From assembly GCF_020536995.1 (NCBI RefSeq), contig NC_068355.1, forward strand, positions 63,216,738 to 63,280,737: DNA of 64,000 nt. Reading direction: 5' to 3'. Origin of the DNA: Dreissena polymorpha. Taxonomy: Eukaryota. The translations under genes and the position numbers were made by a program. How positions within the stretch are numbered: position 1 is the first letter of the stretch; each line of letters opens with the position of its first letter. The notes below the pieces were generated by a model. It saw only the letters and a program-made list of their open reading frames with translations. It had not been told where the DNA came from and ran no database searches. This document shows, piece after piece, positions 1 to 64,000 of the stretch.

Positions 1-495
1 GGAGCTCTGTTTTAAAGCAATCAAAACCATTTCGAACTCATCCAAGATATCATTGGGAAAATCTTCTGACCAAGTTTCATGATGATCGGAAAATAAATGT
101 GACCTCTAGAGTGTTTACAACAACAAGGATTTACTATAGTCATATAAGGAAAATAGCCCCGCCCCCATGGTGGCCATGTTTTTAAACCAACCGGCATCAT
201 TTTTGAACTCGTCCAAGATATTATTGGGATGAATCTTCTAACCGAGTTTCATGAAGATCGGACTATAAATGTGGCCTCTAGAGTGTTAACAAGATTTTAC
301 TATAGCCATATATAGCCATATAATAAAAAATGCCCCGCCACATGGCAGCCATGTTTTTCAAGCAAAGGTTCCCATTTTTGAACTCATTCAAATATCATTG
401 GGCCAAATCTTCTGAGCAAGTTTCATGAAGATTGGAAAATAAATGTGGTCTCTAGAGTGTTAACAAGGTTTTTCCATAGCCATATAAGGAAAAAT
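1..495. repeat. Tandem array (~2.8 copies) of a ~178-bp satellite-like unit (gccccgcccccatggtggccatgttttt...tctagagtgttaacaag...ctatagccatat)
   Basis: Direct comparison of units starting at ~155 and ~333, plus a diverged partial unit at 1-152. Minus-strand ORFs 452..685 share peptides with ORFs at 1735..2308 only because of the repeat. Confidence 0.6.
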
Positions 496-1675
496 GCAGG
501 GCTTCCCCTGGCTCAAAAATTTCTTTAGCCAACATTTTAGCCAATTGGATTTTTTTGTAGCCAAATTTTAGAAACTGTAGCCAAAGTTTTAGCCAAGCAT
601 TTGGGACCGCCTCGTGAAAGTCTAGGGGTGTAAGAACACAAATAACTACAATATGAAGCTTAAATATATTTATTACTATAATCATCCTTTTAAAATATTG
701 TACATAACAGAATATCAGTTTATAAAAAAATATTTATAGATATGCATACATCTAGATATACATACATCAATGTAATAATCATACTTTTATTCTACATAAC
801 AGAATATCAGTTTATTAATACATCATAAGCACATGTTCAGTTCACATTGTTTACAAAATAAGCACATTTTCATTATATTAAAGATATTCATTCTTGAGCA
901 CATATTTCAATATTTGCAAAACATAACAGTTGATCAAGACTAAAGATGCTTTATTTTCAAAGCCTCTCACTTCATATTGTTAAACAGTTATATTTGGTCA
1001 TTTGGATATGATATACATCAGCTTTGACAGCTTCTGTTGTTAAAACATTTTTTGTAAGTGGTGGATGATTTCTAGGCTCAAATAAATGAATGTTTTTAAC
1101 GCATATTTCTTGACAGAAAGGCCCAGATAATTACTACCATCCATTCTAGTTGCCTGAAATATGATAAAACTTAGTTTTACAAACTATCAACAACAAACCA
1201 ACACATAAATGTCCGTATCTTTAAATGTCCGAATTTTTAACATATCCGAAATATATTACTACGAGTGAATGGTATACTTTTTATTTCCGAAATTGTTGGT
1301 TTCTTAATCAAACTTTACCTTTCCCAAAATATTATAATAATGAAACTATTAAACAGAAATGCTCTCAAATTCCTGTTGAAACAAGATTTCATGTGTTTTT
1401 GTGAAGAAATAGTTTTTTGTTAAATGCTTTTGCCAGGCCCGTGGTATTGACATAATGTTCGATAACGCCTTTTGTTTTCACACCAGCAAGCGTTCTATAC
1501 ATAGATGGTGACGTCACTGCCAGTACACAATGCACCAGCAAGTTTCCTTTGTTTTGATGACCGGTTCTGACTGGTGTTGCTGCAGACTAGGTATCAAATT
1601 TTCTGGTTAATAACACGATGATGTATTGACGCACAGTCGACGGTTTAAAGAGTTTACTATCTGGAATGGTACTTG

Positions 1676-1835
1676 ACAGGCAAAAAACTTTTCGCCGAGC
1701 ATTTTCGCCAACCGAGAATTTTATTCGACGAATTTTAAAAACGTTTCGCCGAGCATTTTCGCCAACCGAGAATTTTATTCACCGAATTTGCGAAATTTTC
1801 GCCAACGGCGAATTTGGCGAACGACAGCGGAAGCC
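1676..1835. repeat. Short tandem duplication (2 x ~63 bp: ttttcgccgagcattttcgccaaccgagaattttattc)
   Basis: Two near-identical adjacent copies read directly in the sequence. Confidence 0.5.
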
Positions 1836-1842
1836 CTGAAAT

Positions 1843-2215
1843 GCCCCGCCCCCTGGCGGCCATGTTTTTCAACCAATCGGCATCATTTTCGAACTCGTCC
1901 AAGATATTATTGGGATGAATCTTCTTACCAAGTTTCATGAAGATCAAACAATAAATGTGACCAAGTTTCATGATGATTGGACAATAAATGTGACCTCTAG
2001 AGTGTTAACAAGATTTTACTATAGCCATATATAGCCATATAAGGAAAAATGCCCAGCCCCTTGGAAGCCATGTTTTTCAAGCAAACGTTACCATTTTCGA
2101 ACTCGTCCAAGATATCATTGAGACCAATCTTCTGACCAAATTTCATCAAGATTGGACAATAAATGTGCCCTTTTTTAGCTGTAAATATTTCATTTTTGAA
2201 TATTAATGAACACAA
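1843..2215. repeat. Second block (2 units, one with an internal ~40-bp duplication) of the same ~178-bp repeat seen at 1-495
   Basis: The motif gccccgcc..catgtttttcaa..cgaactcgtccaagatat..tctagagtgttaacaagattttactatagccatat recurs at 1843 and 2041. Confidence 0.6.
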
Positions 2216-5200
2216 TTTTGTGCTTTTGGCTATTGGCCAAAATTGAAAGATAACATTGATATGAAATGAATAAACGTTGAATCCAGGGCTCAGTGAACCA
2301 GGAAGCAACTAGTCCGAGTCAATGGACAGGGATGTCATGATACTTATTGACTGGTTCATCCACTTGTAAAAAGTCGTTTTAAAATGGGCCCTTTTGAAAA
2401 TCTGAGGCTAGCCGGCGACAAGTTACTTGACTTGCACGAGAAAATCCATGAACTCGTGGCATTTTAACGAATCTTTGGTTTTTGCATTATGTACTGTAAA
2501 CACGTGGCACCAATATATGTTCATTATTTCAGCAATTTATCAACGAGATTTCTCATTACTGACAGATTTATACATGTACATAAAGATACCACAAATATGT
2601 AGCCGATAGCGTTAGTTCAAATAATTACGTTATAAGTGATATTTACTTACAATAATCTGACATTTTAATTTTTTACTATCAATAATTTTAACACGTGTTA
2701 AATACGGAATCCGGATAGTGCCAAGTAGATTGTCTCGTGTCGACCTTCATGGTCGACGCAAGACATTTAAGCGACGCACGATATGACATTCGACATTTAA
2801 AGTTGACATGCGACAATAAAGATTTGAGTGTCGCATATCGCGCTGGAATTTAGAAGAACAAAATACTGCAGATAATCTTGACTACACATGGCATATTTCT
2901 TTTAACTATTGTGAAACTGACAATTCTGGTGTCAAACTATTGAACTTGAATTTTATGACAGTTTAAATAAATTAATTCAATGATAAAGATAATCATTTTA
3001 TCATTGCGAAGCTTAAAATACACCATTCCCATTGTTGCGAGGAATGGCTATTCGGCCTAAAATGTAATGGCGAGTGTTCCCATGCCAGTGTCAATCGACG
3101 ACTTGATAAGGCTACCCGTGCCAAAAAATTGAGCCGATCGAGAGGCTTCCCGTGCCACAACGAAAGCGGAGGTAGGCATTTTTTAAGTAAAATTGATGAC
3201 AATTACTATATAACGTACATTGAACTTAAGGATTTGATCATAAAGATGATATCAATGACACTAGATATTTGACATATTAGGAAAAAGCTATGTTAAAAAG
3301 TCATCAAAGTGGCATATATGCACGATTGTTCCACCAACCTCGTCATCATTCCATCTTCCATAGAGGTTGTGATAAGTGTTTGGACTTACGGAATACTGTG
3401 AACATTTAGCTGGATATATGCTTCAACTCATGGATCTTCTCTTTTTATGCACAAATGTGTTTATGAGTTTTAATTTTTTATTTTCTCACCTGTTTTGTGA
3501 ATGTCGATCATCCGTTTTCTTGTATATCCGTTTTCTTGTATATAACAGAGAGGCAACCGAGAATGATCAGAGAGACAGTTTGAGATAGAAGCCACCGATA
3601 TGCATACACACTGTGAATGAGAGACATCTGACTTTTGCAATTCGTTTGCAAACTAATTTGTCTTGACTGTAAACTACCGGGGACATGTGAAGGACATTCA
3701 CCTTCGTTTATCAATAATCTTGTGTTACTTCAATACAAATGTTTATCAAGGCACCAGGCAGATGGCTGCGCTCTGTAGACACTCTTTGAATGGCATATTG
3801 ATTTGTCCCCACAATGACTACAGAAGAACTTTCCTGAATTTGCATTTACATTTGCACTTGATGTCAATACTGATAATACTTTTATTGAGATTGAAGATTT
3901 TCTAAAATAATTTACATATGTTCTAGACTTTAGTTGAGAACAAAAATGTTCATTAGTGGCAAATTTGGTCATAAAACAAATGGCAGCACTTTGGAACAAG
4001 AGAGCTAAGAGAGTCATAAAGAGCCCTTCTGTATTAATTTAAAGCTCATGTAGACTAGACTTGGTTGACATACATGTACTTTAAAACCAAACATTACCCT
4101 GACTCAATTAATGTCTTGATATTGTACAGATAGGCATTAATTCTAACCATGCTTCATCAAGACTGAGTCATAGACGTGGTTTCTATAGGAAAATATGTTG
4201 TTTTTTAAGCTTCACCTATTACTCATCTTTTCACCCCATTTGACCAAGATATGCTTAGACAGTGTTGACATAAACATTCTGATGATTTTCATCAAGCTTG
4301 GAAAATAAATACAGCTTCCAGACAGGTAATTTAAGTTTTTAATAAGATTTGTACAGGTGATCAAGTTCTATGACACACTTGATGCAGATTTTAACTGGCC
4401 TAGGTACCGTAGGTTTCCACGTATAGCGCGCTCCCATGTATAGCGCGCAGGCTGTTTTTTTAATGCAAAATTGGAGAAAAAATATTTAAAGACGATAAAA
4501 CCACCAAATCGGACCGAAAATGGCCGCCATTTTACTATTGCACAATCCAATAATCCGGGGCATTGGAAAGCTTAATTAAGCATTCAAAATAGGACGCGTC
4601 ATTATGATTAGGAGCATGGGTTGCATAGCACTATACTTTTCTGGCAATTTTGTAATTTTCTAGCAAAAGATTAACAGTCCACATGCATTTCATGAAAAAC
4701 GTGAGAAAATAAGAATTAGTGTACATCGTGTGATTTTTCCTCGGGGAAAGCATGGGCTATTACCAGTAAATTTGAGTGTTGCATGGGAGACAGGGATACA
4801 GTTGTTGAGGTACACCACTGTTGAACGTTCAATATTTATACACACAAAATGCAATTGCATATCTTCACTTCTCAAGTGTCAATTAGTGTCTCAAATGTCA
4901 ATTAGCATCTTAACAAGTCGTGGCACATATTACTCAATAACATTTGCCAATTACGAAGTGCAAACTGACCTCCTTTCACACCTACCGTTACCCGCAAAAA
5001 AGACCTCGTTCGCACCTACCCTTGCCTAATCTCCGGAATGTCGACAACAATCCCCATCGGAATGATCAATCTTCTTGCGTAATTTATAGTGTGTATATCG
5101 TTATGTCACCTATTTTTCGCGATGTACTTTTGATTTCACATCGCGAAATTGTATTACCGAATATACTGAATATATGAACTTTTTTCAAGTAATTTAATAT

Positions 5201-5779
5201 ACCAGTCGTGATATTTAATCAATATAAACTAATAACTGTAAAAAAAATACAGTATTTTAGAACTTTTCTTTTCGTTTGTGGTTGACGGTCCCTTTAAGAA
5301 CTGCACTGTGCACAGATGCCCATACCATAATTTTAAGATAAACATTACATGACTGTGTAACATAACAATGCATTTATGAAAGAGTTATGGTTCTTGTGCA
5401 CATCACTGTGTTTTAATAAGATCTTTCTAACTTTAAAATTTCCAATTGATCACTTTATTATTTTTAAATATACCAAGGAAAAAATTTAAAAATTAAATTC
5501 AAATAATAACAATAATTGCAAAATATGGTAGCTCGAGTTATTAAGTTTGCTACCTCTTATTGTTGTCAAGATATTCCCAGACAATCTCTATGTTAGTTTA
5601 ACAAAGACTGGGACAAAGATCATTGATAAATTTAAAGACTTCAAAATAATTTTGTATCAAAACAAATATTTGCATATTTAAGTTCATGGAAATAATCTTC
5701 AAATGCATTAAGCAGTGGAATGCAAAAAATGGATCAAATGCCATATGCAGCCAGCCTAGATCCAGAGCAACCTTCAGAG

Positions 5780-7405
5780 TTGCACAGTCTGATCATCCCA
5801 TATGGCCATATGGTTCACAGTCAGATCAGGATCCATGCTGTCAGATGTATCATCCCATATGGCCATATGGTTCACAGTCAGATCAGGATCCATGCTGTCA
5901 GATATATCATCCCATATGGCCATATGGTTGCACAGTCTGATCAGGATCCATGCTGTCAGATATATCATCCCATATGGCCATATGGTTGCACAGTCTGACC
6001 AGGATCCATGCTGTCAGATATATCATCCCATATGGCCATATGGTTCACAGTCAGATCAGGATCCATGCTGTCAGATGTATCATCCCATATGGCCATATAT
6101 CAGGATCCATGCTGTCAGATATATCATCCCATATGGCCATATATCAGGATCCATGCTGTCAGATATATCATCCCATATGGCCATATGTCAGGATCCATGC
6201 TGTCAGATATATCATCCCATATGGCCATATGGTTCACAGTCAGATCAGGATCCATGCTGTCAGATATATCATCCCATATGGCCATATATCAGGATCCATG
6301 CTGTCAGATATATCATCCCATATGGCCATATATCAGGATCCATGCTGTCAGATATATCATCCCATATGGCCATATGTCAGGATCCATGCTGTCAGATATA
6401 TCATCCCATATGTCAGGATCCATGCTGTCAGATATATCATCCCATATGGCCATATGTCAGGATCCATGCTGTCAGATATATCATCCCATATGGCCATATC
6501 CATGCTGTCAGATATATAATCCCATATGGCCATATCCATGCTGTCAGATATATCATCCCATATGGCCATATCCATGCTGTCAGATATATCATCCAATATG
6601 GCCATATCCATGCTGTCAGATATATCATCCCATATGGCCATATCCATGCTGTCAGATATATCATCCAATTTGGCCATATCCATGCTGTCAGATATATCAT
6701 CCCATATGGCCATATCCATGCTGTCAGATATATCATCCAATTTGGCCATATCCATGCTGTCAGATATATCATCCAATTTGGCCATATCCATGCTGTCAGA
6801 TATATAATCCCATATGGCCATATCCATGCTGTCAGATATATCATCCCATATGGCCATATCCATGCTGTCAGATATATCATCCCATATGGCCATATCCATG
6901 CTGTCAGATATATCATCCAATATGGCCATATCCATGCTGTCAGATATATCATCCCATATGGCCATATCCATGCTGTCAGATATATCATCCAATTTGGCCA
7001 TATCCATGCTGTCAGATATATCATCCAATTTGGCCATATCCATGCTGTCAGATATATCATCCCATATGGCCATATCCATGCTGTCAGATATATCATCCCA
7101 TATGGCAATATCCATGCTGTCAGATATATCATCCCATATGGCAATATCCATGCTGTCAGATATATCATCCAATATGGCCATATCCATGCTGTCAGATATA
7201 TCATCCCATATGGCAATATCCATGCTGTCAGATATATCATCCCATATGGCCATATCCATGCTGTCAGATATATAATCCCATATGGCCATATCCATGCTGT
7301 CAGATATATCATCCCATATGGCCATATCCATGCTGTCAGATATATCATCCCATATGGCCATATCCATGCTGTCAGATATATCATCCCATATGGCCATATG
7401 GTTTT
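5780..7405. repeat. Complex satellite: 36-bp unit CCATATGGCCATATCCATGCTGTCAGATATATCATC (~25 copies, 6480-7400), preceded by 44-bp and 57/63-bp unit variants (5780-6480)
   Basis: Perfect 36-bp periodicity. The 12-aa periodic ORFs on both strands (e.g. 5802..7436) are artefacts of this periodicity. Confidence 0.9.
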
Positions 7406-7439
7406 TCCCAGAGCACTGCCCTTTTTTTTAAATTGAAGT

Positions 7440-7700
7440 ACAGTTAGTTACTTCAATGACAGCATTGTATAAGAGTATTATGATTATATAGAAATGATTG
7501 TATTAATAATCAGAGAATTCCTCATGTTACATAGTTATATGTACAATGTACATAAACATATGGGGCTATTTTATGATTTTATCGATGACAGCATTGAGAT
7601 GGCTTATATAAGAGTATTATGATTATATAGAAAATTTAATGATTGTAATAATTATCAGAGAAGCCCTCCTGTTACATAGTTACATGTACATGTCAGGGTA
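7440..7700. repeat. Two tandem copies of a ~150-bp repeat (..gacagcattg..ataagagtattatgattatatagaaa..tcagaga..cctc.tgttacatagtta.atgtaca)
   Basis: Direct alignment of 7445-7560 with 7590-7705. Confidence 0.5.
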
Positions 7701-8489
7701 ACAGCATTTTCGTTCAAACCTTCGCCCTGCAAATATTGATATGTTATTGACTCATAGTTCTTTGCTGTGAAATGCCTGGAATACTACACATTGACAGACA
7801 TGTTGCAATGGTCTCATTCTTAGCGACTTAAACAGACTAGGATCAACATATTCATATAGGCTGAAAACGTTATACAGATTTAAAGTATTTATCACTGCTT
7901 CACATGACCAGGGCCATTTTTATTGTTATGACGTTCACAGTATTTAACAATACTTAATACAATAAAATAACAACTTTATTTAAACCTGTTCTAGGAAAAT
8001 ATATGCTAAAATGTTCAGTTAAAAATGAAGAAAAACAGCAATATAAACAACTAGTGCTCTCAAAGGGGGTAATCATGTGACGATTAAGATGGCAATGTCT
8101 GTGCCGAAACTGATCATTTTTGCCTTTTGTAAGTTTTTAAATGCCGCTCATATTCCAGCCATATCAGGAAGAAAGTGATAGGCGATAGTTTCTTATTAAC
8201 ATTCCCTTCATATCTGGACTTTTAACGCACCAAAGCTTCTTAACAGGAGCTGTTATTCTGTGATCCTGCTCAGAAACTTCATGAGAAATAAATTCAATTC
8301 AACCAATCAATTGTGTAACCTATGTCACAAAACAATGTGCAATATTTGACTATTTCTAAGAATTGTACTTGGAGTTTGTTACGTCACCATAAAAAATAGC
8401 CAGTTCAACTGGTTGGTAAAATCCATTTTATTTTGAAGTTAAAAAATCAATGGAAGTAAAATAAACACAATAAACCAACGGAGACGGTT

Positions 8490-9360
8490 GTTGCTCCCCA
8501 AAGTTTTTTTTTGTCACAATATTGCACTATATATCCAGATAAAAGGAAACGTCTTGAGGGGCATAACTTTGGACAAAATAATACAATATATGGTTTAGCA
8601 ACTTAAAAATTTCAAAGGGCTACAACTCTCTAAACAAATCATCTAACCAGAACCCACAAATAACATGCACATCTCCTTTTGGTAGTGAAGCTTCCCATAA
8701 AGTTTCATTGAATTCCGGTCATTAGTAACTGAGAAATAGCTCGGACAAGAATTGCACTATATGTACAATGGAAAATTTCAAAGGGCCATAACTCTGTGAA
8801 AAATCATCCGACCAGAACCGGCTGATAATGTGCACATCTCCTTTTGGTAGTGAAGCTTCCCATAAAGTTTCATTGAAATCCGATCATTAGTTGCTGAGAA
8901 ATAGCTCGGACAAGAATTGCACTATATGTACAATGGAAAATTTCAAAGGGCCATAACTCTGTGAAAAATCATCCAACCAGAACCGGCTGATAATATGCAC
9001 ATGTCCTTTTGGTAGTGAAGCTTCCCATAAAGTTTCATTGAATTCCGGTCATTAGTTGGTGAGAAATAGCCCGGACAAGAATTGCACCATATGTACAGTT
9101 AATGGAACATTTCAACTGGCCATAACTCTGTGAAAAATCATCCGACCAGAACCCGCTGATAATATGCAAATCTCCTCTTAGTAGTGAAGCTACCCATAAA
9201 GTTTCATTGAATTCCGGTCATTAGTTGCTGAGAAATAGCCCGGACAAAAATTGTACACGGACAGACAGACAGACGCACACACACACGCACACATGGACAG
9301 ACGAAGCGGCGACTATATGCTCCCCCCAAAATAAATTTTGGGGGAGAATAATAAACCAGT
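8490..9360 (+). mobile_element. Tandem-repeat-bearing non-autonomous element (Helentron/HINE-like): ~4.4 copies of a ~170-bp core, then an (ACAG)n/(AC)n tail and a terminal hairpin
   Basis: Core units at ~8515, 8747, 8917 and 9087 (caagaattgcactatatgtacaatggaaaatttcaaagggccataactctgtgaaaaatcatc...). The tail is cggacagacagacagacgcacacacac. The hairpin cccccaaaataaattttggggg lies at 9323-9344, followed by gagaataataaa. Confidence 0.5.
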
Positions 9361-12254
9361 CTGTTTGTATTGACTTAATTTTTGACCAAAACGGAGGTTA
9401 ACGTATCTTTTTTTGTTTTGTTTCTGGAATAATACCGGACCGCAGCATAATTAATTGGAAATGTCTATGGTCCCACCTCTTTAGAATGGGTTAGTAAGTA
9501 AAAAATTGTTTGTTCATTTTTTATTTATTTATGAAATGAAGTTTGTTTCATTTTTAAAGCAATTATTTTTATTGTATTTCAATTTCATCTAGCACATTAT
9601 ATAACTATAACTTTGATGACTCTGTTTTTATTATTTGAATGATTACATGTATCAAGAGTTGTATTTAACTAGTTTTTTTCCAAATCAGTGGACTTTTCGC
9701 GACAAAATATTCCAGTTCCTGAAATTGCATTTTTCTGCATATGACAAGATCACATTTATGGAACCGGCCGTTGACAAAGTTAATGCAACATCTCAAACCA
9801 ACAAAGTTGGTAAGTTTGTTTTTTAAATTTTACCTGATGATCTAACTTTAAGCCACACATGATCCAGATTTCAAATTGGCATGGATATTAACAAGATCAA
9901 CATTCTGAGCAAAAAAATTTGAAGGACAGACAAGTCAGCAACTAAGAACATTCACGGGCCCATTCTTAGACTCAAGAATAAAGAATAGACTTAGAACCAA
10001 GAAAAATGCATTCAGTGTTTGTCTATATACATGCCTCAATAGGTAATTATGCCATTAACAGACCTGTTTACCCTACCGATTGCTTCTCAGTAGTATGGAG
10101 GGCATCTCTCAGTAGTTTTGGGCTGTTGTCAGTAGTTTTAACCTTTTCAATCATTTTGAGCATTAAAACACCATGACTGGGTCACATATCAGTTTAACGG
10201 TACATAAAGCACTTGATGAATGTACTTGCTAATAATTAAATCTGTTAAGTGATTATTTGCTTTTATTTGTTACAGCCTTTGCCATTTGGATTGGGAAAAA
10301 TCATGGCGCAATAAACCATGAAATTGGAAAAAATAGCGTGATAAACCATGAAATTGGGAAACATTAAGCATTATAAATATGATTATAAGTAACAGAATTA
10401 AAATTGTTTTTAAGTGCATGTTTGACAGCATTTTTATATTATAAAGTGCTGCTTCAATGCCTTCTTACAATGAAGACTATATTTAATTAACATCCATCCA
10501 CATGCATATTACACTTACTATAATCTATAGATTCTTAAATACACCATTTGATCATAAGCTCTTTAAGAGTAGCTATTAATTTAATTCAGTATTTTTTTAA
10601 ATTAAATATCATAAGGAGGAAAACATAAACAAATATTGACAATCACCCTTTAGTGTTCTTGTTGTGTTCATAATGTATTAAATGGAGTTAAAATAATATA
10701 TTTTATTTGTTTACCTTTCTATATCTTGCACTTGACAACCTCAGTTCAATGCTATTTCATAAAACTGTACAGGGTAACAAACATAATAAAGCAGAATATG
10801 CATATGAATCTGAGTATACACAGATCCACTTACATATAAATCAAATCAAGTTTGTATCTTTCCTTTTGCGAACCATACTCATTATAATAAATGCTTTTAC
10901 TTTGTGAGTAGACTGAACTACAATTTCGAACACTTGTTTCAGTGACGCACATGCACATTCACGGTGCATATTTCTGATAAATATTTTATTTTTATTTTTA
11001 TCTCAAACGTAGTATTTTGAGTGAATTGACACACGCATTACATTATTCCCTAATGACCATATGATATCCGTTGTTAATTTGAATGGTATTTATTATTTTC
11101 GCCGTTAATCGCAATTTCTCGTCTGCTTGCCGCCATCTTGGACTTGTGTAAAAACAGGCCTACTCAATCTCAATACATCGACTATCGTCAGTATTCTCCG
11201 CAATAGAGAGAGAGATTTGTATTCTGGATAGCAACGTAAAATTGTATATATTCGGCTAAATTTGCGAACCAATACGCGAGTCAGTTGTTGTTCAGTGACG
11301 ACTCGACAAGCTTGATCAGCACTCGTTTCCCGGGAGGTTTGAATTTTAACGTTTCTTACTATGCAAGCGCCAAAATGATTATGATTGATAAATTACCCGC
11401 AAAGACCGAAAATAAGCGAAAGTACGATTAAAAACTGAAAGTTTACCATTTTCATCGATTGATCCGTTTTTCAGTACAAATCCGTAGTGCGTAGTTTAGC
11501 CAAATAATCCGTAGTAACTACGGCGAAACCGTAGAAGTAAACAGGTCTGCATTAACAGAATGTTCTACATGAAAAATGATATGGATAGAGGTGTTTAATA
11601 ACAAGTTTGACTCAAAATTCAAGCAATTCTTGAATAAATCAATTTAAAGAATATTCTTTATTCTTAGACTTAAGTCTAAGAATTGTTTGGTGAATACGTG
11701 CCCTGTAATTTCTAAGAACAAATATGTATACATGTACATAATTCTGGAAAAAATTATGGTCAGTTTATGGGTTTAGCATACGACCTTACATGAAGCATTT
11801 GTGTAACCTTAACCCTTGATGTGAATCATACATGTATGACCTTACATTAAGCATATTGTGTGATGTTGACCTTAACCCTAGACATGAACCTTAACCCTAG
11901 ACATGAGTCTTACTTATGACAAACAGCAAGGAAGAAGATGGATAAGAATTATTATCCCCAAGCTTTTTAAAAAGCGTGGGGATATTGTGATAATTTCTTC
12001 GCCATCTGTCAGTCCTGGCCACTATCTCCTCATACACCATTAGCACTAGAACCTTGAAACTTACACACATGGTAGCTACATGTATGAGCATATATGCGAC
12101 CCTGCATTATTCGGAATTTTGATCTGACCCCTGGAAAAAAAAGTTATGGGTGTTGGGGTGGGGCCAGGTCAGAGATTTTCACTCATTTGTTTAGGTTATT
12201 TTACATTAACTTCTTCTACACCGATTTACTTCAAATTGATACTGAACCTCTCTT

Positions 12255-14150
12255 ATGACAATACGGTCAATCTCAACTATGCATGGCCCCATTACCAACC
12301 CTGGGGCGCCCAGCCCACAAAGACCACACCCACCCAAAATTGCCTTTTACTGTATACTTGCGCTTATAAGACACCCTCGCTTATAAGACGCACCCCGACT
12401 TCGGACTTTATAATGGGTGGATTTGAGACTGACCTGCGTGTAAGACGCGGTCAAATTTTGCCGTTTTCATCGGCCGATAAATGGCAGAATGTTAAAGAAA
12501 ATCATCAATTAGTAACACATTGAGAATTTTTCAAACTCGCGCTGCATACAATTAGTAATTCATGCAAGTCTGAAAAATAAAACAATCAAGCAACAAAGTA
12601 AATAATATTTGTTTATTTTATGATATAGAAGTGGGTTTTAATTTTTTTTCAAGTATTATTCATGCAATAATTTTTTTTATCAAATTAACAAAATTTCTAA
12701 CAATTGGGTATTTAATCATTTGCCCTAACAATTGCAAACATATTACGTTCGTAATATCAATGCACAAGCAAAATTGATCGTATCAGTCATCTTAATTGTA
12801 TTGTTTGACAGGTATTGAAAACTAATAGGCAGATATTTTGAAAGCGTTTAGTTTTATTACCTAGATTATGCAAATTTTACGCCTATTGTCTATCAACAAT
12901 AGGTAACGCCTACTTTCATAAAATTAGCCAATTGCGTGATAGAGTGATAGACTCCGAAGCACAGATCAAAATCACTGTTAAGAAGAAAGCCATATGCGGA
13001 TACTTGCATGCGGTCGCTCTTTGCTCCCGTCGTTGTTGGCCCCTAATAAATAAGGTGTCATTGGCATTAGGGGGTCGTCTGAATAAAAGTGTTTATTTAA
13101 CAATTGACAGTTGCAAACTGGTAACTTATTTCAGAGGATACCCTAATTGCCAATTATGTCTTAATTGACAACTAACGACGTGGAACAAAGACGATCAGGT
13201 GATACAAACTTGTCAAGTAGCATTTGTAATCAGCAGCGTGTTTATTAAACAATTGACAGTTTCAAACTGAGAATTGATTTTGCTGTTGTTTTAAGCATGT
13301 TGGCATCGTGTCGCCGCTTACACACATATGACATTTAACGCCGTCGCGCGCAGACAATCAGGTGATACAAACTTTTCAAGAATAATCACGGACAATATAA
13401 CGTCTTACGCCCCAAAAATAACAAAATTCAAATTTAAAATAATAGACAACAAAATCAGTAACAATACATTTTATTACAAATAAATCGGTAACTGAACAAA
13501 GCGTTCCGATACACGGTACGGGCCAATACAGACTTTAGAGAAAATGCAAATGGCTGCCGTGATGATTCAAAACAACTCACAAGTGTCCAACTTGGCTAGC
13601 ATAAGCCCAGTAAACTCGATATTTTGAAAAAAATTGTTTATTTTCACCAGTATCTCGCTTATAAGACGCGACCCCAACTGTAACTTATTAATTTGAGTCT
13701 TATCTTAAAAATGCGTCTTACAAGCGAAAGTATATGGTACTATAATTTCTTCATTTTTACAACGATTCACTTCAAATTGATACTGAACTTCTCTTATGAC
13801 AATACGGTCAATCTCAACTATGCATGGCCCCATTACCAACCCTGGGGCACCCCGCCTACATAGGCCACACCCACCCAAAATTGCCTTTTACTATAATTTC
13901 TTTACTTCTTCACTTCTAATTGATACTGAACTTCTCAACCGTCAATCTCAACTATGCATGGCCCCATTACCAACCCTGGGGCGCCCTGCCCACATAGGCC
14001 ACACACCCAAAATTGCTTTTTACTATAACTTCTTCATTTCTACACTGATTCACTTCTAATTGATATATGTACTGAACTTCTCTTAGGACAATACGGTCAA
14101 TCTCAACTGTGCATGGCCCCATTACCAACCCTGGGGCGCCCCTAGGTCAA
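12255..14150. repeat. Cluster of ~130-bp repeats (ctcttatgacaatacggtcaatctcaactatgcatggccccattaccaaccctggggc.ccc) plus inverted gcgcttataagacgc / gcgtcttacaagcga motifs
   Basis: Copies at 12255-12390, 13780-13900, 13925-14020 and 14080-14150. ORFs 12146..12523 and 13796..14059 lie wholly in these repeats. Confidence 0.5.
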
Positions 14151-14194
14151 ACATGCGGCGTGGGGATACACGGCGGCCTCTGCCGCGCCATTTC

Positions 14195-14615
14195 TGGTTG
14201 AAGGTTATTACAGATTCCACTGAAGCATAGTAAAATAATGGATAAATAATCAATATTTCTATAAATGTGTGATCTTTGATGTGTGACCTTTACATTGGTC
14301 AAAAACACATTTTTTGCACTGCCTGATAATTGAAAACAATAACATCAGGACATTTTGAGAATCCATCTAAGTATGGAAGAATCCTTACCAAATAAAGCAT
14401 ATTTAATCAAAATGTGTTTTTTGACCTTTGTGTGTGACTTTGACCATGACCCTAGAAACCTGAATCTTATATTTGACACTCAGTGAGAACAATTGTGGAC
14501 AGTTATAACAGAATCCCTTGATGCATAGTAAAGGAATGATTAAATAATTAATAATTCATCAAATTTGTGACCGATGACCCCAATGTGTGACCTTGACCTT
14601 AGTCCCTAGGATTAT
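14195..14615. repeat. Two copies of a ~110-bp repeat (cagaatcc..tgatgcatagtaaa..aatgattaaataat.aataat...gtgac..tgacc)
   Basis: 14200-14310 aligns with 14500-14615. Confidence 0.4.
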
Positions 14616-14719
14616 GGGTGTTGAATGTGAAGCACCCCCAGATGATGTAGAACAACTATGGCAAGTTTCTGGCTCTGGTTCATGTGATTATTGAGATAAA
14701 GCTGTTAACAAGAGATGTG

Positions 14720-15172
14720 TTTGTCAGAACACAATGCCCCCTATTGCGCCGCTTTGAAGCCATAACTTTGACCTTTGACCTTGAATGAAGACCTTGACGT
14801 TTAGCCACTCAAAATGTGCAGCTCCATGAGATACACAGGCATGCCAAATATTAAGTTGCTATCTTCAATATTCGAAAAGTTATGACCAAACTTTAACGAA
14901 GGTTAAAAATTTAGGAACAAATAAATACAATGATATTTTACCTTTGACCTTGAAGGATAACCTTGACCTTGACTTTTCACCACTCTAAATGCGCAGCTCC
15001 ATGAGATACACATGCATTCCAAATATGTTGCTATCTTCAATATTGCAAAAGTTATAAAAGTTTAACCAAGGTTAAAGTTTTGTGACACACACATACAAAG
15101 ACAGACAGACAGATAGACAGAAAGGCCCAAAACAATATGCCCCAGATCTTTCGATCCGGGGGAATAAAAAGC
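14720..15172 (+). mobile_element. Helentron/HINE-like element: 2 x ~165-bp core (ataactttgacctttgaccttgaa...gcagctccatgagatacaca.gcat.ccaaatat), (GACA)n tail and a terminal hairpin
   Basis: Core copies at 14757-14925 and 14925-15075. The tail is gacacacacatacaaagacagacagacagatagacag. The hairpin ccccagatctttcgatccggggg lies at 15140-15162. A reverse-complement copy of the same family lies at 62462-62720. Confidence 0.5.
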
Positions 15173-15412
15173 ATTTTTTCATGAAACAAAGGGCCATAAC
15201 TCTGTTATTAACAGCTCGTGTGCAATTCCTTTTGGCGTGCATCATCCTCTTATCCAGATATATACACGTTTTCTCATACCAAGTTTCAATGAAATCTGCC
15301 AAAGCACTTCCAAGATATGGCTCCGGACACAAAAGTGCCGGACGGATTGAAAGACGGACAGACAAGGCCAAAACAATATCCATCCGCCTATGGCGGGGAT
15401 AATAATAAAATG
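15163..15412 (+). mobile_element. Adjacent single-core Helentron/HINE-like element: core with ccataactctg, (GACA) tail, hairpin ccgcctatggcgg, then ataataataaa
   Basis: It has the same architecture as 8490-9360 and shares the ccataactctg and tttcaatgaaatc core motifs. The hairpin is at 15384-15396. It sits directly after 14720-15172, so the two are tandem or nested. Confidence 0.45.
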
Positions 15413-18400
15413 TAATACAGAACACAAAAGAAAGAAAATTTGTCCACATTGGGCTCAAGCCAGTGCTGTTTGGATTAAAAAGCTGATACCTCCACCACTT
15501 GTTAATTGTTTTTTAAATGATTGTCATCAAAAATAAGGTCAGATTAACTTAAGGTTTTTACTTCGCGAAAAAGTGGCGACAACATCTGTGATTTAAAATA
15601 ACTGATTGAACAAATTTAAGTGAAAAAACAAAAACATTCAAAATTATTATGTTTGAAGTCATTAAATTGTATTTTCTTTGTATGCCTACCTCTTATATGT
15701 TAATAAACTCCCAGATGTACAGCATGTTTTTAGACATTGAATCTGTGACAACAAGTTGGAAAACTGGCATTTCCATTGTCTGTGAATAAGCCCTCCTTTA
15801 GTTTAACAATGACCTTTAGGCTTTAAAATTTAAGAATAGGAAAGTCATTATATGAAACAAGTCCTCTCAACACAGCTAGATAATTTGCTTTTAAATGCCT
15901 CTTATAGTAGTGTTAGAAGAATGATGAAGTTATAATCTGCAAGCGCTGTGCCATGCCAATATCTTGACCTTTATTATGTCCTTGATCTTTGAGCTAGGGA
16001 GACTGGCCTTGCAAGCAACACGATGTTACCGAATTGAGAACATTGGAGGTAAGTTATTTAACAGTGTCCCATGATTTTATTTTCAAAATAATCTTTGAAT
16101 TAGTCCCTTCAAATAGATTAAGCCTTCAAAATATTAACAACAGTGTGACCTTTCATGATACCATGCACAAACACTGGCCATTTAAATGGTGAACAAAAAC
16201 ACAACAGTGTAACTGGGAACTGACATACAAAAAAAAAATCTAACAATTTACAGACATAGAATAAGAAATGTACTGATATTCAAATTCTGTAAATAGCTAC
16301 CTTCATGAGGCTCTGGTTGAGATACTCCTTCGTCCGGCTGTATCTCAGCATCAGAAAAGCCAGCGTAGCGCCGCATTGCTGGGTCGGTAATGTCCATCTC
16401 AACACGGTCCAAATCCTGGTACTCATCACTGCTCTTTCTGAACTTTGCCAGTCGTGAAAACATTGTCCTTGTTGGAATTGCTTAGTTCACTTTTTTGCTT
16501 CAACACTCCGTTTTTTTCACTTGTATTATGTTGACAATTCCTTTATTACTTGTAACAGATTGAATGTTATTTTATGTTGATAAGCCCATTATATAATTCA
16601 ACAAATTGTTGCATGTTGGTTTTTTATTACATAAGTTGTCTTTACTGAGTCATAATTATGATCTGCAAACAGAGAGCAATACAAAATAATATAAAACAAG
16701 AGCACCGAATAACGGGTGCCATGCTCGGCTGCGAAAGCTTGTCAGATTTTTTTTTTAGAGGTCACAGCTACCTTGACCTTTGACCTAGTGACCCAAAAAT
16801 GGGTGTGGCATGTAGAACTCATCAAGGTGCATCTACATATGAAGTTTCAAAGTTGTAGGTGGAAGCACTTTGATTTTAGAGCCAATGTTAAGGTCTTAGC
16901 ACGACGCTTACAGCAGACGAGCTGGCTATGACAATACCTCTGGTTTTCTCCGGAAACAGCTGAGCTAATAACTTATAATCAAATTACCTGTTATACCAGC
17001 ATATTGTATTACTTGCTATGAAGATAAAAAACAATTGACATAAATTGATTGTATTGGGAGCCTCGGGAATGGGAGCAATTTTTTTTTATTGTACTTGATA
17101 ATTAATACCTGTATTTCATTTGGACCAATAAGAAATGACTTAAACCTTTAACACTCAGAGAGGCACTTTGACACCTTTAAAAGCCTCTTAGAAAATCAAA
17201 TTTTAATTAAAGACCTTTCTTACTAGATTCAAGTTTTAAATGCTTTATTTCCCAACCTAAAGTACTAATGAGCAGCAAACAGCATAAAACCTGCTTGCAA
17301 GCTGTTCTGGTTTTATGCTGTTTGCACACAGCCATATTCACTTTGCTTCTGAGTGGGAAAAGGTTAAGTGAATGACTTGAAGCATGCATAGTATACCAAC
17401 AAATATTGGACAAATTATTTGTTAATTAATATTTTCATTAGAAATAAATAAAGAGTTTTAATTAAATATACAAATTAATTACATACTGACATAATTAATT
17501 TATCTAAAATTAAATTAAATTCACTGTATTAGCATAGTGGCATTTGGTCAGCTTTGTTTAATTTGGCTACATACAGTTATTACTTTACTATTAATTTACT
17601 GTTTGAACAGACAGTCAGTCTTATGGACATGGTCTACTACAGATGAATACACAGTTATTTCACCTTTTTCCTATTATGTTTTTTTTGGATCAACCCAAGA
17701 GACACCAAGTACCGATGCTACCCTGGAAACTGACTTAAAGGTTTCAATAAGACATAGGCTTTCCATGCAATCAAGCTTTACTAAATAGGTTAAACTCAGG
17801 CCTTTTCAGCTCCATTTTGGGAAAATGCCACACTGGAATTTTTGGAATTTTGCGTCGTGAAAAACCCATTTTGGGAAAACAAATTAATCCCAAAACTGGC
17901 TCAATTGGGAAAAATAATCGCATGTAAATAGTGTTTCTTATATTTCAAAGTAGCCGTTAACTGGTAAATAACGACTATTTTGATAACATATTATTAAAAT
18001 TTTACAAAATATTATGAACATGTGTGATAAGTGCAGGGTTTTTATCTGATTTTGGGGAAAGAGCCTAACCTTTTTTAGTTAAAAAAATCATGCGAAACGC
18101 CGGATTTTGGGGAAAAAAAGGAAAGTCTTAAATAATCAATTTAACATATTTTACTGTTTTAAAAACAAATTCAAGGCAACAGATAATTTAATTATGCAAG
18201 ATTTTTTAATATTTTCTACACTGGATAAGGTTAACTTATATAGTTAAAGGTTTAATAAAAAAAAGTTTTGTTTTTTTTTGGAATTGGGATTTTTTTTTCA
18301 ATTGGGAAAAAACCTCAGATTTGCATTGGGAATGGGGCCGAATTTGGGACCCGTGGCATAGGGCGGAAAAGGCCCGAAACTAACGTTCTTTTCCTTAGAC

Positions 18401-19708
18401 TAAGGACCACAAAGCAAGAACCTAAAGGAGCAATCAGTATTATAAAAAAACAAGAGCTGTCTCCATAGGATGACATATGCCCCCACACTTCTATAGATGT
18501 TATGTTGTTTTGAGCTTTGATCCGCAAAATGATCAATTATTCAATGAGAACAGGAATTGTATTTTTAACAATAATTTAGGTTGATTAAATTCGATACAAT
18601 AGACAAACTTGAGACTTACATGGAATTTTTTTTTATCAAGAAGAACTTTGAGTTGTACTTATGTTCTTATAAAAGCTCAAAGCAACAAGAAGTATAATAT
18701 GCGTGAGCGGTTAACAGATGTGTCCTAAATAGTGTATCCGAATACAATGCACTATCCAAATGCTAACCATAACATGTATAGTGAGACAGTTTCCATAACG
18801 AATTGATATGAAATATACACAATTGATAATAATCGCCATGGTATCGAATAGTTCAAAGTTGTTCATTAAGAATTGCAACTTACATGTTAAAAGTAAACTT
18901 TGTTGTCAAATAGGACCGTGGATGTCCGTACTTTACACATCACAATAAATTACAATCTCCTACGCAGTGGTCTCCCTTATACTAGAAGAGACCTCTGCCC
19001 ATTCTATACATAGATGGTGACGTCACTACGTTATTGTCAGTAAAGACCGGTGTGACACAATGGACCTCTGCCTCCACAGGTTGTTCACGTTGGTCCATAT
19101 TTTGGACCAACGTGATTCCAAAATATTTTACTGGTTGAAAATATATTTTTAGGTACGCACTTTGTAAAAAGTTTGTTTATGTAAAAAAATGAAGGTGGTT
19201 ATGTAAAACATAAAAAAATAAACAATATTGAAAAAATGAATTTCGTTTTCCCATGACGCGTAACGGTAATCAACATGGCGGACACATTGCAACGGGACTA
19301 TCGTTACCTATCTCGGTAAGTTTTATTTGTATGTTGTTTATGTATGCGATGCAAAATATCGTAAAAACATATGTCTAGCTAATGTTACATATTTTGCATT
19401 AAACCAACTGTTACTAAAATTTGTCTTGGGTTAATAATGATTTGTTTTTATTCAGTTGTTATGTGTCGCGTTGTATCAATTAAACTGTCAATGCTGTGAA
19501 TAGACTAAAGTAAGGTCAAAGCTCTCCCTGTAGTACAATGTAGTACACTATCCAGCGATGCACTGGTTAGAGATGCGAGTTCAAGTCTTGCCAGGGAATT
19601 GGCCTTCTTTAGTTACTTTTGATGCATTGAATAAGCAACGAAGAACATTTAAAAAAAAATTGTGTGATGATTATTTCCCTTAGTTTTCATTTTGACATTA
19701 AAATTAAA

Positions 19709-20196
19709 ATGTCTTCTGCAACAACATTACAACATATTTTAGATGCCGTTCAAATTTTTGACCCAAATGTTACACCCAAGACAAAACAAATTGAATGTTT
19801 GCAGACAATATTGTGTCATAAAGATGTAATTGTCAATTTACCTGTTGGCTATGGTAAAAGCCTTATTTATCAATGTTTGCCAATGCTTTTATCATCTGTA
19901 TCCAGTTCAACCAATGTAGTTGTTTTAGTTGTTTCTCCACTTACAATTATTCAACAAGATCAAATGCAGATTCTCGCTGAACATCACATTAAAGCTTTCC
20001 GTTTGCCTTTTGGTGATGAGTCTGTTGTCAGCAAAGATGATCAGCAAAAACTTTGTAAGGGAGAATATTCCATAGTCATGTGTCATCCTGAATCTTTACT
20101 TAATAATACCTGGGGAAAAGCTCTTCTGAGAAATGAAGACTTCACTAGCAAAGTTCATGCTGTCGTGATCGACGAGTGTCACATTGTAGAAGATTG
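19709..20196 (+). CDS. First coding exon of a RecQ-like DEAH-box DNA helicase (helicase ATP-binding domain, motifs I-II)
   Basis: Helicase motifs are LPVGYGKSLIYQCLP (motif I-like), VVVSPLTIIQQDQ (Ia-like) and VVIDECHIVEDW (DExH motif II, cf. RecQ DEAHCVSQWGHDFR). ATG at 19709 (alternative ATG at 19667). The exon ends at a strong GTATGT donor at 20197, phase 2. Downstream exons were not located. Confidence 0.6.
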
Positions 20197-21054
20197 GTAT
20201 GTAGTTTTTTTCAATTTAAAGTTTGTACAATTATATTTGATCGTGATACATCTGTGAACTGAAGTACCTCTGTTTGTTTTTTTTTGTATACAATTCTTAG
20301 TTAAATCAAGATGTTTAGTCACAATTCAATAATGCCTATGGTCTCGGATTCTGTACTACACGCCGGGTATGCGAATACTTCGTTTACGGATGGCACTTTA
20401 CTAACAGAGAACAACAAACGCCACGCGCTAGAGGTAAGTTCCTCTGTTTTATTTAAAGTTATATCCTAAAGATTAGTTTTTAAGACAAGACACATGGTCG
20501 AGTTGATAAATGGTGTATCCTTTTGTATTGGGAATACACAATTTCACGGAAGAATGGTACAGTTTTGCCCAAAAATAGAAAATTCGATCGGAAAACAGCA
20601 TAAACTGGATGAACAGTAAACATTTTAACAAAATAAAACTACTTAGAATTATTGCAAGAAATTGTTTGCTATTCCAGCATGTAGAGTAATCACTGTGCTT
20701 CAAATACTGAAATTTTGATAGCATTCAATGAAATATAAACAAAGATAGTGCATTTTGTAATAGGTGGCATACATAAAGTTGCAGCCACTTTGTTTACCGA
20801 TAAAGGGCACTTCAGATTACGGAGACTTTCAACAAAGCGGGCACTCTAATAACTGAGTTGTATCTTCTACCTCAAGTGCATTTATTTATATTATGGCTAT
20901 TCATACGAAACATTTTAAAAATATATATTTCAAAAATCACCTTACTATTAATTTATACTATGTTTATTATAATTGCAATTTTCAAATAAGATAATATTTA
21001 TTATTAAATAATGTGTACGGATAATGCGGATCAACACAATCGTGTTTAATTTTA

Positions 21055-21242
21055 CTTATAGCAGGGCTCTAGATAACGGTAGTGAAGGGGTCTTTATGAC
21101 GCAAATACACATTTGTTCTTCATAAAATCCTATGTCGGTTGTGCTTATTTGAATCGCATCATCAAGACGATACTTATGCGTAGCAACAAAATTAAAAAGA
21201 GAATGGTAAAACTCCCTGTATTTTGAGCCCTGCTTATAGGGA
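21055..21242. mobile_element. MITE-like element (~188 bp) with ~14-bp TIRs tatagcagggctc / gagccctgcttata
   Basis: Terminal inverted repeats read directly. No ORF. Confidence 0.35.
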
Positions 21243-22439
21243 GCACTTCCCTTTACGCAACGCTAACGTTTGCTCGAAGTGCGATTCACCTGACCCTAAA
21301 TCACTGTATTGGTTGAGTTTTAAGAATCACGGTTAAAATTAAATCGTAAAAACAACTGATTCTGGAAAAAAAAGGAATGCGTACATAAAATGTTTAAATG
21401 TCATATTATGGAGTCAGTACTTAGTATACCCACACAAACAAAGTTTAGGGTGCTATATTGGATAGAACTTCATATGCAGCATGTGTTGTGTTTATATTAA
21501 AACATAGACGGATATGCATAATTTTTACACCACTATCGTGTGATTAAATCAACCCCGCCCGTTCTTTTATTGCTATTTTCGTTTATTGGCATTGAGCCAA
21601 AGAGTTCCAATAGAATTTCGAACCTGCATCGCTGCTGATATTAATCTCTGAGAGGCAGTTTAAGCAGAGTGATTATTCATGACATGTTATCTAATATAAA
21701 AGAAAATAGCCTTAGTACCTTCATTTGGACATAAAGATAAATGCTTTAGATCAACCGCTTAGAACGTAATTTAAAATATATGGTCATATAGATTTTACTC
21801 ATTAGACATATCCAATTTGTTTAACATTTATCTTTCACATTTATACCAAATCATAATCATATTTCAAAGGGATAAGAACATGCTTCGGTAATTCGTTTTT
21901 TATTTGCGTACTAAGTACATACATTTTTATTTATTGCCTGCTTACTTTAACAGTATTCCACAGCGAATTCTGCATTTTTGATTCACACAAAACGAGTGCG
22001 TTATATCTGGAAAAAAGTGTCTAGATGTCGGGAAACGAAGTGCCATTGTTTTTTAGATGATCGGTAAACGAAGTGCAGATGAAAAATGTGCATGCGACTC
22101 TTAAAACATTTGAATTTTCTCAAATACATTAGTAAACTAAAATGTAACATGTTGTAACATTACTGGATATATTGATCTTTTATTTCGAACCATGGATATT
22201 TATCAACAGAAGTTTTGTTAACATTTCTTTTAGTTCAATATTGCAATTGTTCTGAAAAATTAGCACACAGGATGATGTTCATGCTAAATGTCTTATTTCA
22301 AAATCTTGCGGTTTCAGAGAAGATTTTTTAAGTATTTACTTAGCATTATGTAAAAAAGTGAAACCAAGGGCAATTATATAAATATATAAAAATAAATCAT
22401 TAAATAAAAAAATTAATTAATTAAAAATAAATAAATTGG

Positions 22440-22660
22440 GCTAATTTTGACCCCAGGTCAATTATTTGATCAATCTTTGTAGAGGCCAAATAAACAATGT
22501 TTAAACCAAATATCTCAGGGTAAGCCTGTGGTTTAAGTGCAGATTTTTTTAATTTTAACTACATACATACAGGGAAAATAACATTGGGCCCCTCTGCACA
22601 TTTGGCCCCAGGCTCGTAATTTGAACAATCTTTGTAGAGGCCCACTAGACATTAGTTCAT
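22440..22660. repeat. Two copies of a ~125-bp repeat (ttg.cccaggtc..taatttga.caatctttgtagaggcc)
   Basis: 22445-22500 aligns with 22590-22645. Confidence 0.4.
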
Positions 22661-24436
22661 GCCAAAAAAGTTAACTAGCGCACATTACACATTCACAGAC
22701 AGACGACAGACAACACTGTATCCAAAATGATCCTCATGAGCGCTATGTGCTCAGGTGAGCTACAAATAAAATAGGTACAGAAGTATGCAAATATGTAAAA
22801 ATAACAATTGTATGAAGTAGCAGAGGACTTCCTATTGCCATTCTGATTAAAATGTCATGCATAAAACTGTGCATATCCCCAATACCAATAGCTCATAGAG
22901 CTATTCTCACTATAAGGTAAGCTCACATGGCAATCAATGTAGTTTACCCTGACCATATAGTGGTGTGTTCAGCTTGACAGTAAAACATGAAATGTCTTAA
23001 TCCTATTACATGTACTTTGATTGCATAAACTTGAGCTCTTCATTTTTACATTTAAAGAGCATGATTTTCCAATCACTATTAAAAAAAAAATAATCATCAA
23101 ATATCATGTCATAGCAAATGATAAAGTTTTAAGGCAAAATTAAACTAGGTATTAGGATTGGGAAGTTTGAAACAAATGTAATAGCTTTCAGGTATAAAAG
23201 ATCTTTCATGCTTTTTGTGCAATAAATCACCCAAAATAACAGGATGAATAGATTTTATCTAATATAATTCATGCTTAACATTAATTGAAAATTTTAATAT
23301 TTGTTTACCTTTCTGACATTTCACTAATGATCTCCTTGATCAGATGTTCTCCATTCTCAAACAAGCTTTCAATGCTGCGATATCGAATAAGAACACTAGA
23401 CAAGGCAACATTTCTGGATGAAAGTAGGAAAACCTCATCCTCGATCTCCTTCAAAATCAGATCCTGAACAGCTTTTCGTAGCACCTAATTATAAACATAA
23501 TATTCTTTTATCAAATCTAAATTTAAGTATTATGTCACTTATAAAAATTTGATATAAAACAAAATGTTCATAATGACAAACAAACTCAAGACATGACTAA
23601 TTCTAAAATCCACTCATTATATGAATACTATAGTATTATTACATGTTAAAACTCTTACTAAATTAATTTCTTTATCATTAATTTATTGTTTTTAGAAAAT
23701 AAAACAACAAAATATTGCATGCATCATCTTAAGCCCCTATTGGGATATGAACCCAGATCTCTCTCCATTTGGATGGAAAGTATTCTCTCTTGAAACACAA
23801 GGGCAGAAATGAAGAATTCAGCAATTTTGGGCTGTCATATATTACACTTTTAAAATATTTACGAGAAAAATAGACTTATTGTATAAAACAAAGACCTATA
23901 GATAACTATATGTTATCTATAGGTCTTTGTATAAAATATGTAAATACAATCATTATATTTCAAAGTTTGGAACTTTTTAGGTAAATTATTTGTATATTTA
24001 TGCCAGGTTTAATTCATATTAAACTCATTTAGGAGGATAAAATATTTTTTTTAGTTTTGACAAGATTCTTGTCACTGAGCCCATTTCAGAGGTGTATGGT
24101 GAAGAAGGGACGAGAACTCTGCTTGTTTGCAATGTTTTCTGGAACTGTCTGAAAACAATGAACAAACCATGGACAATAACAGATGAATACTCATGCATAA
24201 TAATACTAAACAGTAAACTTATAAAGAATCATGCATTTCAACATAAATTTTAGATGCAATTATTTAAACTTATAATGCAACCCATTGTTTTAGTAATACT
24301 GGTAGTTTCTAATACCCTTCCTTATGTGTTATTATCACTATAATATGGTTGATTTAATATACATAATACAGTCATAATAATAACAATTCTTATCATACTG
24401 GCACTAGTGTGATCGAAAATGTCTGGTGTTTTAAAT

Positions 24437-25045
24437 TCATATTGAGTTATTTCCATGGCATAACAACATTGATAAGGGTAAGTAACGCCTATTATGAGTT
24501 GCATTATCGGGTCTTTTTTGTAACACCATTAGGACGCTTACAGAATTTGACTGAATATCAGCAACTACGGTCTCATCTTCTACTGGGTGACAATATTGAA
24601 ATCTTTTAGATGGTGTATTTAAACGAACATTCAAGGGTCTTGAATAATGATGATCGTCATTACTTTTTTCTTCATCATCAAGTACAGTTTCTGATTCAGA
24701 CTCACTTTCAGGTCCCAAATTTGTTTTCGGAGCCTTTACAGTTTTTTGTAACTGGGGAGTAATTGGACTGCTAGCCCCACGCTTTTCTGCGTTTTGAACG
24801 CCTTCATTAATGCTAAGTTTTTCTTTTATTAATTGTACAAATTCAAAAGAAGAGTTTATTTTCAGATGGCAAGACTTGCAGACACCAGACCTTTTATCAA
24901 TACAACGTTGAACATCGACTTGTACCAAACATGAAATTTTACTAATTAATGAAGATGAGTGAATTCCACTATATAAATTAAAATGCTGGGTTTTGCTACA
25001 CAATAAACACGGATTTTTCACAATGTTCGTCTGCGTCTCCGCCAT
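24437..25045 (-). CDS. ORF/possible exon with an N-terminal Cys-rich zinc-binding motif (ZAD- or THAP-like: C-x2-C-x41-C-x2-C-H)
   Basis: 202-aa ORF MAETQTNIVKNPCLLCSKTQHF...VCKSCHLKI with an acidic/Ser-rich middle. The true 3' boundary (splice donor) was not determined. Confidence 0.3.
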   Translation of the reverse strand: MAETQTNIVKNPCLLCSKTQHFNLYSGIHSSSLISKISCLVQVDVQRCIDKRSGVCKSCHLKINSSFEFVQLIKEKLSINEGVQNAEKRGASSPITPQLQKTVKAPKTNLGPESESESETVLDDEEKSNDDHHYSRPLNVRLNTPSKRFQYCHPVEDETVVADIQSNSVSVLMVLQKRPDNATHNRRYLPLSMLLCHGNNSI

Positions 25046-25213
25046 TTTTGTTATTATTGTCCTGTTGTTGTTGTATGTAGATCACGTGATATTTGTGGTG
25101 GCAGTGGTTAATGACTGGGCGAATGCCCAAGGGAAGTAACTGCTGTGAGGAGTTTGAATAAATTAAAGGTCGCATGATCCTAATTTGTCTTGGGCTACAT
25201 GCTACGGGAATAA

Positions 25214-28106
25214 GACAATTCACCCCCAAGACAATTCACCCCCAGGAGACAACTCACCCCCTAGACAATTCACCCCTGCTTCCTGGACAATTCACCCCCA
25301 GATATTTTGTTGTTGTTTTCTTTTGCTGTTTGTTTAGGATTTAGTAATTACGAATATCTGTTTTCTAAGGATAGTTATTTGTATTCTATTTGATTTTTAT
25401 GAAGATCGAATAAAAGCATATTAAGATGTTCTCAGAATGTCTTTCTTTTTTTGATAAAATTACTTGCAATTGAAACATAACTGTGCTTTTTACCTATTGA
25501 TGTTTGTTTTTATTATTAACAATATATATAATCTTATTATTGTTTTTTTTATATTAAATAATCAATTATGTGTTTTGTTTTATTTAAGATTGTTTTTATT
25601 CATTAAAACAGTTTATATTTGTAAAACGTGTATAAATAAATAATAATGGTATTGGATACATTATTTGGAAATACTCCAATGTTTTTTAGTTGATAAGTTA
25701 TGCAAGATTTCGAAATTTTCATAATATTACTATGTTTATTTTTCAATGGGAAATATAATAATAAAATATTTGTCACATAGTCAGTCAACAAAATAACAAC
25801 ACCTATCTTATAAGATCTGTTTGACTAAATCCGTTGGAAATAAGCTTTTTCATGTTTACATGTCTAAGCTTTACGGGTTATCCTGTGTATACATCATGTC
25901 GTAATCTTATTTGGATCTATGATAAATGGCACCATTCATGTAATGCATGTTTCTGAATATGATAATAATGCAATCTATACGTTATTTATTGCCTTGATTG
26001 CATTGAATTGTAAATTGCTTGACATGTATGCACAAATAAAACAAACAAACAAACCTAAAAACAACCTTTTCACACCACTAAAGGTAACAATAAACAGATA
26101 ATCTGTCAGGCATTCAGAGCTGATGAGGGTACTGATTATCTTCTTCTGATTATCTAGTGGTAGATATACTGATTGGGGTTGCTTAGAGATAAGGCTGTAG
26201 TATGGAATGAGTTAACATACTGTATGATTGAAGTGGACTTGAATTGAGTACAATTAATGTAAAAAATACAACAACAACAACAACAACAGTTGTTGTTGTA
26301 AAAAATACATTACATTTCAAAACATTTTTAGTAGGACCATACTAGCGGTATTATAGTGGATTTAATAAATCATGAAGTACTCCTGTGTAAGTAGCATTTT
26401 AAAATTATAACAGAAAATGGCGTGAATTACTGGATTTGAAATGAATACTGATATTTGCAGACTAAAATATGTTTCAATACACAACATTACAAAACACAAC
26501 TTCTATTACTTATCCTTCAATGAGAGAAAATTGAACAACTTAAACGATAATAAGAATAAAAATAATTATTTTTTTAATGAAACACCTATGTTTATAGGCA
26601 GTTAAATAAAAATAATAATAAAAATATCAGGTGAACAAAAATGGAATTTTTTAATACAGGTATTACCAGGTATTATGCCCAGCCCAGTATATTTATTTGT
26701 CAATGTGTGTAACTGAAGTCTTTGTTTATAATAATAATAATTATATGTTTAAAAATAATATTTTTTTAATAATTATTAATAATAATTATTTGTGTAAAAA
26801 TAATAATCAAAATATCAAGTGAACAAAAATAGAATTTTTTAATACAGGTATTACCAGGTATTATGCCAAGCCCAGCATAATTATGTCATATGTCAATGTG
26901 TGTAACTGAAGTCTTTGTTTATCTGTTTTGACACTTTGATCAATCTGTTTTGACACTTTGATAAAGCCTCGCCAGGGGTGTGAATGCGTGATTGTAATAC
27001 CCTTTAATTGCACGCTCCCAACCAGATTAAATTTCCTTTCTTTAATTAAGGTTTTCTTATCAATTAAACCATTTTATTTTATAAAATTAATTATCCTATC
27101 TAACATGAATAAATAAATAATTGTGATATTAATGTAAAATTCTAAGAATTTAATGAAATTTTATTAATCATCTTCAATATTTGACAAAGTACTAATAATA
27201 AAATAGTAAAATAATATTATTATTTAAAACAAATGCACAAATAATATAAATACAAAAAACTGTATTTCAATTTTATATGTTGTAACACAGTTTATAGAAA
27301 AATACATTGGTTGAATTGCATTTGACAAAAAACACAATGTCATCTTTCATTTACATACTACATTTATTATTTTCACGTCAAAATTGTGTGCAAAGTCAAA
27401 ATTATAACCCCAGAACATCTGCTCACAAATTATGTTCAAATATGACAAAAGCAAATGACCATAAAATCATAAATCTGTTTTGACACTTTGATAAAGCCTC
27501 GCCAGGGGTGTGAATGCGTGATTGTAATACCCTTTAATTGCACGCTCCCAACCAGATTAAATTTCCTTTCTTTAATTAAGGTTTTCTTATCAATTAAACC
27601 ATTTTATTTTATTAAATTAATTATCCTATCTAACATGAATAAATAAATAATTGTGATATTAATGTAAAATTCTAAGAATTAAATGAAACTAATTAATCAT
27701 CTTCAATATTTGACAAAGTACTAATAATAAAATAGTAAAATAATATTATTATTTAAAACAAATGCACAAATAATATAAATACAAAAAACTGTATTTCAAT
27801 TTTATATGTTGTAACACAGTTTATAGAAAAATACATTGGTTGAATTGCATTTGACAAAAAACACAATGTCATCTTTCATTTACATACTACATTTATTATT
27901 TTCACGTCAAAATTGTGTGCAAAGTCAAAATTATAACCCCAGAACATCTGCTCACAAATTATGTTCAAATATGACAAAAGCAAATGACCATAAAATCTCA
28001 TATACAAATATGGGGGTGAATTGACTTGGGGGTGAATTGTCTTTGGGGGTGAATTGTCCAAGGAAATCAAATTCTGGGGGTGAATTGTCCAGGGGGTGAA
28101 TTGTCT
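25214..28106. mobile_element. Non-autonomous DNA transposon (~2.9 kb) with complex TIRs made of 5 subterminal ~16-bp repeats (gacaattcaccccc / gggggtgaattgtc)
   Basis: Left end 25214-25299 is the reverse complement of right end 28012-28106. The interior has no long ORF but carries tandem duplications (26540-26900, 2 x ~190 bp; 26900-27990, 2 x ~545 bp). Confidence 0.65.
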
Positions 28107-29811
28107 GACACCCCATGCTACAACAAAACGTACGGTGTCATCACGCTATCTTTCGTTTTTCTTGGTCATTTTGACGTAATGACTCAAAAATTATCTCAAT
28201 TAATAAGGTGTACGTTGCCGTCTATCTTTAATCATTAATCGGACGGGCTATACGAGTACACTGCGAACTTCGGCGGTCAACTTAGGGAAACTTGAGTTGT
28301 TAGCTTAAATAGACCAATTATTTTTTGTATGAACCGTATGTATATATATATATACGTGTGCACAGCATGCGTCTTTCTTACGTAGTACTTTTATCTCCAT
28401 TAAGATCAACGTACATACGCCACAGGAAATAAGATTCCCAAATTCCTTGTGTTCTAAACAAGCCGCATAATGCGGGGGTGGGGTCGTTTTTTAAGACCCG
28501 ACATCAATATGTACTAATTGTTTAATGCAAAAGAACGATACGCGCACACCGTTTATTTGAATTCGCGCGAAACGTTTTATTTCTTATGTATTTTTATTAG
28601 TTAAGTCGACATGACCTCTGACATTAAGTTTTCAGCTTGGACGTTGCAATGGTCTCTGTTGTTTTATCGCGTCCACTGCTTAAACCCCGGACAAAGTGTT
28701 GAACTTCTATTCATTTAAATAGACACTAGGCTGTGATTTTGACCTTGAACATACTGGACAAACAGCCGGTACCATTTTGCTGATCGCTTTTGCCAAATTC
28801 ATGTCCATATTGACTGCAATAAGTTATGCTGCGAATAACGATGTGTTTAAAACTAATTTCTTTTATTTAACTTTGAACTATCAATTTATTTGAAACCGAC
28901 CTTGATATAGGAGCACGCGTGTATTAATATGTTCTATTTTTTTAAGAACACGGTCAGATTGTAAAGCACAAAATCTATAGTGTGTATACTACTAGTAACT
29001 AAACTGATACTTTATGCTACTTGTCATTTTTAAGCATCTAACAGTATCAATAAATAATTATCATAAAGATTAATATTCGCATGCAGCTCTATAGTAAGGG
29101 AAGCTAAATTACACCACATATTATTTTTATATTAAACTTTTGAATTACACATATTGTTACCGATACAAGTAAACGTTCACGAGTTTGTTTTAGTTCTTAC
29201 TATTGTTTTACTTGTATCTAAATGTTTAAGTATTCCTTAGTATGAATTTGGTGTCTGGCAATTTAAAAAATTGTCATTGGTCTTAACTTCTTATGCATTA
29301 ACACGTTTGTTTTTGCAACAACAACGCAATTGACTTTTTAATTCTATAAATGTGCTTGAATGTCTGAAATAATGTTGGCTAAATCAATTTCAAATGATGT
29401 TATTGTCTATTCATTTGCTCGCAGTGTTGGCATGAATGTAAGATAAATGCGCACTGAAAAATGTGTCTCAGTGTGAACTAGATTATATAGTAAACTGTAG
29501 ATACTTAACAATTCCAGCAGAAATACATATGCTGTCATGAAACGTATTTGTTTAACCTCTCTAGCGTTGTTGCAACACTTACTAACTATCATAAGGGGAC
29601 TGTGCTTCGTAATAATGTATTCCCTTTTCAAGTTTTAAACCGAGTATATCAGTTTCAATTTAGCCGGAAAGACATGAATGGGCGTAGCTTTTCTTGACCG
29701 AATTACTCAATTTTATCGGTATCGCCGTTTCTGTCGACCATACATGGACAAATTAACGGATATAATTTAATTGTCATACGGCAAATCATACAATAATATG
29801 AGCCTTGTTCT

Positions 29812-30046
29812 GAGAAAACTGGGCTTAATGCATGTGCGTAAAGTGTCGTCCCAGATTAGCCTGTGCAGTCCGCACAGGCTAATCGAGGACGACACTTTCC
29901 GCCTTAATTGAATTTTTGCATAGAAGAGACTTCATTTAAACGAAAAATGTCATAAAAGCGGAAAGTGTCGTCCCTGATTAGCCTGTGCGGACTCCACAGG
30001 CTAATCTGGGACGACACTTAACGCACATGCTTATGCACAGTTTTCT
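29812..30046. mobile_element. MITE-like palindromic element (235 bp) with ~55-bp TIRs (gagaaaactgggcttaatgcatgtgcgtaaagtgtcgtcccagattagcctgtgc), each arm containing its own hairpin
   Basis: 29812-29866 is the reverse complement of 29995-30046. Inner hairpins are agcctgtgc...gcacaggct. A diverged fragment lies at 37020-37090. Confidence 0.5.
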
Positions 30047-31404
30047 CAGAACGCGACACATATTATCCATCCAGGCCGCTGAACATGTGTTTCCAATAAG
30101 CTCGAAATATTCAAAACTATATTTTACGACCATCATCGAAGGAAAATGTCTCCAACCACCTTATGCGCGTGTGCGTGTTGCTGGGATTTTGAAAGGTTAC
30201 ATTGTCCGCACCGCACCAGTATTCATACGCGTTCGTCCCCGATGAAATAGTTCCAGTGTTTACCACATTTTCTAGAGTATCATGTCATTACACCGACATC
30301 GCGTGTCTGGGGGAAAGTTTCTTTAGTTTGATTTTTATTGCACCACCGACTCCCGGATAAAAACAGATAAGTGTTTACGGCAAAGAAATAATAAGATGCG
30401 ATTTATTTAGTCAGAGACGTATCTCTGATTGAGTAGATCTGCTTCATCGTAAATATTACTACAGTATTATTGTGTTATTTTCCTCCATAAACAATAGCGA
30501 GAGTACTATCCTTCCGTATAGCTCAGACAACCAAACAGTTTTGAATTTATGAAATGTTTCTTGTATAACTAATGTATATGTATTTAGAATGTCTTCATCG
30601 AGCGGAACCACGGTACCATTACCAACACCTCTACCAATAAGAACTTCAACCTGCTGCTAGTTTTTCTACTTATGCGGATATTGTCAAACCATGACGTCAC
30701 CACTCATGTAATACACTTCATAATTTTTGCACATCGTTCTTTTCATGCCTTATCTGCAATTCGGAATATGTATATTGTCCATTTTTCCAAGACCTTTCCG
30801 ACAGGTTTTCTGTGGTAAAGACCTTTGACGTAAGGTCATTGTTAACGTTTTACGTCAACGACCTACGGACGTCAAAATACTGATACAAATTTCCTACATG
30901 TACAGATAGAAAAGGAAACCTACGACGGCATGTAGCGTTCGACGGGCTCATTCGGTGTGGGTTGCGAAAAGTAAAGAACCCTTTGAAACTCTGACGGACA
31001 TCTAGTAAGGGGACCGGGAACCATTTGCCATTTGAATAATGCGTGTCATTGAATTACTTCAGTTTTACAATTAACTTTACTAGCTTATAAACAATGGCAG
31101 ATATTTACCGATGTCTTTTCTACTTTTAGTTGTTGTTTTATTTGTTTGCGCAAATATTTTTTTGTAGGGTGACTAAAAATAGTCCCGCACTTCTAGTCAA
31201 ATGTAAATGAGGAATTATGAATAAGGAACCATCCTTTTTTCCAATGACACAACTAAATAAAAACAACACGATTTCCATTTTCATATGTATATTCTAATAT
31301 TTTTTTTGCAAATTTCACATACGCTTGCACAGCATGCGACGGACGTCAATCAATCTACGTCACAATCTCGCAGACGTTCGTATGTCGCACTAATTCCAAT
31401 CAAT

Positions 31405-31557
31405 CTAAGCAAGGGCATTGATGTTCTGATCAAGCCACGCCCTATAGGTGGAGACCCGCGTGTACACGCTGGGGCGGCTGGTGCTACAGCCGGCTGCGCC
31501 CCATGACGTCACTCCGGCCAGGACGCCATTGCAGACCATCGGACCGCCGCTGTCGCC
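31405..31557 (-). CDS. Trypsin-like serine protease, exon 6 (last): ..GDSGGPMVCNGVLAGVTSWGAAGCSTSRPSVYTRVSTYRAWLDQNINALA*
   Basis: It contains the GDSGGP active-site serine motif. The acceptor is ttacag| at 31558-59, the stop is TAG (plus-strand cta at 31405-07), and it is in phase with exon 5. Confidence 0.8.
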   Translation of the reverse strand, partial: GDSGGPMVCNGVLAGVTSWGAAGCSTSRPSVYTRVSTYRAWLDQNINALA

Positions 31558-32469
31558 CTGTAATTTCAGCCAAGCGATAGAACATTCGTCTTAACGGCTT
31601 ATTTCATCAAAGCACTTGATGAAATATATCTATTAGATTAAATATTGGAACATTTTACTTAACATTATAATCAATTGGGAACACTTCCCAAAAGCCGCCA
31701 CTGAGCGTCATTAATGCGCCACCCCAATCGTTTTGTTGTTGATCTTGATCAATAGAGATGTTTACATGTACAACACATATGATTCTCGTTATAGATCCTG
31801 CGATTATTTTCACTCTATTTAATAAAGCGCTATCTGTTTGACCAAACAAATGTAAATTCATGTGGAATCGATGCATCATACGGTGCATGCGAAAAGTTTA
31901 GGTACACATGTACTTACATATCGCCGGTTAGAGTTAACATTATACTAAATGGTCATGTAATAATATACTAAACACTCGAGTCATGTAGGATTTACTTTTT
32001 AAATCAATCACCATGTTTTATTCGAAGGCATGTTTACACTTCAGACGGTTGTTTTTGGTTCGATCTATTGGAGATATTGATATAGCGTTCACTACTATAT
32101 CACTGAAATATGATAATGTTTGATACTATAGTAAAACATTGCGCAAACGAGCAACATTCAACTGCAAAACGGCTGAAAAAAGAATCGACAAAACAGAAGA
32201 TTTTTATTTGTGTAAAGTTCATTCTTTCAAATTACATTAAACACCTTTTTTATTGTTCAACGTAAAACTGTATCTAGAATGCTCAGTTAGAAAAAGGTAT
32301 GGTTATGGTGTTTTTATGTGAACAATATTGCATTTATCTTCGCTTGAACGAGTCGCTATAATATTGAATTTAAAAAAAAACCTATTATATTGTGGCCTTT
32401 TTAAATTGTCAAATTAAAAGGTTGTTTTCTCTTACAGGGCATAGACAAATTATTAATAAGTTCATTTTA

Positions 32470-32640
32470 ATAAATAGAGGATATTTGTTGGTTTCGGTAG
32501 CATATCGAATTTAATTCACGAGTGATCATAGAAATTTATATTTTCACGAGTGGCGTAGCCACGAGTGAAAATATTTTTTTCTATGATCACGAGTGAATTA
32601 AATTCGATATGCTACCGAAACCAACAAATTTTCTTTTTAT
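32470..32640. repeat. 170-bp near-perfect palindrome (arms ~75 bp) that keeps four directly oriented copies of the 8-mer cacgagtg
   Basis: The left arm ttgttggtttcggtagcatatcgaatttaattcacgagtgatcatagaaa is the reverse complement of the right arm, except that the cacgagtg motifs stay in direct orientation. A diverged half-copy lies at 34225-34325. Confidence 0.6.
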
Positions 32641-33051
32641 TTTATGCTTATTTTTGTAGTTTTGTTAATTTTCCGAATTTGCCTCATTAAGTTTCCCCGT
32701 GGGGTGCCTCAATTTTTAGAACGCACAAAGAACTTACTACACAAGAAAATAGTTCACATCTGTAAAAAGTGTATTACTATTAAAATCAATGTTTTATTCA
32801 ACATATATCTTTTTCATACTTTATACATTCAATATTATTACAAACAATAGTTTAATTTAAATTATTATGAAATTAATAGTGTTGCATATACTGGCGTAGT
32901 AATTTGTGTATTCAACTGATCTCAAAGTTACGAAAGTGCTCGCCATGTTGAACAACACTTTTACGACTTGCTGGATTAATAACACATAACTGGATTAAAC
33001 TAGGAACGCAAACATATTTCAACAGTGTTTTTGTGCTAAATGGTTTCGATA

Positions 33052-33496
33052 TCAATCACTGTCACTCTCTGCAATAAGACGGATTCGCTTGTAGTGTCGC
33101 TGTACAGGGGAATCTGCGGTTACCGCCGGTGTACGGGATGGAGATTGCCTCTGGTGATTTACTACGTTCTGTGTCTGGGAAAGGCCCATGTAAGATTCAG
33201 AGTTGTGAAAATTAAATGTTACATTGCCCTGGAAATGTGAGTTGACAAAAAATCCTCGGGCCATCGGAAAATCACTTGATGCAGGTGTGGCTGACGCAGT
33301 GGCAGTGGCTGTGCGGTTGTGCTTTTCAACTGACTGGTTTGAATGAGAAAGTATTTTTGAAATATTTTTTGACTGTTCCTTGTTCAAACTGCTGTAATTA
33401 TTTAAGCTGTTAATATTTCTGTGCCCTGAAATCTGTATTATTTGATGAGCAGGAACATTCTCGTCATTCAGCTTCTGAATCAAGTGCTTTCTTGCA
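33052..33496 (-). CDS. Crypton-like tyrosine recombinase, exon 3: ...(S)ARKHLIQKLNDENVPAHQIIQISGHRNINSLNNY... (C-terminal catalytic-Tyr region)
   Basis: The motif IQISGHRNINSLNNY matches the Crypton/Cre-type C-terminal box (cf. Cre MQAGGWTNVNIVMNYI). The acceptor is ttttttcag| at 33497-99, phase 2, and the stop is at 33052-54. Confidence 0.7.
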
Positions 33497-33825
33497 CTGA
33501 AAAAAGTTTATTTCTATGGTAAAAATAAAATCGATATTCAACGGTACACATGACATATTACATAAGATATAAGTTGTAATTGTTTTGTGTGCTCTTGAAA
33601 CACTTCAATAAATACATGGTGGTCTGTCAAGTACTGGATGTAATGGAACCGGAAAGTAGAGGAATAGTACTAGTCGAGTACAGGAGATTTTATGAATTAA
33701 AATTTTGAGTGTTGTAGCATGTAAATTGGACAAACAACACCTACTTAATAAATGGGAGGTAAGTGATTTTTATTATATATTTTAGTCTTGTTATGAAAGT
33801 AGTGTATATAATATGGGGTTTTGAC

Positions 33826-34077
33826 CTGTATGGGGTGATTCTTGGCTCTTGAATACCAGCATCTGTTTTCATCTCGGTCATTATGCTGTATAGCTTGTTT
33901 ATTCCCATGGCAGACTTCCTGAACCAGCATTGCTGTGTCTTGTTGCCAGGAGTTAAGAAGAAGGGGCTGTCTTCTGTCATCATGTCAACAGGGCGTTTGT
34001 CGGCATATAGCTTGTAGAGATGCACCGGATCTCTGTCAGGTTGTTCGGGAACTGCATATGCCCGTGGCTTGACTTTC
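33826..34077 (-). CDS. Crypton-like tyrosine recombinase, exon 2: (R)KVKPRAYAVPEQPDRDPVHLYKLYADKRPVDMMTEDSPFFLTPGNKTQQCWFRKSAMGINKLYSIMTEMKTDAGIQEPRITPY
   Basis: Acceptor cattcatag| at 34078-80 and donor AG|GTCAAA at 33825-24. Both junctions are phase 2 and join without stops. Exon 2 ends ...ITPY. With exon 3 this gives ITPYSARKH, i.e. box II with Tyr in place of the usual His (cf. Cre HSAR). Confidence 0.7.
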
Positions 34078-34454
34078 CTATGAATAGTTAAAATGTGTGT
34101 TGCATTAAATGTTTTGTTTAAATTAAATACTATTCCAACAAAAGTGAAGTCTACTGTATATTAATAATACAAATAAGAATTATATTGTAAAAAAAGGTCT
34201 ATAAATTCACTTGTGATAATAGAAAATATATATTTTCAATTGTGGCTTCGCCACTCGTAAAAATAATAATTTCTATGATCAATCGTGAAATAAAATCGAT
34301 ATTCTACCTTAACCAACACATATCCTCCATGTTTGTATTATTTTTACTAAAGAAAAATTCCATTTAAATATTTTATAAACAGTACCAGTTTTTATATAAA
34401 TAAAAAATTATCAATTCAGATTTGTGTACAAATATATTAAAGTAGGAAAATCAC

Positions 34455-35323
34455 CTTATATCCCTAGGATTTTCACCAGTACGGGTTTTTGTCTGACGCT
34501 CAGTGTCGAAGGTGATGAATTCTTCACCAGTTTCAAAATCGATTCCAAGGCTGACATCACCCCAGCATAGGGTGTGAATTTCCTTGCCGGTTCTCATCCC
34601 AAAATGGGTTGTACATATAAGCCACAGTGAGTGTAATAGAGCTCTTGGGCTTGATTCTCCCAGAGTTTTAGCTGCGTACATAGCTTCAATATGTTCATTT
34701 GTTAATGCCTGGGCTTGATGCGGTTTATTTCCATAACCTTCTTTTTTCAGAGCTTTTTGTTTACTTTTTAATACTTCCCTCACTTTGGCAAATTCAGGGT
34801 CATTTATCAAAGAGTGCTTGTAGTTCATGTGCCTTAAATGCCTGTCGATTGAGCTTAAAAATGCCCTCAAAGATGTGGGTTCATACTCTGATCCATCTTT
34901 TTTAGTCACACCCAACAAAAACTCGCAGACCAGAGGGTTCAATTCATGAGGAGGTATATTTTCAATATTTCTTGCCTCATTTTTGTGACTTTTTAGGAAA
35001 GTTTTGAAAAGTCTGATGTCATTGTCGGTTTTCTTTTTTGTATTTAAATTTTCGTTTTCAAGCAGAAAGCTATCCACACTTACAGATCTGAAATTCCTTG
35101 TTGGTGTTGATGTTGGGTTTTGTTCTTTTTCTTCCTGTGTTGATGCTGTTACCAGTGGATGTGGGGCTGATGTTGCTGCTCCTGCTGTTGGTGCTGCTGA
35201 TGTTATTTCTTGTGATTTTGAAGCGCTGTCATCATCTTGTTCATTCATTTCATTAAAAAAGTCATCAAAGTCAAAGATATTTGAGAAAAGAAGATTTATT
35301 TCATTGTTTTCCAATTCATCCAT
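34455..35323 (-). CDS. Crypton-like tyrosine recombinase, exon 1: N-terminal acidic region plus SAM-like/N-terminal recombinase domain (MDELENNEINLLF...LRAFLSSIDRHLR...TGENPRDI)
   Basis: ATG at 35321-23. 289 codons to the donor AG|GTGATT at 34455/34454. Predicted total protein ~521 aa across 3 exons. Confidence 0.65.
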
Positions 35324-35885
35324 TGTTGTTAAAGAGTTAAGCAGCAGACGAAATAATTATGTTTAAGGGAGGTAAATGTGTGTTTCAGGTTCAAGTAGAC
35401 TAGTCTCCCTTGAATGAAAATTGCAATTGAGGCTCACCATGGGGTTATTGGGGAAGTAGTTCCAGTATCTAACTGAAACAGTGAAAAATAACGATATTTT
35501 TCACTGTTATGTTTCACTGTTTGAAACAGTGAAATACCACTTTTATTTCACTGATATTTCTCTATAAACCACCGGAAAGCATAAAATAAAATGTCGTTAT
35601 TCAATTTTGCGACGAAACGCCAATGAGAGAAGGATGCAGTTACGCCGCTAATTATTATTCGTAATTATGACGAGTTGAGAGCACGTCTTGTTATAGAGTA
35701 CATGTATATGATAATACGTTTTAGAGCACATTAACGCCCGCGAAACGGTTATTCATCGGAGACGCGATCTGCGATCAATTCATCCATACATAATTGTGTA
35801 CGTCACAAATACCGCCATGTCGCGAAATAACTCACAAAGCCACCCAGCGGTTACCCATACATTCACACATATAATTAAAACGTAC

Positions 35886-36022
35886 GTTGCAGCTTCCGGT
35901 CTGCGGGTTATCGATGCAAATGTGCGCGACGCTGTTGTAGTTGGTGAGCCAGCTTAGCAAGCAGTCGAAGTCGGAGAGGATCCTACCAGTCGTCTCCTGG
36001 AGCTGTTGAGTAGTTGGGCCGC
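35886..36022 (-). CDS. Trypsin-like serine protease, exon 5: (S)GGPTTQQLQETTGRILSDFDCLLSWLTNYNSVAHICIDNPQTGSCN
   Basis: Acceptor tttggtttcag| and donor AAC|GTACGT at 35885-84. Conserved ILSD..C and SCxGDSGGP context. Confidence 0.8.
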
Positions 36023-36266
36023 CTGAAACCAAAAGTTTTTTACACTTATCTGAACACACAAAATTATAAAGATTTACAGGGGTTCGCGCTGTATTAAATC
36101 AACATTATTCGCTGACGTGCTGTGTCAACCTTATACATGTACAAATCCTACTTACAGATGCACTCGCGCAAAAATTAGTATTATTCGCACCCGTGAAACT
36201 TAGTACCCATGACCAACATTTACAAAGTAACATTATTTTTCGCCTTAAAATGAGAACTATTCGTAC

Positions 36267-36435
36267 TCGAGGAATTTCGTCCCCAGCCACTGATTACACA
36301 GGTGACTCCCACGAAGTTGGCGTTGTTCGCGGCGAGTTGGACAGCGGCGTGGTCGGTCAGATCCATCATCGAGTCCACCTGCATCACCGCGATATCGTTC
36401 GGAAATGCGCCGCTCCCGCTGTTGTAGTTCTCGTG
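36267..36435 (-). CDS. Trypsin-like serine protease, exon 4: HENYNSGSGAFPNDIAVMQVDSMMDLTDHAAVQLAANNANFVGVTCVISGWGRNSS
   Basis: Contains the catalytic Asp in NDIAV and the SGWG motif. Acceptor ccgcacag|, donor A|GTACGA (weak), phase 0 to 1. The track ORFs 36193..36498(+) and 36257..36466(-) are in wrong frames. Confidence 0.75.
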
Positions 36436-37115
36436 CTGTGCGGACGCACAAAACGAAGTTTAACAAATTATTCAGTTGTTATGCGACGTTGGAAATAATG
36501 TATTTCGAAGGATGGAGAAACCGCTGTACTTGGAAGATACCATTGGTGTCCGCTATGTTGACTACCAATTTAACTCACATGCGACAGGAGTTGGAACTAA
36601 ACTCGTGTAAATCGAGGTGAGAAGCGCGTGTTCCAACAACAACTGCGTTAACCGGATAGCGTTGGAACCCGCGTTATCGCAAACAACCTAATCGTGATTC
36701 GATTTAACTGTGACGGACTACATACTTTCTGACAGTAGTTAATACTGTTTTACAACACGTATGCAGTTCAACAACTTGGATTTTGCTGCTGAAATCTTGC
36801 AAACATGGAACAATTGACTCGGGGTATGTGTGAGATTTGAGCCATAAGGTTGTCAAGACAGAATCAATCACGCAAGTCAAAATCCGTTTCTTTGAAAATA
36901 ACAGCAGTTCTTACTGTTCATAATAAAGTTATTTGAGCGGCATAATCAATACGTATATTATTACAAGCTGGATGTTCGAACACAACAGACGTCCTATAAC
37001 CAAAAAACTTCCATACACGCGGAAAGTATCGTCCATTATTAGCATGTGTATAATGGAAGGGCAAAGCTGGGACGAAACTTTGCTTACATGCATCAAGACC
37101 ATAAATCTCACTTAC

Positions 37116-37200
37116 CACAACGATTTTCGCTACGTTGTACCTCTTCGTGTTTGGGTCCATCATATTGCCGTTGTTAAGGACAACCGAGTACGTAGCCGAA
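37116..37200 (-). CDS. Trypsin-like serine protease, exon 3: (T)SATYSVVLNNGNMMDPNTKRYNVAKIVV
   Basis: Acceptor ctttaattag| and a consensus donor GTG|GTAAGT. Confidence 0.8.
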
Positions 37201-37490
37201 CTAATTAAAGAAAGAGACATACAAAGGTTGATTTAGGGCGACACTTGCCGCCAACGACTTCGTTTGTAATGAACCTTCTACACAAACAAAGATCGAGAAA
37301 AAATTAATAAGGAAATACTTTAATGAGTACAATTTCATAATGAAAAGATTGCGCCACAGTCACGACCCCAAGGCCCGCGACGAAAGAGAAACGGCGTGTG
37401 TAGACCATGGCTTTCCTGGTGGTGATGATGAAAGCGACGATTATGATGATATTTAATACTTAATTATGCACCAATGAACTAAAAACCTAC

Positions 37491-37692
37491 GTATCAATGC
37501 AGTGTGCGGCCGTAACGACCACGCGGCCCCCGACGATAGAAGCCCCGCACGTGTGGAACCAGGCATTGCTTGAGACATCCCAGCGTTGTAGCGACACCTG
37601 GTGTGGGTGCTTGGATGTAGTCGTGTCCACCCCGTTGATGATCCGGGACTGCCCTGGATTTTGATAATACGTGATCATATAAACATTATCAG
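37491..37692 (-). CDS. Trypsin-like serine protease, exon 2: propeptide ADNVYMITYYQNPGQSR | IINGVDTTTSKHPHQVSLQRWDVSSNAWFHTCGASIVGGRVVVTAAHCID(T)
   Basis: Catalytic His in TAAHC. The Arg|IING activation site is typical of trypsin-family zymogens. Acceptor tttcatcttctaccggcag| and donor AC|GTAGGT. Confidence 0.8.
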
Positions 37693-37812
37693 CTGCCGGT
37701 AGAAGATGAAATAATTTTAAGTCAGGTAAATAAAGTCTTTTTTTTTAGTATTGGCAAGATAGTAAGCAGCGTCAGATGCATGAATAGTCAACGTGAATAG
37801 ATTTGTACCCAC

Positions 37813-37864
37813 CCTGGACAGCGCCAAACACACACAAAGCGATGTAAACAGTCGAAAAATTCAT
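37813..37864 (-). CDS. Trypsin-like serine protease, exon 1: signal peptide MNFSTVYIALCVFGAVQ(G)
   Basis: ATG at 37862-64, a hydrophobic signal peptide, and donor CAGG|GTGGGT. The total CDS over 6 exons is 798 bp (265 aa) with no frame breaks. Confidence 0.65.
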
Positions 37865-38439
37865 CGTACTGCTAGAAGCCCGCAGAAGAGAGATGGAGAA
37901 TGCCTACCGCAGTCAGCTTTTTATATCGACGCGCGACGAAAATTGCGGACCGCGCGTGCTCTTTCAATCGTCAATATTCATTACGGACCATCATAGATAT
38001 TGAGTGTGGCAATAACTGTGGGAAATTTAAAAGTGACACCGTATTATGAAATAAAGAATAGTGTTTTTTGCTTGCGTGAAGAATTATTTTCCTCTTCAAA
38101 GTTTTGATATCAAAATGACGGGTAATATTTTCACCGTGAAGTGAAGTTTAAAACCACTGTGTGTTAAAAGAAGTGCACTTCACCATCCGTCATATACTCA
38201 CTAACGACCATTCAAATAACAATGCGTTTGCTACGATAGCAATCTCATGACATTGCACAACGAGGGAAAAACACAAAAGGGAAGGCCCGCCAAGTAAATT
38301 CCAATTCATATCTGATACAGACGCCCTGCTCCGGGCCAGAAAGTCAACGAAAAGCCAGTTAAATGTTCTGCATGTGAACCAGTGCGCCATATTAAAGAGA
38401 CCTTTACACGTTATGGTTAATCGTCCAAACTAAAAATAT

Positions 38440-38600
38440 CCATTATATGCACCTTTTCACGATTTAGAAACGATTGACTAATTTGGAGAGTTCTGTTGTT
38501 GTCGTTATATTGTGAGACACTACGAGCATTGCTTATATAAAGTACAAAATATAACAATTTCAGTATGGGCACGGATGGCCGAGTGGTCTAGGCGATATAC
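38440..38600 (+). mobile_element. 5' portion of a tRNA-derived SINE-like repeat (box-A-like TGGCCGAGTGGTctAGGCG), truncated by the insertion at 38601
   Basis: 38465-38600 aligns with 48672-48805 (intact copy). No cloverleaf can be folded, so it is not a tRNA gene. Confidence 0.4.
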
Positions 38601-38744
38601 TTTTGTAACGTGTCTACCGTTCCTTCGGGATATATATATAATGGCTTTTCCTCGGGCTTTCCTTAGCCGTGTGATTTGATAAACAAAAAATATAATTTGC
38701 CTCTATACAAGTCTGTTCCGTATGCCCTGTGCGACTTGGATTGC

Positions 38745-38935
38745 TTTGATCACTTGGATTGACTTGGGTCGACTTGGGTCGACTCGGGTTGACTTGGGTT
38801 GACTTGGATCAACTTGGGTTGACTTGGGTTAACTTGGGTTGGCTTGGGTCGACTTGGGTCGACTTGGGTTGGCTTGAGTCGACTTGGGTCGACTTGGGTT
38901 GACTTGGGTCGACTTGGATCACCTAGGGTGTCTTG
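38745..38935. repeat. 10-bp microsatellite (GACTTGGGTY)n, ~19 copies, inside repeat A. Duplicated at 45355-45520 in A'.
   Basis: Direct reading. The minus-strand translation gives the periodic peptide DPSRPKPTQV (ORFs 38750..38950 and 45217..45531), which is a repeat artefact. Confidence 0.85.
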
Positions 38936-39584
38936 GGTAACTTGGGTCACCCCGGGTGTCTTACACCTATTGCAACGAGTCTGCAGTGTCTCCCCTCTGC
39001 GTTACGCAAGGGAGACAATCAATGTCCCCTCTCTGCGTTTATGCAAGGAAGACAAACGGTCAGTGTCTCCCCTCTGCGTTACGCAAGGGAGACAATCAAT
39101 GTCCCCCCTCTGCGTTTATGCAAGGAAGACAATCGGTCTGTGTTGTACAAGCGACAATCAGTAGCTTGACAGACTCAGGCTGACCTACGAGACCTGACAC
39201 GTGCACTAACTGGAATGGAAACCTTTGACCAGGACTTATATACGAGTCTCTAGGCTACCCAGCAAGCTATGGTATGTTGTGCGCCAAGTTGCCAGGGTCA
39301 CCTCCACTCGAAAGTATCCAAAGTCACAGAGATGTCCCTTGCTCAGGCTGACCTAAGAGACCAGAAACGTGCACTGTCTTATACTACCAAAGAAAACCTG
39401 TGACCCGGAGAAAGGTATGAGTCTGTATTGAAGCTACCCAGCAAGCTATGGTGTAGTGCGCAAAGTTGCTTGGGTCACTTCTACTCAAAAGGCATCCAAA
39501 GTCCAAGATAATTTCAATGGTATAAGGTCTCTAATTAATGCAACGTATTTAACGTTGTGAACTGTTCGACGATCGAACGCAGAC

Positions 39585-39810
39585 TGCTCCCTCCCCGTGT
39601 GTGTATTTCAGAGTTTATTTACAGGTCCTACTGGCCTCTTCACGAGGTTATAGTAGCCCGACCTGCCCCTGTGACCTTTCAGGGGAGAAAGATTAATTTA
39701 GAGCCAAAGTAGGTCAAATTTACCCCGGCTTCCCGGGTATTCGCCAAAGAAATAATTTAGATCCAAATAGACCAGTGCACGGTGGCCAATGAGACCTTAA
39801 TGTGCACTGG
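39585..39810. repeat. Repeat C (tgctccctccccgtgtgtgtatttcagagtttatttacaggtcctactggcctcttcacgagg...ggccaatgagaccttaatgtgc). Second copy at 40343-40570 and a partial copy at 46975-47095.
   Basis: The copies are ~90% identical. Both begin with the 12-mer tgctccctcccc, which also precedes B and B'. Confidence 0.6.
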
Positions 39811-41459
39811 TAGTTAGACAATCTCAAAAGACAAATTCATGTCTGAACGCAGCACCGCTGCAGCACACAGCTCCGCCTTTATGGCCCACTTTTTGTCATC
39901 AGCCGTCGTCTTCATCCCCGAGGCGGTTTCCCCAGCGCGTTGAGCGCACTAGGTACCGCCGCCACGGGGTCCCTCTTTAAAGCCACCCCCTCGATGTTCT
40001 TGGGTTCCCTCCTCGCAAGCGCAAGACCCAGGTCCGTCCCGTATGTCCCCCACACTGGTGGTCTTGCTGTCCCGCCGTCCCCGGCCCTCTTCAGACGGGA
40101 CCTCTGGCAGGTCTGGGCCGGCGAACTCTCGACGATAAACAGCGGGTGACAAGTCCGCTGCATCTTGGAGAAGACAGCAATCCCAGCAGTGTAGAAGACG
40201 TCCGGCTCGAGGGTGACGGACTCTGCTGGATTAGCAGAGCCACCCGCAGAAGTTCCCCTCTATAAGGAAATATGTACAGGTGAGAAAATCTTCTGCGGGC
40301 GACTCTCGCCTCGGTCGCGACGCGCACGCTCCAGCAGCTGACCGAGTGATGCTCCCTCCCCGTGTGTGTTTCAGAGTTTATTTACAGGTCCTACTGGCCT
40401 CTTCACGAGGTTACGGTAGCCCGACCTGCCCCTGTGACCTCTCAGGAGAAAAAGATTAATTTTAGAGTCAAAGTAGGTCAAATTTACCCCGGTTTCCCGG
40501 GTATTCGCCAAATACTTTAATTTTTAAAAGAGTTTGTTGCACGTTGGCCAATGAGACCTTAATGTGCTAGCTACCTAAAGGTGGTGATGAGGAGCGGATC
40601 CCGCCGAGTGTCCCGCACATTACTAATGTACCAGACACTCAACGCGATCCACATCCCAACACCACCCGGTACATAGGACCCGGAACACAACCACGTATCG
40701 CTCTCACACCCCCACTCATTACGGGTGGCGCGTATGAGAGCGCCACGCCCGTGCGTTCCGGGTTCCTTGGTGGTGATCTGTGTATGGTTGTGTATAGTGT
40801 GTGGTATGTGATTGTTGTGCATTTGTCTGGAGCGGAAGAGGAGGTGTCTGTCAGTAATTTACGGTCGTCGGTCAGTCGTGAAGGGTTGTATATTGTTGCA
40901 GTTCACAGATCGCAGAACCCGCCGCCCCCACACAAGCGCACCCACGCCGAGCGAGCCCGAGCCCCCCCTCGCGCCCGCATACTGCCCCGGCCCGAGCACC
41001 CAACCGCTGAAGACCCCCGAGACAAGCACCCTCATCCACCCACTTGCTGCGCGCGACAACAAATCAGTCGAGAACCAACCATGGAGCCATCCAAAGCCCT
41101 ATCCAGAGTCACCATCGTTCCTTCACACCCGCCTGCCAAACATCCAGACCATGTATCAAGCTGGGATGTATTAATTTTGCTGTTATGTTGTATTTGCTTT
41201 TATAATTGGATAGGTAAAGTAAATAAATGATCTAAAAACTCTGTTGATATATCATATGATTTATTTATGTTTGATGTTAATTTGTAAAACTCATGGTATT
41301 TTAGATTATGTCCTGTGCTCTAGCTATCATTTACCCAAGTGTGGTTGTTGTGCTCTCCGCCCCATGAGAGGTGTTAGTGGGGGTTCGAGTAGGATACAGG
41401 AAACGCCCCGATTCCAGAGGCGCCCCTGGTTCTTTTAAGTGCCCGGTGTATAGCACCGA

Positions 41460-42545
41460 TACACTGCACCCCCGTTTAACGTCCCTCGCGGAGGACATAT
41501 TAGTACATAGTGTTAGTATTGGTGTTTATATACATGTGTAGTTCTGCTGTTTTGTGCCATAGCTTGCGGTAACGTGGGCTCTCTCTGTTGTTATATGGTA
41601 TGTAGTTTGGATGTTATTGCGTAGGGCAGGCTAGTTTTTGAAAGATCATGTATACGATGATAGAAGAAGGGGACTATGTTTCTTTGATTGGGCCGAGATG
41701 ACTAGTTCGTTGGGGGCAGACAATCTTTTTGTAAATTCTTTCTTATTGATGTGTTAAGTGTCTTGTGAGACTGTGGTGTTGTAAGGGCCAGACTAGTTTT
41801 GATAGGTCATTTATTTGATGAAAGAAGAGAGGGGCTGAGTTTGAGTAAATTTGGTATTAGGGAGAGCGCACACGTTAGTGTTTCTGGTTATACAAGCAAA
41901 GACAGCATTCCTATGTGTTTGTGTAATATGCCAGGTTTAGTATTGTGGTCTGGTCTAGGGCATGTCGAGCTAAGGGCTCGAGCCGGCTACATAGGAGCAT
42001 ATAAAGGTTAGTGTACCAATGAACTGCAAACAGTAATTCTTTTCAGTATTTTTCAAGAGGGACGGCATGTAGCGTCTCTCGCTGAGGACATATTAGTATA
42101 TAGTGTTAGTAATGGTACATATAGAGATCTGCTGCCTTGTGTCATATGTTATAGTAGCTTGGGCACTCTCTGTTGCTTTTTGGGGTAATGGTTGTATGTT
42201 GATTTGAGGGTCAGACTAGATTTTTGCCAGATCATGTATTAGATGATAGAAGAGAGGGACTGATTGTGTGTAAATGGACCAAGATGACTATTTTGTTTTG
42301 TGGGCTTTGACAATTTCGAGATTTTCTTTCTTCTTTCTGAGGTGATTGCCTGTGGCACTGAGGTGTTGTGAGGGCCAGACTTTGTTTTTGATAGATCATT
42401 TATTTGATGATAGAAGAGATGGGCTGTGGTTATGGTAGTTTGGTATTAAGAGAGTGAGCGCTTTACTGGTTCGGGTTATGTATGATATCAAAGGCAGCAG
42501 TTCTATGTGCTATTGTGGCTATTTCAATGGTTAGTAAATAAATGG
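41460..42545. repeat. Two tandem copies of a ~590-bp repeat, each with an internal sub-repeat (gggccagact.gtttttgatag.tcatttatttgatga.agaagag)
   Basis: 41460-42050 aligns with 42060-42545. Confidence 0.6.
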
Positions 42546-44596
42546 ACTGCAATGAGTTAGTCTATCTATACACTGAGAAACAAATATACTAATTATCATC
42601 ACTTTTCTTTTTTTTGGTAATCTTGGGTGGGTCGTGTCGACAGAGCCGCAGTGCGAGGAGGGGGCACCTCACCACCCCAGCCGACACGCTCCATCCAACA
42701 TTTTTTGTTTTTTAATATAATGCATATATAAAATGGTTGTGATATCTACATTTAAAGGGGTTGTACTGAAGGTTTCTCTATTGAGTTACCTGAGTGCGCA
42801 CTTGATGCGGCTTCCGTCTCTGTGCGGAAGTGTAGTGTCTGCGTGCTTACCCCACTACCGTCGTCGTCGGCTGCTGCGTGCTGGGTGCAGCGACAAAAAT
42901 TTAAAATACCGAGGACCAGCACAGGGGGGGGGGGAGGGTCTCGCGGAACCCGGATACTGTTAGCCCGATTTTTTGGTTTACAAAGGGGGGGATTTTATAT
43001 TTGTCCATATCTTTACATAGTGGTTACAGATGTTCGTTTTTATTTTTATCAAGCGCACCTATCCGTCATTGATTCTAGTAGCGTGCCCTTAGCGTTAAGT
43101 TGCGTTTATGTTGTACGGTCGCGGTTGTTAACGAGACAGGCGGCCGATATATTACATGATTTGGTTGACAGTTATATTCGGTACCGTAATCCCTTCCGTC
43201 GTTTTAGTAAGAGAGTGTTGTTGATGTTTTACTGGGTATCTTGTCAGCCCTTGCCCGTCCGTGGCGTCGTCACAGGGCACATACCAGGGGGCCCCACTGA
43301 CACACAGGAGTGACCCGTTGGCTATGCCCTGCGACGAATAACTATAGGTCGGTTGTCATATCCGCGTTATGCTCAGGCCGTGATAGTACCGTAGGTTCAC
43401 TCTGTGCTGGCCCGGGCGAGCAGCCCCAGTGACATACGGAAGTGACCGTCGTCCGTGCCCGCACAGAGGGTTCCCTTATGGCTATAGTCCACGGGCGGGG
43501 TCCGGCAGACAGGGTAGATGTTATGTAGTTACCTAAATGTGTGTTTAGTCCGGCACCAGAACGCGCTTTATTCGCACTTTTGTAAGTTACGCGATTTGTT
43601 TATACGCATATTTTTGTTATTACGGCTAAGCCTAAGGAAGATAGTTTATGCAAGAAGACTCTGGATAGTTAGTATGCCCTACTGTATCGCTTTATTTTAT
43701 AGATTAAGTGCAGGTATGTATCTAGTTTTACCCTTAATTTTGATTTTAATGCGATTTTCCTTATATCTTGCTTATGCAAGGGAGATAATAGAAATACTCA
43801 AAGTTCGTAAAAATAGTCCTTTCCGTGCATATTTATGTTTGTTTTGCAATATATATGGGAATTAAACCTTAAGTTACTATTAGTATGGGGATGGAGAGAT
43901 ATTGTTACGGATATATGATGTCTGTATAATACATTGGGGTAAATCACTGCTCCCTCCCAATAAGAGCAGCGCTTTATATACTGATATATATACCACGTGA
44001 CCCGCTTGCTTAAGACATCACCCTACTATTTCATGTAAACACAACCCTACCGTTTCAAACAGTAATTGTATAATACTGTGGCTATATTATGAAATACATA
44101 TTGTGCATCTTAATAATCGACTTGTATTATTAAATCATCAAATTATGTACATGAAAATACAATGATCAATATTAAATGCACATACTATGCGCGTGGAACT
44201 TACCGAAAAGTGAACGATTTGCGACCGGGAAACGTACTTTCGTTTTGATGTAAACAATATGAATGTACTCAAAGAATAATGAACCTAAAGGATAAAATAC
44301 CGGCCAAAATCGTCACACTACCCACGCCTCCGATTTAAGCGTCCCGCTTACAATACTCTGTCTAAGTGTTAAACAAATACGTCAACGACATCTTTTATTG
44401 ACGAACAAAATACTACTCCCGGTAGTCATGTTAAAAGCAAATGTTATGACAAAACATGATATCTAATGCTAAATGAATGACCAGTATCCTGATGGGATGA
44501 GAAAAACAAACATGAGTGTGACCTGATGAAACAATGAACAAGAAACAGTAACAATAAACTATACAGCTAACTCTAACACTTCTAAATGTGTCTCAG

Positions 44597-45142
44597 TCAT
44601 TTGGCAGTATGCCCCATGGTTATGTGGATATAGAAACCCATCGCGTCATGGCATGTTTCACCGCAGACATTACATTTCATAGGATTGTCGACACAATGGC
44701 AACCCTTGTGTACGAACATCATGGCCTGGTTGCCGAAGGTGATATCGCACACATCGCATTTGTTTACCCTAGGTTCGTCTGTCTGGGTCTGTACGATACA
44801 GCCAAACACCGTGGGGACCTGTCTTCTCATCGACCTATGGCCTGGAGCGGCAGTTTCAAGTGGGCGATCACAGCTGACCTCGTTTCCCATCCAGGAGCTG
44901 CATGCCTGCTCCACGGCCAGATGCGGCTTCTTAGGAGCCATGACTGGTTCTGGCGCCGTCCGTTTCCTGATTATTCTTCCTACGTTAAACTCTATGCAAG
45001 GTTCTTCCTCTACACCAACTTCGGGGTCGCTTTCAATACCAGTGATCTCGGATTCAAGTTTTAGTCTAGCATTTTCTAGCTTGACATGCTCAAGTTCGGC
45101 TCTTATCCTATCCAAGTCGCTTTGTTCTTGATGTGAAGCCAT
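44597..45142 (-). CDS. C2H2 zinc-finger ORF (181 aa from ATG): N-terminal coiled-coil (DLDRIRAELEHVKLENARLKLESE) and two C2H2 fingers (CDVCDITFGNQAMMFVHKGCH; CNVCGETCHDAMGFYIHITMGH)
   Basis: An uninterrupted ORF between B and A' of the composite element. The track start at 45202 is a TTG. The first ATG (MASHQEQ) is at 45140-42. Confidence 0.45.
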   Translation of the reverse strand: MASHQEQSDLDRIRAELEHVKLENARLKLESEITGIESDPEVGVEEEPCIEFNVGRIIRKRTAPEPVMAPKKPHLAVEQACSSWMGNEVSCDRPLETAAPGHRSMRRQVPTVFGCIVQTQTDEPRVNKCDVCDITFGNQAMMFVHKGCHCVDNPMKCNVCGETCHDAMGFYIHITMGHTAK

Positions 45143-46488
45143 CGTGAGGCTGAGTCGGGATGCTTTAAAGGTCGTCCCAATATATCCCACCGCTGCCACC
45201 AATTTTTGTAACGTGTCTACCGTTCCTTCGGGATATATATATATATATAATGGCTTTTCCTCGGGCTTTCCTTAGCCGTGTGATTTGATAAACAAATAAT
45301 ATAATTTGCCTCTATACAAGTCGGTTCCGTATGCCCTGTGCGACTTGGATTGCTTTGATCACTTGGGTTGACTTGGGTCGACTCGGGTTGACTTGGGTTG
45401 ACTTGGATCAACTTGGGTTGACTTGGGTTAACTTGGGTTGGCTTGGGTCGACTTGGGTCGACTTTGGTTGGCTTGAGTCGACTTGGGTCGACTTGGGTTG
45501 ACTTGGATCGACTTGGGTCGACTTGGATCACCTAGGGTGTCTTGGGTGACTTGGGTCACCCCGGGTGTCTTACACCTATTGCAACGAGTCTGCAGTGTCT
45601 CCCCTCTGCGTTACGCAAGGGAGACAATCAATGTCCCCCGTCTGCGTTTATGCAAGGAAGACAATCGGTCTGTGTTGTACAAGCAACAATCAGTAGCTTG
45701 ACAGACTCAGGCTGACCTACGAGACCTGACACGTGCACTAACTGGAATGGAAACCTTTGACCCGGACTTATATACGAGTCTCTAGGCTACCGATCAAGCT
45801 ATGGTATGTTGTGCGCAAAGTTGCCAGGGTCACCTCCACTCGAAAGTATCCAAAGTCACAGAGATGTCCCTTGCTCAGGCTGACCTAAGAGACCAGAAAC
45901 GTGCACTGTCTTATATTACCAAAGAAAACCTGTGACCCGGACAAAGGTATGAGTCTCTATTGAAGCTACCCAGCAAGCTATGGTGTAGTGCGCAAAGTTG
46001 CTTGGGTCACTTCTACTCAAAAGGCATCCAAAGTCCCAGATAATTTCAATGGTATAAGGTCTCTAATTAATGCAACGTATTTAACGTTGTGAACTGTTCG
46101 ACGATCGAACGCAGAATGCTCCCTCCCCATAAGAGCAGCGCTTTATATACTGATATATATACCACATGACCCGCTTGCTAAAGACATCACCCTACTATTT
46201 CATGTAAACACAACCCTACCGTTTCAAACAGTAATTGTATAATACTGTGGCTATATTATGAAATACATATTGTGCATCTTAATAACCGACTTGTATTATT
46301 AAATCATCAAATTATGTACATGAAAATACAATGATCAATCTTAAATGCACATACTATGTGCGTGGAACTTACCGAAAAGTGAACGATTTGCCAACGGGAA
46401 ACGTACTTTCGTTTTGATGTAAACAATATGAATGTACTCAAAGAATAATGAACCTAAAGGATAAAATACCGGCCAAAATCGTCACACT

Positions 46489-46560
46489 TTTACTCCAGGG
46501 GTCAGTGGTTCTTAAATTGTATTATTGTTTTTCGGCGTTACTGTTTACGTCAGCTTTTCA
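46489..46560 (+). mobile_element. 3' portion of the split SINE-like repeat (tttactccaggggtcagtggttc..)
   Basis: It matches 48817-48860 of the intact copy, which carries a box-B-like GGTTCGAGCCC. Confidence 0.35.
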
Positions 46561-48669
46561 CCTTACCTGACCTTTGTAACTGTAAAATAAAATTCAAATA
46601 AAATTTCCTGCGGCTAGGTCAGAATGAATACACTTCATTTATTCCATAGGCTGATTTGAGCAAACGACCAGAACATTGGAAACATGTCCGCGTCTTTGTA
46701 ACACTGTTTTACTGCGTGTTCAGCATGAAACAATTTTATCTCTAATGAAAAGGCTTAATAGATAGAACAGATTTACACTCAATCTCGACATCAATACAGT
46801 TTGTGCGTGCACCTTTTATTTTCAGAGGATTGCCAGCGCGAGAACGTTTGTACTTAAAGGCTATGTTCTCATATTTAGTACAAACTTCCATATTCCTGTC
46901 AACATGACAACATGTAAAAGTATAAAGAGCAGTGGAAGCGAGGCCTCACTTTAATGCATTGCATTTCAACCCGCGAGGTATCGGGTCAATTCGCGGCCAG
47001 TGTGTGTGAATGTCAGAGTTTATATACAGGTCATCGCTGCGTCTTCACGACTACCTTATGTGCTGACCGGAGTTCGCGGCCAGTAAAATAATTGTTATAA
47101 AGTAAAGACGCTAAAGCGTGAACTAGGTGAACTGGAATTTTCTTTAGACCAGAAAGATGTTAAAAATGAAGATATCCAGCGATATAATTATGGTATGTCA
47201 ATAATTGATTCTTAATGTGTTTTCAACAATACCGTGATAAATATTATTTTTAATTAATTTAACAAGAATAAGTCCACCATATTGACTAATGTATTAAGCA
47301 TGAGCGCGATGATTCTCGATACTGTTAATAATCGAACCAAATAGCAATGTCAGACACACCACTAAAACAGTTTTGTTCGAAGAACGCGCGTATAAATATT
47401 AAAAATATGTACGGATACTTCGCGTGTGGCCGGTTGACTCGTATGCTTTAATTTCACTTCCATTCTTCTTTTTGTTTTCTTTTTTGTATCTATAGTAGGT
47501 TTATGACCAGCAATATGTAATAATGTAAAATAAGCCGCGAAAACTCCGCGTAACATCCCGTACTGCGTGTGATGCAGCTAAGAACTGCACAGAAAAAGAC
47601 ATTCGCTATCCTTGATCTCATTCATTGAACTTTTTACCTTTCAAAAACTCCAACCACAATCAACGCCGTATATCTTTTAAAAAGATATTTCTTGTTACTA
47701 GATCTTTTTATATCCAATGTTTACATCAATCAATATAACGCATTTAATGAAAAACTTCTATACATGCCAAATTCTGTGAAAAAGTCCCTTTAATGAACCT
47801 GCAAAGTAATAACCTTTCGTGGATCCATACACATGTTGTAGAAGATGAATAGCACTAACTATATCATTGCCCATTAAAGCGTCACTTATGAAAATTTGTC
47901 AGATGATGAAAAATTACTTGCGACGTTTAAAAATGATAATGACGTATATGTTGCTGCCAAAACCTGCTTTAAGATTTTATATAAACGCAAACAATTTTTA
48001 TACTCTAGGACATAACCATATTTTTACTGTATATATGTATATACAGAGTCTTAGTTAGAATATCTTTTTGTATGTTTTAATGGTAAAAATGTTTTTAATT
48101 AGAATGAAAACTTGGCTTTTATAAATGTTTTAGTCATGTTAAATGTAAAGTGTTTTTTTTAAATGCACAGTCTCTAAAAAGGCATTTATGACTGGTTACA
48201 TTCATGTCATTGTGATATATTTTATATGTAAATTGTAGTATGAACATGCAATGTGATTGAGACTTAAATAAAATATCTGAATTGAATTGAATTGCTATAT
48301 AAGTCGTTCTGATCGTCCACTGCTGAAGCCGAGTACTAGAGTAAAAATTGCTTTTTGAAAACAGTTTTGTTTTTCAAATTACATCACATGGGCACCAAAG
48401 TTTTTATGTTTTCCTTGAGTGATATGGGGACAGTCAAGGCCCTTTGTTTTCGTGCGTGTGTTCGAATTCGAATTGATTGTGCATTAAATGGGCATTTTCA
48501 CGATTTGGTAAATTTACAAACTTTAAACAAATTGTTTCAGATTCGCAAATTTTCGTTTCAGTTATGATATTTGTGAGGAAACAATAGTACTTAACATTTA
48601 CCATGCTCTAAAATATCAATTATGTGCATCGTTTGACTATTTAAGAACCTCAAAATTATAAAGCGTTTC

Positions 48670-48990
48670 ATCGCGAAACGATTAAATGATTTTGAGAGTT
48701 CTTTTGTTGTCGTTATATTCTGGGATTATACTACGAGGATTGCTTATATAAACTTTAAAATACATCAGTTATGTTATGAGCATGGTTGGCCGAGCGGTAT
48801 ACGTGAAAGACATTTTACTCCAGGGGTGAGCGGTTCGAGCCCTGTGAGGGTTATTTTTCTTTCTTTAATGTTATTCTTATTTTTTACTGGAGCTTTTTAG
48901 ATCTAATGTTTACATTTATCAATAAAAAGCATTTAATGACAAACTTCAATACATGCTAAAATCTGTGAAAAGGACCCTTTAAGTGTTTGT
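48670..48990 (+). mobile_element. Intact copy of the tRNA-derived SINE-like repeat (box A TGGCCGAGCGGT, box B GGTTCGAGCCC, AT-rich tail)
   Basis: Homologous to 38465-38600 plus 46489-46560. Its tail region is also found at 47690-47800. It lacks an acceptor-stem or anticodon-arm fold, so it is not a tRNA gene. Confidence 0.45.
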
Positions 48991-49150
48991 TTTATGATAA
49001 TTCTTGTGATTATCATATTGTTCAGTCAGAGCTTCTCTGTGATAATTACTATGCATTAAATATGTTTAATGGTCCAAATCTTGTTATGATTATATTGCTC
49101 AGTCAGAGCTGTGTGATAATTACAATCCTCAAGAAGAGCATTTATGTGAT

Positions 49151-50515
49151 ATTATGTAATGCAGCGTTCTTGCCGAGTGTGTAGATCTATGAGCGTTAAG
49201 ATACGATATTGGATTTTAATAAAAATGACTAACGACCATGAACGTTTCAAACTGCTTATTTATTTGTTAATTTCTGTTTCTCTTGTGTTCAAAAATTATT
49301 ATATATTTATATATAATATTACATGTATATACAGGCACCCACTGTCTAACATGATTCTGTGTTCTATTAACACTGATCCTTTTGAACAGATACAGATTGT
49401 TTCCAATATAGCGATATTAAAATCTTCAATATATTTGACTGATCAAAGACATATTAATTCACACAAGTGCATTAATACAATACATGCGGCTTACGCTTAA
49501 AAAGTTACTTTTTATGTGAGACTGTTAGTAAAACTGTAGTATTGAGTATCAAAATTAACCATTTAAAAGTAATAGCATTCAAAACCACGTACTTTTTTTT
49601 CAAAACCACGTACTCGAAAGAATTTTAAGTTAGATTTCTGTTAAAAAGTGACGTGGAGATGGTTCCAATAAGAAAAACTGAGCGAGACTGACTTGGAGCA
49701 AAAAAAAATGGCTCCTTATATACTCTGTAATGGGATCGACCAAAAATCTGGGGCGAAAAGTGGTCGAAAAATGGTCGAAAGGTGGTCATTGACCAACTAT
49801 TGGCCAATGACCATAAAACATGGGCAAAAAGTGGTCGGTGACGAAATAACTGGTCAATGACGTCACTACGACTTAACTACATTCGAACGTCATCTTAACA
49901 ACTGACTGAGTAAAACAGATAAATGGCAGCCACCTTGGACTTAAAATAAGAATTAAACAGGAGCGCAGTTAAATTATGACATTTACAATAGCGGTGCATA
50001 ATACTATGACATGATGCCGCCGTTTTCTATTCATGGCTGATAACCTTGACTTGAAATAATTCAACCGTTACGAACACAGGAAGTAAGATGGCTGACGGCT
50101 GACAAAAATGTGATTTCAATCAAAGGAGTTTTACGATTGCAAAAGGAATAATGGCATCTAATGCAAAAAGGAGCAAACAAATTTACAGACTAAGTAGGAA
50201 TTGATTACATGCAATGGATATTACCAATCACAAACGTGAGTAAGAAGTTGAAAAAATGCTTTAAGGATCAGTGTAATGAAATTTCGCGAGTCGTAAAGTT
50301 ACTTGCAATGAAAAGTCGGAACAAAACCAAGCCCAGGATGAAATACATATTAAGTATAACATTGTGCTTATAAAATAATAAAATTTGATAAGCATAGTTT
50401 ATACAAAATCAACGCTGGACATGACTACTCGCGGTGGGTGCCTGTTCTAAACAACAACAAGCTAAGGTCACATAAAAATCATATCAATTTAACAATCATG
50501 GGGTTCTTCATTACC
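49151..50515 (-). repeat. 3' LTR of gypsy copy 1 (~1.36 kb). The boundary next to ORF-A is approximate.
   Basis: Homologous to 57734-59085. On the minus strand it contains TATATAAGGAG (plus 49714-49724), CCAAT, TGACGTCA palindromes and repeated TGGTCGAAA motifs (plus 49740-49870). The putative PPT GAGCGAGGGGG is at plus ~50530-50545. Confidence 0.4.
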
Positions 50516-50684
50516 CCCTCGCTCGTTATTGACTCTCCTGAGTCAATAATAAAAAAAAGGAAACTACAAGAACAATCAAGTTAAATGTCTCTTTCTCCAT
50601 TGTCAGTTTGTAACTTTTAACTTAAAACTGTTAAGATTATAATTTAATAATTGAAAAAAAAGTTCATGTACTGAGTCTTTAAAG

Positions 50685-51356
50685 TCATTTTCTAATGTTT
50701 TTAGCAACACTTTTCACGGATAAACGGTTCTCTCTTCGCCGCAACCTGTCCATGTCGTCTCTCACCTGGAGCACGGCCGTGGTTACCCGTTGCAGTAAGT
50801 CGTTCTGACGCTCCATCAACCGCGTATGTCTGCTCATTTCTTTCGCAATCCTTTCTACACCTGCCGCCATATCCGAGGTTAGTTTCTGGATGTTCCCCAG
50901 GATTAGGGACGTTGGCACTGCTGTCTCAACATGCTCCTCTGGAGCTTTCGGAAGGGATCTAGTGGAAGATGCTGATTGCCTGACCTTCTTGGCTGAAGTA
51001 GGCTGAACCTCAGGATCTACCCATTTAGCCGTAGTAGAGCCACTACACATCTTTTGCGCCAGCAACTCCAGAGGCTGTTCAACAAGGAAATCCAAACGTG
51101 AGGTATCATCCAGCTGCAGGATGATCTCATCCTGGATGGGCGTTCCTGGTGTCGCTAATGACCTGATCAACTTGGCACCCGCAGTGGAATTTGGAGTCTT
51201 CACAGGCTCGAACAGCTGGGCCTGACGTGCTGCCTTCGGTGTAGGCCTATAGACTGAGACTTCACTAGAGATTTGGTTCTGAATGAACCAGCCATTCGAG
51301 ATGTCTTGAAACGGACGCGGCAGATGGTTGGGCTCATAGAATTGATTCCTGAACAT
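50685..51356 (-). CDS. Retroelement extra ORF-A (223 aa): unknown function with a C-terminal coiled-coil (..ERIAKEMSRHTRLMERQNDLLQRVTTAVLQVRDDMDRLRRRENR..)
   Basis: It lies between integrase and the 3' LTR on the same strand as pol. A second, decayed copy is at 59244-59870. Confidence 0.45.
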   Translation of the reverse strand: MFRNQFYEPNHLPRPFQDISNGWFIQNQISSEVSVYRPTPKAARQAQLFEPVKTPNSTAGAKLIRSLATPGTPIQDEIILQLDDTSRLDFLVEQPLELLAQKMCSGSTTAKWVDPEVQPTSAKKVRQSASSTRSLPKAPEEHVETAVPTSLILGNIQKLTSDMAAGVERIAKEMSRHTRLMERQNDLLQRVTTAVLQVRDDMDRLRRRENRLSVKSVAKNIRK

Positions 51357-51518
51357 GTTCAGACCCGTTGGCGCGGCAGTGACTGGTGACTGATTTGAGG
51401 CGCTTGAGTAGGTGTGGGCCTTTCTGGTAGTAGAGGAGTTTCTTCCGGGACATCAAACCACCCTTCTTCTCCTTCTTTCGCATGTGGCTCTGATACAGGG
51501 TCTCCCAAACGTTCAATG

Positions 51519-51824
51519 TCAAACTGAGACACTGAACGGATTATCTGACTTATACAGGTAGCGGCGTAAATCAGTCACGCCCCTCAGCTTCGCCTCCTTA
51601 ACATGAGGCGCATACTTGGTCACATGATCAAGAAGGTGTTGCTGTGTTTGACACCGGAAGCTGCACAGGCTGCATGAGAATGGTACTTGGTCAAAAGAAA
51701 CATGGTACTTAAAAAAATGGCCCGCAAGTCGCCCCTTTCTGTCAATCTTCTGACACTTCTTACACCGGTACTGCACCCTGCTTGGCTTCTTCGCTGTCTC
51801 CATATCCTGCAAATATAGCATCAT
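51519..51824 (-). CDS. Retroelement extra ORF-B (101 aa): C2H2-like zinc-finger motifs (YRCKKCQKIDRKGRLAGHFFKYH; FSCSLCSFRCQTQQHLLDHVTKYAPH)
   Basis: It sits ~380 bp downstream of the integrase end on the same strand. A second copy is at 60999-61256. Track ORF 51334..51522 bridges B to A in another frame, which suggests one ancestral ~390-aa ORF broken by a frameshift. Confidence 0.45.
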   Translation of the reverse strand: MMLYLQDMETAKKPSRVQYRCKKCQKIDRKGRLAGHFFKYHVSFDQVPFSCSLCSFRCQTQQHLLDHVTKYAPHVKEAKLRGVTDLRRYLYKSDNPFSVSV

Positions 51825-52203
51825 GGATTGAAGGGCGAGTTATCGGTCTAGTCGAGGAAACCAATCTGTCTTTGATCAATAACACTTTGTTTTGACCCCC
51901 TTAATTATGCTGACTTTATAGTATCTTTATCACAAAGTTAGACCTCTTGTGGATGACTGTTATACCATTAACATTCAAGTTACTTATTTATATGTTTATT
52001 TTTAAGTCTTGCGAACTCGTCAAGTATCTGTGATATTATACAATTCTTTGTTTTGTGAGTTTATGTATATATTTATATTTATCAATAGCGTTCTATGTTA
52101 ATGTGTTAACGTTTAATGTTAAATAATTTTATGCGGACAATCTATGTTACAAAAATTCAACATATTCATCAAGTGTTTACAATAATTGCTTTTAAGCCCT
52201 ATT

Positions 52204-55200
52204 TTATTTCACTCCGAGCTTATTTTTTAGCTTTCTTCGCACTGTGCACAACCATGACGGAACACATTTTCCAACGTAGGGCTTCAACTTATCATGGTGT
52301 ACCGTTTTCTTTTGCCCATTTGCATCCATTTGAATTGTCAAATTTATTGTTGATGGCATGTTTATAATAACATATGGTCCATCATAATGAGGTTCCAGCT
52401 TGAATGTAACACCAACTTTTCTGGTTTCCCGTAAGAGCCATACAATGTAATCAACATTGTATTTATTAAATGCCACTCTTAAGTCATAGGTTTCCTTATT
52501 TCGTTCAGCTTTCTTCCCTAGAACAATACGAGCGAGCTCATGGGCTCGACTTGTTTGCTGCCTCAACCTCAATGCGTGTCCCGCTGCAGAATCCCCGTCT
52601 TCTGCGGTTCTAGGAAGGCCGTAAATGACATCAAGAGGCAGACGGACTTCTTGTCCAGTTGCAAGCATGTTTGGCGAAGACCAGTGCTCTCATGCGGAGT
52701 TGCTCGATATGCTCCTGCGATACTTCCTAGATGCAAATCCCATTCGCTCTGTTCAACCGATAAATATGCGCGAATCATTTTGAGAAGAGAACGATTGAAT
52801 TGCTCAACTTGGCCATTGCCTTTTGGGTTGCGCGGGCTGATGCGAGTCTTCTTGATCCCGAAGATAGAACACATTTTCTGTAATAACTGACTCTCAAATG
52901 CTGAACCCTGATCTGAATTGATGGACAGATGCGTACCCCAGCGCGAAATAAAATTATCCACTATCTTATCCACACTCTCCTCAGCTGTCTGTGTCTTTAC
53001 CGGAAACACCTCTACGTACTTGGTAAAGTGATCAGACATAACCAAGATGTGACTGTTACCACAGCAGTCACAGGAAAAGGGCCAACAAAATCCACTGCCA
53101 ACACATCCCAAGGAGCACCTGCCTTTAGTCGTCCCAACGGCGCCTTGGTTTCTTGACAGGGGCCTTGTCCCTCTCACATACATCACACGCTTGGATGTAC
53201 AGCCGGATATCTGTTTTTAGGTTAGACCAATAGAAGGATCTCACCACGACAGCTCGGGTTCTTTTAATACCCTGATGACCAGCTGTAACAGCATTATGAG
53301 AATGCCTTATAATCGATTCTCTAATTTTCTTTGGAGTCACAAGCTGCAAATTGTCCTAGGAGGTTAATGAATCGCATCTTCCCCTGCGATACAACACACC
53401 TTCTTTTACCAGCAACTGATCCCAAATTATCAAATAATGTTTGGATTCGGGACATTCGTCAAGCATTTCACTATTGTCGGGTTTCTTGGCAGCGTTTACT
53501 GCTCTGGCAATCGTCCCGATATCACTGTCTTCATCCTGCATTGCAGCCATCTCTTGACAGGTGTACTGACTGCACCATGGATTTGATCTGAGCACTGCCC
53601 GTTAAGCAGTTGGAACTATGTTTTCAGAAACCACTGCAGTTGGCTCAGTTTCCAGATATACATCTTGTGGGCCTGGAAGACTTGCCATCATAGATGCTAC
53701 CCTCTTTTAGTGGCTTACTCGTGTCGACCAACGGGCATTCACAGTCTCGCGGTTTGCATCTGGATAAAGCGTCACAGTGTGGCTGTTTAAGACCTGGACG
53801 GTATTCAATCGCGAAGTCGAACGCCGCTAAAATGTCGGTCCATCTTGCGATTTTGTCTCTGGGTTCATGCTGAAGAGCCATACTAAGGCTTGATGATCGG
53901 TTCTGACGGTGAACCTTCTACCCAGCAGGTATTGTCGAAAGTACTGCACGAAATACACAACCGCTAGTAGCTCCTTTTCGGTAATGCAGTAATTCTTCTC
54001 TGACCTGCTAAGCGCTCGGCTCGAATAGGATATCACGCGCTCACGATTTTCTTGGTACTGAGCCAGTACAGCTCCAATGCCCACACCTGATGCATCTTCG
54101 TCGAGGTGGAACATGCCTTCGTTTACGGGATAACTTATTACTTCCGGGCTGATCAGGGCTCGTTTGAGTGCACTAAACGCCTTCTCTTGGGCTTCTATCC
54201 ACTAAAACTTTGCCTCCTTTTTGGTCAAATCTACCAGTGATCTTGTCAGTTTTGCAAAGTCCTTGATAAACCGACGATAATACGACCCTGAAGCCACGAA
54301 CTGCCTGACTTGTTTGGGGTTTTGAGGCGTCGGCCAGCCAGTGATTCTAGCTACAATGGGGGGGGGGCGGGTTAAATACCTTTATTTGACACCAAATGCC
54401 CAGAAATAATACTTCTGTTTGAAGCATGTGGCATTTGTCGGGTTTCAACTTCAATCCTGCCTCTTGGACCCGGGATAGGACTTCGTCTACACGCACAAGA
54501 TTCTGCTCAAAGGTAGAGCCATAAACAATGATATCGTCGATATAGACGAGGCATGTGTTCCACTGTAGATGTTGTAGAGCTATTTCCATGGTCCGCTGGA
54601 AGGTGCTGGCTGCATTATTTAGACCAAAGGGTATTCGAGTCATCTCATATTGGCCGTATTTACATACGAAGGAGATCTTTGAGATGTCTTCCTTCTTCAA
54701 AGGAATCTGAAAGTAGCCTGAAGTTAAATCAAAACTACTGAACAGATGTGTGCCCGCTATAGCATCAAGGCAGTCCTGAACGCGGGGCAGAGGAAAGCCA
54801 TCAGGTTTGACTAAAGCGTTAACTTTCCGGTAGTCCACACATGAACGGATGCTTCCATTTTTCTTTTTAACTAAGACAATTGGACTTGCCCAAGAGGAGA
54901 CACTCTTTTGAATCACACCCATTTTAAGGTCTTCAATTGCGCCTTTTTCTTCGTCTGCGTAAGCTAGCGGAACAAGACGTGGTCTTTGCTTAATGGGTGC
55001 TGCATCGCCTGTGTTTATCGAGTGCTCAGTTAAATTAGTTAAACCTAAATCCCAATCATTTGTCGAGAATGTCCTGGAACTTGATGAGTAACCCTGCGAC
55101 TGCTTCAACTTCGGCCTGCGTCTTGTCTTTGGTTGATCTCTTCAGTAGAGATATGAGGTGCGGCGGGACTTGACCAGGTTTCGCCGGTGTCGGAAGTTTG

Positions 55201-57500
55201 GAGTTTTCTTTAATTGTATTCGGCCGACGTGCCATGACTCTTCGTACCGATGAAAAATTGCCTTCCTCGTCCATGTATTCTTCTTATGATATCACGGACA
55301 CGACTCTTTCAATCTTTTCTGCCCTTCCGATCACTGCATTTTGTCTCAGCTGAACTTCAGTCATGAAAGGGTTAAGTACCTTGATCGTGCAGGCTGGCGA
55401 TTTGTTTAAATTGACTAAAGTTGACGTAACGGATACTTTTCTTTGAATTGCTGCGTTGGTTCAACTACATAGTCCGCCTCTTTGTCATCATCATCAGTCT
55501 CAAACCGCTCAACGAACACCTTTACCACAGCTTCAGCTTTAGCTGGCACCGTCATGTCACTCGCCACGACTACTTGCCTTGTCCTACCGACCTGGAAAAC
55601 TGGTATTTCGCTCCCATCTTACTAACACAATCTTGTTCTTGCTTAACAAGATGTCTGCTGGCCTACCCTGTTTCCGTCTGAGAAAATCATAACCTAGCAA
55701 GGCGTCGTCTTCTATTTCCGCTACTATTACCTCTTCAGTCATCGTCACTGGACCAAACTTCAACTTCAATCTCGCCTGACCTGCATCTCTAATGGGAGCA
55801 CCCGCGCTCCAATCAGACAGGCTGACTTTTAAATCATCGGTCGACTCTCGGGACGCAATTGTTCAAACACTCTTTTTGATACAATTGTCCTTGTCGCCCT
55901 AGTATCTGTGGTAAACGTTACGGGTATATCATTTTCCATCCCTCTGACATAAACCCCATCTGCCAGCTGCTTCGCTCTCTCTTATCTCACCACCTCGTTC
56001 CCTCCCAAGCGATCCACCGTTTTGCTGGGCTGGCCTCCTTCATCTTCTACTGGGACCTCCCTATGGCCGCAAGGGTTGGCCCATTCTCGTTTAAAGGATT
56101 CTCACTTCTCTTCAAGCTCTCGGGCACTGTTTCTTTAACATCTCTCTAAGTCTGGTCAATCAAGCATTCTCGAGCAAAATGGCCTTTTCCATGGCAGCGG
56201 TTACATTCCACTTCTCTTCTACTTCTTCTTTCCCCATTGCCACTTCTTGTTCTTCCTTCCAAGGTATCCAGCCGTTTTAATATTTGTTGTAAGACTCCGT
56301 CGTTGCTTTCTGTTGAGTCCGGCTGAGGCCTCTTATGCCACTTACTTGTCTTGTTGTATGATGTTTGCTTGTTTGGAGCTGACTGTGCTTCGCAGAAAGA
56401 CTCGTCTTTTTCAACCGCTCTCCTTGTTGCTCTTTTATGACCCCGCTCGCCCTCAAATCCCGCTCTGGTTTGCATTAGTGTCAATACGTTGTAGACCGCT
56501 TCATCAATCGTTGTAGGCTCTTTATGGTATTCTACCTCAAACCTAACTTCTTCATCTTGCAAGCCGTCAAGGAATCTGCAAACTAGGTATTCATGTTTGG
56601 TTCTTCTTTTGCGGTGAGGGTGCGCTCTATCGTATAGCATCTTGAGCTCCGCGGCATAAGACTCTGGTGTATCACCATGCCTTTGGTCACGCCGTGTGAA
56701 CTTGACCGCAAATGGTTTTGAAGATTGAACTACTCTAAATCTGCTATTTAGCTACGCTTTAAGATCCTGGTAAGTGTGGAGCGTTGCAGGTGAGAGCTGT
56801 GTGAAGGCGAATTCGGCTGCTTGACCTTCTAGTCTTTGTAGAAGTTGGTCAAGGCGCATATCATCACTCCAGCCAAACCGATCTGAGATCACATCAAAAC
56901 CAGTCACCCAAACTTTCCAATCTTCTTTACCGTCAGATGGTGGGATACGCATGCGCTCGTGTGGCCTAGATATGCGTGACTCATTGAGGCCATGCGACGA
57001 CAAGTGGCCACAATATCGGTCGTTACTAAAGATTTGATCTCCTGAAGGGTAATGGCGTCTCAATAAGTTGGGCATGTGTTGCATTGGGGCGCGATTTGTG
57101 TTTCGATTTTCTGCATAGTTAAATTGATGGATGCTTACAAAAGGTTGGCTTGATACGGGCCTACTAGGTTCACTACATCGTCCTCTGGGCTGACCGTATT
57201 CTGAAGGCAATATTCGTGTCTCAAGACTGTTGCAATCAGACTGTGTTATCCGTTCATCGGATGACTGCATGTACCCGGATTGCTGGGGCCTTTGCACACG
57301 GGAGCTACCTGCTTAACAGAGGAATGCTCTGTCTGGGATAGGCGCGCCTCGAGTTCCGCTTGACTTGACTTTATTCCTCTTACTTCGGACACCAGATCCC
57401 TGAGCGCTCCATAAATGACCTCGATGGCTTCGCGGGGATTGGTTGACCGCCCCGACGACCCTCCGTACGGTCACGCCCCTGAGCTAACCTGAGTCTCCAT
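52204..57500 (-). pseudogene. Degenerate gag-pol of gypsy copy 1 (frameshifted, with stops)
   Basis: The track ORFs are gag 56752..57297 and 56146..56640; PR 55584..55769; RT 54347..55108; RNase H 53827..54114 and 53645..53881; IN 53125..53349, 52569..53186 and 52204..52668. Confidence 0.8.
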
Positions 57501-57712
57501 GATGTTATGCTCAGTTGAATGATTGAAGTAAACAAGTGTCGTTGATATATTGTTACAGATTCAATGTTATTATTAGTAGTTATTTTTCACGGAGTGACCA
57601 CTATGTCAATGTTTTAATATCAAACGGAATGGGTTGGTAGCGTTTTTTAAAATATTATTTTCAAACTCGGAACGAATCATTGAATACTTAATTATTTAAT
57701 TTTTTTAAAGTT

Positions 57713-57730
57713 TTCCACCGCCGATCACCA
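57713..57730 (-). promoter_or_regulatory. Putative primer-binding site TGGTGATCGGCGGTGGAA (minus strand), 3 nt after the LTR end
   Basis: It is complementary to an RNA ending ..TTCCACCGCCGATCACCA-3'. It lies immediately upstream of gag on the minus strand. Confidence 0.35.
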
Positions 57731-57733
57731 TAA

Positions 57734-59085
57734 ATTATGTAGCGTTCTTGCCAATGTGTAGATCTATGAGCGTTGAGATACGATATTGGATTTTAATAGA
57801 AATGACGAAAGACCATGAACGTTTCAAACTGCTTATTTATTTGTTTATTTCCGTTTCTCCTGTGTTCAAAAATTATATAATATTACATGTATATACAGGC
57901 ACCCACTGTCTAACATAATTCTGTGTACTATTAACACTGATCCTTTTGAACAGATACAGATTGTTTCCAATATAGCGATAATAAAATCTTCAATATATTT
58001 GACTGATCAAAGACAGATTAATCCACACACGTGCATTAATACAATACGTGCGGCTTACGCTTAAATAGTTACTTTTTATGTGAGACTGTTAGTAAAACTC
58101 TAGTATTAAGTATTAAAATAAACCATTTAAAAGTAATAGCATTCAAAACCACATACTCGAAAGAATTTTAAGTTAGATTTCTGTTAAAAAGTGACGTGGA
58201 GATGGTTCCAATAAGAAAAACTGAGCGAGACTGACTTTGAGCAAAAACATGGCTCCTTATATACTCTGTGATGGGATCGACCAAAAATCTTGGGCGAAAA
58301 TTGGTCGAAAATGGTCGAAAGGTGGTCATTGACCAACTATTGGCCAATGACTAAGAATACATGGGCAAAAAGTGGTCGGTGACGAAATAACTGGTCAATG
58401 ACGTCACTACGACTTAACTACATTCGAACGTCATCTTAACAACTGACTGAGTAAAACAGACAAATGGCAGCCATCTTGGACTTTAAATAAGAATTAAACA
58501 GGAGCGCAGTTAAATAATGACATTTACAATAGCGGTGCATAATACCATGACATGATACGGGCGTTTTCTATTCATGGATGATAACCTTGACTTGAAATAA
58601 TTCAACCGTTACGAACACAGGAAGTAAGATGGCTGACGGCTGACAAAAATGTGTTTTCAATCAAAGGAGCTTTACAATTGCAAAAGGAATAATGTCATCT
58701 AATGCAAAAAGGAGAAAACAAATGAACAGACTTCGTAGGAATTGATTTCATGCAATGGATATTACCAATCACAAACGTGAGTAAAAAGTTGAATAAATGC
58801 TTTAAGGATCAGTGTATGTAATAAAATTTCGCGAGTCGTAATGTTACTTGCAATAAAAAGTCGGAACAAAACCAAAGCAAGGATAAAATACATATATAGT
58901 ATAAAATTGTGCTTATAAAATAATAAAATTTGATAAGCATAGTTTATACAAAAACAACGCTGGGCATGACTTCTCGCGGTGGGTGCCTGTTCTAAACAAC
59001 AACAGCAACAACAAGCTAAGGTCACATAAAAATCATATCAATTAAACAATCATGGGGTTCTTCATTACCCCCTCGCTCGTAATTG
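57734..59085 (-). repeat. Shared LTR: 5' LTR of gypsy copy 1 and 3' LTR of truncated upstream copy 2
   Basis: ~95% identical to 49151-50515. It is followed on the minus strand by the PBS and gag of copy 1, and preceded by ORF-A2, ORF-B2 and IN of copy 2. Confidence 0.45.
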
Positions 59086-62000
59086 ACTCTCCTGAGTCAA
59101 TAATAAAAAAAGTAAACTACAAGAACAAAAAAGTTATATGTCCCTTTCTCCATTGTCCAGTGTCAATTTGTAACTTTTAACTTAAAACTGTTAAGATTAT
59201 AATTTAATAATTGAAAAAAAGTTCATTTACTGAGTGTTTAAAGTCATTTTCTTATGTTTGTAGCAACACTTTTCACGGATGAACGGTTCTCTCTTCGCCG
59301 CAACCTGTCCATGTCGTCTCTCACCTGGAGCACGGCACTGGTTACCCGTTGCAGTAAGTCGTTCTGACGCTCCATCAACCGCGTATGTCTGATCATTTCT
59401 TTTGCAATCCTTTCTACACCTGCCGCCATATCCGAGGTTAGTTTCTGGATGTTCCCCAGGATTAGGGACGTTGGCACTGCTGTCTCAACATGCTCCTCTG
59501 GAGCTTTCGGAAGGGATCTAGTGGAAGATGCTGATTGCCTGACCTTCTTGGCTGAAGTAGGCTGAACCTCAGGATCTACCCCTTTAGCCGTAGTAGAGCC
59601 ACTACACACCTTTTGCGCCAGCAACTCCAAAGGCTCTTCATCAAGGAAATCCAAACGTGAGGTATCATCCAGCTGCAGGATGATCTCATCCTGGATGGGC
59701 GTTCCTGGTGTCGCTTATGACCTGATCAACTTGGCACCCGCAGTGGAATTTGGAGTCTTCACAGGCTGGAACAGCTGGGCCTGACGTGCTGCCTTCGGTG
59801 TAGGCCTATAGACTGGGACTTCACTAGAAATTTGGTTCTGAATGAACCAGCCATTCGAGATGTCTTGTCGCTTTAATGGAATTACCATTTGTATTCATTT
59901 GCTTCTTAATATTAAATCACGTAAACTTGTTTTATTAGTAGCACAGCCCGATTAATATTTTTATTTAGTACTGCCCTTGGAATTTGTTCACGTCATTATG
60001 TCATTATGGATTTTTGTGACGTCATACGACCGACTTTCCCAGTTGTAATCTACATGCATAGGTCATTGGGTTTATAACGTTCCATTTTATTTATATTTTC
60101 TCTCTGATAGGCGTTTCTTGTTTGATTTAATTATTTTTAATTTGTTTAGCAGTCACATAAACAACCAAGCTATGTAATATGGAATTTTTACACCCATTAT
60201 TGCTGCTTCTTCCTGTATTTGCGCGATGATTATCTGAGATATTAACTCTATGATTCTACATTCTCAAATCTTTTCTATAAAGAAGGAATGTAGTTGACAA
60301 TTGTTAATAGTTTTATTTGATCGTTCGTCAAAAAGTTGTAATTCTGTTACTCTTGTATCTTCAATGCAATTGAGTAATTAAATAGTAATTAAATTGAATG
60401 CGTTTTAATTCCCTTTTATTATTGTTTAATTTGAGTTACAATGCTATGACGTTAAATTTTATTTACACTTGAATGTATTATGAATATTGCTGGGCCAAGT
60501 GTGAGGTTGAGCGCTCTATAACCAGGTTTAAACCCCCAATGCTTTGCATTGACCGTTCCAAGGCGGTGACCCCAGCTTTATTCATATTTTGTGTTTATGT
60601 TGGTTTGTATTGTGCTGTATTGTGCTGTTTTGTACTGTTTGGGCAATCGGTCACTTGCCTTAAATAAAGGACCAACTAATTGTTTTTAATGAAAATTCAA
60701 TACTGCTCCAGCAGCTGGAGTTTCACTTCTTTATATTGAAACGGACGCGGCAGATGGTTGGGCACAAAGGGTTGATTCCTGAACATGTTCAGACCCGTTG
60801 GCGCGGCAGTGACTGGTTACTGATTTTAGGCGCTTGAGTAGGTGTGAGCCTATCTGGTAGTAGAGGAGTTTCTTCCGGGACATCAAACCGCCCTTCTTCT
60901 CCTTCTTCCGCATGTGGCTCTGACACAGGGTCTCCCAAACGTTCAATGTCAAACTCGAAGACACTGAACGGATTATCTTACTTATGCAGGTAGCGGCGTT
61001 AATCAGTCACGCCCCTCAGCTTCGCCTCCTTAACATGAGGTGCATACTTGGTCACATGATCAAGAAGGTGTTGCTGTGTTTGACACCGGAAGCTGCACAG
61101 GCTGCATGAGAATGGCACTTGGTCAAAAGTAACATGGTACTTGAAAAAAATGGCCCACGTGTCGCCCCTGTCTGTCAATCTTCTGCGATTCTTACACCGG
61201 TACTGCACCCTGCTTGGCTTCTTCGCTCTCTCCATATCCTGCAAATATAGCATCATGGATTGAAGGGCGAGTTATCGGTCTAGTCGACGACTAATCTGTC
61301 TTTGATCAATAACACTTTGTTTTGACCCCCTTAATTATGCTGACTTTATAGTACCTTTATCACAAATTTAGACCTCTTGTGGATGACTGTGATACCATTA
61401 ACATTCAAGTTACTAATTTATGTTTATTTTTAAGTCTTGCGAACTCGTCAAGTATCTGTGATATTATACAATTCTTTGTTTTGTGAGTTTATGTATATAT
61501 TTATATTTACCAATAGCGTTCAATGTTAATGTTTTAACGTTTTATGTTTAATCATTTTATGCGGACAATCTATGTAACAAAAATTCAACATATCCATCAA
61601 GTGTTTACAATAATTGCTTTTAAGCACTATTATATTTCACTCCGAGCTTATTTTTTTTAGCTTTCTTCGCACTTTGCACAACCATGACGGAACACATTTT
61701 CCAACGTAGGGCTTCAACTTTTTATGGTGTACCGTTTTCTTTTGCCCATTTGCATCCATTTGAATTGTCAAATTTATTGTTGATGGCATGTTTGTAATAA
61801 CATATGGTCCATCATAATGAGGTTCCAGCTTGAATGTTGCACCAACTTTTCTGGTTTCCCGTAAGAGCCATACAATGTCACCAACATTGTATTTATTAAA
61901 TGCCACTCTTAAGTCATAGGATTCCTTATTTCGTTCAGCTTTCTTCCCTAGAACAATACGAGCGAGCTCATGGGCTCGACTTGTTTGCTGCCTCAACGTC

Positions 62001-62340
62001 AATGAGTGTCCCGCTGCAGAGTCCCCGTCTTCTGCGGTTCTAGGAAGGCCGTAAATGACATCAAGAGGCAGACGGACTTCTTGTCCAGTTGCAAGCATGT
62101 TTGGCGACAGACCAGTGCTCTCATGCGGAGTTGTTCGATATGCTCCTGCGATACTTCCTAGATGCAAATCGCATTCGCTCTGTTCATCCGATAAATATGC
62201 GCGAATAATTTTGAGATAAGAACGATTGAATCGCTCAACTTGGCCATTGCCTTTTGGGTTGCGCGGGCTGGTGCGAGTCTTCTTGATCCCGAAGATAGAA
62301 CACATTTTCTGAAATAACTGACTCTCAAATGCTGAACCCT
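59086..62340 (-). mobile_element. Truncated gypsy copy 2 (3' portion only): IN C-terminal fragment 61637-62340, ORF-B2 60731-61256, ORF-A2 59244-59870 (disrupted), interrupted by an ~865-bp insertion at 59874-60738
   Basis: Collinear with 50516-52950 of copy 1. Homology ends abruptly at 62340. Track ORFs 61637..62305, 60999..61256, 60731..60964 and 59244..59654. Confidence 0.65.
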
Positions 62341-62461
62341 GATCTGAATGGATTGCTCAGGACTGTAACTTGTTAGCGCAGAATAGAAGTCCATACAAGT
62401 AAGGCTCAGCCAAGTTATTAAGTTTAATGGGCTCATATTTTTTAATGCAGTAAGTTTTTAT

Positions 62462-62720
62462 GCACCCGGATCGAATGATCGGGTGTATATTGTTTTTGGC
62501 CTGTCTGTCTGTCATTCTGTCCCAAAACTTTAACCTTGGTTAAAGTTTTAGATAACCATTGCAATATTGAAGATAGCAACTTGCTATTTGGCATGCATGT
62601 GTATCTCATGGAGCTGCACATTTTGAGTGGTGAAAGGTCAAGGTCATCCTTCAAGGTCAAAGGTCAAATATATGGCTTCAAAGCGGCGCAATAGGGGCAT
62701 TGTGTTTCTGACAAACACGC
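62462..62720 (-). mobile_element. Helentron/HINE-like element, reverse-complement orientation (single ~165-bp core, (GACA)n, hairpin cacccgatcattcgatccgggtg at 62464-62486)
   Basis: It is the reverse complement of the 14925-15172 architecture. ORF 62442..62660 is spurious. Confidence 0.5.
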
Positions 62721-63599
62721 TAGTACATCTCTTGTTTACACATAAGGTACACATGCGCTAAATCACTTAAATATCAAATACTCACAATATGTTTCACTTA
62801 GTGATGAATTGATTATGAAATATCTGGCAGAGCCTATTTAACAAAGAAATAGTTAGTTTGTACAGCAGTACTACTGTTGTGTATTTTAAGATATATTTTG
62901 CGTTTTCCTATTACTGTTAGTTTTATATATTAAAATACAAATAACTGACCCTTGCTCTTTTGTACTTTCTGACACCAACTCGGACATATTTCAAGATTTT
63001 ACATTTGACTGACCAGTATGAGTTCACACATGATTGTTTGAAGAAGTATGAGATGAATAGCAAATTACATATACCGTAATGTAGTATCTGATTATTCAAA
63101 TTCTATTTAAATTGCAGAACATATAACTATGTGATTGTACCATTTCGAATGGAATAAACATGTTCATGTCAAACTCATTTCCTTTGTTATGAGCCACTTT
63201 TAATCTGTTTGGAAGTCAAAAGGTTTGCTTCATGGATCCTGTAAGAATAACGGGATCGCATTGGCTGGTCGCGTTTGAGCGGCTGGTTAAATCCAAAAAA
63301 AATCTAACTTGGCTTTTCTTTGGACTGCCTGTCCCGCAGCCTTGCGTCTGTATCAAAGTAATGATCATTGAAACAAAAATTTAGTTCATGCATTGTTTAA
63401 CAGTATTAACAGGGTGCAGGTTCAACTGGGTTTACACACGGATTGGACAGAATGAAAAACACCGTTACAAAAGATTACTTTTGCAAATATCTCAAAGTTA
63501 TTAAAATATGTTTCCAAAAATCGTAAGAGCATGAAATACATTGTTCTTAATGTATGTGCCAATATATTAAGATTAAAGAATTATTATTGAATACGTCTG

Positions 63600-64000
63600 A
63601 ACTCGGTACAAAAAATTTCACGATGCGGATCTGACATCTGCATGTGTACCGCCCTGGTTGTCCAGAATGCTGCCGAGATAGGTGAAGCTGTCCACTTTCT
63701 CCAGCGCCTTGCCTTGGGCTATGATGGGTGTGTTGTTGGATGCGTTGGTATTGATCATCTTACTCTTCCCTCTGTTGATGGTGAGGGCCAGTTTAGCTGT
63801 GTTGTCCGATACCATGCTTGTCTTTTTCTGCCTCTTTTGTTGGGTGTGGGAGAGAAAAGCCAGATCATTGGCGCTTCTGCGGGTTTACTGACAGGTCCTT
63901 AATATTAACCGTTAATCAATTGCTTGATTGCAATGCTGATCTCTTCCTCCGTGTTAGTGCAGCACTTGATTAGCAAATCGCTTGTAGCTGACTAAATCTA
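63600..64000 (-). mobile_element. Non-LTR (LINE) retrotransposon RT fragment, C-terminal RT region, running off the window edge
   Basis: ORF 63618..63815(-): KSKMINTNASNNTPIIAQGKALEKVDSFTYLGSILDNQGGTHADVRSAS. This matches the conserved LINE RT C-terminal signature (..E.V..F.YLGS....GG...D...R). Confidence 0.55.

Follow-up and report, generated by a model that had tools for sequence, protein, structure and literature searches.

A 7.9-kb repeat block in the Dreissena genome is probably a non-autonomous Ty3/Gypsy retrotransposon with nested inserts in one LTR

The integrases of chromoviruses, a group of Ty3/Gypsy retrotransposons, carry a C-terminal accessory module, the chromodomain. Much shorter LTR elements, the TRIMs, are defined by a total length under 1 kb and repeats of 100–250 bp; the bivalve example biv-TRIM lacks a clear PBS and was not detected in D. 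polymorpha (PMC6934838). Among non-LTR retrotransposons and their derivatives, R2 with its SIDE derivatives, L1Tc/NARTc and RTE carry an HDV-like ribozyme at the 5' end (PMC3774820, PMC3414825, PMC3185411). Here we describe a 7.9-kb block from a 64-kb stretch of the Dreissena (zebra/quagga mussel) genome, referred to below as the window. The block is a known kind of mobile element that has lost gag-pol, and a novel element class is not needed to explain it. We estimate a probability of about 0.85 that it is a Ty3/Gypsy LTR retrotransposon that is internally deleted and non-autonomous and carries nested inserts in one LTR.

The interval 38604–46486 is almost certainly an LTR element, oriented on the minus strand (Table 1). 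The element entered a SINE-like repeat in a single integration event, which generated a 4-bp duplication. When the block and one CTTT copy were removed, the flanks aligned unbroken across the junction to a SINE-like copy at ~48.67–48.84 kb. The first-pass annotation, made from the sequence alone, had proposed that the block either arrived in a SINE-like repeat all at once or grew there; the CTTT duplication and the continuous empty-site alignment bear out the single arrival. It had also stated that the block fits no standard LTR layout, which is contradicted by the TG...CA LTRs, 4-bp TSD, tRNA-Leu PBS and PPT of the minus strand. The LTR is 1.28 kb long and has the termini TGTGACG...CGTTACA, identical in the window and in two other contigs, L001 and L123. 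Read on the minus strand, it consists of segment B (U3, with the TATA box) followed by segment A (R-U5, with internal minisatellites). The TATA-like box of the 3' LTR has its counterpart in the 5' LTR at 46141–46149 and is conserved in L001, L002 and L124; the motifs AATAAA and ATTAAA are absent from the LTR sense strand. The PBS matches the 3' fragment of tRNA-Leu(AAG/TAG), ATCCCACCGCTGCCACCA (PMC10591036), and is also found in L001, L123 and L126. The PPT is the same in L001, L123 and L002; in L126, an autonomous relative, this region has 88% identity across 41 nt. The internal region between the LTRs is only 889 bp long, and the element measures 3.5 kb excluding the nested inserts. Because the PBS and PPT are present but gag-pol is missing, the element would depend on autonomous relatives, whose proteins would have to copy it in trans.

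Table 1. Positions of the features discussed in the text, in window coordinates
Feature	Position	Strand	Remarks
Left TSD copy CTTT	38600–38603		inside SINE-like repeat
Right TSD copy CTTT	46487–46490
3' LTR	38604–44317	minus	A (R-U5 side, 38604–39596) + 4.36-kb secondary insertion + B (U3 side, 43948–44317)
Intact 5' LTR (A'+B'), 1280 bp	45207–46486	minus	sole native 12-mer at 46117–46128
TATA-like box TATATAAAG	43972–43980	minus	U3 of 3' LTR; 12 nt upstream of 12-mer
Polypurine tract region AAATCGGAGGCGTGGGTAG	44318–44336	minus	immediately 5' of 3' LTR
PBS TGGTGGCAGCGGTGGGAT	45184–45201	minus	18/18 complement to tRNA-Leu(AAG/TAG) 3' end
181-aa ORF, stop codon included	44597–45142	minus	two C-terminal C2H2 fingers
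12-mer copy a TGCTCCCTCCCA	43948–43959		adjoins U3 side of LTR
12-mer copy b	40350–40361		separates I2 from I1
12-mer copy c TGCTCCCTCCCC	39585–39596		TSD adjoining R side of LTR
I1, likely 753-bp non-coding retroposon	39597–40349	minus	5' to 3': TCA, HDV-like ribozyme candidate, G+C-rich body, tail C
Candidate HDV-like self-cleaving ribozyme	40223–40346	minus	predicted cut 5' of C40346
I2, 3.59-kb non-coding sequence	40362–43947	minus	contains 2 x ~590-bp tandem repeat (41477–42516)
Third C-type 3' tail, 5'-truncated, 72 bp	47001–47072	minus	outside block

Nearly all features described in the first-pass annotation are present, with coordinates differing by only 2–3 nt, and the repeats A/A', B/B', C/C' and 2 x 590 bp, the microsatellite, the hairpins and the internal duplication were all detected. 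A (38601–39596) and A' (45204–46128) are 95.8% identical outside gaps, and differ in length by one additional 77-bp unit in A and by the number of 10-bp repeats; A contains a (ACTTGGGTTG)n array, hairpin-containing 77-bp units and a ~170-bp internal duplication. B (43948–44319) and B' (46117–46488) share 97.8% identity, C (39585–39805, 12-mer included) and C' (40350–40567) 88–89%, and the two ~590-bp units (41477–41917 and 42070–42509) 72%. The interpretation of these parts has changed in several respects. A and B, treated before as separate units, together form one LTR: nothing separates them in the 5' LTR of the window or in three independent contigs. C, the GC-rich segment, C' and the 590-bp repeats, previously counted as parts of the element, are later nested insertions instead. 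The core, with a G+C content of 54–56%, was thought to be CpG-rich; its observed/expected CpG ratio of 0.85–1.04 is no higher than the 1.15–1.26 of the flanks.

Independent Dreissena copies establish which sequences belong to the element. B is joined straight to A in contigs L001, L002 and L124, as in the 5' LTR of the window, and all four lack the 4.36-kb middle segment. Because B and A are contiguous in these copies, the middle segment is secondary. L123 has the layout LTR-PBS-gag, and its protein P0013 matches Retrotrans_gag with an E-value of 9e-5, just under the cut-off. In L002, an integrase C-terminus (Integrase_p58_C, 30.8 bits, cut-off 27) precedes a zinc-finger region, after which come the PPT and the same LTR. 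A full-length relative, L126, encodes protease, RT, RNase H and integrase, and has the PBS of the window element and LTRs that are 99.8% identical to each other. In its ORF P0025, the integrase C-terminus is followed by four zinc fingers. In P0025, P0024, P0026 and P0027, the integrase ORF extends past the GPF/SH3-like region into this additional C-terminal domain of ~4 zinc fingers, one C2HC-like and three C2H2. Because a limited literature search returned no published description of a zinc-finger integrase tail, there is a weak sign that the module is novel.

The 181-aa ORF of the window element is an in-frame fusion of the N-terminal coiled coil of Gag (residues 1 to ~37) and the zinc-finger tail that terminates the Pol/integrase ORF; it aligns to the end of P0025 with an E-value of 8e-19. 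The deletion breakpoint is located in a 9-nt microhomology, ACACCCAAA. A deletion between two ACACCCAAA copies joined Gag codon ~50 to the integrase-terminal zinc-finger tail, and a second, small in-frame deletion produced the 181-aa form, which was subsequently propagated. The identical 181-aa junction is present in the D. polymorpha protein KAH3776965 (94% identity), and at least 15 annotated copies of the ORF are spread over at least 8 chromosome-sized contigs. The first-pass annotation had described a protein with two C2H2 fingers as the sole coding capacity of the block. Both fingers are there, although they score 21.7 bits against Pfam zf-C2H2, short of the 25.2 cut-off. The claim of sole coding capacity agrees with the middle segment, where the ten longest open frames matched no Pfam family and a protein search with the main ORFs returned no relatives. 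No evidence of selection on the ORF was found (dN/dS ~1.3 from 12 substitutions).

The 4.36-kb middle segment is likely to consist of two non-coding retroposons, I1 and I2, that have the 3' tail C/C' in common and arrived by target-primed reverse transcription (TPRT), with a ribozyme in I1. Tail C of I1 is 209 bp long (39597–39805), with an AATAAA motif and a terminal (CA)n. Tail C' of I2 (40362–40567) is 89% identical to C and is the only part common to I1 and I2. I2 is heterogeneous and may be compound. An 11-bp direct repeat, TTCGCGGCCAG (46990–47000 and 47073–47083), lies on either side of the third C-type tail, which has no 12-mer. A metagenome scan with the C-tail pattern gave no match. 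Because a second copy of I1 or I2 was not found, the case for their mobility is built on the three tails and the TSDs in the window.

I1 starts 3 nt before a well-formed candidate HDV-like ribozyme, which is predicted from its fold. The predicted helices are P1 CUCGGUC/GACCGAG, P2 CUGCUGGA/UCCAGCAG, P3 GCG/CGC and a P4 of 17 bp; L3 reads UGCGCGU and J4/2 reads CUAA, with the putative catalytic C at 40234. The candidate retains the U and G of L3 and the C of J4/2, residues named as conserved in PMC3774820. Its first pair is C-G, not the customary G-U. The CPEB3_ribozyme model scored 23.8 bits (E 0.0044 in 4.6 kb), which does not reach the Rfam gathering score of 35. The candidate is the sole G+C-rich match to our in-house ribozyme descriptor in the window, the strict form of the descriptor was found in none of 400 shuffles, and the folding z-score is -3.8. 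A search for a ribozyme in I2 found none.

The 12-mer TGCTCCCTCCCC occurs four times (at 39585, 40350, 43948 with one mismatch, and 46117) and is absent from the rest of the 64 kb. The chance expectation is 0.08, and none of 100 shuffles reached four matches, which bears out the recurrence of the 12-mer noted in the first-pass annotation. The annotation's proposal that the 12-mer marks a cleavage site also stands, but B and C do not have it as a conserved terminus: the 12-mer belongs to the LTR itself, between the TATA box and R at the U3/R junction, and was duplicated as a target site. An identical 12-bp TSD for two insertions is unusual, and requires reuse of the nick site or transfer of a ready composite from another LTR copy.

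Based on these features, a history of the locus can be proposed. The 12-mer, GGGGAGGGAGCA, would lie at about the LTR transcription start. After integration of the element, two different promoterless non-coding retroposons with a common ~210-nt 3' tail probably entered the 3' LTR via TPRT; this mechanism and the order of insertions are what we infer from the arrangement. One bottom-strand nick, 5'-CCCC/ATAAGAG (nick at the slash), with a stagger of ~12 nt, may have served both insertions, and three 12-mer copies would bracket the two inserts because the nick site was used twice. The HDV-like ribozyme at the start of the R-proximal insert, I1, would trim the insert from a read-through transcript.

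Other readings of the block have to be weighed against this history. The arrival of the block in the SINE-like repeat in one piece and the strong over-representation of the 12-mer could suggest that the whole 7.9 kb is one new composite mobile element, with the 12-mer as its conserved terminus or recombination site. This is extremely improbable given the complete LTR-retrotransposon hallmarks of the block, the direct A–B junction without the 4.36 kb in three copies and in the 5' LTR of the window, and the C-type tail at another place in the window, where the flanking duplication is a different one. There is next to no chance that the ORF is a host gene or gene fragment and the repeats are incidental. 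The ORF lies between the PBS and PPT, within the LTRs; it begins with the start of a retrotransposon Gag and finishes with the last part of the relatives' integrase ORF; its copies are scattered among chromosome-sized contigs, and purifying selection is not seen. These properties outweigh the fact that its two C-terminal fingers are generic C2H2 fingers and that NCBI gene models of D. polymorpha assign names such as "zinc finger protein Pegasus-like", "hunchback-like" and "ehn-3-like" to proteins 93–95% identical to it. The first-pass annotation had named, as the alternative that would overturn its view, an accretion of unrelated insertions with a host-gene fragment as the ORF. The block is such an accretion in part, being an LTR element with unrelated retroposons in it, but the ORF is derived from the element and not from a host gene.

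The middle segment might also have formed locally, or through recombination at the 12-mer: unequal exchange, tandem duplication of one insert, or ectopic gene conversion from a composite-bearing LTR copy would then take the place of two TPRT events at the locus. We consider this unlikely, even though three identical or near-identical 12-mers surround two units with like beginnings, the same TSD is unusual for two independent events, and conversion donors would be plentiful among the LTR copies. The divergence of 11% between C and C', against 2–4% between the host LTRs, means that C' cannot be a local duplicate of C made after the insertion. Furthermore, I1 and I2 have nothing in common beyond the 3' tail, and gene conversion only displaces the question, since the donor LTR copy would itself need two insertions at one site. 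It is very unlikely that C and C' are alternative U3 promoter modules of related LTR families with a common initiator-like 12-mer, and that the middle segment is a template-switching patchwork of LTR fragments. Both C and C', read on the minus strand, do end with a TATA-like AAATAAA ~30 nt before the 12-mer end, mimicking the TATA-to-12-mer spacing of B. However, the two LTRs are copied from a single template in reverse transcription, and an insert that only one of them carries must therefore be younger than the integration. The third C-type tail, a fragment of 72 bp, has an 11-bp TSD of its own and lacks the 12-mer, and the ribozyme-like fold lies just downstream of one 12-mer, at the I1 5' end. 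Two TPRT insertions thus remain our preferred explanation of the middle segment.

The element resembles LARD- and TRIM-type Ty3/Gypsy derivatives in its two LTRs, PBS, PPT, short TSD, missing gag-pol and multi-copy state, and in its presumed trans-mobilisation by an autonomous relative, L126, that shares its LTR ends and PBS. It differs from TRIMs in the length of its LTRs and of the element without nested inserts, and from a typical LARD in its short internal region and the intact chimeric ORF that it has kept. Like chromoviruses, the autonomous relatives have an extra C-terminal domain in the integrase ORF, but the module is made of zinc fingers instead of a chromodomain. I1 and I2 differ from ribozyme-bearing non-LTR elements in that no RT/endonuclease ORF or partner LINE was identified for them, in the C-G start of the I1 candidate ribozyme, in targeting the LTR promoter region and not rDNA, and in a 3' end formed by (CA)n after AATAAA. 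They are similar to those elements in that I1 is promoterless and has a ribozyme-shaped fold at its extreme 5' end, which would free its RNA from a co-transcript, and in the 3' tail common to different elements, the variable 11–12-bp TSDs and the 5' truncation. As in other nested insertions of transposable elements into LTRs, a younger element inside one LTR has made the LTR lengths unequal; here, two insertions occupy exactly the same site, and the 12-bp target is triplicated.

The block belongs to a Ty3/Gypsy family, as a deletion derivative that is non-autonomous and keeps a chimeric ORF. Read on the minus strand, it is bounded by two long terminal repeats (LTRs), which are direct repeats with the same TG...CA termini (TGTGACG at the start and CGTTACA at the end) and are 96-98% identical to each other. 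CTTT is present on both flanks of the element, within the 4-6 bp expected of a target-site duplication. When the block and one CTTT are excised, the flanks align unbroken to the second SINE-like copy at 48.67-48.84 kb, against which the empty site was rebuilt. The block is therefore one insertion with a 4-bp target-site duplication, and the first-pass annotation was right in its observation of a single insertion into a SINE-like repeat. Reverse-complementing TGGTGGCAGCGGTGGGAT, which starts 5 nt past the 5' LTR, gives exactly ATCCCACCGCTGCCACCA, which PMC10591036 reports for the 3' fragment of tRNA-Leu(AAG/TAG). TGGTGGCAGCGGTGGGAT thus constitutes an 18-nt primer-binding site; the 18/18 complementarity is to a mammalian tRNA sequence. 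The polypurine tract directly before the 3' LTR on the minus strand is AAATCGGAGGCGTGGGTAG. The tract adjoining the LTR start, GGAGGCGTGGGTAG, is purine-rich yet interrupted, and it is kept in the related contigs L001, L002 and L126. Only 889 bp separate the LTRs, and this internal region holds a 181-residue fusion of the Gag N-terminus and the integrase tail in place of gag and pol, which makes the window copy non-autonomous. TRIMs (terminal-repeat retrotransposons in miniature) are defined by a total length below 1 kb and terminal repeats of 100-250 bp (PMC6934838). The host element, with 1280-bp LTRs and 3.5 kb of sequence after subtraction of the nested inserts, is too large to be one of them.

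The nested direct repeats A/A', B/B' and C/C' reported by the first-pass annotation are borne out by self-comparison of the window. The 12-mer TGCTCCCTCCCC does recur, with four copies, the only ones in the 64 kb, against a chance expectation of 0.08, and the 181-aa ORF is present, with weak matches to C2H2 fingers. Part A also harbours a 10-bp minisatellite, a set of 77-bp units and a duplication of ~170 bp. The assertion that the block fits no standard layout does not hold, because the minus-strand reading provides LTR ends, a 4-bp target-site duplication, a primer-binding site and a polypurine tract. Nor are A, B, A' and B' separate units. A and B together form one LTR, and B is joined directly to A in L001, L002 and L124; they seemed separate since a 4.36-kb insert divides one of the LTRs. 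No new class of element is required for the block. The main value of the analysis is this correction, in which an apparently unclassifiable structure was resolved into standard parts by reading the other strand and comparing copies.

Coordinates of features in the window
Feature	Position	Strand	Remarks
Host element (block)	38604-46486	minus	
5' LTR	45207-46486	minus	B'+A', 1280 bp
3' LTR	38604-44317	minus	holds the nested inserts
Fusion ORF	44597-45142	minus	181 aa
A; A'	38601-39596; 45204-46128		paired in self-comparison
B; B'	43948-44319; 46117-46488		paired in self-comparison
C; C'	39585-39805; 40350-40567		paired in self-comparison
Tandem pair	41477-42509		~590-bp units, diverged (self-comparison)
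Insert I1	39597-40349		R side of the 3' LTR
Insert I2	40362-43947		U3 side of the 3' LTR
Third C-type tail	47001-47072		72 bp, 5'-truncated, ~500 bp right of the block; own 11-bp direct repeat TTCGCGGCCAG at 46990-47000 and 47073-47083
CPEB3_ribozyme match	40357-40224	minus	P1, 7 bp, CUCGGUC/GACCGAG; P2, 8 bp, CUGCUGGA/UCCAGCAG; P3, 3 bp, GCG/CGC; L3, UGCGCGU; P4, 17 bp; J1/4, GC(G); J4/2, CUAA
SINE-like copies	38467-38604; 48675-48815		
Second Ty3/Gypsy element	49159-64000	minus	reverse transcriptase 54347-55108; integrase 52204-53186
Its 3' 3.8 kb; recurrence	49159-52922; 57737-62353		93-95% identity; interrupted by an extra ~870 bp at 59868-60735
Minisatellite array	5792-7399		36/57-bp units, up to 35 copies
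Tandem array	26-486		174-bp period, 2.7 copies
Tandem array	8606-9253		165-bp period, 3.9 copies
ORF	19664-20257	+	DEAD/ResIII helicase, E 9e-17
ORF	24437-25045	-	zf-AD, weak match
ORF	34451-35323	-	DUF3504 and QRICH1, just below cut-off

Other classifications of the block were considered. A TIR transposon, which would have terminal inverted repeats, or a Helitron, which would have ends with a 3' hairpin and no target-site duplication, is at odds with the direct LTRs and the 4-bp target-site duplication, and self-comparison of 38000-47500 contained no inverted repeats of at least 40 nt. The block has a G+C content of 42-57%, compared with 33-40% in the A+T-rich animal DNA of the window. Its core had been described as CpG-rich; the enrichment in G+C is real, whereas that in CpG is not, and a CpG island is ruled out by an observed/expected ratio of 0.85-1.04, with higher values of 1.15-1.26 in the flanks. 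The Rfam microRNA matches (MIR2863 and MIR5565) in the 10-bp array of A and A' are far under threshold and fall in self-complementary minisatellite sequence. No AATAAA or ATTAAA occurs on the sense (minus) strand of the 5' LTR, so that the R/U5 boundary and the polyadenylation signal cannot be placed. In a metagenome scan, a pattern of 18 nt taken from the beginning of R yielded only chance bacterial matches, and BLAST showed none of them to be related to the window.

The Ty3/Gypsy assignment comes from relatives that have the primer-binding site, LTR ends and zinc-finger tail in common with the window copy, and not from the window copy itself. The full-length relative L126 encodes Asp_protease, RVT_1, RT_RNaseH, Integrase_H2C2/rve and Integrase_p58_C domains in this order, which is the PR-RT-RH-IN arrangement (protease, reverse transcriptase, RNase H, integrase) that defines the superfamily together with a Gypsy-type integrase C-terminus. 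Its tRNA-Leu primer-binding site and LTR end are those of the window element, and its LTRs are 99.8% identical to each other, so it is young. The integrase tail of L002 scored 30.8 bits against a cut-off of 27. Five short contigs were compared with the block. L001 contains an LTR end, primer-binding site, ORF and polypurine tract followed by B abutting A; L124 and L002 have the zinc-finger region and polypurine tract followed by the same B-A arrangement; and L125 has a longer form of the chimeric ORF behind the same LTR end as in the window copy. In L123 (1-1753), the LTR and primer-binding site are followed by a 304-residue Gag (P0013; Retrotrans_gag, E 9e-5), which is joined directly to the region upstream of the polypurine tract, where L123 is 80% identical to window 44361-44592. 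Therefore, L123 is a different deletion derivative, and several kinds of internal deletion arise in the family. The segment from C to the 590-bp repeats is absent from L001, L002, L123, L124 and L125, which makes it a later arrival in this one LTR.

Residues 1 to ~37 of the window ORF correspond to the N-terminus of the Gag of the element in both protein and DNA alignments, and the remainder matches the C-terminal part of the zinc-finger sequence that follows the integrase. An alignment of the ORF with the L126 protein P0025 covers the final 110 residues of the latter (E 8e-19). Judged by these alignments, the ORF combines the Gag N-terminus with the end of Pol and is what remained after almost the whole of gag-pol had been deleted. 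Both gag (L123) and the zinc-finger region (L002 and L124) contain ACACCCAAA, and the join of the long form (L125, P0006-P0008 and P0017) falls in this microhomology of 9 nt. The window ORF has a further in-frame deletion (ITGIE|SDPEV). The same deletion is carried by D. polymorpha KAH3776965, which is 94% identical, indicating that the window subtype has itself been copied. Four in-frame junction variants were found by protein similarity, a sample biased toward intact frames. Dreissena polymorpha and contigs from freshwater metagenomes contain relatives of the ORF at 93-95% identity, so that the window comes from a Dreissena genome. None of the relatives is identical; an exact-protein look-up had no match for the window ORF, P0004, P0006 or P0008. 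Maintenance of the fusion ORF by selection is disfavoured by 10 non-synonymous and 2 synonymous differences from L001 (dN/dS ~1.3). The C-terminus of Ikaros and the public names of the copies hint at what would presumably be an Ikaros-type dimerisation domain; a search of solved structures gave only generic C2H2 matches, and we therefore do not claim this specific domain. Copies of the fusion ORF account for at least 15 D. polymorpha gene models, spread over at least 8 chromosome-sized contigs. They include P0004, P0014, P0018, P0019, P0021 and P0023 and are named zinc finger protein Pegasus-like, protein hunchback-like, zinc finger protein ehn-3-like or hypothetical. These models are likely annotation artefacts, and the more than a dozen with Pegasus-, hunchback- or ehn-3-like names should not be taken as host transcription factors.

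The zinc fingers could in principle be encoded by a separate accessory ORF. The relatives contradict this: in P0024 the integrase tail and the fingers share one uninterrupted frame, 99% of the integrase-tail-plus-finger query is covered by P0025, one ORF of 412 residues, and L002 is off by one T. In the latter contig, the frames of the integrase and the zinc fingers are set apart by a T7 run at 455-470 and would be joined if it were one T shorter. A mutation or an assembly error may account for the run; a programmed frameshift can be imagined and has no support. L126 is an ENA contig of 10171 bp with the integrase-finger ORF at 7450-8688, and P0024, P0026 and P0027 are similar. The tail is conserved in L126, P0024, P0026 and P0027 and comprises approximately four zinc fingers (one of the CPLCK...H..C type and three C2H2) and an acidic DWDSDP motif. 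On the sequence comparisons, the autonomous relatives make up a Ty3/Gypsy lineage of bivalves in which a zinc-finger module terminates the integrase. This module is a candidate integration-targeting or dimerisation domain, and a limited literature search found no description of such an integrase tail.

Other parts of the window also contain repeats. To the right of the block lies a second, unrelated Ty3/Gypsy element, and the recurrence of its 3' part suggests two adjacent copies or a tandem arrangement, with the second copy running toward the window end. The similarity between the two SINE-like copies reaches ~100 nt upstream of the tRNA-like head (GGCCGAGTGG...), so the unit exceeds a simple tRNA-derived SINE in size or includes a conserved 5' leader. 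The head is only tRNA-like, since ARAGORN finds no tRNA gene in the window. The large minisatellite array contains spurious ORFs of up to 544 aa on both strands, and the two shorter tandem arrays are typical of bivalve satellite-like repeats. The three domain-bearing ORFs upstream of the block are possible host exons or mobile-element remnants.

On the minus strand, the LTR of the host element runs from U3 (B) through GGGGAGGGAGCA to R-U5 (A), and TATATAAAG is located in B, 12 nt ahead of the 12-mer. The junction of U3, the 12-mer and R is kept, with variation, in L001, L002 and L124, and the 12-mer is therefore native LTR sequence. The 3' LTR contains the 12-mer three times, and these copies bracket I2 and I1. 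The two inserts have in common only their last ~209 nt (C/C', minus strand), which are 89% identical, include an AATAAA and end in (CA)n. The signature of target-primed reverse transcription by non-LTR retrotransposon machinery, whose products are defined in part by having neither LTR nor TIR, is present: a 3' tail in common, truncation at the 5' end, and duplications of 11-12 bp that vary from site to site. The three known tails, all in the window, display target-site duplications of 12 bp (twice) and 11 bp, 5' truncation in one copy and the shared (CA)n end. By these features, I1 and I2 behave like SINE-like retroposons, or 5'-transduced retroposons, of a presumed LINE partner, which would have the same 3' tail and encode reverse transcriptase and endonuclease. 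Among the open frames of the middle segment, the 10 longest had no meaningful Pfam match, a protein search with its concatenated main ORFs returned no relatives, and its matches to snoRNAs and lncRNAs in Rfam are at chance level. A 20-nt pattern from the C tail had no match in a metagenome scan. In the U3-proximal part of I2 (43640-43800), some short motifs are reminiscent of the hairpin units in part A of the LTR (compare GCTTATGCAAGGGAGATAAT with GCGTTTATGCAAGGAAGACAAT); their similarity does not reach significance in BLAST and may be due to chance.

The similarity of the two tails might also be explained if C' were a local duplicate of C. The tails differ by 11%, whereas the host LTRs differ by 2-4%, which excludes such a duplication and implies that I1 and I2 arrived separately, or together from another LTR copy. 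For separate arrivals of retroposons, the repeated 12-bp duplication has a simple route, which we infer to be re-use of the same nick. The first nick would be made in the bottom strand at 5'-CCCC|ATAAGAG, a site that would outlive the first insertion and could be cut again. A second nick at a fixed distance of ~12 nt would then produce the same 12-bp duplication twice. I1 would have been inserted first, and I2 would have landed on its U3 side; this predicted order agrees with that observed.

The 5' end of I1 may encode a self-cleaving RNA. A match to the HDV-like CPEB3_ribozyme model of Rfam reached 23.8 bits (E 0.0044 in 4.6 kb), below the gathering score of 35, and was not reported in the Rfam scan of the whole 64 kb at E <= 0.1. 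The CPEB3 model leaves the P2 pseudoknot unscored, and traced by hand and with our own descriptor the fold proves complete. The candidate has the nested double pseudoknot (P1, P1.1, P2, P3 and P4), with the putative catalytic C in J4/2 and the U and G in L3; its first P1 pair is C-G rather than G-U. The L3 U and G and the J4/2 C, all kept in the candidate, are the conserved positions of HDV-like ribozymes (PMC3774820). The candidate is the sole G+C-rich match of the descriptor in the window, and in 400 shuffles of the segment six loci passed a loose descriptor, none of them at the quality of the candidate. The pseudoknot-free fold has a z-score of -3.8. The fold lies at the 5' end of I1 and starts 3 nt past the 12-mer. 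Ribozymes of this kind occupy the same position in R2, L1Tc and other non-LTR elements, where they release the element from co-transcripts (PMC3774820, PMC3185411, PMC3414825). The predicted fold and its position suggest that an HDV-like ribozyme is in use at the 5' end of a bivalve retroposon. If the candidate cleaves, it will provide a mollusc example among the ribozyme-processed non-LTR elements.

We speculate that the 12-bp TATA-to-R interval of this LTR family could be a preferred landing site for promoterless, ribozyme-bearing retroposons, and consider this improbable at present. If it were true, a retroposon landing just past the LTR promoter would gain transcription by RNA polymerase II, and its 5' HDV-like ribozyme would free it from the co-transcript. 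One parasite would thus be aimed at the promoter of another, and this specificity would first show itself in the two inserts that share a 12-bp duplication. Landing between the TATA box and R would then be the LTR-promoter equivalent of the insertion of R2 in rDNA.

Follow-up and report, generated by a model that had tools for sequence, protein, structure and literature searches.

The nuclear regulators Tas/Bel1 of foamy viruses and Tax of HTLV are produced from spliced RNAs, and their genes lie 3' of pol or env. These proteins combine a DNA-binding or targeting part with an acidic region and oligomerisation, resembling the architecture predicted for the mollusc ORF3 considered here, but they have no C2H2 fingers and no homology to it. 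In errantiviruses (Drosophila gypsy, ZAM and metazoan relatives), ORF3 codes for a membrane glycoprotein, whereas the N-terminus of the mollusc ORF3 product is formed by two C2H2 fingers; a spliced subgenomic RNA is known in the former and predicted for the latter. A tRNA-Leu primer site occurs in some env-carrying Ty3/gypsy clades (PMC13524379).

The Ty3/gypsy element Cer1 of C. elegans possesses a non-env gene downstream of pol, whose nuclear product, CERV, is made from a spliced mRNA (PMC10309623). Export of genomic RNA depends on CERV, which contains a cysteine-rich putative zinc finger as well as helices that form coiled coils (PMC10309623). It can be likened to the mollusc ORF3 by description, with no known sequence relationship: unlike ORF3, CERV is a 5-exon product having its N-terminus in common with gag, carries a C4-type loop as well as G-protein-like and ring-forming domains, and occurs only in Caenorhabditis. 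In bdelloid rotifers, the elements Vesta, Juno and TelKA contain lineage-specific non-env ORF3s, including coiled-coil ORFs, which are subject to modular exchange and expressed from spliced messages (PMC5408684). Their ORF3 types comprise env, GDSL lipase, DEDDy exonuclease, TM and CC, with no zinc-finger protein (PMC5408684), and set a precedent for a lineage-specific non-env ORF3 in animal LTR elements.

Tandem Ty3/gypsy copies in Dreissena polymorpha

The window, i.e., the whole stretch of DNA analysed, comprises 64,000 nucleotides of the D. polymorpha contig NC_068355.1. Its minus strand carries at 49160-62353 a Ty3/gypsy pair composed of a full, decayed copy 1 and a 5'-truncated copy 2, with the following features:

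62353-59065, minus strand: copy 2, 5'-truncated, upstream of copy 1; the middle LTR is common to both
61637-62353, minus strand: C-terminal part of the copy 2 integrase (Pfam, tblastn)
60736-61235, minus strand: N-terminal part of the copy 2 ORF3 remnant; it has two stops and a frameshift, and the first finger is destroyed
59868-60735, no strand assigned: 868-bp AT-rich insertion splitting copy 2 ORF3, foreign to the element; no terminal inverted repeats found
59244-59867, minus strand: C-terminal part of the copy 2 ORF3 remnant
59064-49160, minus strand: copy 1, full but decayed Ty3/gypsy element
57738-59064, minus strand: middle LTR, 1327 bp, serving as 5' LTR of copy 1 and 3' LTR of copy 2
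57715-57730, minus strand: decayed PBS-like TGGTGATCGGCGGTGG, 7 nt past the middle LTR
56050-57297, minus strand: decayed gag of copy 1 (tblastn, ORF list)
52204-55969, minus strand: copy 1 pol, comprising protease, RT, RNase H and integrase, decayed into at least eight frame-broken pieces (Pfam, tblastn with L001 pol)
51804-52203, minus strand: pol-ORF3 spacer, 400 nt, many stops
51807-51818, minus strand: 3' splice-site-like CTATATTTGCAG, 3 nt before the ORF3 ATG; copy 2 equivalent at 61239-61250
50685-51803, minus strand: copy 1 ORF3 remnant; residues ~93-137 out of frame, three stops
50511-50520, minus strand: polypurine-tract-like GAGGGGGTAA, abutting the 3' LTR on its upstream side; second copy at 59065-59074
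49160-50510, minus strand: 3' LTR of copy 1, 1351 bp, starting with TGAAG and ending with GCTGCA

As proposed in a preliminary description of this DNA, the two tandem elements have one LTR in common, the middle LTR (59064-57738) ending copy 2 and starting copy 1, and the LTR-internal-LTR-internal arrangement is borne out. Comparison of the window with itself matched 49159-51308 to 57737-59867 (93%) and 51306-52922 to 60736-62353 (95.4%), and revealed no further copies of the element within the window. The homology of copy 2 breaks off abruptly at 62353, within the integrase core. The simplest route to such LTR sharing would be unequal LTR-LTR recombination.

The 3' LTR of copy 1 and the middle LTR are 95.0% identical and form direct TG...CA repeats with the ends TGAAG...GCTRCA. 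Their 3' end was placed at the point of divergence between the two LTR copies, and their 5' end by the conserved junction of GAGGGGGTAA with TG, by analogy with the related loci L003 and L005, where the same sequence forms the PPT/LTR junction. The LTRs of these two loci are 99.5% identical and flanked by 4-bp TSDs (ATAT in L003, ATAA in L005). L001, L002 and L004 carry the PBS in its intact form, TGGTGGCAGCGGTGGGAT, which, judging by the tRNA 3' end, would be a tRNA-Leu(AAG) primer site. Pfam detected RVT_1, RT_RNaseH and rve in Ty3/gypsy order on the minus strand of copy 1, the gag of which shares 67% identity with that of L001 over 56952-56050 (tblastn), and the intact relatives L001-L005 code for a PEG10/Retrotrans_gag-type gag followed by PR-RT-RH-IN. 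The order of gag and pol, the TG...CA ends of the LTRs and the presence of PBS and PPT are those of Ty3/gypsy elements. Copy 2 is more damaged than copy 1, and both are old, dead and non-functional.

A single ORF3 downstream of pol

Between the integrase and the 3' LTR of copy 1 lie ORF-A (101 aa, 51824-51519) and ORF-B (223 aa, 51356-50685), initially described as two extra ORFs. Both are present, but they belong to one ORF3 rather than to two genes. They share the same frame with three stops between them, and the intact D. polymorpha protein P0002 (372 aa) aligns colinearly over 51803-50688 in tblastn, residues ~93-137 being out of frame. P0002 and a second intact homologue, P0003 (368 aa), cover both ORF-A and ORF-B. 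Judging from these alignments, ORF-A and ORF-B are the halves of one ~370-aa ORF3, parted by compensating frameshifts. The true ORF3 start is at 51803, preceded by a pyrimidine tract plus CAG, whose translation gives the seven codons (MMLYLQD) with which ORF-A opens.

Two separate accessory genes, coding for a ~100-aa zinc-finger and a ~220-aa coiled-coil protein, would agree with the fact that ORF-A and ORF-B are each open in copy 1, and with the GenBank models DPMN_006583 and DPMN_006593, which annotate the halves separately. However, the stretch between the two ORFs corresponds, in frameshifted form, to the linker of the intact proteins, which copy 2 reads correctly, and every intact homologue in L001-L006 and L011-L014 is a single ORF of 333-699 aa with N-terminal fingers and a C-terminal helix. 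The existence of two genes, ruled out by the colinear P0002 alignment, retains a negligible probability. ORF3 is broken in both copies and has decayed like gag-pol; the initial statement that both ORFs are still open while gag-pol has decayed is therefore misleading. Each copy contains ORF3 remnants after the integrase, those of copy 2 being disrupted by stops, a frameshift and the 868-bp insertion.

With regard to other elements, ORF3 directly follows pol on the same strand in 13 of the 14 homologue contexts whose upstream DNA was usable, namely, L001-L007, L011-L014 and both window copies; for the homologue at L008, pol is absent within 5.9 kb upstream. The ORF3 identity across pol-linked homologues, from several mollusc hosts, ranges from about 30% to 90%. 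In L003 and L005, ORF3 lies between the nearly identical LTRs, and a Mercenaria gene model, P0142, contains integrase C-terminal domains joined to the fingers. An exhaustive search (E <= 1e-3) yielded an ORF3 family of 334 clusters at 50% identity, and the named hosts (Dreissena, Mya, Mercenaria and Gigantopelta) are all molluscs. On this comparative evidence, the lineage carries three genes, i.e., gag, pol and ORF3, the latter between pol and the polypurine tract. None of the Pfam families or published papers covers ORF3, and its intact form, immediately downstream of pol in numerous mollusc elements, appears to be undescribed.

The view of the preliminary description that this is an accessory module and not a chance insertion is thus upheld by the homologues that follow pol inside LTRs in L001-L007 and L011-L014. 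An unrelated transposon or host gene fragment might have inserted into one ancestral element and then been copied along, and cellular genes whose terminal exon resembles ORF3 do occur in Mya and Dreissena, besides the L008 homologue without adjoining pol. However, the pol-ORF3-PPT-LTR order is kept throughout the 13 contexts over the full range of ORF3 divergence, neither TIRs nor TSDs are found around ORF3, and strong purifying selection acts among element copies. The conserved pol-ORF3 synteny excludes the unrelated transposon that had been expected to leave TSDs and TIRs around 50685-51830; an origin of ORF3 by such an insertion is extremely improbable. We are highly confident of the anatomy of the pair and of its membership of this lineage.

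Domain architecture and predicted expression of ORF3

The N-terminal fingers follow the ligand pattern C-x2-C-x11/12-H-x4/6-H, and the C2H2 ligands (C13, C16, H28 and H33; C43, C46, H59 and H66) are invariant or nearly so in 73 sequences. In the AF2 model, residues 10-100 (pLDDT above 90) form two beta-beta-alpha (E-E-H) units, so that both the Cys2-His2 ligands and the predicted fold of the classical C2H2 type are found. The ORF3 domain profile matches CTCF (whole-sequence E 8e-13, single stretches having an i-E of about 0.01), Ikaros and Zif268. ORF3 shares with such classical tandem C2H2 proteins the ligand pattern, predicted fold and variable recognition-helix positions, the latter seen in finger 2 on a fixed framework, but possesses two fingers only, with unusual His-His spacings (4 and 6), and a conserved extension of ~35 residues (helix, NP(Y) motif, strands) that packs on the fingers. 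A basic K/R-x-R...K patch is conserved in finger 1. On ORF3, every Pfam model stays below its gathering score. The top matches are Zf-C2H2_ZNF451 (best E 2.3e-5 among 28 family members), which scores 15.9-17.9 bits on the window ORF-A versus a cut-off of 29-30, and zf-C2H2, at E 0.008. Structural comparison gave generic, weak matches (best Foldseek E 0.2).

The middle of the protein is a long linker, disordered and partly acidic, that contains the conserved motifs LPxWL, TPLQDE and DPLL, and the C-terminus a basic KEN...KSV tail. The AF2 model further contains a single helix of about 60 residues (298-358, pLDDT 93), in which I, L, V and M are over-represented at registers 0 and 3/4; with this heptad periodicity, the modelled helix is probably a coiled coil. 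The invariant Cys/His ligands and the profile match to tandem C2H2 proteins bear out the zinc-finger assignment made initially, and the helix agrees with the coiled-coil one. Compared with L001, the copy 1 ORF3 displays a dN/dS of 0.024 in the finger part and 0.34 in the remainder, the finger-part differences being distributed 6:5:37 over the codon positions. By these substitution counts, the N-terminal finger domain is under strong purifying selection.

An envelope-like or fusogenic ORF3, as in errantiviruses or the sORF2 of the MDG1 group, would ensure cell-to-cell spread. ORF3 contains no signal peptide, and the Kyte-Doolittle 19-residue mean maxima range from 0.6 to 1.6 across 12 members, the two top values (~1.6) being borderline. 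There is no clear membrane segment, so ORF3 is not Env-like; moreover, its N-terminus is a basic zinc-finger domain, and no structural matches to viral glycoproteins were found. An errantivirus-type env gene, with its signal peptide and transmembrane anchor, was accordingly rejected, and an envelope function is hardly credible.

In 8 of 10 lineages (5/6, then 3/4 further loci under the same rule), an acceptor-like signal (threshold, 8/12 pyrimidines) precedes the ORF3 start codon by 0-9 nt, the score of L003 using the second ATG, picked after looking. Such sites accompany 4.2% of other ATGs, which gives a binomial tail of about 7e-6 for the first 6 lineages. L005 and L014 fail this acceptor rule; the site in the window copies has 7/12 pyrimidines, narrowly missing the threshold, which their intact relative L001 reaches. 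No convincing splice donor was seen in the leaders, except CAG/GTGAGT in L011. The acceptor-like signal just before the ATG points to a spliced subgenomic mRNA, from which ORF3 would be translated, with the acceptor a few nucleotides upstream of the start codon; we regard this mode of expression as moderately probable.

Possible roles of the ORF3 protein

In the nucleus, the ORF3 protein may serve as an oligomeric nucleic-acid-binding regulator of its element. Its likeliest role would be that of a transcription-factor-like activator on its own LTR, whereas those of RNA export or packaging factor, or of integration tether, would be less likely. The transcription-factor-like function, deduced from domain architecture, is proposed tentatively, at somewhat less than an even chance. 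In cellular relatives, the ORF3 module is fused to an ALS2CR8/CARF-type domain, i.e., in a nuclear or DNA context. It can be added that two-finger C2H2 modules are also able to bind RNA or protein.

ORF3 could instead bind the element RNA and act post-transcriptionally, like Rev, Rex or CERV, in the export or packaging of unspliced genomic RNA. A route for exporting unspliced RNA would be needed if the ORF3 RNA is spliced, and CERV, with its same position, spliced message, putative zinc finger and coiled coils, is needed for gRNA export (PMC10309623); the basic patch of finger 1 would also suit this role. However, the fingers look like DNA-binding tandem C2H2 units, the acidic and hydrophobic linker motifs are more like activation or interaction motifs, and a nuclear export signal was not identified in ORF3, making this role rather unlikely. 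Still less probable is a protein that tethers the pre-integration complex to chromatin or specific DNA sites, or counters host silencing. The DNA-binding-type domain, the putative oligomerising helix and the conserved short linear motifs, which could recruit host factors, would fit, as would the lack of a chromodomain in the integrase of the lineage, but the TSDs of L003 and L005 are merely AT-rich 4-mers.

Taken as a whole, dead tandem copies from a three-gene lineage in which ORF3 acts as a regulator are likely to be the best explanation of this locus. More speculatively, we can propose a large, mollusc-wide 'complex' Ty3/gypsy group that possesses its own sequence-specific transcription factor, a dimeric two-finger C2H2 protein recognising the cognate LTR, made from a spliced subgenomic RNA and swapped between lineages as one module with U3, which hosts would have captured as the terminal exon of ALS2CR8/CARF-type genes. 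This proposal is rather unlikely in its entirety; if true, the ready-made acceptor and single-exon structure would have let hosts capture ORF3 as a terminal exon.

The composite element and its third gene

All features of interest lie on the minus strand of the window, where two pairs of repeat blocks, 49159-51308 against 57737-59867 (93% identity) and 51306-52922 against 60736-62353 (95.4%), have decayed gag and pol between them; no element copies beyond the two were found within the window. Copy 1 is full but decayed, and its pol falls into at least eight frame-shifted pieces (tblastn, intact relative as query). Homology of copy 2 ends sharply at 62353, within the integrase core.

Landmarks of the composite element
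59064-57738, minus strand: middle LTR, placed by junction analogy and divergence point
57730-57715, minus strand: decayed primer-binding site (PBS) TGGTGATCGGCGGTGG, with TAATTTA between it and the middle LTR
55108-54347, minus strand: reverse transcriptase of copy 1 (Pfam)
54114-53827, minus strand: RNase H of copy 1 (Pfam)
53186-52204, minus strand: integrase of copy 1 (Pfam)
50510-49160, minus strand: 3' LTR of copy 1, placed by junction analogy and divergence point

The 3' end of the LTR is the point where both LTR copies cease matching (...GAACGCTRCA). Its 5' end is unreadable from the window alone, because the internal region of copy 2 precedes the middle LTR, and was placed by analogy with two young relatives, the loci L003 and L005, whose LTRs are 99.5% identical and flanked by 4-bp target-site duplications (ATAT and ATAA, respectively). 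The L003 LTRs span 2747-4073 and 12031-13357 as BLAST-aligned extents, the true start being TGATG. In both relatives, the 3' LTR opens with TGAT... right after GGGGG(A)TAA and closes with GTAACA. The same type of polypurine tract/LTR junction is present twice in the window, GAGGGGGTAA/TGAAG, and thus delimits the two LTRs as listed. The composite therefore reads truncated copy 2 (integrase C-terminus, ORF3), LTR, copy 1 (PBS, gag, pol, ORF3, polypurine tract), LTR. The two LTRs share 95.0% identity and the duplicated internal parts 96.1-96.9%, an alike divergence consistent with an origin by unequal LTR-LTR recombination. Scans of the window for tRNAs and Rfam families gave no matches.

With regard to the region after pol, the preliminary description had recognised two extra ORFs, ORF-A (51824-51519) and ORF-B (51356-50685), the latter 100% identical to the D. 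polymorpha GenBank protein DPMN_006583, which is encoded on a 211-Mb contig and identifies the window as zebra-mussel chromosomal DNA. These are halves of a single gene, ORF3. They have a common reading frame with three stops between them, and two homologues retrieved by protein search span both: P0002, a 372-aa D. polymorpha protein (DPMN_137095, 21-member cluster), and P0003 (368 aa), encoded on a metagenome contig of 9.1 kb. P0002 is colinear with 51803-50688 (tblastn), its residues ~93-137 being unreadable in that frame, so that the reading frames of copy 1 can no longer be regarded as open; copy 2 reads this stretch correctly (FEFDIERLGDPVSEPHAEEGEEGRFDVPEETPLLPD). The true start is METAKK at 51803, and the MMLYLQD with which ORF-A opens is read from a pyrimidine tract and the CAG after it. 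In copy 2 the first finger is destroyed, the frame is shifted once and interrupted by stops, and 868 bp are inserted at 59868-60735. Given the shared frame, the colinear intact homologues and the damage in each copy, both are pseudogenes of one ORF3 and dead relics. The insertion is AT-rich, without terminal inverted repeats, an ORF or a second copy within the window. Production of ORF3 by read-through from, or fusion with, pol was rejected, the pol-ORF3 spacer being full of stops.

Elsewhere in the window, a long array of tandem repeats (5802-7447) can be read without stops in several frames of either strand and so yields repetitive pseudo-ORFs as long as 544 aa. Two copies of a 300-bp direct repeat, 98% identical (44000-44299 and 46169-46468), flank an array of 10-bp tandem units (45331-45568) and, on the minus strand, an ORF with a C2H2-like C-terminus (44597-45202). 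Two isolated ORFs, 19664-20257 and 34451-35323, resemble pieces of genes or of transposons; VVIDECH, a DExH motif of helicase type, occurs in one, and the other encodes 290 aa with an acidic N-terminus.

Genomic context and predicted expression of ORF3

The contexts of ORF3 homologues were examined in order of falling similarity (L001, L006, L007, L002-L005, L011-L014).

Loci examined, with ORF3 figures and the sequence preceding the ORF3 ATG where shown
L001: 90% to P0002; ttattttgcag/gat/ATG
L006, L007: about 40-45% similarity; L006, ttttgttacag/aca/ATG
L002: about 40% in the fingers; tctgtcttccag/tcc/ATG
L003: about 40% in the fingers (tblastn); tgtattttcag/aaa/ATG, second in-frame ATG
L004: context locus; ttgcttacag
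L005: ORF3 of 699 aa
L011: ORF3 of 585 aa
L012: circularly permuted contig
L013, L014: context loci

In all of them, ORF3 directly follows gag and a PR-RT-RH-IN pol of the same orientation, the intervening spacer measuring 76-686 nt, and in L003 and L005 it is internal to the LTRs. The proposal that the module is an accessory part of a retroelement lineage is thus borne out, as the pol-ORF3 synteny holds in 13 of 14 contexts, down to about 30% identity, L008 being the exception; independent insertion of a transposon as the source of ORF3 was rejected on account of this conserved synteny. The Mercenaria gene model P0142 likewise joins integrase C-terminal domains to ORF3 fingers. The PBS TGGTGGCAGCGGTGGGAT, which we take to be the complement of the tRNA-Leu(AAG) 3' end, is found in L001, L002 and L004, and with one mismatch in L003. 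L001 gave no direct repeats, its contig being one circularly permuted period. In L008, a frame-broken homologue (5984-7032, 30-36% identity) is the sole context without pol, no pol similarity being detected in the 5.9 kb upstream.

An exhaustive HMMER search (E <= 1e-3) gave 334 clusters at 50% identity, most of them having the first ~100 residues in common and many members measuring 300-700 aa. All animal names carried by members belong to molluscs: Dreissena polymorpha, Mya arenaria, Mercenaria mercenaria and the gastropod Gigantopelta aegis. One further member lies on a 'Candidatus Thiodiazotropha' MAG contig, likely host contamination since this genus is a symbiont of lucinid clams. A profile-based word search with the finger alignment returned 28 hits, with Dreissena as the sole named host, and a metagenome scan using an alignment narrower than the 73-sequence set described below returned five loci.

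Immediately before the ORF3 ATG, a pyrimidine tract followed by YAG is seen in L001, L002, L003, L004 and L006. A rule demanding at least 8/12 pyrimidines, then YAG, no internal AG and at most 12 nt to the ATG was satisfied in five of six independent lineages, L005 failing, against 4.2% of 1213 other ATGs of the same elements (binomial tail ~7e-6, with the L003 ATG chosen post hoc). The unchanged rule passed three of four loci fetched later, L011 (7 nt), L012 (9 nt) and L013 (0 nt); L014 fails, with ttccag 13 nt upstream. A donor search at 8/9 consensus matches revealed a strong leader donor in L011 only. From these sequence signals, we infer that ORF3 may be translated from a predicted spliced subgenomic mRNA, the common mode of expression for retroelement ORF3s (PMC5408684).

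Similarity of L001 to the window is mosaic (L001:1-9099 against 49160-59064). Across gag-pol and R-U5, identity is 58-76%, and over the stretch that begins ~200 nt before ORF3 and includes ORF3 and U3 it is 81-99%. The L001 integrase is 72-73% identical to L006/L007 versus 62% to the window, whereas its ORF3 is 88-90% identical to the window versus 48-66% to L006/L007. Such a pattern could come from an RNA genome that acquired its ORF3+U3 module by recombination; a metagenome contig that is chimeric, with one switch point, would look the same.

Protein architecture, selection and candidate function

In an alignment of 73 N-terminal domains (P0002 numbering), C13, C16, H28, H33 and C43, C46, H59, H66 are invariant or nearly so, with spacings C-x2-C-x11-H-x4-H and C-x2-C-x12-H-x6-H for fingers 1 and 2; P40, F48, L56, L82 and P88 are likewise conserved. 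The domain profile matches the tandem fingers of CTCF, Ikaros and Zif268 (PDB). An AlphaFold2 model of P0002, with 28 homologues as input, places two beta-beta-alpha units with an extra helix and strands in residues 10-100 (pLDDT >90), and a single helix with hydrophobic heptad registers at 298-358 (pLDDT 93). The near-invariant ligands uphold the original assignment of a C2H2-like finger, and this predicted helix makes the proposed coiled coil probable. Residues 105-295 are for the most part disordered, but confidence rises locally in the 121-130 block, where the conserved LPxWL lies. In the full-length alignment, LPxWL after an acidic stretch, TP[LI]QDE, DPLL, NTRAIR inside the helix and the C-terminal KEN...[KR]SV[VI]xK tail are kept family-wide. 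No Pfam model scored above threshold for ORF-A, ORF-B or 28 family members, and Foldseek against PDB and BFVD gave generic, non-significant zinc-finger matches only.

Between L001 and copy 1, differences in the finger-coding part fall 6:5:37 at codon positions 1:2:3 (dN/dS, omega, 0.024), compared with an omega of 0.34 for the rest of ORF3. The two window copies give 0.71, as expected of pseudogenes. A basic K/R-x-R...K patch is retained in finger 1, and finger 2 combines a fixed framework with recognition-helix positions of 2.8-3.5 bits of entropy. Silent divergence is uneven within the module: third-position differences affect 37/92 codons of the finger part (window 51803-51525 against L001:6645-6920) versus 43/235 of the rest, and the 200 non-coding nt upstream of ORF3 are 88-91% identical.

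Taken together, the basic two-finger domain whose recognition positions vary between lineages, the linker with its acidic and hydrophobic motifs, the putatively oligomerising helix and the basic tail resemble a nuclear, oligomeric, sequence-recognising regulator. On this basis the most likely reading, though a tentative one, is that ORF3 would act as a transcription-factor-like activator on the element's own LTR, a role analogous, not homologous, to that of retroviral transactivators. Its main functional rival is an RNA export or packaging factor, modelled on the RNA export role of the non-env protein CERV of Cer1 (PMC10309623); a tethering or anti-silencing factor is a further possibility. 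An Env-like role was rejected, as none of the 12 members scored contains a convincing hydrophobic segment.

Host genes and significance

ORF3-like modules also occur in cellular genes. Mya arenaria LOC128226528 (L015:10001-17611, CP111014.1) has five exons and no gag or pol within 10 kb; its upstream exons encode an N-terminal ALS2CR8/CARF-type domain, and its last exon (16511-17608), preceded by tttatattttccag, a complete ORF3-like module. Dreissena LOC127844546 (P0042) is homologous across the junction (42% identity). The exon could be retroelement sequence domesticated through exon capture, or else the origin of ORF3; in the former case it would illustrate neatly how a gene of a retroelement that brings its own acceptor may end up as a host gene's terminal exon. 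Two RefSeq models, P0128 (Gigantopelta aegis XP_041379412, annotated BTBD6-like), with ORF3 fingers joined to BTB-BACK-PHR domains, and P0142 (Mercenaria LOC123564515), probably represent retroelement sequence merged into gene models. Current annotation splits ORF3 or mislabels it as 'C2H2-type domain-containing' or 'BTB/POZ-like' host proteins.

Full-text literature searches and papers on molluscs, annelids, rotifers, Cer1, env carriers and MDG1 turned up no account of a gypsy-type element whose ORF3 encodes zinc fingers. The element belongs to a familiar category, LTR retrotransposons that carry an accessory ORF3, within which this type of ORF3 appears to be new. Among animal LTR retrotransposons, accessory genes other than env are seldom seen and little understood, and the few studied (Cer1 CERV, MDG1 sORF1 and sORF2) each gave new biology. 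Here, one conserved type recurs in hundreds of sequence clusters from bivalves and at least one gastropod, with a well-defined domain architecture, strongly selected fingers and a conserved predicted splice signal. Mollusc retroelement activity has been linked to transmissible clam leukaemia. In molluscan transposons, which are little studied, ORF3 represents a concrete, testable candidate for an element-encoded nuclear regulator.
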